Shown here: positions 1 through 64,000 of the stretch, one piece after another
How the letters are laid out: each line of letters starts with the position of its first letter
Numbering within the stretch: the first letter of the stretch is position 1
Assembly (NCBI GenBank): GCA_010093705.1
Contig: MU006095.1
Span: forward strand, 868,001-932,000
Direction: 5' to 3'
Source of the DNA: Patellaria atrata CBS 101060
Lineage: Eukaryota
Length of the DNA: 64,000 bases
Notes under the pieces: model-generated
Told to the model about the DNA's origin: nothing
Database searches by the model: none
What the model saw: the letters and a program-made list of their open reading frames with translations, nothing else
Position numbers and translations under genes: made by a program

Positions 1-283
1 GGACCGGTTGGTTCTGGCCTGATCGGTGTGGTGGGGGTTTTCACCACTAGGCCATGGGTATCTGAGATATGGAAAGAAGTCACGGTTTGTTTATTGATTA
101 CCTACAAGTGGTAGGAACGTGTTCAGGCGGGGGCGGTGGGCGTTAAGGTATAAAAAAGGGTTTGTCAAAATAACAGCTCCCTTTCTATAGCTTCTTCATT
201 GGAGCAAATACGGCAGTCCAAGTGTTAGTTTCATCAATTAGAAACGATATCTATTTGATCCAAAATCATTATCGCTATATCCT

Positions 284-1635
284 CTATCCTTTCCAACCCA
301 ACCGTTTCTTTACACACTTCAATACATATACTAACGACACCAGTACAGGAACCTCGATCAAGGGACCGACAGTGCTTGCCAAAGCTTGTTGACTACCCGC
401 ACCATACACTGCGACAACAACCGCAATAGCAAGCTCGAAGTTGTTGCTTGCTGCTGTGAAGCTCTGTGTACAGCTTACTCTATAACCAAAGCCTAGTTTC
501 CAACATAGCACGGCCGTGCCGCCAAATGTCAAGAGAAAATAGACGATAAGTGGCGCCGCTACTCGAAGAACAGAGGTGATCTGTTCAACAACGTGTGCAC
601 CTTGAGACGCAAACAACACTATGATTGTGTAAATCAGTCCCAACAAAGAGAAAGGGCCGATGAAACGTATAAATTTGTGTTGATAAGCTTGCTCCCCAAG
701 AAGTTTTCGAAGGACAAACCGAGTCAGGATTGCGGCTCCCAGTGGAATACCTAGGCCATGTCAGATAAGCAGTAACAGAAAAAAACAACAAGAGGACTCA
801 CCAAGAAACACAGCAACACTCGTTGCGGTCTTTTCATAGGACACATTTGTATCACTATCGCTATGACTAACAACACGTAGGTAGAATATTGCAAAAGGGG
901 CGAAGAGCACAATCTGGAGAATACTGTTGAAGGCGACTAGAACGGCACAATAGTCACCATCACCCTTGGCGAGGTCTGTCCATATCAACACCATAGCGAT
1001 GCAGCGAGCTATGCCAACATAGATCAGCCCTTCTCGTAACTCTTGCCGGTCAGGGAGGAAAGCCCATGCTAATCCAGTCATGAGGAGGGGAGCAAGTATC
1101 CAATTGAGAACAAAGGATAGGAGGAGATGAATATAGATCTCCCGCTTCTTAAAGATAAGATGGAGGGTCTCGTAGCGAACTTTGCAAAGAATGGGGTACA
1201 TCATTACGAGAAGACCAATGGCTGAGATACGTTCAGTATGATCTCGGAAATGTAAATAGGGATGTGAGACCTACCAATGGGTACACTGACTCCTACAAAC
1301 TCTCCTTTCTGAAGGGCAGGACCGGTGGAAGGAACAAAGTTCCCCAGTATTATTCCAAGTGCCATAGCAATGATGATCCAGAGCACGAGGAATCGATCAA
1401 GAAAAGATAGTCCTCTTAGGGGAAGAACATCATTATCACAACCATCGTCACAGGTTTCGATACCATCATCTGGCGTGGTGTTAGCATTCTCTAGCATCCA
1501 GGTGCACCGGGACATACCAGGTAGTTTCACTGATGGCCCACTTTCGACATCCACCTCTTTGAGGCCTCCTACCGTATCATGGTAGTCATGCACAGGTTGG
1601 GTCTTTTCCGCGACTGAATGTTCTACTGTATTCAT
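284..1635 (-). CDS. ACR3: Acr3-family arsenite efflux transporter (spliced)
   Basis: Three ORF pieces join via GT-AG introns. Motifs LSFLDRFL, MMYPILCKVRYE, GIARCIAMVLIW (conserved Cys), SFTAASNNFELAIAV and GPLIEVPVL are typical of Acr3. Confidence 0.93.
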
Positions 1636-1950
1636 TGTAAAATGTTATGAATCAATAGTTTGGATTAAATGTTCACGAACAAGTACTATTAAATTACTTC
1701 AAGGAGTTTTATACACATTAAACGAGAGATCTTCATAGAAACGGCCCAATAGGAAGCGTTGTGCATGTCATTCTGCGTGCTCGACTAGCGTCGCCGACAA
1801 GAGAAAATTCATTTGAAAACAGCGAGGACAAAATACCTTTATCAGCATCCCCAAAGCCACTATCGAAAGGTATCGAACCTCTTTTGAGAGTACATGGTCA
1901 AATACAAGAAGACTATTTGTTTATCTCAAGATTGAAAGCTTCAACTGCCA

Positions 1951-1957
1951 TTAGTAA
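1951..1957 (-). promoter_or_regulatory. Candidate Yap/AP-1 site (TTACTAA) about 315 bp upstream of ACR3
   Basis: TTAGTAA on the + strand. Yap-family bZIP factors regulate fungal arsenic genes, but a single 7-mer can occur by chance. Confidence 0.3.
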
Positions 1958-2284
1958 CGAATACTAGACGTTCAGTAATTCGGTTTATCGGTGAGAACGT
2001 AACAAAATACGAGAGCCGACCACAGACACCAGGAAGATGCCGAACTCGATCGGAAGTCTTATCAGGTGTCTAACCAAATAATTCTCGGGAAGGTCGATGA
2101 GCTCAAGGTCTATAAACCAACCATTGACGTGTGACACAGTGACATACCTTGTTACATCCTGCAGGCCAAGGTGAGATACAGCAAAGATAGCCAAGCAGCC
2201 AAATCTATCCCTTCATGTGAGAGCATAACGGTTTTACAATGCTCCTTTTCGTATATCACTGTATAAGTACTCATCTACTACGCT

Positions 2285-4193
2285 ATGAAGAATCAGGTTT
2301 CAAAAGAAGCGGCAGGAGGCGTACCGCGCTATGAAAGTGATGATACAGTTCAAGTCGGCCAGGTTATCAACGCTTCAGGACACGTACAGGAGCTTGAACG
2401 AAGCTTCAGTCTCCTCAGCGCGTGCTCTGTGGGTATAAATACTGGCAATACTTGGGCAGCTTTTGGTGGCGCTATTGTGAGAAGAGATTCCATTAGGTTG
2501 ATGATAGCGTTATGTTGCTTATGTTACTAATTATAAAAGGTCGTTTCCATATATAATGGTGGACCTCCTGGTGTCATATACGAGCTGTAAGTGGATTCAA
2601 CATCTGTATCAATTGAGTTAAGCTGAGCAATCAACCTAGCGTTGCAGTCTCGTTCTTCTACTGGCTTATCGCGGCTTGCATAGCGGAGTTAGCATCTGCT
2701 ATTCCATCTTCAGCGGGAGTCTATCATTGGGCAAGTATCACGGCTGGTCCTAAGTATGGGCGTGCCGCCGGATGGTTCGCAGGGTGGTAAGTCCCAAATG
2801 GGCATTGTCTTACTTGATACTTCACATATCTTGACTAGATATGTTACTCCTCGTTCTTCTATGGTCCCACCATTTCTTCATAATCTGTCTTATACACATT
2901 TTCTCTTTGTATTACGGCTCCTTCTACAAGACCAAATATGTGATCTGATTTCGTTCACCATTACTAACTCGGTCAAGGTGGAACTGCCTCGCATGGTCCT
3001 TTGGAGCCTCCTCACTATCTGCGGCCCTTGCAAACCTAGTGCTTGCAATGTGGGGGTTATTCAACCCTTCATACGTCCCACAACGTTGGCATACGTTTGT
3101 AGTCTATATCATATTGTCCTGGCTCTGCTGCTCCGTGGTACTTTTCGCCAACCGTGCCCTACCTGTCATCTCCCAGCTGGGGCTGTTCTTCATTATTGCC
3201 GGTGTTATGATCACTGTTCTCGTATGTGCTATCATGCCGCATACAACCGGTTCACGATATAGTAGCAATGCATTCGTCTGGCGCGACTTTGAAAATCAAA
3301 CAGGGTACTCCAGTGATGGATTTGTGTTCCTTATGGGCATGCTCAATGGTGCTTACGCTGTGGGTACACCCGACTGTATCTCACATCTAGCCGAAGAAAT
3401 CGCACATCCACGAGTCAACGTACCAAAAGCTATTGCCGCACAGATGACAATCGGTTTTATCACCGGTCTTGTTTACCTCATCAGTATCTTCTACTCCATT
3501 AACGACTTCGACAGTCTCATCTCCAATCCTTATACATCCCCATTAGCGGAGCTTTACCGTCAAGCTACATCATCTCGCGGTGGATCATTAGGGCTTATGA
3601 TCGTCATATTCCTTCCTCTTCTTTCCACCAATATCGGTGCTTGCCTAACAGCTAGTCGTATGTTATGGACGCTCGCAAGGGACGATGCAACGCCATTCAG
3701 CCCGTTCGTTGGTAAAGTCAGCTCGACAAGGAAGAACCCCTTCAACGCCACTTTGGTGTACGGCTGCTTCTCCACGGTCCTAGCTTGCATATACTTAGGT
3801 AGTGTAACGGCCTTCAATGCCTTTGTTGGTAGCTTTGTCGTGCTTAGTACACTTTCATACCTTGCAGCGATCCTTCCTAACCTCCTTACCCGTCGTCGTC
3901 ACATACCAAAGGGTCCATTTTACATGCCGAATAAGGTCGCTTACACGTTCATGTGCATTAGTTGTTCGTACATTATCGTTTTCGTGGTCATATTTTGTTT
4001 TCCGTACGCAATGCCTGTAACGGCACAGACAATGAACTACAGCTGCGTGACTACTGGCGGATTTACGCTCCTTGTCAGCATCTGGTGGATGTGGAAAAGG
4101 AATAAGGGGTACGTAGGGCCTAAAGTTCTAGTTAGAGAAGTCGTTAGAGAGTCGTCTTCATTAGCTCATATGGGCGAGGGGAAGTCCTTGTGA
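2285..4193 (+). CDS. APC-superfamily amino acid/choline/GABA permease (spliced)
   Basis: N-terminal GHVQELERSFSLLS, then NGGPPGVIYE, ELASAIPSSAGVYHWA, HLAEEI..P..NVPKA and SRMLWTLARD, with many TM segments and several introns between 2477 and 2977. Confidence 0.9.
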
Positions 4194-5158
4194 GCTGACG
4201 AGTCCTGATATATGCGTTTACGTCGTATTAGGGAGATCGTGCTACTGGAAAGATCACCTAAGTCAATTGCCTCTTAAATATTAGGATTGCTTCTATTCAT
4301 CACCTTTTAAACAAGCTATTCAATTTGGTAATTGATTCGAACATAGGCCAGAATGAGCATTTAAGTCACAGTCACTGTTAAGATACCTTCTCTGTCACAT
4401 ATTCTGTACGTCTTCTTTCGATTTATTGCATTTTATTTCCACGCTGATCTACAACTGTTGTTCACCGATCCTTGCGGTTTCATATATCTGTTGCGGGAGC
4501 ATGCCAGCTGAGTCTACGTGTAGGGGAACATATGCTAAGTCAATCCGAATTTTCGGGCGAGTAGAATACCGTTCGCAAATCTAGTCCGATTGCCATTCGC
4601 GTACGATATGCAGCCCATGCAGCGAGCATTGTCACTGGTACTTGGCAATGCACAAAGCTAGCTGAACCTGCACCGTATGCCTCCTTTGACCCGTTCCCTC
4701 TCCATCCTCCCTTCACACATTTATTCAAACTTTCCAAAGTCACGAGTCGCTGCGATGCACATATGTTACCAGCACATCTCTTTTAGGTAGTTTTAGACAC
4801 CCCTGCTCAGCTGAGTATGCCTGCATTCTAGACTAATCGAGCCGTTGTTACAACGTCCCGTCCGTGTGGGTCTACGGATTAGGTTTGCAGCGAGCTGCGA
4901 TTCACGCACGATGTTGAGCATATGTGGGTGATCTTTGTCCAATCAGATCGGCTCAGCAGGGGATGGACAGACGGTGAGGTATCGAACGGGCTGGAACTGG
5001 AACAGTAAGCAAGGAAGACAGATATACACCCTCATAGTCTCATTATCATTATAACCTACTCGTAGCACGCTTAACCGCCATTTCTATATCTCTAAACTTT
5101 GTTGTGATATCGCGGTGTAGTTCTAGCTCTCAGTTCCCCCCTTTTCTCACTCACCACC

Positions 5159-5771
5159 ATGGGTCCCGAGATCAGAACTCCAACTCCAGAAAAACATCTC
5201 CCACTCCGCTATCTCAAAGTGCAGAATTCCATCCCCAAAGACGAAGAGAAAAACCTCAAATTCAGACGCGCCATCTTCCCCGCCGAGCCCGAGAAAAACA
5301 AGAAGACGAGAAGACAGCCCGTCTGGGTCGAACCGGTAGGCGAGGGTATCGATTCAGGTCCGTCCGCTTCCTCCCATCCCCTTCCCCCACTCTTATCACC
5401 ACCACATCCCCCGTCTCCAAACCCCCATCACCTAACCAACCCCAGCCGACATCAAATGGCTCGACCTCGCCCTCGACACCTGCGCCCTCATCAAGCACAG
5501 CCATCAATACCGCCTCGGCGGATATGTCTCCAACGACCCCATGCCCGTCCTCTCGAGCACCATCTTCACCGCTGATTTCTGCTCGGACGTTAAAGTCGGG
5601 TTTGAGATCAGGGAGAGGATCAGCAGGAAGGGGAAACCGAGGTTTGTGGTAGAGATGGTGGAGGAGGAAGGGGGGTTTGTGGATCCGTTTTGTGGGGTTG
5701 GGGTTAGGAGGGAGGGGGAACGGGTTGTGGTGAGGCAGATTAGGTCGTTCGTGGGGGGAGGTATTGTGTGA
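5159..5771 (+). CDS. Hypothetical protein, two exons (5159-5357, 5446-5771), about 174 aa
   Basis: Intron GTCCGT...CTAAC...CAG (5358-5445) joins ORF 5159 in frame to the frame ending at 5771 (..DSA DIKWLDLALDTCALIKHSHQYRLGGYVSNDPMPVL..). No family recognised. Confidence 0.6.
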
Positions 5772-6050
5772 GTGTATTGAACAATGTGAGTCTAATGATA
5801 GGGCGTATTATTTCGTGACGAATTGCGTATGTGGGTAGGGAAGGGGGTGGGGAGGGGAGGGGAAAGTTTTGACATGCGACTCTCTCTTTCTTTGGGCGTT
5901 TGCACAATGATGACATTGTTTACGATTTTTCTTTAGGTATGATTGGTATAAATGGCTGTTCTATTTGTCTGTTCCTTCACTCGACTTCATACCATTCCAT
6001 CTACTCCATTCGCACACACAATACGCTCAATCCATCAAAGCATTCTAACC

Positions 6051-7124
6051 ATGTCCCTAACCACGAACTCAACCACCCGAACGAGCAAGCGTACCAACAC
6101 CATGATCTCAACAAGCTCAAGCACCATCTCGACAACCAGCACTCCCCGCCGAAGCGCAAGCAGCAACAGAACCCGATCGCGCTCCTCAAGCACGCGAACC
6201 CCTTTCTTCTCCCAAAGCCCCAATCACCGCCTCCCCGCACTCTCCGACAAACCTGACCTCACAACCACAATCGCCGAACTCCACGACAGCCTAGGCCTCT
6301 ACATCCGGCACCACATCTCCACCGCCTCTCCACAGACCTCCGACACTCTATCCAACGGCGCCTCAGACGCCCTAACCCTCTTCTCTTCACCCGAGGCCTG
6401 GTCCTTCCACCTCCCGGACCTCTGCGTCCTGCGAGACGCGGAAGCAGAACCAGAGTCTGGATGGACGCGCACGTCGTCGCTGCTCAGGGTCCTCAGAAAA
6501 GACTACACGGACGCGACGTTCCCGAGCGCGACGATAACGGTGACGGAGCAGGTGTTGAATAACCTGGTTGTGTTCCCCACGCTCTGGGCACAAGAGTTCG
6601 GGTACGCGGGCTTTGAGTGGCATCCCGTGATGCGGGCCGCGCACGCTGCCATGGTGGGGTGGGTGGAGGAGGTTAGAAGCGGGGAGTGCGTGGGTCTTAC
6701 GCTTGGAGCGGAGATACCGCCTGTGCATCTGTATGCGTTGCTGATACGGCTGTTGCGCGCGGCTGTTTTGTCGGCTGTTTTGTCTATCTTCATTTGGGCG
6801 CGGGAGTTGGAGAAGGAGAGGAAGGAGAGGCCGTGGAGGAGACGGAGGGATGATGCTGCTTGGCCGACGTATAGGAAGGGGGAGGCGTGGTATGCGTTTG
6901 TGGACGAGTATCTCAAGGGGTTGGAGAAGGATGAGAGGGCTATTGGGAAGATATTTGGGCTTGTGGATGGGAGGGATGCGGATGGGGAGACGTTGAGGTT
7001 TTTGGAGGGCTGGGTGAGGTGGTGTGTGCTTTGGGAGGAGTGGTGTCAGGGTGGGACGTTGGAGAGGGAGGTTGAAGAGGTTAAGGAGGGCATGGATTCT
7101 TTGATGGGAACCATTGAGGGATAG
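6051..7124 (+). CDS. Hypothetical protein, about 357 aa, Ser/Thr-rich N-terminus and helical C-terminal region
   Basis: Long open frame (5952-7124) with gene-like codon pattern; likely ATG at 6051. No family recognised. Confidence 0.6.
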   Translation: MSLTTNSTTRTSKRTNTMISTSSSTISTTSTPRRSASSNRTRSRSSSTRTPFFSQSPNHRLPALSDKPDLTTTIAELHDSLGLYIRHHISTASPQTSDTLSNGASDALTLFSSPEAWSFHLPDLCVLRDAEAEPESGWTRTSSLLRVLRKDYTDATFPSATITVTEQVLNNLVVFPTLWAQEFGYAGFEWHPVMRAAHAAMVGWVEEVRSGECVGLTLGAEIPPVHLYALLIRLLRAAVLSAVLSIFIWARELEKERKERPWRRRRDDAAWPTYRKGEAWYAFVDEYLKGLEKDERAIGKIFGLVDGRDADGETLRFLEGWVRWCVLWEEWCQGGTLEREVEEVKEGMDSLMGTIEG

Positions 7125-8001
7125 GGTAGATGAGAGGAATTTGCGATTTGGTTGCAAGATGTAGAAATGATATTGAGTTGATACTATATTTAGACTGATG
7201 GAGTGATCAGAATGGTTTTGAGATTGATTGATTGAGATATGGTGATTTTTAGATCGGAGAATAGATACGAAAGTGATATTGTAACCTTTCCTAGCTGGAC
7301 ACCAATGTGCTAATAAGTGTATGCTGAATACAAACCGAGTTCTGACTTGAGTTGTACTGAGTAAGGTATACAGCCATTAGGTCTCCTCAACAAGTTATCA
7401 ACTGAGGAACGCTAACAAAATAGGATAGCTTTGGAGTCGTTCTTCATTGCGTCATCGCAGTGTTCCGGAATAATTGAGAAGAATAGCCGCGGTAAAATGA
7501 AGAGACATTAAAAATGATGGTTATGACGAATGTAATACTGTAGATGATGAAGAACAAGGAAAGTAATTAAGGTTGCAATAAAGGAAAGGTCACCCTTGAT
7601 GGATACCCAAAGTCCAATTTCACCGCTTTGGGCTCCTAATGAGAAGGTAACACCGACAGTTTAGGGTAGATGTATCCGGAAAGCCCCCACGTGTTCCCTA
7701 ACAGTTAGGGGGTTAGGCGCCCTTTTATCGGGGTATTTTTCTGCCAGATCTGCTCTAGCGGATCCCTGAGGATAGGTTGGGTATCGCCGTAATTCTACCG
7801 AAGATCTTGTGATTCAGACTGTGAATGACGTCAGTTACATGGAGACTACATACGCTGCTACAAAACCACATTGAAAGCTCCCAAAGCCCAGCTTTCAAAC
7901 TGACAATCAACAAACTTCCATACACTCACAGATAACTCAAATCAATCTACCAAACTATCAAATTTTTTTCAAACTACACACAAAACCTCATACCAAACAC
8001 C

Positions 8002-8461
8002 ATGAAGGGAAACGTACAGCAAACTAAGGTTCACTTCAAGGGCAAGGACGAGGATTTCATCATCTTTGTCGACAGTGCACAGGCCGTGAAGAGCTGGAAG
8101 GAGGACAAGAGCACACCTCTAGCTCAAGTTGTAAATGGATGGAAGGTGTTCGTCACCCAAACGTACGTTTGACGACCACTTCACCACCTCACGGATTTGT
8201 AGGGCTGGCTAATTTCTCAAATAGTGGAGGTAATCAAGGCATACTGGACGGTGCATCCCACTCTCAGTTAGAGAATGAGTTTGGAACGCACAAGGAGGAA
8301 GACGTTGTTACCCAGATCCTAGAGAAGGGTGCTCTCCAAGAGACTGAGGTTCGTCAACACTTACGTAACCCACTATCGTATACCAGCTAAAAACATCTCT
8401 ACAGAACTCAGAGCGTCAAGGAGACACGAACCCATCGCACGGCCCTTCAGTCGCGCATTAA
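8002..8461 (+). CDS. SBDS/Sdo1 N-terminal-domain small protein (Rtc3-like), three exons
   Basis: Not in the ORF track as such. Spliced read MKGNVQQTKVHFKGKDEDFIIFVDSAQAVKSWKEDKSTPLAQVVNGWKVFVT..GGNQGILDGASHSQLENEFGTHKEEDVVTQILEKG; introns about 8163-8224 and 8349-8404. Confidence 0.85.
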
Positions 8462-9134
8462 TTGTGCAAATTCGAATCCTTATGTTGCATGGTCGGGTTA
8501 GACCTAAGCATGGTTCAGAGATGGGCGATGGGATACTTCGTCCGCCAGCATGGCGACTGGCAAGGGTAGCTCTTAGTGAGCGTAGTCTCTGAGAATGAAT
8601 GGAATTTGTAAAAATCCATCATGCGTCTTCTATCTTCGGTGATTGATACCCTGACTGAACCATAAGCCCAATCCCCACGTGAGACTGAAGAACTTTGATA
8701 ACCCACCGGATCATATTTAGGTCATGACATAAGGACTCCCGCGGTACTCCCAATTGTCGACCCAGCGAACGTGACTATTCCAAAGTTCAAGCTCCCGAAG
8801 TCATCACTACTTCCCCAGGACGACCTTCACCGTCCGAAACGAAATATTGTGGGAGATTCCCGTGACTTTGGTCAAAATCGTAAGTATCGTGACTTATATA
8901 GGGAGGCTGGGCCTTCATGAGGTTGGTACTGTTCAACATCGCCTGTAGCCAGTAACATTAGCGCATCGCCTTTCTGGCCGTCATGCTTCGAAAGTCTGGT
9001 GGCCGGTAGCAAATTTTCGACCTGCCTTCTCGCTACACTTATTCTTTACTCTCAATTTTGAAAAGAAAACTTCTTCGGACTTGACATCTTCTTAATTCGC
9101 TTTTCTCTCTTCGAAAAAAGCATACCACTCAAAC

Positions 9135-11081
9135 TTGCTCATTCGACAGCTAATTTCCTTCTCGCTTCGTTCGGCCGTTTGCACTCCCAAAGCAGAGATG
9201 CACCCAGCTCTTCTTTACCTTCCAATTCCCAACGAGCTTAAATTCGAAGTTCACAAATACATTGCGGACATGAGAAATCAATCCCCTCAGCGTGCTACAA
9301 TGACTTACGGCGGACACCCTGCTGCAATTCCCCCGAAGAATGGATCATGCCCCCTATTGGAGCGCGTCCCAGCAGAAATCCGGCGTAAAATCTTCAAGAT
9401 GGTGATGCCAGACGCCGATACTGTCATCCAGCCGATCAACGCCGAGCGCATCAGGAAGGAGCGAGAGGAGGCTGAAGCATCACGCGTGGCAACAGTTCCT
9501 CAGGCCCGACAACACCTTCCCAATTGGCAACTGTGGGTCGCTCCTGCTAATCAGACAGCTCGACGCACGTCAGTCCGCTCCGATTCCGCGCATGACATCT
9601 GGGACTTGCGCGACCCCGCGATTCCAATGGGCTCGAATACCATCAACCTGATGAGAACCTGCTACACGATCTGCAAGGACGTTTCACGTATCATGTATAG
9701 CGAATACACCTTCGCCGTCCATATTCACCCAGATGGCGTCGACTACTACACTGAGCCGCGCATCCAGCATCTCAATCAATACTGCTTCAAACTCCCCAGT
9801 GGAGAAATGAAGTTCAACAAACGTGTCGAATCAAACAAGGCTACCGGTTTCGACTGGATCTTCAACTTCTGCCGTCACAAGAAGCTGAAGATTACATTTT
9901 TTGCGCCTAAGGTCGGACATGCTTTCGCCGAACGCCATGCTTCAATTCCGATGTACGTCTTAACAAAGCATTTGGCGGAATTGCTCAAGGCAAATGTCGA
10001 AAATGAACAACAACGTTTCAATAAGTTGACCGTTGAGTTCAATTACGAAGAGAAGCAGAACACACATCCCGCAAGTGCTGGTCGCGCCTGTTTCTGGTGG
10101 AATGCTGATGGTGAGCCGCAAAAGAACAGTACATTGCACGGCTATGCCAATTCGGACCTCATACTACAACCATTCTCCGCTCTCTATGGCTTGTCGTCCG
10201 TTGCTTTCAAACGAGACGGCGTCCATGACACACAGCTCGAGATGCTCGAATCACGCTACGAAACAATGTTGACGTGCGAGGACGCACCACCGGCCAATAT
10301 CGACATCCTGCTCCAACTCGAGAACATGGTTGAGAAGTATGATGAGTGGAAGATGAAGCAAGCGTACGGCATCACTTGGAACGAGGATGATAAGATGGAT
10401 GTCTCGGAATTAGACATGCCCGAGCGCTCCACTGCAGTTGAAGCCGAAGACTCAGACTTCGACGACACCCCGGCCGATGACGACGATGATGCGTTCTTCT
10501 TCAGTTCTCCTGTCGTTCCCAAACACAAAGATCTAGGAATGGACTTTCCTTGTTCCGGCAAGCACTATTTCGACGCCCCTATTTCAGTCGCTCAGCCATC
10601 TTCACCTGACTACCCTCCTCGCAAACATAGAGATGCCGCATCCGATTCCAACATCTCCTACGTTTCTCATAACGCCCACGATTGGCCTATGGATGACGGA
10701 GAAATAAGCCCATGGTCATCCATCTTCGGAATTGCAGAGCCCAGGAGAGCTCCTATCACCGTGCCTGTCCATACTCAGGAGACTACTTCAGGACCGTCTT
10801 TTGCACGCACATACACCACCCCGACTACACCCGCTCATCGCGCTAGCCAACCAATCATCAACTTCTCAACCCCCAAGAAAGCGAAGAAGCAGGTGAAGGA
10901 AGAAGAAATCGATGTGGATGCCGATAGCCCCTTGGACGCAGCGCTACGTGCTTTCCGCAAAGAGGAACGTGAGCGCCTCGGATTGGAAAAGAAGAAGAGG
11001 CGCAACAATGATAAGCCTACTAGTAAGAACGTGACCCCCATGCAAGAGAATGGTCTGGATGCTGTGTTTGGCTCGATTTAG
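9135..11081 (+). CDS. Hypothetical protein with an F-box-like motif and a disordered acidic/basic C-terminus
   Basis: 648-codon ORF, true start probably ATG 9198 or 9270. LLERVPAEIRRKIFKMVM resembles fungal F-box-like starts; KKKRR is NLS-like. Confidence 0.7.
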   Translation: MLIRQLISFSLRSAVCTPKAEMHPALLYLPIPNELKFEVHKYIADMRNQSPQRATMTYGGHPAAIPPKNGSCPLLERVPAEIRRKIFKMVMPDADTVIQPINAERIRKEREEAEASRVATVPQARQHLPNWQLWVAPANQTARRTSVRSDSAHDIWDLRDPAIPMGSNTINLMRTCYTICKDVSRIMYSEYTFAVHIHPDGVDYYTEPRIQHLNQYCFKLPSGEMKFNKRVESNKATGFDWIFNFCRHKKLKITFFAPKVGHAFAERHASIPMYVLTKHLAELLKANVENEQQRFNKLTVEFNYEEKQNTHPASAGRACFWWNADGEPQKNSTLHGYANSDLILQPFSALYGLSSVAFKRDGVHDTQLEMLESRYETMLTCEDAPPANIDILLQLENMVEKYDEWKMKQAYGITWNEDDKMDVSELDMPERSTAVEAEDSDFDDTPADDDDDAFFFSSPVVPKHKDLGMDFPCSGKHYFDAPISVAQPSSPDYPPRKHRDAASDSNISYVSHNAHDWPMDDGEISPWSSIFGIAEPRRAPITVPVHTQETTSGPSFARTYTTPTTPAHRASQPIINFSTPKKAKKQVKEEEIDVDADSPLDAALRAFRKEERERLGLEKKKRRNNDKPTSKNVTPMQENGLDAVFGSI

Positions 11082-12235
11082 GGCATCATGGCTTTGGATG
11101 GAGTTTCATGGGTATACATGGCTTCTTTACTCATTTGCTAGGCGTTGGACGGCTTTGCATATATCTGATACCCCTAGTAGATGGATATGGCGAGTTGGCG
11201 AAAATGGCGAATGGCGATCTCTTCCATTACTCTATCTGATCTCTTTGTCTCTGGGTCCATGTTCACTTCTCTCTAGAACCAGCTCTATGAGCCCTGGGTT
11301 CTTTTATCTGTTCATACCCCTATCGTAGAATTTGGGGTTTATCTGTCTCCTAGTGTCAGGTTTGTTAGTTAGTTAGTCGTGTTTCTTGCGCATTGTGCTC
11401 CTAGGTAGAAAATTGAAATGTGCAGTTCACTGTACTTACTGTCCTCCGTGAGGTGGTTGTGATATTATACCGTATCCTAAATCCCACCTCCGACTAATTC
11501 TATTTACTCCTCAATTTGCCAACATCCGCCCGGAGACACGATGCCAAGGTACGAATCGAACCAGGAAGTTTGAAGCAAATAGATTCAGCTCATACATCGC
11601 TCTACACCTCCACTTTGCTAGTTGTAAGGAGGAGCCAGGAGTGTTGTTTAGATGGGGAAAAGGATATTACGACACTTGTCTCCCAGCCATCTATCCACTC
11701 CGTCCTCCGCCGGTTCAGAATACTGTGATATACTGTGCTATAGTACGGTACAGTACAGCCACCTTGGAAACCCAAAACCGAAGAACCACAACAAACCCAC
11801 CACACCAAGCCAGTCTCAATCGCAACCTAGCCTCGCCCTCGATCCCGGTACATGGGTACCAGTATCTCTAGACCGGGTGGGTGTATCCCGCTTTCCCCAA
11901 ATCCCCATCAAAAGAACTCCTGTCTTTACGGTAGAGTGGAGTAGACCAGAATACGCCGGACCAGACATCTTGAAGTGTGGAAAAGAGGGTAGATTCACAG
12001 GTTATGTTGCGGTTACGATTCAGGGGGCCCGGGAGGGCGTGGGAAGGGGAGGTGCGGTAGTAAAGGTATGATGGTTTATAATGGGAATGAGAGGATTACG
12101 AGGTCTCGAATTTGATATAGTGTACTGTAGTATGTATTGATACATTTTTGACATATCCTATGAAATACCTTTACGTCTACGTTTATGACCAACATCCCCA
12201 AGCCCCCAGTCCACACCCATGCCCCAACCACACCA

Positions 12236-13419
12236 TCAATGATTCTTCTCCACAACCCTCCTCGCCCACTCCGCAAACGCCATCCCGCCCTCTTCATCCA
12301 TGACCTCCCAAAGATTCGGCTGCGTAAACACCGCAAGCGTATTCCTCGCGACCTGACCTTCGCCCCTCGCTCCCCGCACAAAATGCGGCACGGCTCTAAA
12401 TTTGCCGCGCGTGATGACCTCAAGCGCCTCGCCGGTCTGGAAAGCGAGGCAATCTCTCGGTATGGCGACCTTCGTGACGGAGCCGGCACGGGAGTGGATG
12501 TAGAGGCCTGCCTTGGGGTCGGGGGAGGAGGGGAGTTCGGGCAGCGGGGCAGGGGGAGAGGTGAGAGGAGAGGGAGGCAGGGAGGGGGGGTATGTGGATT
12601 CGTCGACGAACATGGCAGATGTGAGACCGGTAAGGCAGCCGTGATCGAGGTGGGTGGCGCACCAATCGTCGTCGTCATCCTCGTCTTCGGCTGCAGGGGT
12701 TGGGGTAGACTCGGGAGATTGAGGGGGCGGGAAGTAGTGTAGGAGTCGTGCTTTGGTGGAGATGGATGTCTGCACAACGTGTTCGAGATATCCGGGTTTG
12801 TAGTCTGGGATGTTGGATTGCGCGTATTGGTCGCATGCGCGGGCGACCAGGACGGCAACGTCTGTGATCAGGGTGCAGAGGTCTCTGAAAGTCTCCTCGA
12901 ATCCGGGGAGCACGTCTTCTCCTGGCCACACGTTGGCCGCGGTGTACTCCTCGAATCCGGGATATGTCTCCCTCAACTTCTCCTGGGTCCCGGGTTCCTC
13001 AAAGCCCGGCGCGGGGTTGACATAATAGCTACCCTTCAGCGTATCGTAGCGACCGTCCTTGAGTGTTTCCTTGCCGCATGACCAGCCGGTGAGCCATTTC
13101 GCGGCTGGGATTTCTAGTCTGGCGAGCGTGGAGGCGGGGAGGTTGGCGAGGTAGGAGGAGTAGGACAGGAGCTTGTGGCGGAGGTCTGGAAAAGAAGGGG
13201 AAAGGTCACGGACAATGAGGATACCGAGGGAAGAGGGACCGAATGCTGCGACGAGAGTCTCAGGGGAGATTGTGCCTATACAATCATGTATGTAAGTTCC
13301 AGGTGCTTGAGATATAAGCTATAGGTGGGGAAGGAGGTGGGGTTGTACTTACCAGCTCGTAGCTCCTCTAAGCTGACTGAAACCGCCTGCTCTGAGCTTG
13401 AGGAGTTTTTAGTAGCCAT
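12236..13419 (-). CDS. 2-oxoglutarate/Fe(II)-dependent dioxygenase (DIOX_N / isopenicillin N synthase-like fold)
   Basis: ATG 13419, intron 13276-13352. AFGPSSLGILIV, GWSCGKE, RLLHYFP, WCATHLDHG (HxD) and distal His in AVPHFVR. Confidence 0.88.
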
Positions 13420-14443
13420 TTGATAGAAGTTTTGGTCTTTTGTGCAGCCAATGAAGAGGGGGTTCGTACCTTTTTATATCTGGTTTCAAAGGTGTGGTCC
13501 CGCATTACTCTAAGATGTAACTGACCTTCCTAATGTTTATGTGATTCTGCCACCGCCGGCTGAATCCGAAGACCCAAAAGGTAATCAAAGGATTGAAAGT
13601 TTGAAGAGCATGTTACAGAATTGAATAGCTTCCAGTTTATGCGTAGGGAAATAACTGCTTCAAGGTGACAGAACAACAAACTATACATCTGGTGCATGTT
13701 CGAATAACCTACTTTAAAGGACGGACCGCTATAATACAACACTATTATTTCCCTCTACCCTAGCCGCATGCTAGTGTACTGTACTTTATAGCTTGAAGCT
13801 CCTATGTGCATAGGTGGATAAAACCTAATACATACACCGTACTATATGGAAGGGCCTATCATAGCCGTGAAGGTCATGCGATCTTGAAGCTAGTATGCGA
13901 GCATATGGTTCGATAGTTCTTGAAAGAACAATTAAAAAGATGGACTGGCTCGAGAAAATTGGGCGGATCGGTCCAACCATATGATAGCGCAGAATCTTGG
14001 GCTTGATAGTAGCATGTGCTTGCACCGTCATCTTACATAGTATATGCGTCAATGAAGTTTCTTGATAGAGCATCATAATATGCATAAAGTCGTTGATCAG
14101 TTTGGTTAGAGGCACAATACTCAATGTAATAAAAGGATCATCCGTTCAAACTGGCCTGTGAATCATAGAGCTCTGTAAAATGCCATTATGTATAACAATG
14201 GAATTTTGGAACCAACCGAGGTTATAGAGTGCTTGAACATCATGCCATATGATGTAGATTGTGGAAACTCCAAGTGCATAGACACCATTCTTAGAGTTTG
14301 ATTCCAACAGGATCCCGCGGAGAGCAAATCTACACCGAATTAGGAATTCCATAGCAGTGTAATAGTGCAAAACATACGTAGGTAAACATAAAACCCACAA
14401 CTAGTCCTAAGTATAGTTATCCTCGGTCCTCCCAGCGAACAGA

Positions 14444-15651
14444 TTAAGGAATATTGGTTGGTTCATTGTACGTCTTTTGGACAAAGTCTGTAACAGCAAC
14501 CTGAGCATCTCTTTTACTCAAAGCTTCACTATGCAGTGCTCCTGGTATGTCTTTACGAATAGTGTCAAGTCCAAGCTCATTACAAAGCATCTGTAACTCA
14601 TCTGATTGACTTCCCGGGACCACTTCATCGCGAGCAGCCACTAGCATTAGTATGGGTATATGCACCCCTGAAGCTGCAATAGAGCGTAGCGCAGCATTAT
14701 TGTCCCACCAATTGCGTAAGAATGGACCCAGATAGCGGTATGGGAGCCATTTTTGCGGGTAGAGAGCACCGAGCATGCTCCTGATGCTAACAAATGGTGT
14801 TTCTAGTATCAAGCCTGCGATTTTGACTCGATCCTGTTTTGAATTTAATGTATCAACATAGTGCGCGGCTAATCCGGTTGCAACGCCTGCACCAATACTT
14901 TGACCCCATATAACTATTTTCATGTCTATGGAAGAGACCTGGTAGGTGGTTTGCACCCATTGCAGTGCTGCGATAGCATCCATCTCTATGCCGCGCTGAG
15001 ATGCTCGGCCACGGGAAGTCCAAAAGCCGCGGTAAGATAGCCCGACAATCGTATGTTGAAGGTGTTTATCGTGGGTTTTAGAGACTGACGAAACGAGCTT
15101 TAGGGTGCGGGATAGCCCTGGGAGCCTTGGGGGCAGTGATGATGCATTTCTGTAGAAGGTAAGATGAAACATAGTTGAACAAGATCTAGAATTGGTGTAG
15201 GTTTGCCGTACCCTTGGAAGAACAGAATCACCACATGATTACGGTTCTGAAACTTTTCTTCCTGCTTAGAGCCATCCTCGATGGGCATATTTCCTACACA
15301 TAGCGCTATCTCGGTTCCATCCAAACTCTTTATCCGTCGCTCCTTCCACAACACTGGTTTACAGGCTTCAGCATAGTCCGAAATCTTTTCTCTCCTAGAG
15401 AAGGGGGGAATTGATGGCATATATATGATCTTGTTCTGGAACAGAACCAGCATCACGCTTTTGTAGGTCCAAAGTGTCAAAGTGAGTCCCATGAGAACAG
15501 TGGGTGGGAGGAGCACAGAGGGGATTGCGTCGGTCCATATTCTGCGGTAATTTGTCGCGGTGGGTAATCTTCGTCTAACAGTATTATTTCTCAGATTTGT
15601 TATTGAAAGGCGAAGGGGTGTCAGAACTCGAAAGAATGGATGGAAGGCCAT
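14444..15651 (-). CDS. Bem46/ABHD13-like alpha/beta hydrolase (one intron, about 15151-15210)
   Basis: LFQNKIIYMP, ILFFQG|NASS, SYRGFWTS.G, nucleophile elbow GQSIG, LILETPF, Asp in RDEVVP and His in GALH. Confidence 0.87.
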
Positions 15652-17418
15652 ACAGTACTTTTGTATGTAATTGTTTCACGTTTGTTTTCATATGCAGAAC
15701 GCTAGCTAGAATAAAGCTTATTAAGCTTATTTGCACGACGACCAGTACCCTGGATAGAGAGCACACCCATCGGGGTAACCATTGACCTTTACCAACCGTG
15801 CCCTCATACAAATTTAATATACTTCATGCTTTGCTTTCGTCAGATGATAGTGTTGAAGTATGGGTCCTTTGGTGGATCTGTCAGCTATCTGTCAGCTGTT
15901 AGCCACGGAATAGTATGGAGCACTGAAAGTCTATCTTCAAAAGTCATCTGTTTTCGATATCTGTTTCGTCCTCAAACGACTCCACTATCTCAACAGATAT
16001 CTCAACGACTATTAGCTATATTGAGATTTGGATACGTGTCCTCTGTAGCTCTTCAGTATATATAGACGTTCCTTCAGTAGAGAGATAGAAATCAAGCGAT
16101 TATCTTGATTATTCAGCACCCTCACGTCTGACGGATGGTCAAGTATCCCATTGGTATAGTCTATATCCTCACTTTGAGTGTACGCACATATCAAAGAAGA
16201 GTCTGGACTTATTGTACAAAAGAGAAAAGGGTTTCAAAGCGGCACATTTCAACAGAATACCATCATATGTACAGCAATGAGTATAGTGATTTAGGATTGC
16301 TTGCATTGACGGAGAGGATGATACTAGAGATTCAGTTCATCGTTGATGGATAGTTCCCACCTAGAGGAACTTGACTGAGACTACGGATTATGACTCATTG
16401 CAGCATGATCATTTGATATGCGGTGTACATATTAAGAGGAGAGTATGATCTTATCATTCAAGAGACCCAATTGTTCAATTCTTGACAAGCGACAACTACA
16501 TCATCACAGAGTTTACCCCGGTGTTTGATACCGGACAACCAGCGCACGAACAGGCCTCAGCGTCCCCTACACTACTGGTTCTAAGGTTGATCACTGATGT
16601 ACTCTCGCTTGGGAAACTGTCGATCTCAACCAATGTCTAGATCGGGTCGGAAAGTGTATCCGAGTTGGAATTACGCGCTATCTCATAGGCTATCACGCAC
16701 TTATTTCTTGCGAAAGGGTGCATATTTCCAAAGCCACGATCTGCTTAAATCCAACGACGAGGTCCGCTCGGGATCTTTACCTGGATATCACATGCACTGT
16801 CAGGGGTGTCCTTCTAAGAATGTTCCGAGACTTTTCTCTCGACGATCATTTAGGTTTGGTTAGCTCTAGCTCTACAGGAATGCAAGAATTGTCTCCTTTG
16901 TATAAATTTGAAGTTTAATGATTCCTCAAGATTAGTCTGTTCCATATCCTAGTCTAGCATTTAAAGAATCAAAATTTACCATATCATCGCTAAAATAGAA
17001 AGTCTTTACTCCGCAAATAGCAAAGCACGAGCCTGGACATAAACTTCATAGATATGAGTCCGGTTTACTTCGCGTATATAGGGCGAATAGTCCGTACAAC
17101 CCCTACAGAGCGCTTATCGGCCAATCGGGACTTGAGAATCAAGCGGTCAGAGTGATATGTCTTTCAGAACTTCAGAAGACTGAAATCTTAAATCATTAAC
17201 GCATCGATTCTGACTGCATAAAAGAGTTACGGATGAGGAATGATAATGAAGGTCAAATAGCCCGGGTACGTCTCCCTTGAATATATCGGGCAAGTAGTTG
17301 CGGACTGATGAGCTCGCCGAATGAGTGTTCAAACTTTCAAAGGCACCGGACGGCTTGCGTGTACCTCTATCAACATAACGATTCCATTGTCGTGACCTGA
17401 TGGAGGAGGTCAAGATCT

Positions 17419-17845
17419 CTTATCATTCACTCCCGGCCGAGTACTTGGCAAGTTCTTGACGATGTCGCGGCGGAGCAGTGCGGAGCTTCAATTCTAAACG
17501 TGCCTGGTGGTCATGGCGCGGGAAAAGCATGGCGCAAGGACCTTTAAGTCCTTGGCCGTTCTTGGGGCTTTTCCTGATTCGACCAAACCATCCCTTTATC
17601 AGTCTATCATATCAGTTCGCTTCGTTTCTCATCCCATTCCCGTCTTTTCCGTAACCATACTCATGGACTCCAAAGTTCATGGGCGGCTTTCTTGTGAGAC
17701 ACAAGAAGCATAACCCACCGTGCCGTAAACTGTGCATGGTCGTTATCGGAGACAGGAATTCAGTGATCCAATGGTCTGAAGCCATAGTCGGTATCATATT
17801 CCTCCACGCTTCAGCCAAAGATAGTCTTTCTGTCCCTGCAGATAG
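17419..17845. promoter_or_regulatory. Cluster of HGATAR-type GATA sites upstream of the ammonium transporter (candidate AreA/NIT2 sites)
   Basis: TTATCA about 17420 and 17596, CTATCA about 17604, AGATAG about 17819 and 17840. Amt genes are classical nitrogen-GATA targets, but the sites are short. Confidence 0.35.
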
Positions 17846-17976
17846 CAGGGTATTCAGTAATAAATGGAGATGGGAATCCCAGCTACCCGGAGCCATCAGC
17901 TTCGTCTGAATACTTTCTCACACCTAGAGACTGTTCTGAGAATTACGTGAAGTTCTCTCATCTTTTTCACACTAAT

Positions 17977-19810
17977 ATGACTACTCCTGTGCCTGTGGAA
18001 GAATGGCCCGAGTACAACGTGGACCCAAGAGGAGGGGATCCTCTCACGCAAGATCTTAATGCCTTATACAATAAAGTAAAAATATGCTACTAGATATACA
18101 CCGTTAAGATGGCATTAACAGTTAAGTAGGGCGACTTGTGCTGGCTTCTAGTATGCACAGCTCTTTGCTGGTAAGTCATTAATCTCTCGAGAATTTAACT
18201 GTACTGACACACTTACAGGCTAATCACACCAGTAAGTAATGACTGTAGTACTAACCGATACTGAGCTCACGAACCCGAAGGCTATCGGATTCCTTTACGC
18301 TGGTATGCATCGCCAAAAGCACGCGTTAACCATGATCTTTCAATCCCTCTTTTGCGCTTCAGCTTGCGGAATACAATTCTGGGTCTACGGATATTCGTTA
18401 TATATGTCACATACGGAAGGACCGTTTCTCGGAGATATGTCTCTTGCGGGCTTTCACAATGTGCTTGCATATCCCTCTCAAGCTAATTCTGGCATTCCTG
18501 ATATTCTATACGCTTGCTTCGGTTTTACATTCGTAACAGCCACAGCTATGATCTTGGCTGGTGCTATGCTTGAACGAGGCCGGTTGTGGCCATCCATGCT
18601 GTTTTTGCTTTGTTGGACTACGTTTGTGTATTATGTGTAAGTATCTGAAATTGAGCCGCCCTCATCTTTTAGTGCCGCTAATAACGTCGTTAGTTTGGCA
18701 TATTTTGAGTGGAACCCGAATGGTTGGTTGTATAAGTTAGGAGTTTACGATTTCGCCGGTTCCGGACCAGTCCACATTGCTAGTGGCTTTAGTGCTCTTG
18801 CGTGGTCCATGATGCTTAAACCTCGCTCTGACCCGATGAGGGAGTCTCTGCATCCGAAGCTACCTCATTTCAAACCTCATAACCCTTTCTTAGTTGGACT
18901 TGGTACTGTGTTGATCTGGTTTGGATGGTTCGCTTTCAATGGTGTGTATACCTAACTAATTAAGGGAATATCGTACTGATATGCTCAATTTAGGTGCCAG
19001 CACGGCTAATCTAAGTATTCGCAGCATTTACGTTGTCGCCAATACTAATCTCGCCGCATGCGGTGGAGGGGTTGCTTGGGTTCTCCTTGAATACTGCTTC
19101 TCGAAGAAATTCTCCATCATCGGTTTTTGCTCTGGTATCATTTGCGGTCTAGTCGGAATTACACCGGCTGCTGGTTATAGTAAGCTTATGAAATATTCGG
19201 AAGGCTGCTTTGCAAGTTACTAACCTATCAAAGTTCCCGTTTATGTTGCAAGTCTGGTCGGTATGCTAACTTCGACATGCTGCTTCTTTACAAATAGTAT
19301 GTTCTAATCCCGTTCTTAGTATACTCGATCTAACTATGGATAGAATACAAGTACTTCATTGCAGTTGATGATGGCCTCGATATTTTCGCTATCCACGGTG
19401 TGGGTGGATTCGTAGGGGATATTCTCACAGGATTTTTTGCGGCCAAATTCGTCCCAGCCTTGGATGGAGTTTCTAACACCTATGCGGGTGGTTGGTGGGA
19501 TCACCACTGGAAGCAAATGGGATACCAACTTGCCGCCGCTACCACCTGTGCTGTCTGGTCTTTCACCATTTCATGCATTCTTCTCTTCATCATCAATAAG
19601 ATTCCTGGCATGCATATCCGTGCTACGGAGGAGGATGAGCTTCGCGGTTTAGACTTCAAGTATTTGGCTGACGTGGAACTGGAACGTGCTGGCGTTGACT
19701 TGAGTCAATATCAGCTGAGCGGACTCGGATCTCCTATTGCTGGAGTGGCGAAGAGTGAGGCATCTTCGGAGGGAATCAAGCCTATGAAGGCTGGGGAGAA
19801 GACTGCATGA
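17977..19810 (+). CDS. Amt/Mep ammonium transporter (7 introns)
   Basis: Spliced WLITPAIGFLYAG, ILAGAMLERG, DFAGSGPVH, WFGWFAFNG, GLVGITPAAG and DDGLDIFAIHGVGG. Confidence 0.93.
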
Positions 19811-20903
19811 ATAGCTGGGAGAGTCTGGCGTTGGTTAACTGGTGATGTCTCCGTGAGGTTTTTCGTCATTGCAAATTCAGTATATGTTTGAGCTTATGAA
19901 ACATCGGTTCCTTGAGATACACAATCAGCAATCCATGGTTAAAAAAGGTCAGTAAGACCTTGATAGGATCTAACAGGGAATCACTGATTTCCATGTAAAA
20001 ACGCCCTACATATCTCATTACTATCATGAAACCCCTTGGGTTATTTTGTTTGTTCTTAATTCGAGCCTTGAAGATTTGAACTCTGGACAACTCGGTTAAA
20101 GAATAGGCAAAGCTAAGGGGGCGTCCAGCGAACATCTGACCCCTACATCGATTCTAACTATTTTCGTACTGACCCCGCCCATCGTCCAGCCTCTTAAGGT
20201 CGCGTCCGTATATTTAATTGTATCTACCCTTAACAAAAGTATCAAATATCCTTCGCCAGAGCTTATAAACTGACTTTATCACTGATCCTTACGGCTTGAA
20301 GGAGCACAATTTGTGTGTCGCTGTTCTGTTACGCCCAGAAACTATACGAACGGTAGGAGAAATAAGATGATGCATTTAATGTACTGTGCTGTACAGTACT
20401 CGATTTGCGTGTATGAGATGCTCAGCCTTCACAGGATTCTCGGCCATGTCGGCTTGTGAGCGAGCGGGATAGCCTCGCGGATGGTTTTCTACTGTTAAAC
20501 CCTCTACCCTTCTCTTCCATTTCTTCATTAGTTTCCACTCTCTCGTGCGAACCTTTTGAATGCTTGCTGGACGTCATGTCTTCAAGTCCTGTTCTCGCTT
20601 CGTCAATGTATTAGATGCAGAATTCTCATCTGGACACATTGAATCGTTGTATCCCACCTAATCTTGCCCCAGTGTAGGGAATCTTTCTTCTCAGTGCAAT
20701 GCTACCTTCATATACAGTCGTCTCTTACTAGAAGTTCTGTACAGTTCATACAACCGCCGGACGACCACACACTGAGAATTCATGAAGGGCAGATCGAGCT
20801 TCTGTAGTTCGGAGTCGATCGCGATCTTTGCGTCTGCTTTTCACGAATCCGTCATTCACTCATACCAATCGTCGTTCTCCCTCCCCTTGTACGCAGTAAA
20901 ATC

Positions 20904-23900
20904 ATGTTTGGAGGAGGGCAGGCGGGTGTGAACAGGGCTTTGTCCGACGGTCAAAACTATACAGAGCATAACTATGAGCAAGAACTATTGCCGTTTTTCC
21001 CCCCGGGATCAGGAGAAGCAAATTTTGGAGGAACGAAGTTCGAGGACAATGATTTCTTTGAGATTACTCAGATACTCGCAAGGGGCGGTAGGCGCTCCTG
21101 GAGCCGTCTACCGCGAACCTATACTATTCTACGTGTTATCGGAGCCTTGGAATACTTTGATCAAATAATTCGGGATAAGTCCACGGATCTAGCTATTCCG
21201 TATACTAAAGACAATCTACCTAGTTGTTTGCCTCCCAACATGCGGGCCCAATTTTATTCCGCGCAGAACATTGTCTTGAGTGGAGTTCTTGAGCTTGAAC
21301 AAGGTTATGCTGGACACCACTGTCATATTTTGGACCGAGCCTCGCTACAGTTCATCACTAGAGCAAATCTTGCTCAGAATCGTGCCTCGGGTACCAGGGT
21401 AGAAAAGGTCTATAGTTCGTTAAGTGGTAGGACATTCGTCTTGAAAACGATTCGACGAAAAGGAAAGTTTTACATGGACCGAGAGACCTTAACCAACTTT
21501 GAAGCAGAACTCAATGCTGCCAAAAAGGTGAAGCATGATCACATTGCCGTTATCGCTGGCAGTTTCACCTCTCCAACCCAAGTCGGGATAGTCATAGCGA
21601 CTGTTGGCGATTGCGACCTTAGAACTTTCCTAGATGGCCAAATTGATGCTGACCGGAAATCACTACTACGGACGTGGTACGGTTGTCTAGCATCTGGATT
21701 ACTAGCCCTCCATGATGCTCAAATCCGTCATAAGGATATCAAGCCTGAGAATATACTGATCAAAAACTCCAAGGTATTTTATACCGACTTTGGCATAGCT
21801 CTGGATTGGTCCGAAAAAACCCGTGCCACCACCACTGGAAGACCTCTTCTCTTTTCCCCTCGATTTTGCTCACCTGAGGTCGCCAATTGGGACGGCCGGA
21901 ACGAGTCTTCGGACATTTGGTCTCTTGGGGCTGTATATCTGGAGATGGTGACAAGGTTACACAATATGTCTATATCAGAATTTCGACGATTTCTCGACAC
22001 CCATGGCGAACACACCTCATCACAGTACTGCAGAAACGTTCCTGGTTTGCGGATGTGGATCTCGGAGCTTCAGGCTCGTGATTCCAGTTCCGAAAATAAC
22101 CTACCGCTACCATGGATCTCGGAATGTTTTAAGGATCGAGAGGCTCCCCGGCCAACAGCTCGTAAGCTTTGGGAAATGATTGACGAGGATACTTATTCAA
22201 GTAAATTTTCCTATGCTTGTGAACAATGTCATAAAACGCATGAATCATCCGATAGTGACACGTCTTCCGAAATGGAGCAAACCTCGTCTGAATATCCTGC
22301 ACAGGCTTCCCAGGCTTCGATAAAATCGGTACCCTTCCCTACTCCTACCGGAGTGGTACAGTTACTCGATAGGAATAGAACTAGCGAGGAACTCCTCAAC
22401 ACAAGTGGTTTCCCATTGTTACAACATGCTGTCCAGGCAGAAGATTCTACCTCACTTTCAGATACAACGGCTGTGGAGGAAATGGCATTTCAAGATAGCA
22501 GCTCACAGCCAGCGGGATTAATTACCGAAGCTATCTCGAGACTTGACTCAAGGAAACAGAATGCGGATATCGTTGGATCAATAAACAAACCTTCCGCTCC
22601 AGGGCTACATGTTCTTAAGCATGGAGGGATCGCAGATGACGAGGGCTATATTACTGGGTACGTTACCAAAGGTGATTTAAGGAGTCTTCAAGGTCTCGCC
22701 GTTACGCAGGATGGTCACATCCTTGACAAGCGTGGTAGAATTACAGGGTATGCTAATCTACTAGACGGAGCAGTAAAGGAGGGGGAAAACATGTTTAAGG
22801 GCATATTCAAATTCCCTAACGCAGGGTTTCTAGCACTTCGCGTCGGTGAGGAAGGCGAGATAAGAAGTGAAGATGGTATAATCGTTGGTATAGTCGTCAT
22901 TGGAAACCTTACATATCTTACCGGTCTCTCTGTTGATGAGGACGGTCAAATTATTGACAACTACGGACATGTTAAGGGTCAGGCTAAGCCCTTAACATCC
23001 AGGAGGACAAGAAGGCGTTATCCAACATTGACATCCTCCACGGCCGAAACCGTAGGGAATGAGCGTATTAGTGAACGTAATCGTTCTTTGCCTAATTATA
23101 AGGATAGTACAAAAGATGATTCGTGGTATGCAAATCAAAAGGGCGAGAGGGCACTCTTTCCGAGTAATCATGTCGGAAATGCTAAGACTCTTGCACGGAA
23201 GATAGGTCTTCCGGTGGAAGCACAACAAGCAATTAATGATAACACACAAGGAACCCAAAAAGGCGCTGAAGAAGCTACCGAAAACCGTTTAAGACAAAAG
23301 AAAGAGACGAAACGTCAAACCGAAGCAAGACAACTTGCGGGACGAAGTCGACGAAAGGAAGAGGCAGGAATTCGTCGACGAGAGAAAATACAGGAAAGAA
23401 GAGACCAACGTCGATGGCGAGAGGAAGAAGAAGAAGCAAGAGTCCGAGCTGAAGAAGGCAAAATAGCTGAACCTCGCCATAAAGACGAAGAAGACGCTCA
23501 ACATGTTAAAAGAGAACATATTGTGAAAGAGAATGCGGAGATGCCCCCAGGAAAGCGGCATGCTCAGGACCGAAACGGCAAAAGCCGCGCCGAGTCATTT
23601 AAGGAAGAAGTGGATGCACGAGAGAATTCGTCTGTTCTTGCAGACTCTACCGGACATTCCGCTGCTATTGTACAAAACACCGAACATGACGTGCCATTGC
23701 TCTCCGAAATTACAGATAAGATTGGAAGGCCGACTTTGGTACCATCTTGGACTGATACTAGAAAACTACCGAAAGACCACATGGAAGTCAGTGACACCAT
23801 ATATTTGAAAGTCGAAAACATTGAATACGAAGCTACGAAGGAAAATTTCAAAATCCTTTTCGAAGCATTTCCCTGTAGTGTCGCAGCCTGGTTAGGGAAT

Positions 23901-25031
23901 ACTTCTGGCTTTGTTCAAGTTCTTTATTTCAAGGAGATAGAGTCTTTTATCCGTTACTTCAACGTATTCAAGTTTATATGGAAAAAAGTTATCATGTACG
24001 GAACAGCAGATAGTGAGATCGAGGCCCTCGACCCTGAAGGTTGGTTTCAAATTGATGTCCATGACCCAGTTAGTCCTTGGGATGAACGCCGACATAACTC
24101 TATTTTGAAGGGGTATCCGGAGTATCTGGAAAACGAAGTCTTTCCGAAATTTCGAATCGTAAACACCAATTCTGGTGACGGGTTTAAACGGGAGATTGAA
24201 TCTGGATCTCCTCAGTCTTCCAAACCTCCTAAACCTAAACCTTCGCCAAACTCCCCGGCAGACAATAATACATATACTAGGCCGTCTTGGCAAGATAGAT
24301 TCAACTCGTTGTTTTCCAGAAAAGACCGGCCGCCACATATTTCGACCAAATCAGATGTTACGCCGAAAGGTTCTGATACCACCTCGAAAGTATCAGATCA
24401 TGAATATCGCCAGCCGCAGAGCTTTCTCCATGACGGTTCCTCAGCACGTTCACAGCCTCCTTTAATAGCCTCTGGGCATAGTAGGGCTTCAACGACGGTT
24501 TCTCAACCCATATCGACTTTGGATATAAGATTTGCAGGTGGAAGAAATTATAAAGACGATGAGGAATGGGCAAAAGCTAACCATTTAGGCGATATGTTAG
24601 ATATGCGTAGATATGATAACAATCTATCAGAGCAGCGGAAATATGAGATTCGTAAATATTATCTCGACTTAATATCAAAAGTGCGTAAAGAAATAGAGGA
24701 CCAATTACTCCTAAAAGCTAGAGCGGAGAGCGCCCAACCTAAGAGCTTGTTGGATACCGAGAACTCGTTTGAGACCAAAAAACGTCAGACGTCGATGATA
24801 GAAAGGGGGACCCAATCAAGCGACTTGTCTAATGAAATTAGCGTGGGGATAACGAATGAGTGGGATAGCTATGTATTATATCGTCACCAAAATGAGGAAG
24901 ACAAGTTACCCAAGAGGCACTTGGTCAAACACCCAAGACCTGTGGTATCACATTCAGATGCCAGAACTAGGAGGATTAGAGAAACCGAACCGGAGAGGAT
25001 GAGGTCCCCCCATTCGACGCGATGGACCTGA
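20904..25031 (+). CDS. Intronless Ser/Thr protein kinase-domain protein (1375 aa) with a composite C-terminal extension
   Basis: FVLK, alphaC Glu (NFEAE), IRHKDIKPENILI, TDFG, CSPE and SDIWSLG; Gly-rich loop degenerate. Followed by DUF3659-like repeats, an SH3-like fragment and a charged tract. Confidence 0.88.
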   Translation: MFGGGQAGVNRALSDGQNYTEHNYEQELLPFFPPGSGEANFGGTKFEDNDFFEITQILARGGRRSWSRLPRTYTILRVIGALEYFDQIIRDKSTDLAIPYTKDNLPSCLPPNMRAQFYSAQNIVLSGVLELEQGYAGHHCHILDRASLQFITRANLAQNRASGTRVEKVYSSLSGRTFVLKTIRRKGKFYMDRETLTNFEAELNAAKKVKHDHIAVIAGSFTSPTQVGIVIATVGDCDLRTFLDGQIDADRKSLLRTWYGCLASGLLALHDAQIRHKDIKPENILIKNSKVFYTDFGIALDWSEKTRATTTGRPLLFSPRFCSPEVANWDGRNESSDIWSLGAVYLEMVTRLHNMSISEFRRFLDTHGEHTSSQYCRNVPGLRMWISELQARDSSSENNLPLPWISECFKDREAPRPTARKLWEMIDEDTYSSKFSYACEQCHKTHESSDSDTSSEMEQTSSEYPAQASQASIKSVPFPTPTGVVQLLDRNRTSEELLNTSGFPLLQHAVQAEDSTSLSDTTAVEEMAFQDSSSQPAGLITEAISRLDSRKQNADIVGSINKPSAPGLHVLKHGGIADDEGYITGYVTKGDLRSLQGLAVTQDGHILDKRGRITGYANLLDGAVKEGENMFKGIFKFPNAGFLALRVGEEGEIRSEDGIIVGIVVIGNLTYLTGLSVDEDGQIIDNYGHVKGQAKPLTSRRTRRRYPTLTSSTAETVGNERISERNRSLPNYKDSTKDDSWYANQKGERALFPSNHVGNAKTLARKIGLPVEAQQAINDNTQGTQKGAEEATENRLRQKKETKRQTEARQLAGRSRRKEEAGIRRREKIQERRDQRRWREEEEEARVRAEEGKIAEPRHKDEEDAQHVKREHIVKENAEMPPGKRHAQDRNGKSRAESFKEEVDARENSSVLADSTGHSAAIVQNTEHDVPLLSEITDKIGRPTLVPSWTDTRKLPKDHMEVSDTIYLKVENIEYEATKENFKILFEAFPCSVAAWLGNTSGFVQVLYFKEIESFIRYFNVFKFIWKKVIMYGTADSEIEALDPEGWFQIDVHDPVSPWDERRHNSILKGYPEYLENEVFPKFRIVNTNSGDGFKREIESGSPQSSKPPKPKPSPNSPADNNTYTRPSWQDRFNSLFSRKDRPPHISTKSDVTPKGSDTTSKVSDHEYRQPQSFLHDGSSARSQPPLIASGHSRASTTVSQPISTLDIRFAGGRNYKDDEEWAKANHLGDMLDMRRYDNNLSEQRKYEIRKYYLDLISKVRKEIEDQLLLKARAESAQPKSLLDTENSFETKKRQTSMIERGTQSSDLSNEISVGITNEWDSYVLYRHQNEEDKLPKRHLVKHPRPVVSHSDARTRRIRETEPERMRSPHSTRWT

Positions 25032-26084
25032 TAATTGTCATCCTTTATCTTACCGTCGGGCAGGTGGTTGGAGTCGATTGCGTAACCAGTGCAGTTGTAC
25101 AGTATATCATATACGTCTAGAGCGTGTGATATACTCAATTAAAACATGTTGTTGCGCTTGTAAGCCTTGTATACGCAGGTAGACTTCTTGGCCAATCAAC
25201 CCATCAAGGCATCATCACTTCATAGTACACCGCTGTATAAGGGATGGAGTGTCTAATTGGTTAATTTCGAGGAGGAGGTAAAAGCAGGAGTCTGCTCACA
25301 AAATTGACAAAACAGACGGAGTACTCGTAACCTTTACGGTAACGCGTTTAAGGTAGCGTTAGAGCAAGCCACCCTCTAGAGGAGTGTGAGGACCTGTATT
25401 TCTCCTATTCTAGAGCAGAGATTCACTGTAGTCGCTGGTGAATGATGTCAAGTGCGTAATATCACTGGATTCTCACGTTTATTTAACAACAGCTAATCAC
25501 CTGAAAATATATCTCTAGCAATCCCTAGAACAATCATGAATTACCCTTTTCCTTCTCTCTACGCTTCACCTCTTAATCTTTCCACCGACAGTTCCCCATT
25601 GCATGAAGGAAAAAGAGAACTACAGGTCAGTGTGGAAAGGAGAGACATAAGTCTACGAGAGTAGTTGACGCGAACGTTTCAAGTGCCTGACTAGTAACTG
25701 TCCTCACAGTCGCACCGTAACAAGGGGTCTGTGATATGAGTTGCGTAGGACAGGTCCCACGTCTAGCCGACATTAGATGTGATAATCTGCCTATCTTCGT
25801 AGGGACCCTAAAGCTTTTCCATATATGAAGTCTCCATAGCCCGAAACTGGCACTGCAATGCAGGAGTATGAGTATGTCAGGGTGTGATGGTGGCTAAATA
25901 TATCAACTTCCTAGACTGAGATGATCTCACATTGGAATCTCATATATAAGGAAGGAGCCAGATCGCTCTATGAGTTGGATAAACCTACAAATGTAACGAA
26001 ACTTTTGTGAAATTGGGTATCTCATATGCCAACTCGCCTCCACTCTGTCAACCCTTCTCCAAAATCCTCTATCATCCCATCCCT

Positions 26085-26906
26085 CTAAGCAAACTTATCA
26101 TGCTTCCCCTTAACCTTAACATCCAGCATCTTCTCATAAAAGTCCCCCTCTCTCCTCGCCCTCTTCAGCGTCCTAACCTCCTCATCCCCCAACGTCCGTC
26201 CCACCATCTCCTCCAACTCCTTCCTCGAAATCTTCTCCGCAGCCTTCTGCACCCTACTCGCCTTCAAGCGGGGCTTAAACCTTGCCTGCATACGTATCCT
26301 CACCGTCGTCGAAAACCCCATCGTCTCCGCATCCCCTCTAATCTCCACCGCCTTCCCCTCCTCCCCTTGAACCGCAACGAACCTCTCCCGCGCGGATTGC
26401 ACGTGAAAACCCCCCGGGACATCGGCGTCCGAAATCACGATCCAGCTTTCCTCTGCCCCGACCGCTTCCCGCGTGCAGCTTAGCACGCCGGATCTGTCGC
26501 ACGAGAGGTACCATCCCGTGTGCGACTTGAAGCTAAACCCTTCGGTGCCGGCGACGCGGTTGGCGACGAAGACTTGGCGGACGTCGTGCGGTTCCGCGGT
26601 CGAGGGGTCGCCTTCGATGATGTTTTCAATGGGGAGGGAGAAGACGGTGCCGTTTGCATCGCTGGAGAGGAGGGTTGGGGGAACGGAGGGAAGGGTGAAG
26701 ATGACGGGGCCGGAGATATCGGAGGGCGCCTCGGCGGAGACCCAGGAGTCGTCGGAGGGGTCGGTGGTGGTGGGTTGGGGAGCTGTTGACGGGTTGGTCG
26801 TGGTAAGAATTTTGGAGGAGGGAGAGTCTTCGGAGGGCTCGTCGGCGGGGACGCGCTTGCGCTTTTTGGCCTTTTTGTCGCCTTTGAATGTGAGGGCTTT
26901 GACCAT
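26085..26906 (-). CDS. FRG1: FRG1-like protein (actin-crosslinking beta-trefoil)
   Basis: MVKALTFKGDKKAKKRKR, AEPHDVRQVFVA, YLSCDRSG, AVGAEESW, IRMQARFK and C-terminal KGKHDKFA. Confidence 0.88.
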   Translation of the reverse strand: MVKALTFKGDKKAKKRKRVPADEPSEDSPSSKILTTTNPSTAPQPTTTDPSDDSWVSAEAPSDISGPVIFTLPSVPPTLLSSDANGTVFSLPIENIIEGDPSTAEPHDVRQVFVANRVAGTEGFSFKSHTGWYLSCDRSGVLSCTREAVGAEESWIVISDADVPGGFHVQSARERFVAVQGEEGKAVEIRGDAETMGFSTTVRIRMQARFKPRLKASRVQKAAEKISRKELEEMVGRTLGDEEVRTLKRARREGDFYEKMLDVKVKGKHDKFA

Positions 26907-27404
26907 CGTTTAGTGACAAGAGTGGCTAGTTAAGTCTTGTGAATTGTTGTGGGATTCTTAAGATGGTAAGGTACTGATATGTAAGGTACATCTCTTGGCG
27001 GTAGAATTAGCTCTTATCGATAAGGAGATGAGACGACAAGGGGTAAAGCACTTGCCGAACGTCATGACGCCGTTGACTAGATCCACGGAAGCAAATGGGG
27101 TAAAAACGTTCAAAATGTCATTTGCCCCTCTTAAAGATTCTGTAGCCTTTCTATGATCCACATGGCCGTCACCCTATGTTGCTTTCATCGAGCGGATTCG
27201 TGACGTCTGACGTACATATGTTGTAACAACTTTCGGGCATAAATGCTAAGTATATAACATATTATAGCTGCTTTCTTTCTCTCGATATAATAAACACTTA
27301 TATCGCTCTCCAATTGAAAACTGTGACCCTTTCACTACAATTTCATACATTGCTTATTACAACCTACTACTACAGAAACAGAATCCAAACACTAACCCCT
27401 GATC

Positions 27405-28955
27405 ATGGCGATGTCCCAAGCTGCCTACGCGGCCGAAAAGGCCATTGGCCACGATGATAACGCTGTCACCTCTCAAGATATCACGAATCCAGCCCTCGAT
27501 CGAGAAAGGTATGGCGATTCAAGCGTGAAGATGAAGGCGTTGGCTTGGATGGGAAAGAACACGGTCAAAGTTGGTTCGTGATCCAGCCTCCAAAACCCTT
27601 CCCATGAAACGAAAAGAATAGCTAATACAGTCCATACAGTCGAGTGTCCAAAACCAAAGGTCGTAGAGGAAAAAGACGTCATATTGAAAGTGACGGGAAG
27701 TACAGTGTGCGGAAGTGATCTACATTTACTACACGGCAAGCTACACTTCCCTGGCATACAAAATCGCGGCATTAACATGTCTCCCCAGGCGTCGTTGTCC
27801 AACTCCAAAAAGGCGACATCCTCGGCCACGAATTCTGCGGCGTAGTCGACGACGTCGGCTCCGGCGTGACGAACGTCAAAAAGGGCGACCGAGTTGTAGC
27901 ATCTTTCCAAATCGCATGCGGCAACTGCTACTTCTGTAAGCAAAAGCTCTCCTCACAGTGCGAGAAGACCAATTCCAACACGATCGAAAATGCAATGTAC
28001 GGCGGCCGCACCGCTGGCATGTTCGGCTACTCCCACTTCACGGGCGGCTTTGCGGGGGGACAAGCCGAATACGTCCGTGTGCCGTACGGCGATGTCAATC
28101 TGCTCAAGTTGCCCGATGACGTACCGGACGAGAAGGGGCTGTATCTCTCGGACGTGCTGGCGACGAGCTGGAACGCCGTTGTCGACACAGGTGTGAACGA
28201 AGGCGACGTCGTGGCCATCTGGGGCGCGGGCCCGATCGGTCAGATGTGCGTCGATTTCGCCTTCGTCCAGGGCGCCAAGCGCGTCATCGTTATCGACTCG
28301 AACTGGCGCCTCGACTACATCAAAGAGAAGTACCCGAAAGCCGAGACGCTCGACTACAGCAAACTACCCCGAGGCGAGAGCGTGACGAGCAAGTTGAAGG
28401 AGATGGTAGATGGGAGGGGCCCGGATGTGGCGATCGAGTGCGTGGCGGGCGAGTATGCGAAGGGCTGGGCGCATTATTTCGAGATCCTGTTGGGTTTTGA
28501 GACGGATACGAGTGAGATTGTTAATGAGATGATTACGAGCGTGAGGAATTTTGGACGGTGTGGTATCACAGGTGTGTATGTTGGATTTGTAAGTCCCCTA
28601 TACTTCATACCTCATCCCTATCCACCCCCTAAAACGCAAATACCCAAACAACAACAAAACTAACAATAAAATCTAGACCAACCACTTCAACATCGGCTCC
28701 CTGATGGAGCGCGGCATCCGCCTCATCGGCAACGGTCAGGCCCCCGTTCACCTCTACTGGGAAAATCTCCTCAAGATGATCCAGGAGGGCAAGATCGACC
28801 CGCTCAAGATGGTCTCTCATCGCGTCCGCATCGACGATTTGGAGAAGGTGTACGAGAAGTTCGAGAAGAAGGAGGATGGGATGCAGAAGGTGTATGTCGA
28901 GACGAAGTTTTCGGCGCCGCCGTGTACCGGGAGTCCGGGGTTGACGACTTATTAG
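27405..28955 (+). CDS. Zinc-dependent medium-chain dehydrogenase (glutathione-dependent formaldehyde dehydrogenase-like / YbdR-like), 3 introns
   Basis: CGSDLH, LGHEFCG, structural Zn CGNCYFC...C, GYSHFTGGFAGGQAEYVRVP and Rossmann GAGPIG. Confidence 0.92.
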
Positions 28956-30011
28956 AGGAAAGGGGTGGGGGCGGGGGGGTTCAGGGTGTGAGTTGAGCGG
29001 TATGAGTGATGAGTGATGATGGGAGCATGTTGATGGTGTTGAGGTGGTGTGAGTTGAGCTTTTGACAATAAGTCATTGTGGGTAAATTCGTATAGTAATG
29101 TACATGTTGAACGAAACTTAGGAAACGGTTATCGATATTCTTCATCAACATCAAGCGACCATCTCGTGGATGGCAATATACCTCCAATTGTGCATGCTGA
29201 CATAAAAGGTACCTTAAGGGTATGTTATTAAATCGTGACAATCAGTTCAATCAATCCTCAAGACCACGCTGCGCTCCCTACCTGAACACACGCACCGACA
29301 AACCTAATCCAAAATTCACCTCACTACAATACCTTATCAAGTATCCAAGAAGTGCAAAAGCCTCGCGTACCTTCCCTTCTACAAAAGGATCCAGTTCCAC
29401 AGTACTGCCGGTAGCTCTTTCCCATTCCATTCCATTCCCGACTCACACCATCCCTTCCGCACATCCGACCGACGCACCCCGCACAGAAGCAACCTCAAAC
29501 CTAAAGATACCCTTAAAGATTAATAAAGTACCTTGTTGTATTACCATTTTTTTTTAAAAAAAAAAAAGAATTCTGAACCCTGATGTCATGGTTCGAGGGT
29601 GAAACGGTACCTGTATCAAAACCTGCAACAGCATGCGCCCTGCATCCCAAGGTGCGGGAGCCTCATCTCATCACGGTTCCAGGATGAAAATACGACAAGG
29701 GCCGATTTTAAAAATGTGGTGTTCATTACTGCTATGAATGGGTGCTATGTAATGCACTGTTTATGCAAAGTGGCTCATGCTTGACGATAGATGGTTGATG
29801 AGATGGTAGTGGAGGGATATATCGTAACATGAAAAAAAACGCCAAACGCTATGCTGAACACAAAAACTGACTGCACGTCCAATCATAGTATGTCGTATCT
29901 ACATGATTGATGAGTTGGAGCGTCGTCAAAGACCCAAAGTGGCTAAATACTGAAATACAACTGAAAAATCTTGATTCAAAAATCGCTGGCGTCAGGATCG
30001 AGGTGACTGTC

Positions 30012-30600
30012 TTAGACCTTCCCGGCTCCTCTGCTACTTCCTCTCTTGGGTAGTGTCCAAGGTTCGGCACAGACGACCTATAACTAAAATGTCAGCAACT
30101 CCGAAATTCGACCGGGTTTGCAGTGGGTAGGATTGATACGCACCTCTCCCTCGCTGTAAGCCCAGAAATAGACGACCATGCCGACGACGTAGTAGATGGC
30201 CGGGTTGGTGCTCTGGTACATGAGCGCCGCGGCGAGGGCGAAGACGGGGAATATGATCAGCCGGGCTTCGATGGAGCGGTGGATCATGCTCCCGGCGACG
30301 AACTTGAGCGGCCACTCGTAGGCGAGGCCGATGATGCCGAAGAGGAGGTTCATGGTTTGTAGCACCGGGATCGGCTTGACGGCGCCGTCGAGGTTCTTGG
30401 TCAGGAAGTCCCAGAAGACTTTGGGCCAGAAGAACCCTTCGAGTGCGGCGGCGATTTGATCTGTAGTTGATTAGAGGAGTGGTGGGGGGGGGGGGGAGGG
30501 GGGGGAGGGGGAGATGTAGGATGGTAGAGCAGTGGGACTTACAGGTTGCGGCAGTAAGCACAATGAGACGTGCCCAGTGGTTCTTGATGAGTTTGCCCAT
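30012..30600 (-). CDS. noxD: NoxD / Pro41 / HAM-6, fungal p22phox-like NADPH oxidase subunit; exons 30600-30543, 30460-30144, 30077-30012
   Basis: Spliced product MGKLIKNHWARLIVLTAATYQIAAALEGFFWPKVFWDFLTKNLDGAVKPIPVLQ...EWPL...IHRSIEARL...YFWAYSEGEVVCAEPWTLPKR matches the Pro41/HAM-6 sequence pattern as I recall it. Confidence 0.9.
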
Positions 30601-31055
30601 TTTTGCGATATATGTACGTTCTTTTTTATTTTACTTCTATCTCCGAGCTTCTTGGTGGATACAGTGAGGGTAATTGGGGTCGGGATTTGAGTGAATGGAA
30701 TGACCGCCGGCGGACAGGTATTATTACAAGAGTAAAGACGATGAAAAGACCTAGAGATTGGAGAAGCTGTGAAGATTGGCTACCGCGCTGCGAGCTGGTC
30801 TCTAGAAAGAATCATGTCCACTCGGCGCCGGGTCGTCGTCCTTATATCGCGCCTGATGGCAGGCTGAGGCGGAGTGGAGATTGATGTCAATGCCTGGGAT
30901 ATCTCATACAATGGTGAATCTGGAGATCGGAGGTTGAGAATAGGTTTGAATCGCGGATGAGGAGGGTCTTGGGTTTGAGAAGTATATGATGAGACGAACG
31001 GCACGGGTAGGAGTGTCAAGAGATGGAAGTGTTCATTATGCGAAAAGCTATCGGT

Positions 31056-31082
31056 AGAGTGGCAGAGTGGCAGAGTGGCAGT
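31056..31082. repeat. Short tandem repeat (AGAGTGGC)x3
   Basis: Directly visible in the noxD-noxA intergenic region. Confidence 0.8.
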
Positions 31083-34000
31083 ATACCTATCTTGGGCAGC
31101 GGGGGGGTACGGTATGGGGCCTGGGGTACCTGGGAAGCATGAATGGCAGAATGCAGGAACAGGGATTCAGATTAAGCGCTCAGTGTGTTAGCGAACCTAT
31201 CCGACGTTCAGGAGTCGCAGAGTGCACCGAGCTTTGTGCGTGACCCCAAGTTGAAATCCCTAATTCTTTACCATCCCGTACACGCCGTGAGCACAGTGCG
31301 GATTTCCTGCAGCATCAAGGGCAAATAATCGTCTTCCCGCTTCCTTCCCTTGGTCCCTTTTTTTAGGCTTGTCTTGGGTTAGCCGCTAAGGGTCCTTGGG
31401 GTCCCTCCCTTGTTACACCTATCGCTGCTGTGATACACATCAGACTCTTCCTATAGACCCTTTCTTGACATTTTTTGTCACATCAGAAGTCATGAGCTCA
31501 AGTCACCGGCTGCGAACTGTTGAGAGATCTTGACTCTTGACGTCTGAAGGGATGAGAGAAAGAGAGGTCTGGGGAAGAGACGGTAACAGCCGAACTGCAG
31601 CGGCGTAAAGAAGCTTCGCCTTATCCCATCTGAGGAATATCGATAGGGATTGAGGTTTTTGGGAGACTACTGTGTAAGGAAGTCACTTGTAGATGTATCG
31701 CGTGGGTCTCTCATCACATACTAACTAAATATCACATCATGGTGATTCGAAGAACTTGTTTTTCGTCTACCGACTCTACCGAGTTATCCTACCACAAGCA
31801 GAGGCATTTGCCGACAATTCCTTGAGCTACCAAGCTGGATTTATTTTTCAATCACAAAATATCTGATTTCAAAAGAGATGATTTGTTGATTGCAACCAAT
31901 AGTACTATCGTTGGACAAGAAATTGGCATTGTCAATATCAAGAATCTCTTCTGTAATCCGGACCCAGATCTAAGGAGATAACTGTTCCTCGTTAGAGCTG
32001 CCCAGATTCTTATTCATTATTAGTCATTATTATTCTTCATCCCTTCAGTTGAATCATGCTTCATCAATCAAGACCAACTTTACTTTAAGAGGATCGCAAA
32101 TCAAATGCTGAGAGGCTGCGTATGGCAATAGCGTCAATTTTATCGATGGCGCTCCAGCACGTCTAGGTACCTGTATATAATTTCACAGTGGCCTGACAGT
32201 CAGCAAGATGTGCTTTTACTAGTCTTCGAGCAGCATCCTACTTCATGCACGGTGATTCGAAGCATCGTGAAAAGGGACATGATTTTATAACAGTATCCAG
32301 AACTGGGACCCAAGTCGCCCCGTTTTCCTAGATTGTATCCCGGTATAACATTTGCTTCCATTCACGGCGAAAGAAGTTCGAAAAGACTTCTACAATCTTA
32401 GGTGATACGAGTCGGAACGTGACCAGATACTTTGTTCTTTTGAGATCAACGACATTTCTTGTTGGTCGGCCTTTTCTTTTCGACCCAAGCCAAGATCCTC
32501 TACAGCGCGTAAATTGAGAAAAAGATTGGTTAGGTGATTGGGATACAGACTCGCTAAGGTACGAATGGCTGTCGATTTGCTCCGCTCCAGCCATCCAAGA
32601 TCCTCCGCCTTCACATACGCCCCAAAATGCCAAAAATGGTATGGCAGGATCTATTTTGAGGATTTTTCACTACCGATAGATGTGCTAAGGACGGGTATCA
32701 CGAGTTTGCACGATAGCAGGCGGGGCGAACAAAGACCTTTGTCGAGACCGAGGAGGTGATAAAGCTCCTAGCGGTGCATCGACGGGGCAGGATTATACCG
32801 TAGTCTTTGCTGCATCTGAGACCCGAAGCAGATGCTCTCGAAAAAGTCGAAGAGGATCCCTGACTAGCATCGCGGCGGCAAGGGGAAGGCAAAGGCAAGG
32901 GACCAAGGCGGTGAATCTCCATTGTCATACCTGATCGACACTTCGAAGGTGTTCGCAGGTAAGTGGACAGTTGGGACGGGTACTGTACTGCTGTACTGTA
33001 GAATAGTTTCTGCGACTTGAACTTCAGTTCGCACATCTCAAAAAACATCAAGTTCAGAGTTGACCCACCGGCGACCTACATTATATCATTGTGTATGAAA
33101 TAATCCCCCTTAGGCCATTCGCGACTTAAACGTTTCGTATCTGTTTCCACCGGTTTCGCCTATTCATAGTCCTCCCAACAAGGAGACATCCATCCTCTCC
33201 GCAATCCCTCGAAGACCATATCGCAGCACCGCCGCTCTCCAGATAGAGTAGAAGTTTCCGAATTAGAGGAGGCAGTAGAAATTGATAGGTTATTGAGGAG
33301 GAGTTTCGACTTTCGCCAGAGCGTCTATCGAGGGAGCTTGGTGTTGTAAAAACATAAAGTACGAAGCCACCTCCGCAAACTCGCTGTTGTCAAAGTCGCA
33401 TCAACGTCGCGCATCGAGGAATACATCATAAAGACTGTTTCAACAGAGTAAAAGATCAGCAATTATAATACGGATAATAATTATTGAGGCGTTTATTCTT
33501 CTACTGCGGGCTCCTCAAAGTTTAAAGCTTCAAACGCTCATCTCTCTCCCAAGGGTTCGCTTCTACATGATGGTACTCAGGAGGTCGTTACACATCTGAA
33601 ACGCTCCCTCGACAACCAGCATTGCGATACACCGAATTCCTCTCCCTACACCAAAACCGACTTAGACCTTTCGGAATCCAAGGCTTCCTGTCTTCAACCA
33701 AACGCATAAGCTCCGCGCCCTTGTAAATACTCCTAAATATTCCCTCGGTCGACCCCCGATCCATAGCACCTAAGCCGGAACGGGCAGTATAATCAAGTTT
33801 GATCTCCGGATTGAAGCTTAAGGTTAGTTTCATCGTCTCCAGATCTTGCAGATCTTGCTTCAAAGAACTCCTCGCTCACACTTTATATCATCAGCATCAG
33901 ACCACTTTGTTCCTCTTAACACTTGGTCATCCCTGGGAAAAAGCTTGAGCCTTTGGTAGTCGACCATAGTACCGCCTCTCTTTTGTCTTCCTCTCCTGGC

Positions 34001-34199
34001 AGGCCGGTGACTCCATTCTATCATTACATTCTCTGCCGGTGCTGGGTCACTGATTTACGACTTTTACATTCTTTAATACTACCACGATCTTTTTTCGAAA
34101 GACATTCCTTCTCACCGATACGACGTAGCCACGGTTGGGATAATCTGGGCGTATATAGGACTCGCAGAATCTCGAGTTAAAGAGCAGTAGTAATAGACC

Positions 34200-36020
34200 A
34201 TGGGAGGAAGGGGTTTAGCAGGCCATTTCACTGGCAGCAAAATTCTCTTCTACGTCCTCTTTCATGGCTTTCACTGGGGACTTTTCGCATTTGGCTGGTA
34301 AGGGGACTATCATCAAAATTGGAACCACATAATCGGACTCTAACAGTTGCGCGCATAGGTATAAGCAAGCAGCCGATGAGAGACTAGCAATTCTTAATGG
34401 ATTAAGATTTTCCGTCTGGTTTTCTCGTGGTGCTGGTCTCGTTCTCAGTGTCGATGTTCTCCTCATTCTCCTGCCTATGTGCAGAACGATAATCCGTGTA
34501 ATACGGCCCAAGATTCGATGGTTACCACTTGACGAGACTCAATGGTTCCATCGACAAGTCGCTTATTCTATGCTATGGTGGACAATTGTACACACATCCA
34601 GTCATTATGTCAAGTACGTATTTTCGCCCTAGAGTTTGCGAATCAAGAAGACTAACCGAACCAGCTTCTTCAATGTAGAACTATTCCAAGCCCGTCCAGA
34701 ACTAGCGGTTCAAATCCATTATACCCAACCAGGTGGCATCACCGGTCATATTATGCTCCTATGCATGCTTCTCATGTACACCACTGCTCATCACAGGATA
34801 CGACAGCAATCTTTCGAAACCTTTTGGTATACCCATCATCTATTCATCCCCTTCTTGCTCGGAATGTACACGCATGCCGTCGGTTGCTTCGTCCGAGATT
34901 CCGAGACTACCTCCCCTTACTCCCCCTTCGCCGGTGAACTCTTCTGGAAGCACTGTATCGGATACCAAGGCTGGCGTTGGGAACTTTTCGGTGGAGGGTT
35001 CTACCTCATCGAGCGCCTCTACCGTGAAGTCCGCGCACGCCGCGAGACAGAAATCGTCAAGGTCGTCCGTCATCCATACGGTAAGTTTCCTACCCCCTAA
35101 ACTATCACGTGACCGAACACTAACCCAACCTCCCAGATGCCGTCGAAATCCAATTCCGCAAACCATCAATGAAATACAAAGCCGGCCAATGGCTCTTCCT
35201 CAACGTTCCATCAGTCAGCAAACAGCAATGGCACCCCTTCACCATCACCTCCTGCCCCTACGACCCGTACATCTCCGTGCACGTCCGCCAAGTCGGCGAC
35301 TTCACGCGCTCCCTCGCCGACGCCCTCGGCGCCGGGCCCACGCAAGCCAAACTCTACGACGAACTCGACCCGATGGGCATGTACGAAGTGGCTCTCCAAC
35401 ACGGACAGAAAATGCCCGCCCTCCGCATCGACGGCCCCTACGGCGCCCCCGCCGAAGACGTCTTCGAGAACGAAATCGCGGTCCTCATCGGCACCGGCAT
35501 CGGCGTTACCCCCTGGGCCGCCATCCTCAAGAACATCTGGCACATGCGGCTCTCGCCGAACCCGCCGAAGCGCCTCCGTCGCGTCGAGTTCATCTGGGTC
35601 TGCAAGGACACCTCCTCGTTCGAGTGGTTCCAGGCGCTGCTCTCCAGCCTCGAGACCCAGTCGCAGGGTCAGGGCCCCGACGGCCAGGATTTCCTCCGCA
35701 TACACACGTACCTCACGCAAAAGGTTGACGTCAACACCGCTAACAACATCGTGCTCAATTCCGTGGGGACCGATAAGGATCCCCTCACGGAATTGAAGTC
35801 GCGGACGAATTTTGGACGGCCGGATTTCAATCGCGTGTTGACGACTATGCGCGACGGCATTATCGATCGCACGTATATGAGCGGATTGGAGAGTAGTCTC
35901 AGGACGGAGGTGGGCGTGTATTTTTGCGGACCGAGTTTAGCGGCGAGGGATATCAAGAAGGCTTGTAAGACGAGTACGTGTCAGGAGGTTAAGTTTAAGT
36001 TTTGGAAGGAGCATTTTTGA
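34200..36020 (+). CDS. noxA: NADPH oxidase catalytic subunit NoxA/Nox1 (gp91phox homologue), 3 introns
   Basis: Short N-terminus (no NoxB-type extension), SRGAG, WFHRQVAY..VH..SHY and FWYTHHLF..H heme histidines, FAD motif QWHPFTITS, IDGPYGAP, GTGIGVTP, VYFCGP and C-terminal FWKEHF. Confidence 0.95.
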
Positions 36021-36046
36021 GCTCTTCCTTTGCTTTTGGCTTTTCT

Positions 36047-36078
<32 letters not shown>

Positions 36079-36086
36079 TGTGTGTG
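36047..36086. repeat. Compound microsatellite (TC)7(TG)13 just 3' of noxA
   Basis: Directly visible. Confidence 0.9.
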
Positions 36087-36481
36087 TATGCATAGAGCGG
36101 GATTGAGGGTTTTCAGACAAACAAATCGAGATGAGGGAACTTTGTATGTAGGATAATTGGGTCTTTTTTCGTTTCTCTGTGACGGGTTGGGTTGCATCAG
36201 GAGTGTCTATATCAAGTCATAGCGTCGTGTGCTAGGTCACAGTTTGATTTTATCAAAGAAAGATGAGAGGGATGTGTTAGGGATTTGAAAGTGTTTAGTT
36301 ATATATCATGGGCAATGGAAACTTTTAGTCATAATGAAGGTGGAGCTATATATGAGATATAATAAGTTACTTCGATCGAGATCATCAGGACTCCATGTTA
36401 ATCCACCAACCGTGATATCCCGAGTAAAAGAGGGAAATCGTAGACTCCCATGTCCTCCTGCTCCATGATTTGTTACGTCTC

Positions 36482-39400
36482 TCAAACGACCTATATAATA
36501 TCGTTAGTAACAAATTCTAGGACGTAGAGGGTAAAAGACCAAACTCACCTCCGCAATAGACTGCCTCTCGATAATACTCTTCTGCCTCTCATTCCTACTA
36601 ACACGATAATAAGTATCGCTGAAATCTGCACACTGCATATGTCTCAAAAACTCCTCATCATGCGTAATAACAATAAGCTGAAAATTGCTCTGCTGCCTCC
36701 TGACCCTGATAATCTCCGCCAAGCTCTCCGCGAGCGCCTTAATATTGTCCCTGTCGAGGTTGGTGGTCGGCTCGTCGAGAGCGATGAGGCCGCAATTGAC
36801 GCCGAAGCACTCGGCAAGCGCAAGACGGATGATGATGGAGGCGAGAACTTTCTGCCCTGCCGAACACCGTCCCCGCATGTCCATCTCGGCGTCCTGTTTC
36901 ACCATGCAGACGCGGTAGTTGTAGGATTTGTTGCCCTTGACGTTTTCGTTGTCGGAGCGGATGATGATGGTATCGACGTCGGTACCCTGATATGTCTTCT
37001 TCCACAACTCCTCGATGATACGGTTGATTTCCTCCATTTTGAGACCGTGGTATCTCATAATTGCTTTGTCTAAGGCGCCGCCGTAGCGGCCGAGATCCTC
37101 GACGACGGCTTTGGTGGTTTCGACTTTGATGTGTGCTTCTCTGTACTTGTAGGCTGCATCTTGGTAGTCTGTTTCCCAGTCCTTGAGCAGACCGGCGAGT
37201 TGGTCATCTTTGGATTTGAGCGTGCCGACGGTACTTGCTTGCTCTGCGCTGAGTTTGTTCCGTTCGTTTTGCCACCTGTTTCCCTCCCTCTCGTAGCGTT
37301 CTTTATCCGCATAAGCGTTGTGTGATTCGAGCTCCTCTATCTCTCCCCTCACACTTTGCAGATTGCGGGCACCGGCACGATATCGTAGATTATCTGAAAT
37401 CTGCCGCTTCATATCTGCGGTATTGCGGAGAGTATCATCGATCTTCTTGATCTCGGCGATAACATGACGCTGCTTATCTTCTCTCTTGATCACTTCCTCT
37501 TCCAGATGTTTGATTTCCATTTCCGCATGATGAAGCTGGCTGTCACCTCCACGGCCTAAGTAACTGTTAACTTCTTGATCGGCCAATCGCAGCTGGTTCA
37601 GGCTGTCTGAGATCTTGGATGCATCTTGATTCAGCTCTCGTTGCCGATCGTTCCCGCGTTTTTCGATATCGTCATATTTTGCTTGAGCTTGAGATATCTG
37701 CGGAGCTAACGCTTGAATATCTTGATCAGCTTGCCGAATGTCTTCTCGTTGCTCTGTATTGAACGACTTTAACTCTTCCATCTGAGACATGAAGTTGGAC
37801 TTTTCCTTGAGCTTAAATATAGCTGTACTGAGCTTTGTCCTCATCTGGTTTACTTCTGCCTCCAGTTGATGAACCTGACTACGTCCACGGTCCCTCTCAT
37901 TCAGAAGCTGTGTGGTTCTTGCCTTCAACTCCCGTAATTGCTCGTTAAGTTTCTTCGAATCATTTTGGATGTCTTCGAGCCCTCTAGAGAGTCCAGTGTC
38001 TTGTCGCTTCTTAGATAGTTCCTGGATTTGTGTCTGGAGTTGATGAAGCTCAGTATGATATCTGAGAATGCTCTGAACCGTTTTTGACAGTGCTTCAATC
38101 TCTCTCTTTGCCGCTTCCTTCTCTTTGACCACTTGATCATGCTCCTCGGCTTTTCGCAAGAGATCCTCTCGCCGAGACTCGTCGTTACGACATTCCTTTT
38201 CTAGTTTCGGGATATCTTCCTCCTTGAGACGTAACCAGGTAACGTACGAAGGATTTGCTTCTCTTGCCTTGGTTAACCGTTCCTGGAAAGACTCAAGCTC
38301 ACCTTCTGGAACCTGTCTCTCAGGGCTTGATATCAGCTTCTCTAGCCGTCGAATGAAATGGGTCTTCTCCGTTTCTCCCTGGAAATGCCTCTGGCATAGC
38401 TCACAGCGGGGTTCCACTGGTTTACCCTTAACGGGTCCTCCTTTTGCTATCTTTAGATACTGTTTAAAGAACTCCTTTTCTGCGCCAAAGCCAACAGTAT
38501 CCCGTTTCACAGCGTCGAGATCCTCTTCAAACATGGCCACATCTTCTGGGTAATTGGCAGCATCTTCGTCCTCCATTACTTCCAAAATCCGTCGTTCATG
38601 TTCTTTAAGCTCCTGCTTCCTTTTCTTTAGTTCGTTTGAAGTGGATTTGATTTTGAAATTGATATGCTCAATCTCACGGTTAACTCCGTCGCGCTGGGCC
38701 TCAGATTCTTTCACTTCTCCAGACCTTTGATCTGATGCTGACTGGAAGTCTCGCTCTAAGGAGCTTAGATTCAAGTCTACACCGAGTTCCGTGGTGATTT
38801 TGGGACCGTGTGCGCCGATCATAGTATCCAGCTTCTGTTGACGATCCTTTTGCTCTTTCTGAAGAAAGTCCAATCGTGCAGTGTCACCCGCCTGGCGAGT
38901 ACCCTCGATGAGCTCAGCATCTAACCTTTCCTTTTGATCCTCAAGGGTACGTTGTTGAGAGTCCGCATCGGTGATCTTCGTATCCAAATTCGCCGCTTGA
39001 AGGTCTACCTTTGCTTTGTCAAGACGTTTCTCAACATCGTTGATACTAGACTCGAGCACAGCTTTTCCTCCTTCGTCAATATCAACCTTATCGAGTTGTG
39101 ACTGGATAGACATCATCTTCCGATCATTGGTACCGATTTGGCTCCTACTGTTTTCTTTCTTTTGTTGAAGTGCAGACTTTCGTTCATTGAACTGGTTAAG
39201 AACCTTCTGAGCTTGCTGCAGTGCTTCTTGCGTCTCCCTGCGTGCGCGTTCGAGAGCGTTGTTCTGATCGCGAGCCATCTTGCTAACTCGCTCTATGAAC
39301 TCACGAACTTCGGCATCGCCGACTTCGAGATCGTAACCGCGAATTCCGTGACGCCGAGCCGTCTCTTTCACCAAAATCTCCCGTTGCTGGACCTGACGCT

Positions 39401-40475
39401 CAAATTGGGCCTTTTCTGCTCGGAATCTTCCAACTTCACTCTGCTTGACACCAATTTCCCGTCGGGTCTGGTCAATGTCCTCCTTGATTTTTGAGTACTC
39501 TCTTCTCATCTCCTCAGCCTCGTCCTGATAATGTGAGACTCGTTCTTCATATTGGTCAAGTATCTTCTGGAGCTGCTCATCCGTGTCGGTCATCTCCTTA
39601 ATGTGATGTTTAAGCTCATCCACATTACGTGCCAGAGTCTGTTCCTCTATGCGTTTGCCTTCTAGTCGAGAGACGATCTTAGTGAACCCATCTGCATGTG
39701 CCCAAGCTTCATTGGCTTTCTGTTTCGCTTCCTCCAGGCGCTCTGCTATTTTATCGTTGTGAGCCCTGAGTTCTTCAATCTCGGCATACAGTTCATTCGA
39801 TTTCTTCTCTGCCCTGTCACCTCTATCCTTGTCCTCCTTAGCATGCTGTTCGATGATTTTGAATTTCGCTAGCTCCTCGTTCTGTTTCTTTTTGAGAACT
39901 TTGATGTTGTCTATAGCTTTGGTGTATTTTAAAGCTTCGAAGATCTCATCGAACTTCTTTTTCAATACGCCTGGTTCACTCAATGGCCATAAACTTTCAT
40001 CCTGGTGGCAAAAGATGACATTCTCGAGAATAGACTTGGAGACGCCCAAGTACTGTGGCATAATTTGATCTAGTTCAGCAACTCGGGATGATATGGCAGT
40101 GCGCTCTCCATCTTTGATCATCAACAATTGACCTTCCAGAGCCTTCTGTGCCCGGGTGGTCTTCTTTACAGTGACCTGAAGACTTCTTGTAGCAACCATT
40201 TTGGCGCCAGAGGTCGCTTTGAATGAGAGTTTTACCTGTGCGAGTACTTCTTTTTCTCCACATAGTTTAGGATCGTGAATAAAAGCACCGCCTCGTGCGC
40301 TATTAGGTGGTAATTCTCCTGTCGTGGCATATTTGAGACATTCAATGATTGTCGTTTTCCCCGACCCATTGAGGCCGACGATGAGTGTAAGTGGAGCATA
40401 GAATTGAATAGTCTCGCTCCTTTGATTGTCGAAAGAACGAACACCCAATATAGACAACTTATCGATTTTGGACAT
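36482..40475 (-). CDS. RAD50: DNA repair protein Rad50
   Basis: Start MSKIDKLSILGVRSF at 40475. Walker A GLNGSGKTT, FCHQDES, long coiled coil, Zn-hook CELC, signature CSAGQK and Walker B IALDEPTTNLD. Terminal intron 36491-36548 leaves a 9-nt last exon (V-V-stop). Confidence 0.97.
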
Positions 40476-40915
40476 CTTGAGTCCTCGAAATAGAAGGTGT
40501 AAGTCGCTGAAAAGTTGATGGAAGTTTCTCTGACTGAAAAGAAAAGTGAGAAGGAAAAGGAAGAAAGATATGGCGGGCGAAATGAAGATGAAGTTGAGAT
40601 GGGATAGAGCTGTTGCCTCACGCGAGGCTGAAAGTGGGCTGCAGCGCGAACAGATCACGTCCGTCACGTGCTGTCAGAAAGGTGATTAAAACCAATTGGG
40701 AAGGACCGAGGTCGGCTTATTATGCATTATTCTCCGCTTCTTACAAGTTGTGAATACCGATTTACTATTTCTATCACGATCGTACAATCCCTTCTAGTTC
40801 CATCCATGATTTCTGGAAGGACTTCGTTACCTTAGTCTCATATGCGCGCCGTGGCCCTTTTCATGCACGATCCGCCTGCTACTAACCGTCTTTTCCCTGA
40901 TCCGACGAACCGAAC

Positions 40916-42385
40916 ATGTCGTACGGAATTGATACCAGCGCTATAACAGTATGATTTATGGCTAAACTATAACCATCAATATCTGCTAACATCCGAAAGA
41001 TGGCAGGTCTTCCGGCCACGGGTGATCTGCAGCCTCCGATTCTGGACGGGAGCTTAAATGACCTTGGTACTCTTGATATGGACATCGACTTCTCCCAAGC
41101 TGAAGATCCCCTCTCACAACCATATCCTTCAGACATGTCGAAACAAATGTTACAGCAACCAAGCCCTGCTGGCTCTAACGATACATCCTCCGTCTCCCAG
41201 AAAAATTCCGGTATTGGCGCCGGTCCTTTACCTACCGGCTTTGGTATGCCCAGTGCCAACAATTTGGGGAGCACCTTGACAGAGTTCACAAAAAGGAGGA
41301 ACTGGTCTCAGCGCGTATTAGAAGAAATTCGTGATCTTTTGCACATTCTCACCCCTGGTGGTCAAATCCTCTACGTCTCCCCGGCATGTAAGCAGCTAAC
41401 AGGCTATGAACCGCAAGCATTGGTGGGTCAGTATATTAAGGATTACATACATCCGGAGGACCTAGGGCTTTATGTTCGGGAATTCAACGAGTCCATCGCC
41501 ACTGGTAATCCAATGCGTTTTTTCCACCGTTTCAAAAAACCAGATGGGAACTATACTATATTTGAATCGCATGGGCACCCACACTACAGTGGGGATATTC
41601 CTCGTTTCCCGCATGACAATGGGCTAAATATAAACCCAGTGTTACACGCATGTCAAGGCTTCTTCATGATGTCGCGACCGTTTCCGACCAAAAGCGCAAC
41701 GCTTCTCGATTCGTTCCTCGAACACAAGACGGAGAACATGCGCCTTCTGAAAAAGATAGCTGATCTGAAGCGCGAAGAGCAAGAAGAACAAGAAGAAGAT
41801 AACCAGACGCATTTTCAGGACAGGAGCAGTCTTCGAGACGGTATCACACCGGATACCAGAGGCTCAGTCAGCCCCAACTACGACGGCATGCCTCCTCCAG
41901 CCAAACCGGGAATATCGAACACCGCTTTAACGCGTCAGAACCTCGACGAAGCACTCGCAGCGAGCCAGCCGGACTCTATAAATGACAAAATGGCGAGATA
42001 CGAGGGCGCAACACATATTGAAACCATTGAGATGCTCACTGGTCTTCGCTATAGAGATGGTGAGCGGTCGATGGGTATATCTACAGGCGATACAAGTCCA
42101 AACTTGATAAGAGGTGATGCTGGTATTGCAATATTTGTAGACAAAGATGGTAGAAGAGAAGGCGACAAGAAGAAAAAACTCAAGGTATCGGATGAATACG
42201 TATGCACAGACTGCGGGACACTCGATTCCCCTGAGTGGAGGAAGGGCCCGAATGGTCCTAAAACTCTGTGCAATGCCTGCGGACTTCGATGGGCAAAACG
42301 AGAGAAGAAAAGACAAGGGGTTCACGGGTCAGCCTCAGGATTAGTTCCTTCAAAGCTTCAACATTCTAATTCCAATGGCAGTTAA
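40916..42385 (+). CDS. wc-2: White collar-2 (PAS plus GATA zinc finger) light-response transcription factor
   Basis: [22 protein letters not shown] domain, LLDSFLEHK, and [30 protein letters not shown]. Probable 33-nt first exon 40916-40948 with intron 40949-40999. Confidence 0.93.
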
Positions 42386-42538
42386 ACAAATCTCAAAAAT
42401 GTCAGTCCAAGATATCACATCTCTAAAGAAATGGCGTAGCGAAGATTTTGGACTCGACTCATCTAGGATTAAATCTCATTCAGACTACAAATGTTCCGAC
42501 CTTTGGGGAGCACTGCTGGATTTAAGAGTTCATCCATC

Positions 42539-43392
42539 TCAGGAACCAGCACCGTACGGCAGCTCCCTCGGCATTCCCCTCCCATCACACGTAGCAAACT
42601 TCCACCACCCCCAATTCCAGCACGTGAACACATTGCAAACTAACCACCTCATCGGTCCCGGCACGGGCGGGAACCCCTTATGCAACCCCCCCTCAAACCT
42701 CCACCTATCCAAATTGAGCAGCAACATTGGTACATCTTCGAGCAAGGACGATTCAGCAACGGACTTTTCCCCTTCTTCGTGCATGATGGTCGTCATATCT
42801 ATTTTATCACCAAAGCGCGTGAGCGAAAGGAGAGTGCTTATTTCATCCGAAAGGTGCGCTTCCATCACCTTTACGAAGGAGTCCATGATCCCGACAAGCT
42901 TCGTCCCAGAAAATTTCGAAGGCTGGCTTTGCACGGAGCGGAGGTATTCCGCGTACATCTCCAGTCCTTGATGTAGCTCAGCGTGTTGGCCTACCTCTCT
43001 CTCCATGACCCCAACTTCCCCACAATGTTCCGCTATCCTCCGGAAGAAACGCTCCTCCTCACCCCTGTGGTGATGCTCCAGATTGGTGTAGAAAAGCAGC
43101 GCGTACCCGATGAAGTTGCCGTATTCGGAGGGCGGAACGTGCTGTGCTTGCAGGTAGATGGAGTTGAAGACGCGGATGAACATGTTGTGCACGAGACACA
43201 TCGCCGTCGCCGCACGGGTGTATATATCGGCGGCCTTCGGGTGCAGGGTGTTAGAGGGTATCGAGAGTGATATGGGTGCACTGAGGGGTTGTGGAGAGAG
43301 CTGGGGAAACTCACTCTTTCCGGGTATTTCAATTGTGGTGTTGCCATTACCGGTATAGGAGTTTCCTCCCAATTATACCTTTTCCTCTCCAT
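42539..43392 (-). CDS. Hemerythrin/HHE cation-binding domain protein (intron 43235-43314)
   Basis: MCLVHNMFIRVFNSIYLQA, HHHRGEEERFF, QHAEL and HLSDEI. The first exon MERKRYNWEETPIPVMATP splices in frame. Confidence 0.85.
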
Positions 43393-44202
43393 ATTGCTCT
43401 TCTCGTAGTCCCAGGAGTAGTCTATCAACTACCGCAGAGCTTTCTACTCAAGTTGAGCTTCGGAACTTTACACGCAAAAGCCGCTTCGGCGGAACAGATA
43501 TCGAAAAGCAGAATAAGTTAGATTTCTACTCGATCTCAAGTGGGGTATTTAATGTAACATAGCTATAGATATAGCTTACATGACTTCAGCCTCGATCAAA
43601 CACAAACGCTCGGCAGGAGCTGTTGCGTGGTGTCGATCCTTCCAGGATAGCTATCATCGGCTTATGTCGGTGATTACACTGGTGACACGCCAACGTAGCG
43701 AACAGCTTTATCAGAAATCCTCATGCTGCTATTGGGTATGAGGGGCGAGGTAAGACAGGGTGTGTTGCACGTGTCTGGGGTGGAACAAAAGGAAGGATGA
43801 GGTGGTCCGTGGCTGGGGGCCGTGGAATTTCAAAAGTCGAGGATGTAGTTCTGAGGTGGAGATATTGTATTGTGCTCTGCATATTTTCAAATGCAAAAGA
43901 CATGTAGACACGCTAAGTCTCCTAATCCGATTGGTTGCGAGATCCTATCTATCAAAGAGTTCTATTTTTACATCTATGCTATGCTATAGTACTGTACTAT
44001 TAACGCGACGCCGTCGTACATCCAAGCCTTGGAATACCTACAACATCCCTTTTTGATAGATTCGAGGTTTTTGTTGTCGTCATGGGCTCTACCAGAAGAA
44101 CTAGATAATCACACCCTCTAAACAGAAGCTCTATCCTCATCTTTCGGAGTAGCTCGGAGTATATCGGGTTTCTCTTTAACGAATACCGTCCTACATGGAC
44201 TT

Positions 44203-44296
44203 ATCTTGAGTGTAGAACTCCTCTTAAGTGTAGAACTCCTCTTGAGTGCTCTCCTCTTGAGTAGACTCCTCTCGAGTGGCCTCCTCTTCAGTGTAA
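44203..44296. repeat. Degenerate 15/18-bp tandem repeat overlapping the PXA1 stop codon (encodes EESTQ-like units)
   Basis: CTCTTGAGTGTAGAACTC-like units visible; translation EEATREESTQEESTQEEFYT. Confidence 0.75.
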
Positions 44297-46752
44297 ACAG
44301 GTGGTGGAAGCTCCTCCCCATCAACCCACGCTTTATTGAGTTCGTCGTCAATTTCCTGCTTCCGCCGCTTCCACTCTTCAACCTGTGCGAGGCGCTGTCG
44401 TAGTTCCGCCAACTCCTTCTCAACGCTTGACTTTTCTCTTTCGGTGCCAATGCGTTGGAACTCCCACCCGTCACCTTCTTCACCCATACCTAAAGTGAGG
44501 GTGAAGGTGTGATAGCGTCTCAGAGATGCGCGGGTTGAAATGGTAATGAGTGCTAAAGACCGTTAGTATACGCCATCATTAAAAAGGCTGTTAGTGTACG
44601 ACTCACTTATCCCCTTGGCCTTGCAATTCTCATACAAGAGACCTTCTACATCGCTGCTAACCGCACTTGTGCCCTCATCGATAAACGCATATCTCGGCTC
44701 ATGATATAAGAGTCTTGCGATACCCATTCTTTGCTTCTCACCACCGCTCAGGACGTCTTTCCAATCCTTTCGCGTATCCCATCCACCTTCACGGTCTGGG
44801 AGATATCCGAGTCGAGCTTCTTCAAGTATCTTACTCAGTTCAATATCGCGACGGCCTGCGTCTTTCATATCCAGCTCCGTATGCGGGTATATGACCTGGT
44901 CTCTTAGTGTCCCGGTGCTAAGATACGATCGTTGTGGTAGGAACATGATACCGTCTGTTCCAATAGTGCGAGGGCGACTGACTAGACCGCGGTAAACTGG
45001 CCATAAGCCGGCAAGTATGCGTGATACGGCACTTTTACCTACTCCGTTTGGACCAGTAATCAGGAGATGTTCTCCGGAATGCACGACGAACGATAGAGAC
45101 TCGATCAACTCGTCCCCTCCCATAGGATAAAGGGATGGTGCAACTACAGGCACATGTTCAAGTCGTACGCCGTCGAAGCCTTTATGAACGGTACCCTGAA
45201 CATCAGAAAGCGAGAACAGTTCCGGTCTTGTTCCTGGTGCCGGTACATACGCGTCTGCATGCACGCGATGAAGCGTACTGATAAGCGTGTAAACGCGTGA
45301 TGTGTACCCCGCGAGCTCAGAGAGATCTTTGATAGAATACATCATCCTTCCTCCCGCATCCGCTAACGACAGCATCAGTCGCTTGTTAGTGATGAATTCC
45401 TTCATCCGGCTCCGCTCGCGGCCCCCTTTCTCGGCAATCTCAACGAGCTCGCCAACGCCACCGAGACCTCCCCATGCAGGTAAGTATACAGGGAGGGAAG
45501 TGATTAGATAACCGAATGCCGACCAGGAGTACTTCAATACAAAGTCCTCAAGCATGTTATATCGGATCTTGAGGCTGTAGATACCCTCCATCCATCCTTT
45601 GAGCTCTCGGAAGCCTTTGTCTAAGAAGGTTCTCTCCATTTGGTCGCCGCCGTAGAAAGCAACTTCTTCGGCATTTGCGATTAGTCGCGAATGTAGGTAC
45701 CTGAAATCTCCTTCTTTGCGACCTTCTACTGCTTTCAACTTTCCAAAGGGAGGAGATAGCCTTCGAAGAATGGCAGCGGTTAAGAAGTAGTTAGCTAGAA
45801 GACCACTCAACGCAATGGGACCTAGTGATCGGAACAGTTGATAGTTGAAAACGCAGAGATCCACGAATGGTTTTCCAAGTGACGAATATAACGAGGCGGC
45901 TGATGCGCAGAAGAGCGTAAGATCTTGTGTGATGAACTGATCGGCACCTTGCCCAACTCCACCATCCAGGTTGGACAGCTTGTAATAGTTCAGATTCTCG
46001 TTTAGGTACAGATCGTGTATGTACCTGGTGAGTCTGGTTCTGAAGGCGATTGATACCTTCGATTGCAGGAATTTTATCATGGCATTCGTATAGGAGGCAA
46101 GACTCCCTACTCCTAGCCATTTGAGTATGCCTAGCAAAAATGCTCTTCCATTTCCTGCAACCAGATCCCGCACGATTTCACCATCAAGTCTGGCGACGAC
46201 CAGTGACAGATATGTTCGCAGCATCAGGAACATGCCATGACTCAATAGCAAGCCCGTTTCTTTGCTACTCCAACGCGGTATCATAATGTTTAATAAACTC
46301 AGGAACTGGTGGAGAAAGGCTAGGTTGAGACCCGGCTTTGTCTGTGGCGGCGGTACCTGCGGCATATACCCATCGCTGAGACCAGAAGCACGCGGTGGTT
46401 GTAGGAACAACCGCCTGTGCGCATCGAAAGTCGTAGGTTTGGTAGCATATATCGTTACTTTCGACGTAGAGTCCTTGTACGGTACGTATATCGTCCTGGA
46501 TCCATCTTTCCCCTTCAATCCCGAATTTCGCCGCAGTAACCGCCTCCCTGTCTCTTTCTCAGCTTTCCTTCTCTTCCACCAGCTATGTCCGCCATATCCA
46601 GATGCGATGATTGAGAGTGTGAGGGCAAGGGTGCTTAGAAGTTTCGTTGATCTTGAGGTACGTTGGAATCGGGTCTTGAGTACATCCAAGTATCGATTAT
46701 AGAGTAGAAGGAGTGGGTCTTCACCGTGTCGAAGAGAAGACTGCGCAGCCAT
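44224..46752 (-). CDS. PXA1: Peroxisomal ABCD half-transporter (Pxa1-like), intron about 44553-44607
   Basis: EAA-like NAEEVAFYGG, Walker A GPNGVGKS, LPQRSYL, signature LSGGEKQR and Walker B IDEGTSAVS. PXA1 rather than PXA2 is inferred from the N-terminus. Confidence 0.9.
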
Positions 46753-47313
46753 CACTCAACCCATAGCGTATATGCGACTAGGTTTACGATTTATAGTATT
46801 CCAAAGAGGCTCACGGGAGCACGAGGAAGTGTATGTGTTTTTGGACGTCTTGTTCACTTGACATCATGAACCTCGGCCTAACAACATGTGAATCCACACT
46901 TCAACTCTACAAAAGCACGGACTATATATTGCCACATGTCAACGTTGTACATAAAAACTATTATTATTCACTAAGTCAGTTTGTATCATTTCATTCGATG
47001 AATATAAGCACAGTATCATGACGCACTGAATGCAAAAGTTGACAAGGCACGCTTTTTGGCGCTAAACAATGAACCACCGGTTTATATATCAATCTAATTT
47101 AGGTAGGAATGAAGTAACAATCACACATCTATCTAAATTCAAAACAGCATGATGGTACCCGTGCTACTCTCAGGCAAGGAGAACTTTACAGAAAAACAGT
47201 AGTCACAGACCATTGATCCACATATCATAAAGAAGAGCAAATGCTGTGCGGCAAGGTACCAGTCTACTCCGTAGACATATGAGAAGCACGCTTCATAGCA
47301 GTCTTAAACCCTC

Positions 47314-48846
47314 TCAATCCTTGTCGTCATTCATCTTCTCAAATTGCCGTTTGGTAATAGTCAAACTCTGATAGGCGTCTCGGGAAGAGTCTAAAGGTAT
47401 GTCAACCAAGGGATTATCACCCTCATCTTCATAGTCCAAAGTATAACGGTCTCCTATTGCTTCAGATAGAGATGCCACGATGATAGCGATAATGTGTGGA
47501 CCAAAATATGGCTTCGCCGGACACACGAAAGGCTTGGTCCCGAAAGCCATAAAAATCCTCCTCAGGACACCCTCTCTCAATTCAGACCACCGTTCCGGTA
47601 CAAATTTGGTTCGGTCTTCGCCCCATGCTTGCTCGTTCCGTTGCGAGCTTTCAATATCCGCGGCAAGCATCGTAAGCTCGTAATTGTCGACGTTGATATA
47701 TTCGGCGTGATAAGGGCGGTGGAGAAAGTGCCGGTAGACACGGCGAGTTGGTGGATAGAGACGCAACGCTTCCATTGCGATCCACTGCGCAGAAACGTTG
47801 TCCTCCTTGCGCAATAGGTTTGCTCTAGTAGGTTCTCTGAGGAAGTTTCGAAGAATTGAGCGCCAAATCTCCTTATTAGGGCTGTCTCTTGAGACAACTT
47901 CGATGAAGCAGCGGAGCACAACGCGCCAAAGTGTCTCGTACGCTGGGAGTATTAAATTCATCGGATTCTGTCTATCCAGGAGAGGATTGAGGTTTGGTAG
48001 GATATTCCGTAATGCCTGATGAATATCACCCTGAGCGACCCAGTTCTCCAACGTTTCTGGTTCCTTTGATGCGAGCCAAATACGGTTGATCTCCTTCGCG
48101 ACTATACTAACGCTAATATCGTTTACGCTGTGCGGGTTGACATCGAAAAGGACAGCGAGTGATAGTTTAAGCGTCAAATTTTGAACTATTGGTACGAGCG
48201 GGAGCTTGATGTCGTTCTCGGGAAGTTTCCCCAGTAAAACTTTACTGGCATCTCCAGCGATAATGTACCATTCCTCGTCTGTAATCTTAATGAGCCTTTC
48301 CGTGAATGACCTGAATTGTTTATTGTAGTCGTTGTTCACAGTTGTGAAAGAATTGTTTATGCCAAAAGCTGCAACCAAGCGCTGATTAGGTCCAGAACGA
48401 GACTCGAGTTGTGAAAGGATATTGGGGGTATTAATAATGTGCTGTGTCTGCATGATGCTTTGACAGCTGCCTACATCGTCGCGAATAATTTGGCTACTTG
48501 GATGTGTAGGCCGATAGTGTATGATAGGAAGCGGGTTTGAGAAGATATGGTTTCCATAAACATGGCGTGTATGCGTCCACATCAAAGTATAGAAAGGGAT
48601 TGAACAAATTAGGAGTGTTGCGAGGCGATTGACAATGCTAGGCCCACAATTGGAGCAGTAGAATTCGCCAATGATAGACGATGTCCACATAAGACATTGC
48701 CAAAGTGACAATGCAAAGCAGTAATCTAAGAAGAGATGTTTATGTAAGAAATGTTTTTCTAGCCTCACGTGCCTCATCAGCACCTTTGCTGATAGTAAGG
48801 CCAGCAACATGAGGAGTGGGAAGTGGGTGATTAAGGAATCGACCAT
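47314..48846 (-). CDS. Atypical cytochrome P450-like protein, intronless
   Basis: EALRLYPP (ExxR), FVPERW (PERF) and FMAFGTKPFVCPA (heme Cys). Start inferred at ATG 48846; the ORF is open to 49026. Confidence 0.8.
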   Translation of the reverse strand: MVDSLITHFPLLMLLALLSAKVLMRHVRLEKHFLHKHLFLDYCFALSLWQCLMWTSSIIGEFYCSNCGPSIVNRLATLLICSIPFYTLMWTHTRHVYGNHIFSNPLPIIHYRPTHPSSQIIRDDVGSCQSIMQTQHIINTPNILSQLESRSGPNQRLVAAFGINNSFTTVNNDYNKQFRSFTERLIKITDEEWYIIAGDASKVLLGKLPENDIKLPLVPIVQNLTLKLSLAVLFDVNPHSVNDISVSIVAKEINRIWLASKEPETLENWVAQGDIHQALRNILPNLNPLLDRQNPMNLILPAYETLWRVVLRCFIEVVSRDSPNKEIWRSILRNFLREPTRANLLRKEDNVSAQWIAMEALRLYPPTRRVYRHFLHRPYHAEYINVDNYELTMLAADIESSQRNEQAWGEDRTKFVPERWSELREGVLRRIFMAFGTKPFVCPAKPYFGPHIIAIIVASLSEAIGDRYTLDYEDEGDNPLVDIPLDSSRDAYQSLTITKRQFEKMNDDKD

Positions 48847-49401
48847 TTTGTAAATGATTATCAGATTTGTAATGACTGCAGCAGATGATAGCGAGTTATG
48901 GATTGAGACAATAAAGACGGAGAATGAGGGCGTATATATGTGAGAAATAAGGGAACTTCGATGATTGTCCAAACAGTATCCAAACATTGACAGGAAGAGA
49001 ACGTGAATGAGAATATTTGAAAGCAAAGACCATGAGAGAGGTTTTATTATTCTTTATGTTGAAGTTGTTTTGTGCTTTGAAAATCTATGCTCCCGGACAG
49101 CGATTACTCCCTAAGCTGGTGTGAGTGAGGTGGACTACCGTGCTAGCATGGGACCTGGTTTACTATTTTGAAATCAATTCCTCTTCTCTATTGGCTGTAA
49201 ATCATTCCACGTATAGCAACCACGAAGCAAGAGAGTAGTGTTGACTATGGCAAAGAAGCAGGTTTAGATAACGCATATTATTTGTTTCGGGAATGTTTCA
49301 TAGATAAAGGTATCATTGAACATTTCTTTAAAGCACACTTAGGACAAATATACATTCATCGCAAAAATTCATTTTACATATAATAAAACACATACCAGCA
49401 A

Positions 49402-50211
49402 TCAAGCGTGCCAAATCCTCTTTAGAGCCTCTGTCAGTCCCACGTCGTTTGTCTCAAACTCATAGAAACCCACTCCAACAAGCACGGTAGCTGCGTTAAG
49501 AAGCCACATCAGACCCTTGCGGGTCTTTGGGGTCCTCTTACTTGGAAAGTAATCAATAATGCACGACCTGACGCAATTAGAACCTAGGTTGGCTTTATGT
49601 GAGGGGTTTGTAGCATACTGGAAACCGATATGAGAATGGACGAGAATGAAAGCACAAAGCACCCCATCTGTAATAGGATTCAATGAACCCGCCGCGAATG
49701 GTGCAACTGTCAACGGTACCAGCCCAGCTGCCATGATTCTAAATCCCAACTCATCAGCTATGACCTACAGGAGGGTCTAAAATGGTCTCCCACCTCTCGA
49801 ATGTCCAATGATATGCTCCATGGAAGGCAGATGGGTCGGGTACAGGCGCAGGATCATTCGCTATAGTATCGTAAGTAGGGACGTATGCAGGTAGTTGGAA
49901 GAGTAATCAAGCACCTGTTCCTTGGATTCGCTCTGTACCAATCGTCAGCAATTGGTGATATGTACGATGTTCGACAGGAGCTACCACTTACGTGGAGGTG
50001 GAGGGAGAATAGGTCGACTAGCTGTAGCATGAAATGATGCAACTTTTGGTAGAGTTTCTCTAATGATGGTAGATGGTGTAGGGCGGCTTAAGGGCTTAGA
50101 TGTTCGGAAGGCGGAGGTTATGAGGGGTGTCGTTCTGGTGGAGAAGACCCGTTTGCTTGGTGCAGCAGTACAGACCTGTCTAAATACCGCCGGGCGAGCG
50201 ATCGAAGCCAT
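49402..50211 (-). CDS. SDH4: Succinate dehydrogenase membrane anchor CybS (spliced)
   Basis: Arg/Ser-rich mitochondrial presequence, HGAYHWTFER, HSHIGFQ|SCIIDYFP and YEFETNDVGLTE. Confidence 0.92.
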
Positions 50212-50320
50212 TGTTATTGTTACCGTAGCTCGTCAACCTGATGAATTGCGAATGTACGGAGAGTTGTATGTTAATGATCTATGGCCGAGGTCAAACCCGC
50301 GATTACAATATGTGGCGCTG

Positions 50321-50344
50321 ATTGGCTTGATTCTGATCGATTGG
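50321..50344. promoter_or_regulatory. Two CCAAT boxes (ATTGG) in the SDH4/MPP-beta divergent promoter
   Basis: ATTGG at 50321 and 50340 in a 271-bp head-to-head gap. The Hap complex typically regulates respiratory genes. Confidence 0.35.
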
Positions 50345-50482
50345 GAACAGCTCAAGGATACGGAGCTTTCATGCCCGGTAAATCTTCGAACGTCGAACCT
50401 CTTTGCTATTTCGTGCTAGGTACCTCCAGAGCTTTCCCATCCATATTCCCATCCGCCTATCCTCTTTTCCTCCTCCCGAAAA

Positions 50483-52155
50483 ATGGCTTCACGGCGCCTG
50501 GCTCTCAATTTGCAGCAGAGCCTGCGCAACCGCGCAGCCTTGAACTCAATCCGGCATCCGTTGACGAGGGGACTCGCAACGCCGGTCAGCCATGGAAGCA
50601 AGACGGAGAGCACAACGTTGAGCAATGGCTTTACTGTAAGCTATCGAATTCATGATTTGGGTAGTCTCCTAGCTAATGGAGATGATAGATTGCAACGGAA
50701 CATTCCCCCTGGGCCCAGACGTCGACCGTCGGTGTTTGGATCGATGCGGGAAGTCGCGCAGAGACAGACAAGACCAATGGCACAGCTCACTTCCTGGAGC
50801 ATCTTGCTTTCAAGGTACAGTGATAATGGTGTCATGTAAGATTCATTGCTGATGAATTGGAATGCAGGGCACCCAGAAACGGACCCAACAACAGCTAGAG
50901 CTCGAAATCGAGAACATGGGAGGACATCTCAACGCATACACATCCGTGAGTTCATACAGCAATTGAACTTTCAATAGCGGAAACTAAATACTGTATAGCG
51001 AGAAAACACCGTATACTACGCCAAATCTTTCAACTCTGACGTCCCTGCTACCGTCGATATTCTGTCTGATATTCTTCAAAACTCAAAACTTGAAAGCTCT
51101 TCTATCGAGAGGGAGCGTGATGTCATTTTACGGGAACAGGAGGAAGTTGATAAGCAAATAGAGGAAGTTGTTTTTGATCATCTTCACGCCACCGCATACC
51201 AGGGCCAACCGCTTGGACGTACCATCTTGGGCCCTAGGGAGAATATTCAAAGCATTCAAAGAACAGACTTGGAAGACTACATCAAGACCAACTACACAGC
51301 TGACCGTATGGTCCTCGTTGGTGCTGGTGGTGTTCCTCATGAACAGCTTGTCGAACTAGCGGAAAAATACTTCTCTAAGATCCCTGCGCAACCTCCAAAT
51401 GCAACCTCGTCTGCGATTGCCGCTGCCCAAAAGGCGACACCGGACTTTGTCGGGTCCGAAGTGAGAATCAGAGATGATACTATGCCAACTGCGAACATCG
51501 CCATCGCCGTTGAGGGTGTGAGTTGGAAAGACGATGACTACTTCACCGCACTCGTCACCCAAGCTATCGTTGGAAACTGGGACCGCGCGATGGGCAATTC
51601 ACCATATCTAGGAAGCAAGCTCAGCACTTTCGTTCACCAAAACAATCTTGCCAACAGCTTCATGAGCTTCTCTACCAGCTACAGCGATACCGGGTAAGTC
51701 TATGATAAGATCACATTACCTTTCTGTCTTCCTCTTTATCGTCAAACTAATCATAAATCTGCAGTCTCTGGGGTATCTACCTCGTCACAGACGCCTTCAC
51801 CAAAATCGACGACCTCGTCCACTTCTCCCTCCGTGAATGGTCCCGCCTCTCATACAACGTCACAGAAGCCGAAACCGAGCGCGCCAAAGCCCAGCTCAAG
51901 GCCTCCATCCTCCTCTCCCTCGACGGCACCACCGCCGTAGCCGAGGACATCGGTCGCCAGATCGTCACCACCGGCCGCAGATTGTCACCGGAGGAGGTCG
52001 AACGCGTCATCGGCCAGATCACGGAGAAGGATGTCATGGATTTTGCGCAGAGGAAGCTGTGGGATCGTGATATCGCCATCTCGGCGGTGGGCCCGATCGA
52101 GGGCTTGTTGGATTATTCGAGGATCAGGGGCGATATGAGTAGGAATGTGTCGTAG
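50483..52155 (+). CDS. MAS1: Mitochondrial processing peptidase beta subunit (M16 family), 4 introns
   Basis: Presequence, GVWIDAGSR, inverted zinc motif [30 protein letters not shown] and AEDIGRQI. Confidence 0.95.
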
Positions 52156-52807
52156 AGTGGAGGGCTGATTGAGGTGAAGGGGGGAACTTGTAAGTATTTA
52201 AGGGCGAGAAAAGGGTTTGTACGCATAGTTGAGAATTAAAGGCTTTTATTACTGTAAAGTGTTGATAGACGTATCAGTATTTTCCAAACATTCCCCCATG
52301 TGCTTGTGAGAAGTGATGGTGAAGTGTTTGCAAGAGTTATGCCCTATCTTACACCCCATGACATAGTATCGGGATACCCTTTTACGACACCTTGCTTCTT
52401 CCGGTTTCATAAGTCTTCGTACGAAAAAGTGACCCTAAAGCTTAATTACACGTCCTGCCATGGCGCAACCCACCACAACGCAGGCGAATCCGCGTTTCAC
52501 TCAGTTCCTTATCGTATGCCAATTCAACCGGTTTCTTCGAGGGTGCAGATAGCCTCTAGAATCACAGTGCTGCCACAGGTCGTCGAAGATGCGGTATACG
52601 GCACAGGACGATGGGATTGTACTCCCGTAGCGGGATGCGCGATATATGTATTGTATTGTACATACTTACCGCGTCGTGCGAACCGCAAAGGGGCTGCGTG
52701 GAAGGAAGGGGGACTTGTAGTATGTGCAAAACCACGGCGCGTATGTGTGGGAGGGGGGTGTGATGTGATGTGGGCGGTGTTGAGGGGAGGCGAATGGGGG
52801 TATGGCA

Positions 52808-52841
<34 letters not shown>
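52808..52841. repeat. Poly-G tract (34 nt)
   Basis: Directly visible. Confidence 0.9.
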
Positions 52842-52843
<2 letters not shown>

Positions 52844-55800
52844 GGTGAGGTACGGTGAGTATTTTGAGTCTGGATATCAGAGTATGATGTACGGAAGTGT
52901 ACGGTCGTTTAGAGGGGGACCGTGGGTTGACTTGAATCTTGTTCGGGGCGGTGTTGTAGAGCGGTGTTCTGGGTCGTGTTGAGAGATGGGTGTATTGCGG
53001 GTCTATAGAGAGAGGGAATGTGGATGGAGTTAGTGGGTGTTATGAGTTGCTTGAGTGGTATACGTACCCTTAATGCTCGGAGGGAAGGTGTTGTGTGTGG
53101 TCTTGGTGCTCCCATCCGCGCGGGGAGCTTAAGCGTATGTATCAGAGGAAATTCGGGCCCATTGTTCTGCTGACGTTGAGGGCGCTGGTGAGAATAGGGG
53201 CTGTAGCTGGTGTTCTCTCTACTCTGACACCTTTCCATTTGTTTTGAGCGTTTAAATTTGACAGACATGATATGGCTTGTAGTATTGAGGAGACCGTCAT
53301 GTACGATGCCATCCTATCATGTCACACAGGGGATTTTGTGGGTCCAGTAGATCAACGTGGTGCATCCTGATCTACCTCGCACGTGTGAAGATCTATACGG
53401 GAATACGGATATTGTTGCCGGTTTACGACAGCAGCAAGTTCCGTCCGTGATCATCGACATTATCATTTCTCTACCGGTCCATAGTAAGATGCCGTTATTG
53501 AAGCCAGGAAGAGGGTATCGTCGTCACTGAGACGGGCATCCAGCGCACCACAAGCCCGTCCTCGTCTTTATGTCATATACAAGTTCGGTGAGATATGTGT
53601 TAGTGGTGTAGATAGCGTTTAGCTCTTGATCATCGCCGGTTTCGGATGGAATTATAAGCACAATGAAGTTGACTATACAGAGATACGAACGATAGAGTTC
53701 AGGGCTTGTCCATCGTGCATAGATATCAGAAACATGTGCCGCTTGGAGGGAGCAGATCTGTCAGCCCTACCGTTCTTACCACCATTGTGGTGCTCAGTAT
53801 AGGAAATGAGATACAGGACTACCAGACGCTAAGGGTGGTTATAAGGTTGGTGATGAACAGACGGGCATGAGGGGGTTCAAGAGACGATAAACGAGAATAT
53901 GGGATTATCAAGGGTCTGAGAGCACATGGTGATAAAGTTTTGATCGGCCGGAGTGCATGATGAGATGGAGTGGATAGATAGAGTAGAGATTTGCGCAGAC
54001 TAATCGCTTGGAAGAAAGAAGATCTGTGGAAAATAACGGGATTGGAGATAGACTAGAGAGTAGAGCGAATTCAGTATGAATACTGCCGCAGAAATAGAGA
54101 ACTCAGGTTGAAAGAAAGATGTAAGGTCCGCTTAAGGCTGGAAGTCGATAAAATTGTGAAGAAGTTGGAGGTTCACCTTTTATGAGTCTTATTTGATATT
54201 ATCACTGGTGTAAAAGACTTGATCGAAAGATCTCTTACTTTACTACTCAGCATGGAGTGTTGATCATGTTATTCCAACCCGATAATGTAAAAAGAGGGAA
54301 GAGACGGTTGACAGAGATGAATCCGCGTATGTACGGAGCAGTGTCCGGAATACTGCAATAGTGTACAGTACAATCCAGGTTTTGCCTGTCAAGAGTAGAT
54401 TCTTGTGCAACCGGAATATCACACGGAACGTCGTACTAGGAAGGTCTTTACGAGGAGTCCCATTTCAAATTATCAACAAAGTCTCCTATCGTGTATGTCT
54501 TGTTCAGGAACGTGGGGGTACGTGAAGTTTCCTTCGTTCGATGCGACATGCCCCTCCATAAGCTTGAATGTACAGTCACTGCCAGCACAGAACAGGGTAA
54601 AGCTTAATTCATGTTATACCAACGCTTGGATCTCCGCAGGAGAGTTGTGAATTGCAGGAATAAAGATCAGGTACTCACATGGTACTTACTGTACTGTACC
54701 TTACTCGGTACAAATTATCTTTTTGTCAGCCTGTACGAGTGCGGGACGGCAATCTTCGGTTTATGTGCCGGGGTTCATGTACGGACGGTTTGAAATTATT
54801 ACGGGACCCGACAAGCACTTTGAGATTCATGTATTTGATTTTATGGCTCATCATGATTTTACCAAAGAGCTTTGAGTGTGATCTTCAAGCTGCAGGGCAC
54901 GCAGGGTAAGTCTTACTGACAAGTCGGATTTTTGTGCCGAATACCAAGGCCATATCTGCAACTCAACAAGGTACCGCTACCTTAAAGAATGAACACTTAC
55001 TGTGTATTGAATTGGCTAACCAGCTGTATTGCGTTACAGAAAGCCTTTGGGGCCATCTTATTATCGTCATAACTGTCCCATATTCCACCATGTTGTCTGC
55101 CAAGGCTCAAACGGAAAGCTGACGAATGGCATAATGGAACGTATGGAGTTCGATATAATGAAATGTCTCATTCGTGATATGATGTGGTAGGTCCACGAAC
55201 TCCAACCTCACCTCAATAATACTAAGGTCGTGGTTAAATAGACAGATAGAACTAAAGACAAGGAGAAGATCCAAAAAAAAAAAAAAAGTCGAGGGGATTT
55301 TAAGACTAAAGAAGCAACCAGCCCCAGATTTTAGCTGCATGACGTGTTCCAAGAAACCGGAAGCTCATTACTGTCCATTCAAACAAAGGTCTCCTTGGTA
55401 GGTTGTTACATCTTTGGTGATCTCTTCTTTAAATCACACCGACAACCGCCAATCCATAAGCTATCTCTTCGCTGGTTGCCATGCTTTGCCCCCCTCTGAC
55501 AACATCACAGCCGCCAGAACGGATTCCCTCTTGAGCTTGTTGGTGTCGTTGCCGTGGTTGCACACTCGCCACGCCTTTTCATTCGTCTTCTCACCCTCTA
55601 GCCCCGCTGATTAAGGATTGATACACTATCCGCGGTGAGCAACAACCTGTCTACGACTATACGCGACATTTGTCCGGAGTGTGGATGCGGATGCTCCTTT
55701 CGAAGGAGGGGGGGGATGAAAAGATTGTCGCGTTTCGCTCTGTATGGGTCATACTGCTCTCCTTCCGCCATGAGTCGATCTTGTTAAGTTTGAGCTTTGT

Positions 55801-56190
55801 ATTGCCCCGTTAAAACCCCTTCTTACATCCCCACAGTTCGTAAAATGACGATATTCGTGACCCACAGTTGTTTGGTGTGTAAAAGGGTTGCTGACTCACG
55901 GAATAAGTTGTTTTGTGCTATTTTGATATTTTTGTTACAGCAAAGTACGTCAAAGGAGGGCGGCTTGGCGCGTGATTATAGGCACGCTAGAGGCTCAAGG
56001 GGGAAAGATCTACCTGCACCGGCCCAAGGATTTGAGTGGCTGGGATCGCTTGTCCACAAGGGCTTTGATGCAAGATCTGACGTCTTTCGCCGAATTCCTC
56101 TTTGCACTCTGCGATCAGTGCCGCTGCAACTTGTACAAGGAGCACGGTAAGATACTTCTGTAAGGGGGATTACGGTACAGGGAATATTCC

Positions 56191-56238
56191 TCACAGAGTC
56201 ACAGATACAGATTCACAGATTCACAGATTCACAGATTC
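56191..56238. repeat. Short tandem repeat of TCACAGAT-like 8-mers
   Basis: tcacagagtcacagatacagattcacagattcacagattcacagattc is visible. Confidence 0.75.
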
Positions 56239-56990
56239 GGGGACTCAGAATCACTGCCTGTGAGAGCAAAAGAGCGACACAGAAGCGGCACAGGACACAG
56301 GAGCGATACAAGAGCGACAACATTACACCCGAATTCAGACAGTTCAGCCTCCTCGCATGATTCCCAACGTCTCCTCACCTTTTCCTCAGTTCCCCGAAAA
56401 TCACATTCCACCACAACTACACAAAACTTTCTAAACTCCTTCTATATCTGCGTCCCCGTCGACTTTTTACCACTACTGCATCTTCGTTACCCATCCCCAT
56501 TTTCAAAGCAACAGCCCTATTCGGCTATTACTGCAACCATACTTTCAGCTGGTATCAGGGTCTTGGCTTTTTATTAGTTCCCCTCCTGGTAATTAGCGAA
56601 ATCCGAATCAGCTGTTACAAAACTACTTTTACCCTACCCTCCTAACGCCCACATGATTTGGATACTTCCGCCTTGATCAGCCCACTTTTAGTATTATAAG
56701 GTAGTCAAGCAAGGAACTCTAAAAGGGAATCAGGTACTGTGTAAGCGAAGCTGTCGCCGTACTACTACTGCACAAGTAGCTTCGCAGCGCATTGAAACAA
56801 CCAAAAACTGCCCTGGGCCCGTCACAGCCGTCTACCTACTCTAATCTCTAGCGACATCCCGCCTTCTACCCTGACCCAACTTGGGCCCAAGCGAAGCCGT
56901 TCGTGCCGGTGGCTTAATATCGCTGCAACACTCTTCCTCTCCGTTTCCCGATTTTGCGTCCATCTCACCACCAGAAAAAGGACCCAACAA

Positions 56991-57619
56991 ATGTCGTTAT
57001 CCCAGGACGAGTTCATCCCGTCGGTACCAAGTGTACAGGAGCCTCATATCAGGATTTCAGGTGACGAGGTAGACCTAAGTCCATCATCGTCGTCATCTTC
57101 AATAGACGACCGGGAAGAGGTTAAGCAACCACAAGAACGACTTCAAAGGCCTCCCTTGGGAAGCCGGAAGTCAAGCGGAACCATCATCGTGCCTCGAGAT
57201 AGCGAGAAAGTAGAGTTGGAGGAGGAAGAGTACGATCCAGAAGATGCCAGGACCATGAGCCCAAGAAGAAGCAGTGAAGATATCGAGAGGATGAGTGAGG
57301 ATGCTAGAGCCCAATTAATAGAGTCAGTTGCAATCTCATCTTTGTTGGCATGGTGATATCAAGCTAATTGGAAAATAGGCAAGCAAAGCAACTACAAGCG
57401 AGTCTTCAAGACATCGTAGATCGTGTTGAGAGTGTACGCTCCGAACATGAGAAACTGGAAGGCGGAAACAGATTTCTGCAATCGTAAGTTTGTCTGAGCG
57501 TGAATCTTTTTTGCGTGTAACTGACGTCCAAGTAAAGATACATTGGCGAGTTAATGCAGACAAGCAAGATCACGACTACTGGCGTGAAAAGTAAAGGCAA
57601 GAGCCGGGCGATGAAATAG
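56991..57619 (+). CDS. Short coiled-coil protein (SCOC/Slo1, DUF2205-like); introns 57323-57378 and 57484-57537
   Basis: Spliced C-terminus LIEQAKQLQASLQDIVDRVESVRSEHEKLEGGNRFLQSYIGELM matches the SCOC-family pattern. Confidence 0.82.
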
Positions 57620-59059
57620 GCAAGTCGCAGGCCATGTATGCCGACACCTCAGTCACATCAAGGTCGGCCATCTACACCAACACCCATCTAATATCGCCAC
57701 CGTCAATTACATCCATCTCGACAACTCCGTATAACTTCCGAATTCCTTTCCAGGCCTAAACTTTTAAGGAACTGAGACGACAAACTTACCGAATGAGCAC
57801 ACAGGCACGTGTCCACGATTCTCCTTTATGACATGAACATGTCTCCATCCTAGTCACCGGGACTCTTTACTTGTTCCGCACTTTACGCTTAAAGAAATTC
57901 TCAAAACTGTCCATGGCCCTCGAGAGCTTCCAAGACGATTGACCTGGCAATACGTCATCAATCGTAATTTCACTCAACTACAACAACATCACGGCTATCA
58001 GCGAGTTTCTACCAGGACCAAGAGGAAGAGTAACCATCAATTGCATTTTTTTTTTCGGCCAACACTCTTGCATCGGCATCGGATCCGGATAACGGCGTTC
58101 TTCTGTTTTTTAACCCAAAAAAATCGATATACCCGGTTTTGGACTTGAGTCTTCTTTCAATCAGCGCCTGAGCGCACGGGTAGCGAACGTTCTCCTCCTC
58201 TTTTTCATCATTCTACTTTTCTACTTTCTTCACTTTTGATCCATTCGGAAGCGCAGCATTATACTCTTTCTCTTCTTCTTCTCCTTCCCTCTTACACACG
58301 CTCTCGGGATCAGGGATTTTGTTCACTTCTTCACTCACACTGTAGGGGGGTCAAGGGCTTTTCTTTCTTTTATTCAAACTTCGGTGCACGGTGTTCATCG
58401 GCTTTTTGCAAGGTTCTAACCGCGCTGAGGACTGGACTCGCATCGTCTGGCGTGGGCGCACGGCGTTCCAAGTCCACACTCGCTTACCTTTGGGATGTGG
58501 GTAAATAAGGTAGATAGGTAGACTGTCTATACACATGGGTCACCGCTGCAGAAGCGATGACCCCGTTTCAAAATACTTTGGGTGCCGTGTGCGCCGTGAT
58601 GTCATCTCATGTTGGTTCCTCCATGTCCGAGACTTGTTATCCCGCATGGTATTTCTGGTATGAGTGATCACCTCTCGTCCGTCCTGTGCAGATGACTGAT
58701 GAGTGAACTATCGAGCAAATTCTTGGTTTGCGGTGATCGACTGAAGAGAATCCTCCCGATATCGGAAGGGCACTCAGCACTAGAATCAAATCTGAGTCCA
58801 TAAGTGTATCTTGCTCATACATCTATTCCTTTTTCTAGGAGAGTTTGCATATTATGGCTGAGATACTCGTTGGTTATGGGAGGTTGTGTGGACGATCCGG
58901 CTGGTTTGGAGAGTTGAGTTAGAGTGTATCGTGGAAGTGGAGTTTATAGTGAAGTTTACAGTGTATAGTCCAGTCTTTTTAATCGGTCTTATTGTTTTAT
59001 GTGATCTAGTCACTTCATATAGTCTAGCCATGCTATACAGTCTAGTTATTCCATAGGGT

Positions 59060-59131
59060 ATAATCTGGTCATTCCGCATAGTCTGGTCATTCCGTATAGT
59101 CTGGTCATTCCGTATAGTCCACTCATTTCGT
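59060..59131. repeat. 18-bp tandem repeat ATAGTCTGGTCATTCCGT, about 4 copies
   Basis: Directly visible; last copy degenerate. Confidence 0.85.
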
Positions 59132-59251
59132 ACAGTTCACTTAAAGTGTATAGTCCACTCTTCGCACCTTATATATACTCCATTACGCACGCTGCATATA
59201 CTCCTAACCTCGTCATACTTTACTCCTTCTATACCCTTCAGGCTTATACCT

Positions 59252-59610
59252 TCTATCCCTCTATATCTCCTATCCCTTAATACCTCCTGTCCCTTAATAC
59301 CTCCTATCTCTTAATACCTCCTATCCCTTAATACCTCCTATCCCTTAATACCTCCTATCCCTTAATACCTCCTATCCCTTAATACCTCCTATCCCTTAAT
59401 ACCTNNNNNNNNNNNNNNNNNNNNNNNNNNNNNNNNNNNNNNNNNNNNNNNNNNNNNNNNNNNNNNNNNNNNNNNNNNNNNNNNNNNNNNNNNNNNNNNN
59501 NNNNCCTATCCCTTAATACCTCCTATCCCTTAATACCTCCTATCCCTTAATACCTCCTATCCCTTAATACCTCCTATCCCTTAATACCTCCTATCCCTTT
59601 ATATCTTCTA
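59252..59610. repeat. 17-bp minisatellite (CCTATCCCTTAATACCT)n spanning an assembly gap
   Basis: About 8 copies before and about 5 after the run of N. Confidence 0.92.
59405..59504. other. Assembly gap (100 N)
   Basis: Run of n characters. Confidence 0.99.
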
Positions 59611-61229
59611 ATCCACTACTTCTACACTCTACACCTTTTCCACATCATACCTTCTCCACCATACCTTCCACACCACACCTTCCCCATCGCACCCAACACA
59701 TCTCTAACACACTCCACCACCCTATCCAAACCATCTCAAACCCACACCCAGGGCCTCCACTCAACCTTTACCCGTAACACACTCTAGACCATACCCCACG
59801 CCGAGAGTATAAAGTCCAGTATAACTATACCCGACCCTGTGGAATCCAAGACTGCGTTAGGATGAGAGGGATACGGCACAGTACGGTAAGAGGAGGGGTG
59901 GTGAGTGAATGAGTGAATGGGGTTTAGAAGGAGAAAGAGGAAGTGGGGGAAATTGGGTTTGGCGATAGGGTTGATGAATACTAATTTACTGAGCTGGGAG
60001 ATGGTGATCAGGGTTAGGAGACGGGGGATGGGGGATGGATGGGGGATGGAGGATGGATGGAGACTGGAAAGTACACTTGGACGGTTGGGTGGGGTAGTAA
60101 TTAAGAGGGAGTCCTGGGAGGGAGACGGTTGGTGATTCGAGAGACGAGAGCGGAGGTTGGCACTGTACTTGGGTAGTTAAGGAGACGGTTACTGTTAGCA
60201 AGGATGGAAGCAGTAGGGAAGTTTTTTTTTCTCTTTTTCTTAGTGCTTCAGTTTATATAAATCACTTTCTATCATCGCCAATTTACCATATCAAGAAAAC
60301 TGGGCCATCACATAGGAAACACCCCCCTAACCAAACGTCCCCCATACATCCAGCCGATATCCTCTCCTAGATCCTACTACCCAAACCGCAACATATGCAT
60401 AGACAAGTGTTTCTTCAGTAGCACCGACAACCTAAGTACGTCCAAACCCCCCCATATCCGCAGAAATCGTTAACGGCGTAGTCCATCAAGACAAGCCTCA
60501 AGGCCATTAAGAATCTTACCTCAATTGTCGGGAATTTTGATACGTACCTCAACTTCCCAACCTTCCAACGCATCCGTTTGATTCCAAACCCTACTCCCCC
60601 ACCTCAAGTATCTACCGACGCAATGAATACTTTGGGAAGGAAACAAAGGTTTATCTGACCCAAACGTAACCTGGAGATATCGAAACGGATGAGGTGGAAA
60701 GAGCGTCAAATGGACGAAGGGTGGTAGAAGGTAGAGTAAATGGTGTAATGCGTAAATGGTTTGCAAGACTGAAAGGCACGTGGAGCTTTACTTTGAGACC
60801 GGGTGGGAGGAGGCTAACCTGGCAATAGTTGCAAAACCTCAAGGGCATAATAAACCTTTACAACGAAACCTTAAACATCACGATAATTACAAGTAATAAG
60901 TCATAGAGAAAGGTCTTTTTTTTTATTCCGCCATACAATCGTAAAGCCATGGAAACATGAGCTAAAGCAAGCCAATGTATGCCGATTAAGGCAAGGTCTA
61001 CCTACGAGCCGAGACGAACAGGAGGAGGATTAAGGAAATGACATTGCTGGGAAGACATGCTCAGGTTTGAATGTTGACTTTTTAAGGAGCTGTTTACCGC
61101 ATGTCAATTGAATCGCACACTGCACCCATGGCCTTTCCCACCCATACACTCCACATGCACTCCATCATGATGCCAAGCCAACTGTGGAATCGCAGTTATG
61201 CGTCCATCGAAACAGGAGAAACAAAGAAT

Positions 61230-62258
61230 CTACTCTGGCTTCTGCTCCTCAGCAGCAGCGGGAGGAGCGTCTGTTGTCTCCTTGGCCTCTGTCGCTGGCT
61301 GCTCATTTGATGGCTCGGCCTCGGAGGAAGTCCAGAGAGTCTATAATAGGTTAAAATTTTGATAGTTTGCAATAAGGAGCTCAATACATACCAAATTATC
61401 CCTGAGGAGTTGCATGATCAAAGTGGAATCTTTGTAGCTCTCCTCGCTGAGAGTATCGAGTTCTGTAACCATGTTAGGTGGATATGCAAATCTCATTTGA
61501 TAACGGAGAATATACATACCAGCAATGGCATCATCAAAAGCTTGTTTGGCGAGATGGCAAGCCTGATCTGGAGAATTAAGGATCTCGTAGTAGAAGACAG
61601 AGAAGTTAAGAGCGAGACCAAGGCGAATTGGGTGGGTCGGGGCAAGATCCGTCTGAGCAACTTCAGTAGCGGCCTTGTAAGCTTCGAGGGACTTGTCGGC
61701 GGAAGTCTTGCGCTTCTCGCTCGTGGCGAACTCAGCAAGGTAGCGGTGATAGTCACCCTTCCTAAAGTGGGAGCCTCAATTAGAACTCTGCTGATGCAAC
61801 TACCCATGCAAGTCAACTAGGGCTCACTCACATCTTGTGGTAGAACACCTTTGATTCACCGCTCTGCGCAGAGGGGATCAAGTGCTTATCTAGTACGACC
61901 AAGATATCTTCGCAGATGTTTCCAAGCTCTGACTCAATCTTCTGGCGGTATTCCTTAATGAGTGCAACCTGCGACTCATTGCCTTTAGATTCTTCCTTCT
62001 GTTCGATGGATGTGACGATTCTCCAAGACGCGCGACGAGCACCGATGACGTTCTTGTAGGCAACGGAAAGAAGGTTTCGCTCCTCAACGGAAAGCTCTTG
62101 ATCAGCGGATGCGACGGTCTTCATGTTCTCGACCATCTCTGGAAATGAGGTTAGACTGGTCTTTCGTGTAAGAAATAATCATAACCAAAAGGCCTACCTT
62201 CATATCGCTCGGCCTGCTCGGCAAGCTTTGCTAGGTAGACGGAGTCCTCGTAACCCAT
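61230..62258 (-). CDS. 14-3-3 protein (ArtA/Bmh-type), 4 introns
   Basis: [70 protein letters not shown] and [15 protein letters not shown]. Confidence 0.97.
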
Positions 62259-63654
62259 TTTGACTGTGATATTCTGTCGAGATTGGATTAGTTATGATGA
62301 TATTGGATATTCGAAGAATATCAGATCGCACGGAGATACTGAGGGTTCCAGTGAGAATGCGCGGTTGGTTGAGAAAGTGTGTTGAGTTGAGAATGAGAGG
62401 TAAGAAAACAAAGAGAAGAGCTAGCTGTGGAGTTAAAGAATACGCTAGCGTGACTTGTGAGGCAGTGTCCGAGACGACTTCACTTTGGATGACTGAATGT
62501 GAGTGTGTCTTTCGTCAATGCATGGACAATGCGAAAGTGAGGTTGGTTTATGTGCATGAGAAGCACCGGCTGATTACAGGGAGTTGAATCTGAGACATGA
62601 GACATCCAAAGAGGCTCAATATTCCTTAATCGTCAAGCGAACAGAAGCCGTCAAGAAATACTAAGAGACTCAGGCATGAGATAGATAGCATTGTCCGACA
62701 ACCGCGATCTCGAGACACTGCAAACACACACTGCAGTGTCGATGAAGGCGGGTGGCATAGGATGACGAAAGGGACATCAACCTCACCTATATATGACAAA
62801 GTAGGAATCGGCGGTGATGCGTAGGGTAAAATGGTAGATGCAGGACTTCGATGGGGTATAGACAGCGACAGCAATAGTTGAGAGATCGAACGTACGAATA
62901 ATGGAGTATTGTCGAGGAGGAAGAGTTTTTGTTTTGGAGATTGAGGTAATGGAAGATTGAAAGTCAAGTCTTTGGCTGGCAGGAAGATTGGGAAAGCGGG
63001 ACTTGGATTAGCGACAAAGTCTTGGCAGTAAGACCGGGGCTTAAAAGGATGTGCAAACAGTTGCAGTTTGACCACCACTCGTCCACTTCCCACTCTGAGA
63101 TGTCATTTAAGGTGGATGCCGCACGGGATCAAGAGGACTTGCGCATTTCCAGTCCTTTACTGGTACATCTTCAAAGATACAACAATACCTGCGTAAATCT
63201 GCTATGACTTATAACCAACCAATAATTTGACCAGCTTTAGTAGCCTTGTGACATGTCATTGCTACCTATCCCACGTGTAGAAAGTGGGATGAATCAATCT
63301 TGCTTAGCAGTTAAATGTGTAGTAAGGTAGTTAAGATCTAAGAAATACAGAATGCTATCTATTAATACCATGTCTCTAATTCATGCTGAGACCAAATGCA
63401 TCTAACCACTATAGATTCCCTGTATGAGATCATGTCTGTTGTTAATATTTCTTTACTATCTGAACAAAAGTCACGTGCTGTAACTCCGTCCCTCTTTCCT
63501 CGTGACGCCAGGGTAGGTGCATCATACCTTCCTCAAAAGCTCCTCACGATTGGATCACCCCATCTCCAATATACCGTACAGCAGACCCATTTAAATACCT
63601 ACAACTCCCGTCCAACCCCAAGTATCCTTCCAATTCAAAACAAACTCAACAACA

Positions 63655-64000
63655 ATGATGCGAACATCCATCATCCGATCAATTCGCCCACTTCAAGCTA
63701 CCCGTGCTCTATCCACCACCGCGAGAGCTATGACAGAGGGTGCAACTGGCTCCGGGTCGTCACGCCCGGGAGGTATGCGTTCAGGGTGAGTGTATAACGT
63801 AATTCCACCACATGAGGTTGTAGTACTGATGGTGTTCCCTTCACAGCGATGCCTTCAGCAAGCGTGAGCATGCCAGCGAGGAATTGTATATCCGAGCGGA
63901 AGAGAAGCAGAAGTGAGTTCATCCAACGACTTCGATGAGGATTGGAGGATCATATACTGATCCTGTTGTAATATAGGCTCCGTGCTCTCCAAGAGAGACT
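63655..64000 (+). CDS. Mitochondrial F1Fo-ATPase inhibitor (IATP/Inh1-like), 3'-truncated by the window end
   Basis: Not in the ORF track. Spliced MMRTSIIRSIRPLQATRALSTTARAMTEGATGSGSSRPGGMRSG|DAFSKREHASEELYIRAEEKQK|LRALQER: a presequence plus the FxKRExAxE motif. Confidence 0.85.

Follow-up and report, generated by a model that had tools for sequence, protein, structure and literature searches.

Does the head-to-head position of noxD and noxA in Patellaria atrata CBS 101060 (Dothideomycetes) reflect an old linkage of genes for two integral-membrane flavocytochrome subunits, and is a common promoter what they share? The two genes lie in a stretch of 64,000 nucleotides (contig MU006095.1, positions 868,001 to 932,000 of the forward strand; referred to here as the window), in which they are divergent neighbours with 3,599 bp between their ATGs. 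The original prediction described their products as p22phox-like (NoxD) and gp91phox-like (NoxA). The coding regions of both genes were derived as splice models:

30012..30600, minus strand: noxD coding span (ATG at 30600, stop ending at 30012; 3 exons, 146 aa)
30600-30543, minus strand: noxD exon 1
30542-30461, minus strand: noxD intron 1 (82 nt)
30460-30144, minus strand: noxD exon 2
30143-30078, minus strand: noxD intron 2 (66 nt)
30077-30012, minus strand: noxD exon 3, including the stop
34200..36020, plus strand: noxA coding span (ATG at 34200, stop ending at 36020; 4 exons, 550 aa)
34200-34297, 34359-34613, 34665-35080 and 35137-36020, plus strand: noxA exons 1-4, the last including the stop

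All five introns are of the GT..AG type, 51-82 nt in length, with a CTAAC or CTGAC branch-point-like sequence near the 3' end, and the reading frame is kept in both spliced coding sequences. The starts originally assigned to noxD (30600, minus strand) and noxA (34200, plus strand), and their head-to-head orientation, are exact to the base. The three exons claimed for noxD were also borne out, since the splice model is in frame and exon 3 is absent from the deposited protein. The deposited P. atrata NoxD (P0004) is 100% identical to the product described here over residues 1-125 and then reads through intron 2. The deposited model needs correction because this intron is retained in it, and the three-exon model is the better of the two. 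In the public record, the NoxD and NoxA proteins are both placed on one P. atrata contig of 1,490,246 bp. Ordinary neighbours in the window are rad50 for noxA and ADH for noxD.

The assignment of both genes agrees with their Pfam domains and database matches. Exons 3-4 of noxA contain the domains Ferric_reduct (PF01794), FAD_binding_8 (PF08022) and NAD_binding_6 (PF08030), and the spliced product is 100% identical to the P. atrata 'NADPH oxidase' P0124, whose domain list holds these three only and is free of EF-hands. Exon 4 shows 82-85% identity to proteins named 'NADPH oxidase A' or 'subunit A'. The histidine pairs H97/H111 (14 residues apart) and H175/H188 (13 apart) are invariant in 34 aligned NoxA sequences, as are the motifs HPFT (289-292), G-x-G-I-G-x-T-P (375-382) and C520-G-P522. 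Following NOX2, we take the histidine pairs to serve the two haems, HPFT to serve FAD, and GxGIGxTP and CGP to serve NADPH. The ORF of nox-1 from Neurospora crassa was reported as 1659 bp long (PMC6702951), the NoxA of Patellaria having 550 aa.

The best database match of noxD is a P. atrata CBS 101060 protein with 100% identity. Exon 2 alone covers positions 21-139 of the 139 in the Pfam profile DUF7727 (PF24853), with 136.7 bits (cut-off 27) and an E-value of 9.5e-40, and shares 73-80% of its residues with sequences that are called 'PRO41 protein' in Coccidioides immitis and Aulographum and 'putative pro41' in Phaeomoniella. The tail encoded by exon 3, VVCAEPWTLPKRGSSRGAGKV, agrees with the family consensus VVCxxPWTLPxR; a PW[TS] tail was found in 64 of the 115 matches that carry the anchor motif (120 matches in all). 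FgNoxD resembles the Patellaria protein in having 146 aa, and both genes have two introns (PMC8928025). NoxD orthologues are described as needed for hyphal fusion and fruiting-body development, and as located in the ER membrane (PMC5542705, PMC5633613, PMC5611593).

The AlphaFold2 model of NoxD (pLDDT 78.4, pTM 0.70) has helices at residues 5-29, 32-39, 52-68, 78-98 and 101-122, followed by a C-terminal tail of about 21 residues within which PWTLP lies. Compared with the PDB by Foldseek, the model ranks 8gz3_A, 7u8g_B and 8kei_A first to third, all from human NOX2-p22phox entries and taken as the p22phox chains from their length (132-134 residues). These three matches have E-values of 2e-3 to 3e-2, TM-scores of 0.58-0.69 and a probability of 1.00, the remaining ones having E-values of at least 0.58. 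In this respect NoxD is, as modelled, the structural and functional counterpart of p22phox, with a p22phox-like predicted fold. At the sequence level no similarity between the two was detected: a NoxD profile built from 43 sequences gave no match at E <= 10 to any PDB chain sequence, p22phox included. Without detectable sequence similarity, NoxD is not filed in the p22phox sequence family. The long proline-rich tail of p22phox, to which the organiser subunit p47phox docks, presumably has no counterpart in the 146-aa NoxD.

Human flavocytochrome b558 (NOX2/gp91phox with p22phox/CYBA) pairs a catalytic six-helix NOX with a small four-helix partner, as do NoxA and NoxD. A complex prediction for NoxA and NoxD scored 0.77, the best of three controls scoring 0.00; the mark applied to this score was attained by 51 of the 78 complexes with solved structures and by 2 of the 108 mismatched pairs, and among eukaryotes by 71 of 105 pairs with solved structures and by 2 of 126 pairs that are unrelated. 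Contacts agreed to at least 92% between runs, the partner pLDDT was at least 85, and the predicted interface lies between helices 1 and 4 of NoxD and residues 109-170 of NoxA. We assume that this interface resembles that of the solved NOX2-p22phox complex; with a like complex already solved, the score may reflect that likeness and not independent evidence. The prediction supports binding of NoxD to NoxA through transmembrane helices. Interaction of NoxD with Nox1/NoxA has been reported (PMC5542705, PMC5611593), and the partnership described in Podospora, Botrytis, Magnaporthe, Neurospora and Sordaria is of the same two proteins as in Patellaria.

What differs between fungi is the position of the genes. 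The locus tags of NoxD and NoxA are consecutive in four of the six other species in which tags can be compared, tags being a proxy that carries neither orientation nor distance:

Pycnora praestabilis: M1827_001331/001332, consecutive tags
Sarcosagium campestre: M1825_001897/001898, consecutive tags
Sclerophora amabilis: M1837_000549/000548, consecutive tags
Loxospora ochrophaea: MMC20_005271/005272, consecutive tags

Within each of these four species the NoxD and NoxA contigs are equal in length. Their lineages are Candelariomycetes, Coniocybomycetes, Lecanoromycetes and one unplaced. In other Dothideomycetes, where tags are non-positional, the two proteins come from contigs of identical length in six of six cases (Lineolata, Aplosporella, Aulographum, Saccharata, Neofusicoccum and Lasiodiplodia). 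In Pleopsidium the tags are non-consecutive, and the contigs (11.8 and 2.9 kb) are too fragmented to judge. The sixth species, Stromatinia (Leotiomycetes), has them unlinked, on different large contigs. Published gene IDs also place them apart in two Sordariomycetes, Magnaporthe (MGG_09956 and MGG_00750) and Neurospora (NCU02767 and NCU02110), in both of which the separated genes remain functional and co-regulated. For Aspergillus, the published IDs give hamF as AFLA_033600 and a DNA glycosylase as AFLA_033610. FgNoxA is presumably FGSG_00739.

Adjacency in relatives, which the original prediction had made one of its touchstones, was recovered as consecutive tags (4/6 species), and contigs of the same length were seen in 6/6 Dothideomycetes. 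Judged by the tags, recurrence in four of six testable species, from four other lineages, is beyond chance. The linkage appears not to be peculiar to Patellaria but to be old, and kept in Dothideomycetes and several lichen-forming or allied classes; it appears to be absent from Leotiomycetes and Sordariomycetes, the source of the genetics. It looks as if the linkage was overlooked because it is missing from the species chosen for functional work. No report of a noxD-noxA linkage was found in the searchable literature, a scope outside which the founding NoxD papers lie (Lacaze et al. 2015, Siegmund et al. 2015). The recurrence of the adjacency across lineages is new here, the partnership of the two proteins being known already.

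A shared promoter is a different matter. The original prediction proposed a co-regulated two-gene module on a shared promoter; the significance of the linkage is upheld by the adjacency in four of six comparable species, whereas the shared promoter finds only partial support, a 3.6 kb gap with two separately skewed zones counting against it. The 3,599 bp between the genes do not form a short common control region. Elsewhere in the window, two more divergent pairs have gaps of 498 and 524 bp; that of noxD-noxA is about 7 times longer. The following features were recorded between the two ATGs:

30601..31200, minus strand: upstream zone next to noxD, with a sense strand rich in C (plus-strand GC skew +0.36)
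31173..31179, minus strand: GCGCTTA (N. crassa ADV-1 ChIP motif), single match in the spacer, 573-579 bp ahead of the start codon of noxD
31201..33500, no strand: central spacer, GC skew -0.009; no gene, RNA family or repeat detected
33436..33442, minus strand: TGAAACA (Ste12-type element), single match in the spacer, some 760 bp ahead of the start codon of noxA
33501..34199, plus strand: noxA-proximal upstream zone, sense strand C-/pyrimidine-rich (GC skew -0.228, pyrimidines 57%)

The skew of the noxD-proximal zone is matched by only 4.1% of 634 segments of 600 bp in the 64 kb. Both proximal zones may represent a 5' leader with a core promoter. With a skewed zone of about 0.6-0.7 kb at each gene and an unskewed middle of 2.3 kb, the arrangement looks like two core promoters with at most common upstream elements or a common chromatin domain. 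Neither motif is enriched, and each is a weak lead: TGAAACA, which we take to be a Ste12-type motif, occurs 7 times in the 64 kb (10.8 expected) and GCGCTTA twice (4.5 expected). The latter, the ADV-1 ChIP motif of N. crassa, is taken from PMC5217103.

The pairs fungal histone H3-H4, fungal histone H2A-H2B, niiA-niaD and GAL1-GAL10 resemble noxD-noxA in being head-to-head, in having cooperating products and in their long-kept adjacency. Their control regions are compact, mostly below about 1.5 kb. The noxD-noxA pair differs from them in its 3.6 kb spacer, its two separate proximal zones and the putative nature of any common regulation.

The explanation we favour, and hold to be slightly on the probable side of even, is an old, retained linkage of two flavocytochrome subunit genes, kept for common regulatory elements and/or a chromatin domain. 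The age of the linkage, selection for it and any common regulation are inferred. The long spacer would hold the common upstream elements and/or the single chromatin domain that keep noxA and noxD together, and the mutually dependent proteins would then be switched on jointly by developmental factors of the PRO1/ADV-1 and Ste12 type. Either gene would keep a separate core promoter at some 0.6 kb from the ATG, so that no compact bidirectional promoter would be expected.

The regulation of these genes has been described in other fungi. In pro1 mutants both Nox1 and Pro41 were reported as lowered (PMC10320130), and ham-6 was described as a direct target of ADV-1 (PMC5217103). In the Dothideomycete C. 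heterostrophus, NOXA, NOXD and NOXR were reported to go up together during infection (PMC10775821). A figure legend on Botrytis points the other way, stating that transcriptional regulation seems unimportant for NoxA function (PMC5611593). Unlinked noxA and noxD are still co-regulated through PRO1/ADV-1, so that linkage is not needed for co-regulation (PMC10320130, PMC5217103).

Such trans co-regulation (PMC10320130, PMC5217103), in lineages where the linkage is dispensable (Leotiomycetes and Sordariomycetes), is also what would be expected if the adjacency were a neutral relic, that is, if genes that were once neighbours had so far escaped separation in some lineages, with independent promoters and no regulatory role. 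The two separately skewed proximal zones in a 3.6 kb spacer fit this account as well, which has an appreciable chance of being correct, well short of an even one. It has to contend with the adjacency in five lineages of different classes and with the size of the spacer, which leaves ample room for rearrangement breakpoints to fall. A further point against it is the extensive shuffling of genes within the chromosomes of Dothideomycetes. The products are moreover obligate partners, an improbable coincidence for a pair that survived at random.

The spacer was originally described as 3.6 kb long and without a recognisable gene, and searches for Pfam domains, Rfam families, tRNAs, large repeats and ORFs with a convincing codon score gave nothing. 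In the spacer region, 35 ORFs reach 50 aa or more from stop to stop, and none matched Pfam; an Rfam scan of 29000-37000 returned nothing within the spacer, a tRNA search gave none there, and repeat and tandem-repeat scans revealed no large repeats, only short families at chance level. The Rfam scan returned a SCARNA7 match outside the spacer (35963-36125), which was dismissed at 17 bits with a cut-off of 65. ORFs of 50 aa or more that lie wholly within the spacer, 33 in number, average -0.006 in codon score, and none is convincing as coding. The best-scoring one (95 aa, 33591-33875, minus strand) has no real homologue among 1.84 billion representative proteins: its only two matches, to long RING-repeat and choline-binding-repeat proteins (E 2.5e-7 and 9.2e-6; 20-26% identity), are summed from weak stretches, repeat-driven and dismissed as spurious.

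An unannotated unit in the spacer (for example a lncRNA, a gene that is small or evolves fast, or long 5' UTRs with introns), which would mean that the nox genes are not true promoter-sharing neighbours, is improbable in the light of these searches, the absence of Pfam, Rfam and tRNA matches and the two repeat-driven matches of the best candidate standing against it. In its favour are the gap about 7 times as long as the neighbouring divergent ones, the invisibility to the scan of RNAs outside Rfam, and the codon score, which is a weak discriminator because the true exon 2 of noxA scores -0.014. The consecutive tags imply that no gene is annotated between noxD and noxA in the four other species. 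A chance or assembly artefact confined to the P. atrata assembly is effectively refuted and can be set aside as most improbable, given that one 1,490,246-bp contig carries both genes, that four genomes assembled independently show the adjacency as well, and that chance neighbours would be expected at about 2 divided by the gene number of a genome (simple arithmetic, not derived from data).

A more far-reaching account can be offered only tentatively, and we think it doubtful as a whole. The noxA-noxD pair may be an ancient module of filamentous ascomycetes, kept intact by selection from a time before Dothideomycetes and the lichen-forming classes parted, because a long common regulatory spacer or a chromatin domain would set subunit stoichiometry; the module would have been broken once, toward Leotiomycetes and Sordariomycetes, where trans control by PRO1/ADV-1, Ste12 and Tpc1 would have taken over. 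The four-helix NoxD-type counterpart of p22phox in fungi was found by forward genetics in 2015. If the ancient module is true, this late recognition would be explained, as the model species are without the tell-tale linkage; gene neighbourhood would have pointed straight to the elusive protein. The human genes for NOX2 and p22phox lie on different chromosomes. Among fungi, noxA and noxD are apart in Magnaporthe, Neurospora and Stromatinia, and neighbours in Patellaria and four other lineages. In many fungi hyphal fusion, the formation of fruiting bodies and sclerotia, and the infection of plants depend on NoxA and NoxD together. A linkage that crosses classes provides a handle on how the amounts of the two subunits are matched, with a natural contrast between lineages that keep the linkage and those in which it has been lost and regulation is exerted in trans.

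Both strands of the region were read, and spliced models of noxD (p22phox-like, PRO41/HAM-6 family) and noxA (gp91phox-type NADPH oxidase, NoxA/Nox1) were derived from the window sequence. The rebuilt models match the coordinates of the original prediction exactly and leave 3,599 bases between the two ATGs.

30600-30543, 30460-30144 and 30077-30012, minus strand: exons of noxD (spliced model, 146 aa)
34200-34297, 34359-34613, 34665-35080 and 35137-36020, plus strand: exons of noxA (spliced model, 550 aa)

All five introns of the two genes are 51-82 nt long, begin with GT, end with AG and contain a CTAAC- or CTGAC-like branch site. Intron 1 of noxD carries a G-rich run of 28-30 nt on the plus strand (30484-30513; C-rich on the noxD strand), and GC3 of noxD exon 2 is 0.90. 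The noxA gene shows a strong composition gradient, with GC3 of 0.38-0.57 and GC of about 0.44-0.51 in exons 1-3; in exon 4, GC3 rises to 0.78 and local GC reaches 0.665 at most. A microsatellite, (TC)7.5 followed by (TG)13.5, lies at 36047-36087 in the 3' UTR region, beginning 27 bp past the noxA stop codon.

Exon 2 of noxD matches Pfam DUF7727 (E 9.5e-40) and is 73-80% identical to proteins named PRO41 by their sources; exons 3-4 of noxA match Ferric_reduct, FAD_binding_8 and NAD_binding_6. The top database matches of both genes are 100% identical proteins of P. atrata CBS 101060 (Dothideomycete, Patellariales), both on a 1,490,246-bp contig. Spliced NoxA equals the deposited 'NADPH oxidase' P0124. 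In an alignment of 34 sequences, the invariant positions of NoxA are His 97/111, His 175/188, HPFT, the GxGIGxTP stretch and CGP, whose functional roles we take to be those of NOX2. The deposited NoxD, P0004 (144 aa), agrees with the window model over residues 1-125, beyond which it runs into intron 2 (30078-30143) and ends in VRINPTHCKPGRISELLTF. When exon 3 (30077-30012) is spliced in, the C-terminus becomes VVCAEPWTLPKRGSSRGAGKV, in agreement with the family consensus VVCxxPWTLPxR. A PW[TS] tail was found in 64 of the 115 NoxD matches with the anchor motif (120 matches in all). FgNoxD, as described in an excerpt of PMC8928025, likewise has 146 aa and two introns. Judged from sequence, the public P. 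atrata NoxD is a model with intron 2 retained and a wrong 19-residue C-terminus, and exon 3 restores the family-wide tail. The remark that noxD is easy to miss is upheld, since P0004 reads into intron 2 and loses the tail that exon 3 gives.

A NoxD profile of 43 sequences found no match among PDB sequences at E <= 10, so NoxD is no sequence-level member of the p22phox family. The AlphaFold2 model of NoxD (pLDDT 78.4, pTM 0.70) has as its best three PDB fold matches chains of 132-134 residues from the human NOX2-p22phox entries 8gz3, 7u8g and 8kei (E 2e-3 to 3e-2, TM 0.58-0.69); the remaining matches have E >= 0.58. NoxD is thus like human p22phox in predicted fold, although no sequence likeness was detected. 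Complex prediction gave NoxD-NoxA a score of 0.77, the best of three controls scoring 0.00. The mark used for this score is reached by 51/78 solved complexes and 2/108 mismatched pairs, and for eukaryotes by 71/105 solved and 2/126 unrelated pairs. At least 92% of contacts agree between runs, partner pLDDT is at least 85, and the predicted interface pairs NoxD residues 2-38 and 101-112 with residues 109-170 of NoxA. The prediction supports, and does not show, NoxD-NoxA binding in P. atrata; the pass may reflect likeness, because a like complex has already been solved.

No recognisable gene was found in the spacer between the two ATGs, as originally predicted. It contains or overlaps 35 stop-to-stop ORFs that are 50 aa or longer, none with a Pfam match at E <= 0.01. 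Scanned against Rfam by E-value, the interval 29000-37000 yielded a single match, which falls outside the spacer and scores 17 bits where the cut-off is 65. ARAGORN detected no tRNA anywhere in the window, and spacer repeats are short and at chance level. Codon usage was scored as log-odds, with ten Pfam-supported ORFs of the window as the training set. The 33 ORFs wholly within the spacer average -0.006 (maximum 0.125); the measure is a weak one, given that exon 2 of noxA gets just -0.014.

33591-33875, minus strand: locally best spacer ORF by codon score (95 aa)

This ORF is covered by no predicted protein of the P. atrata genome. Its two matches at E <= 0.001 among 1.84 billion representative proteins were rejected as spurious, both being long repeat proteins (RING, choline-binding repeats) with many weak stretches at 20-26% identity.

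The following genes flank or neighbour the pair.

ATG 27405, plus strand: Zn-ADH-like gene, convergent with noxD
36507-40475, minus strand: Rad50, convergent with noxA
40973-42382, divergent from Rad50: PAS and GATA zinc-finger gene, look-alike of the White Collar-2-type light regulator

Two other divergent pairs lie nearby, FRG1/ADH and Rad50/WC-2-like, with ATG-to-ATG gaps of 498 bp and 524 bp; the spacer of noxD and noxA has about 7 times that length. On its sense strand, noxD is preceded by 600 bp that are strongly C-rich (plus-strand GC skew +0.36; only 4.1% of 634 windows are equally skewed). C-richness on the sense strand also marks the 699 bp before noxA (skew -0.23), and the middle 2.3 kb show no skew (-0.009). 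The skewed stretches suggest two separate putative promoter-proximal or leader zones. A perfect 3.2-copy tandem of AGAGTGGC at 31056-31081, in the noxD-proximal zone, may be a factor site in repeated form or have arisen by chance. Elsewhere in the window, ORF 20808-25028 (1407 aa) encodes a protein kinase domain and two DUF3659 repeats, and 5952-7376 (GC 0.587) holds long overlapping ORFs on opposite strands (390 aa, plus; 329 aa, minus), neither with a Pfam match.

Adjacency in other fungi was assessed by proxy, from locus tags and contig sizes of the NoxD and NoxA homology matches. Apart from Patellaria, both proteins bear positional tags in six species, listed below.

Pycnora praestabilis (Candelariomycetes): M1827_001331/001332, consecutive
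Sarcosagium campestre (unplaced leotiomyceta lineage): M1825_001897/001898, consecutive
Sclerophora amabilis (Coniocybomycetes): M1837_000549/000548, consecutive
Loxospora ochrophaea (Lecanoromycetes): MMC20_005271/005272, consecutive
Stromatinia cepivora (Leotiomycetes): EAF04_000289 and EAF04_003591, contigs of 4.5 and 1.9 Mb, exception
Pleopsidium flavum (Lecanoromycetes): on contigs of 11.8 and 2.9 kb, an assembly too fragmented for a verdict, exception

Tags are consecutive in 4/6 species, each pair on equal-sized contigs, a proxy silent on orientation and spacer length; no gene is therefore annotated between noxD and noxA in those four genomes. NoxA of S. amabilis (P0262) is annotated with 619 aa, against 550-556 aa in other NoxA proteins; the surplus may be an N-terminal extension that the annotation drew into the noxD-noxA spacer of that genome. 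In 6/6 other Dothideomycetes, whose tags are non-positional (Lineolata, Aplosporella, Aulographum, Saccharata, Neofusicoccum, Lasiodiplodia; two lineages checked), both proteins likewise sit on contigs of identical size, and the same holds for a Coniosporium cluster. Contig sizes differ in Lachnellula occidentalis (47 kb and 5 kb). In excerpts of the cited papers the gene IDs lie far apart in M. oryzae (NOXD MGG_09956, NOX1 MGG_00750; PMC5542705, PMC10320130) and N. crassa (ham-6 NCU02767, nox-1 NCU02110; PMC5217103, PMC6702951), so by gene ID both pairs are unlinked. By this proxy the adjacency recurs beyond Patellaria, with Stromatinia and these two models as exceptions; Eurotiomycetes, Pezizomycetes and Orbiliomycetes are outside the comparison.

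In passages of the cited papers, NoxD of orthologous systems binds Nox1/NoxA, whose functions require it (PMC5542705, PMC5611593, PMC9421330), both Nox1 and NoxD of P. oryzae need PRO1 (PMC10320130), ham-6 is among the direct targets of ADV-1 (PMC5217103), Mst12 binds between -1120 and -643 in the NOXD promoter (PMC5542705), and NOXA, NOXD and NOXR rise jointly during infection in the Dothideomycete C. heterostrophus (PMC10775821). The linkage may have been kept by a shared use of the long spacer, in which upstream elements or a single chromatin domain would serve both genes, each with its own putative core promoter. The main rival is neutral retention of the linkage. Against shared elements stand the length of the spacer, motif scans that found no enrichment in it, model species with unlinked, functionally independent genes, and a Botrytis figure legend by which transcriptional regulation seems unimportant for NoxA function (PMC5611593).

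Both genes and the NoxA-NoxD partnership are already known. To our knowledge, neither Lacaze 2015 nor Siegmund 2015 remarks on noxA-noxD adjacency. These founding NoxD papers lay outside the set covered by full-text literature searches, whose retrieved passages held no mention of it. The conserved divergent noxD-noxA linkage, with its absence in model lineages, appears to be new, and would be ancestral to at least the Dothideomycetes and the lichen-forming classes.
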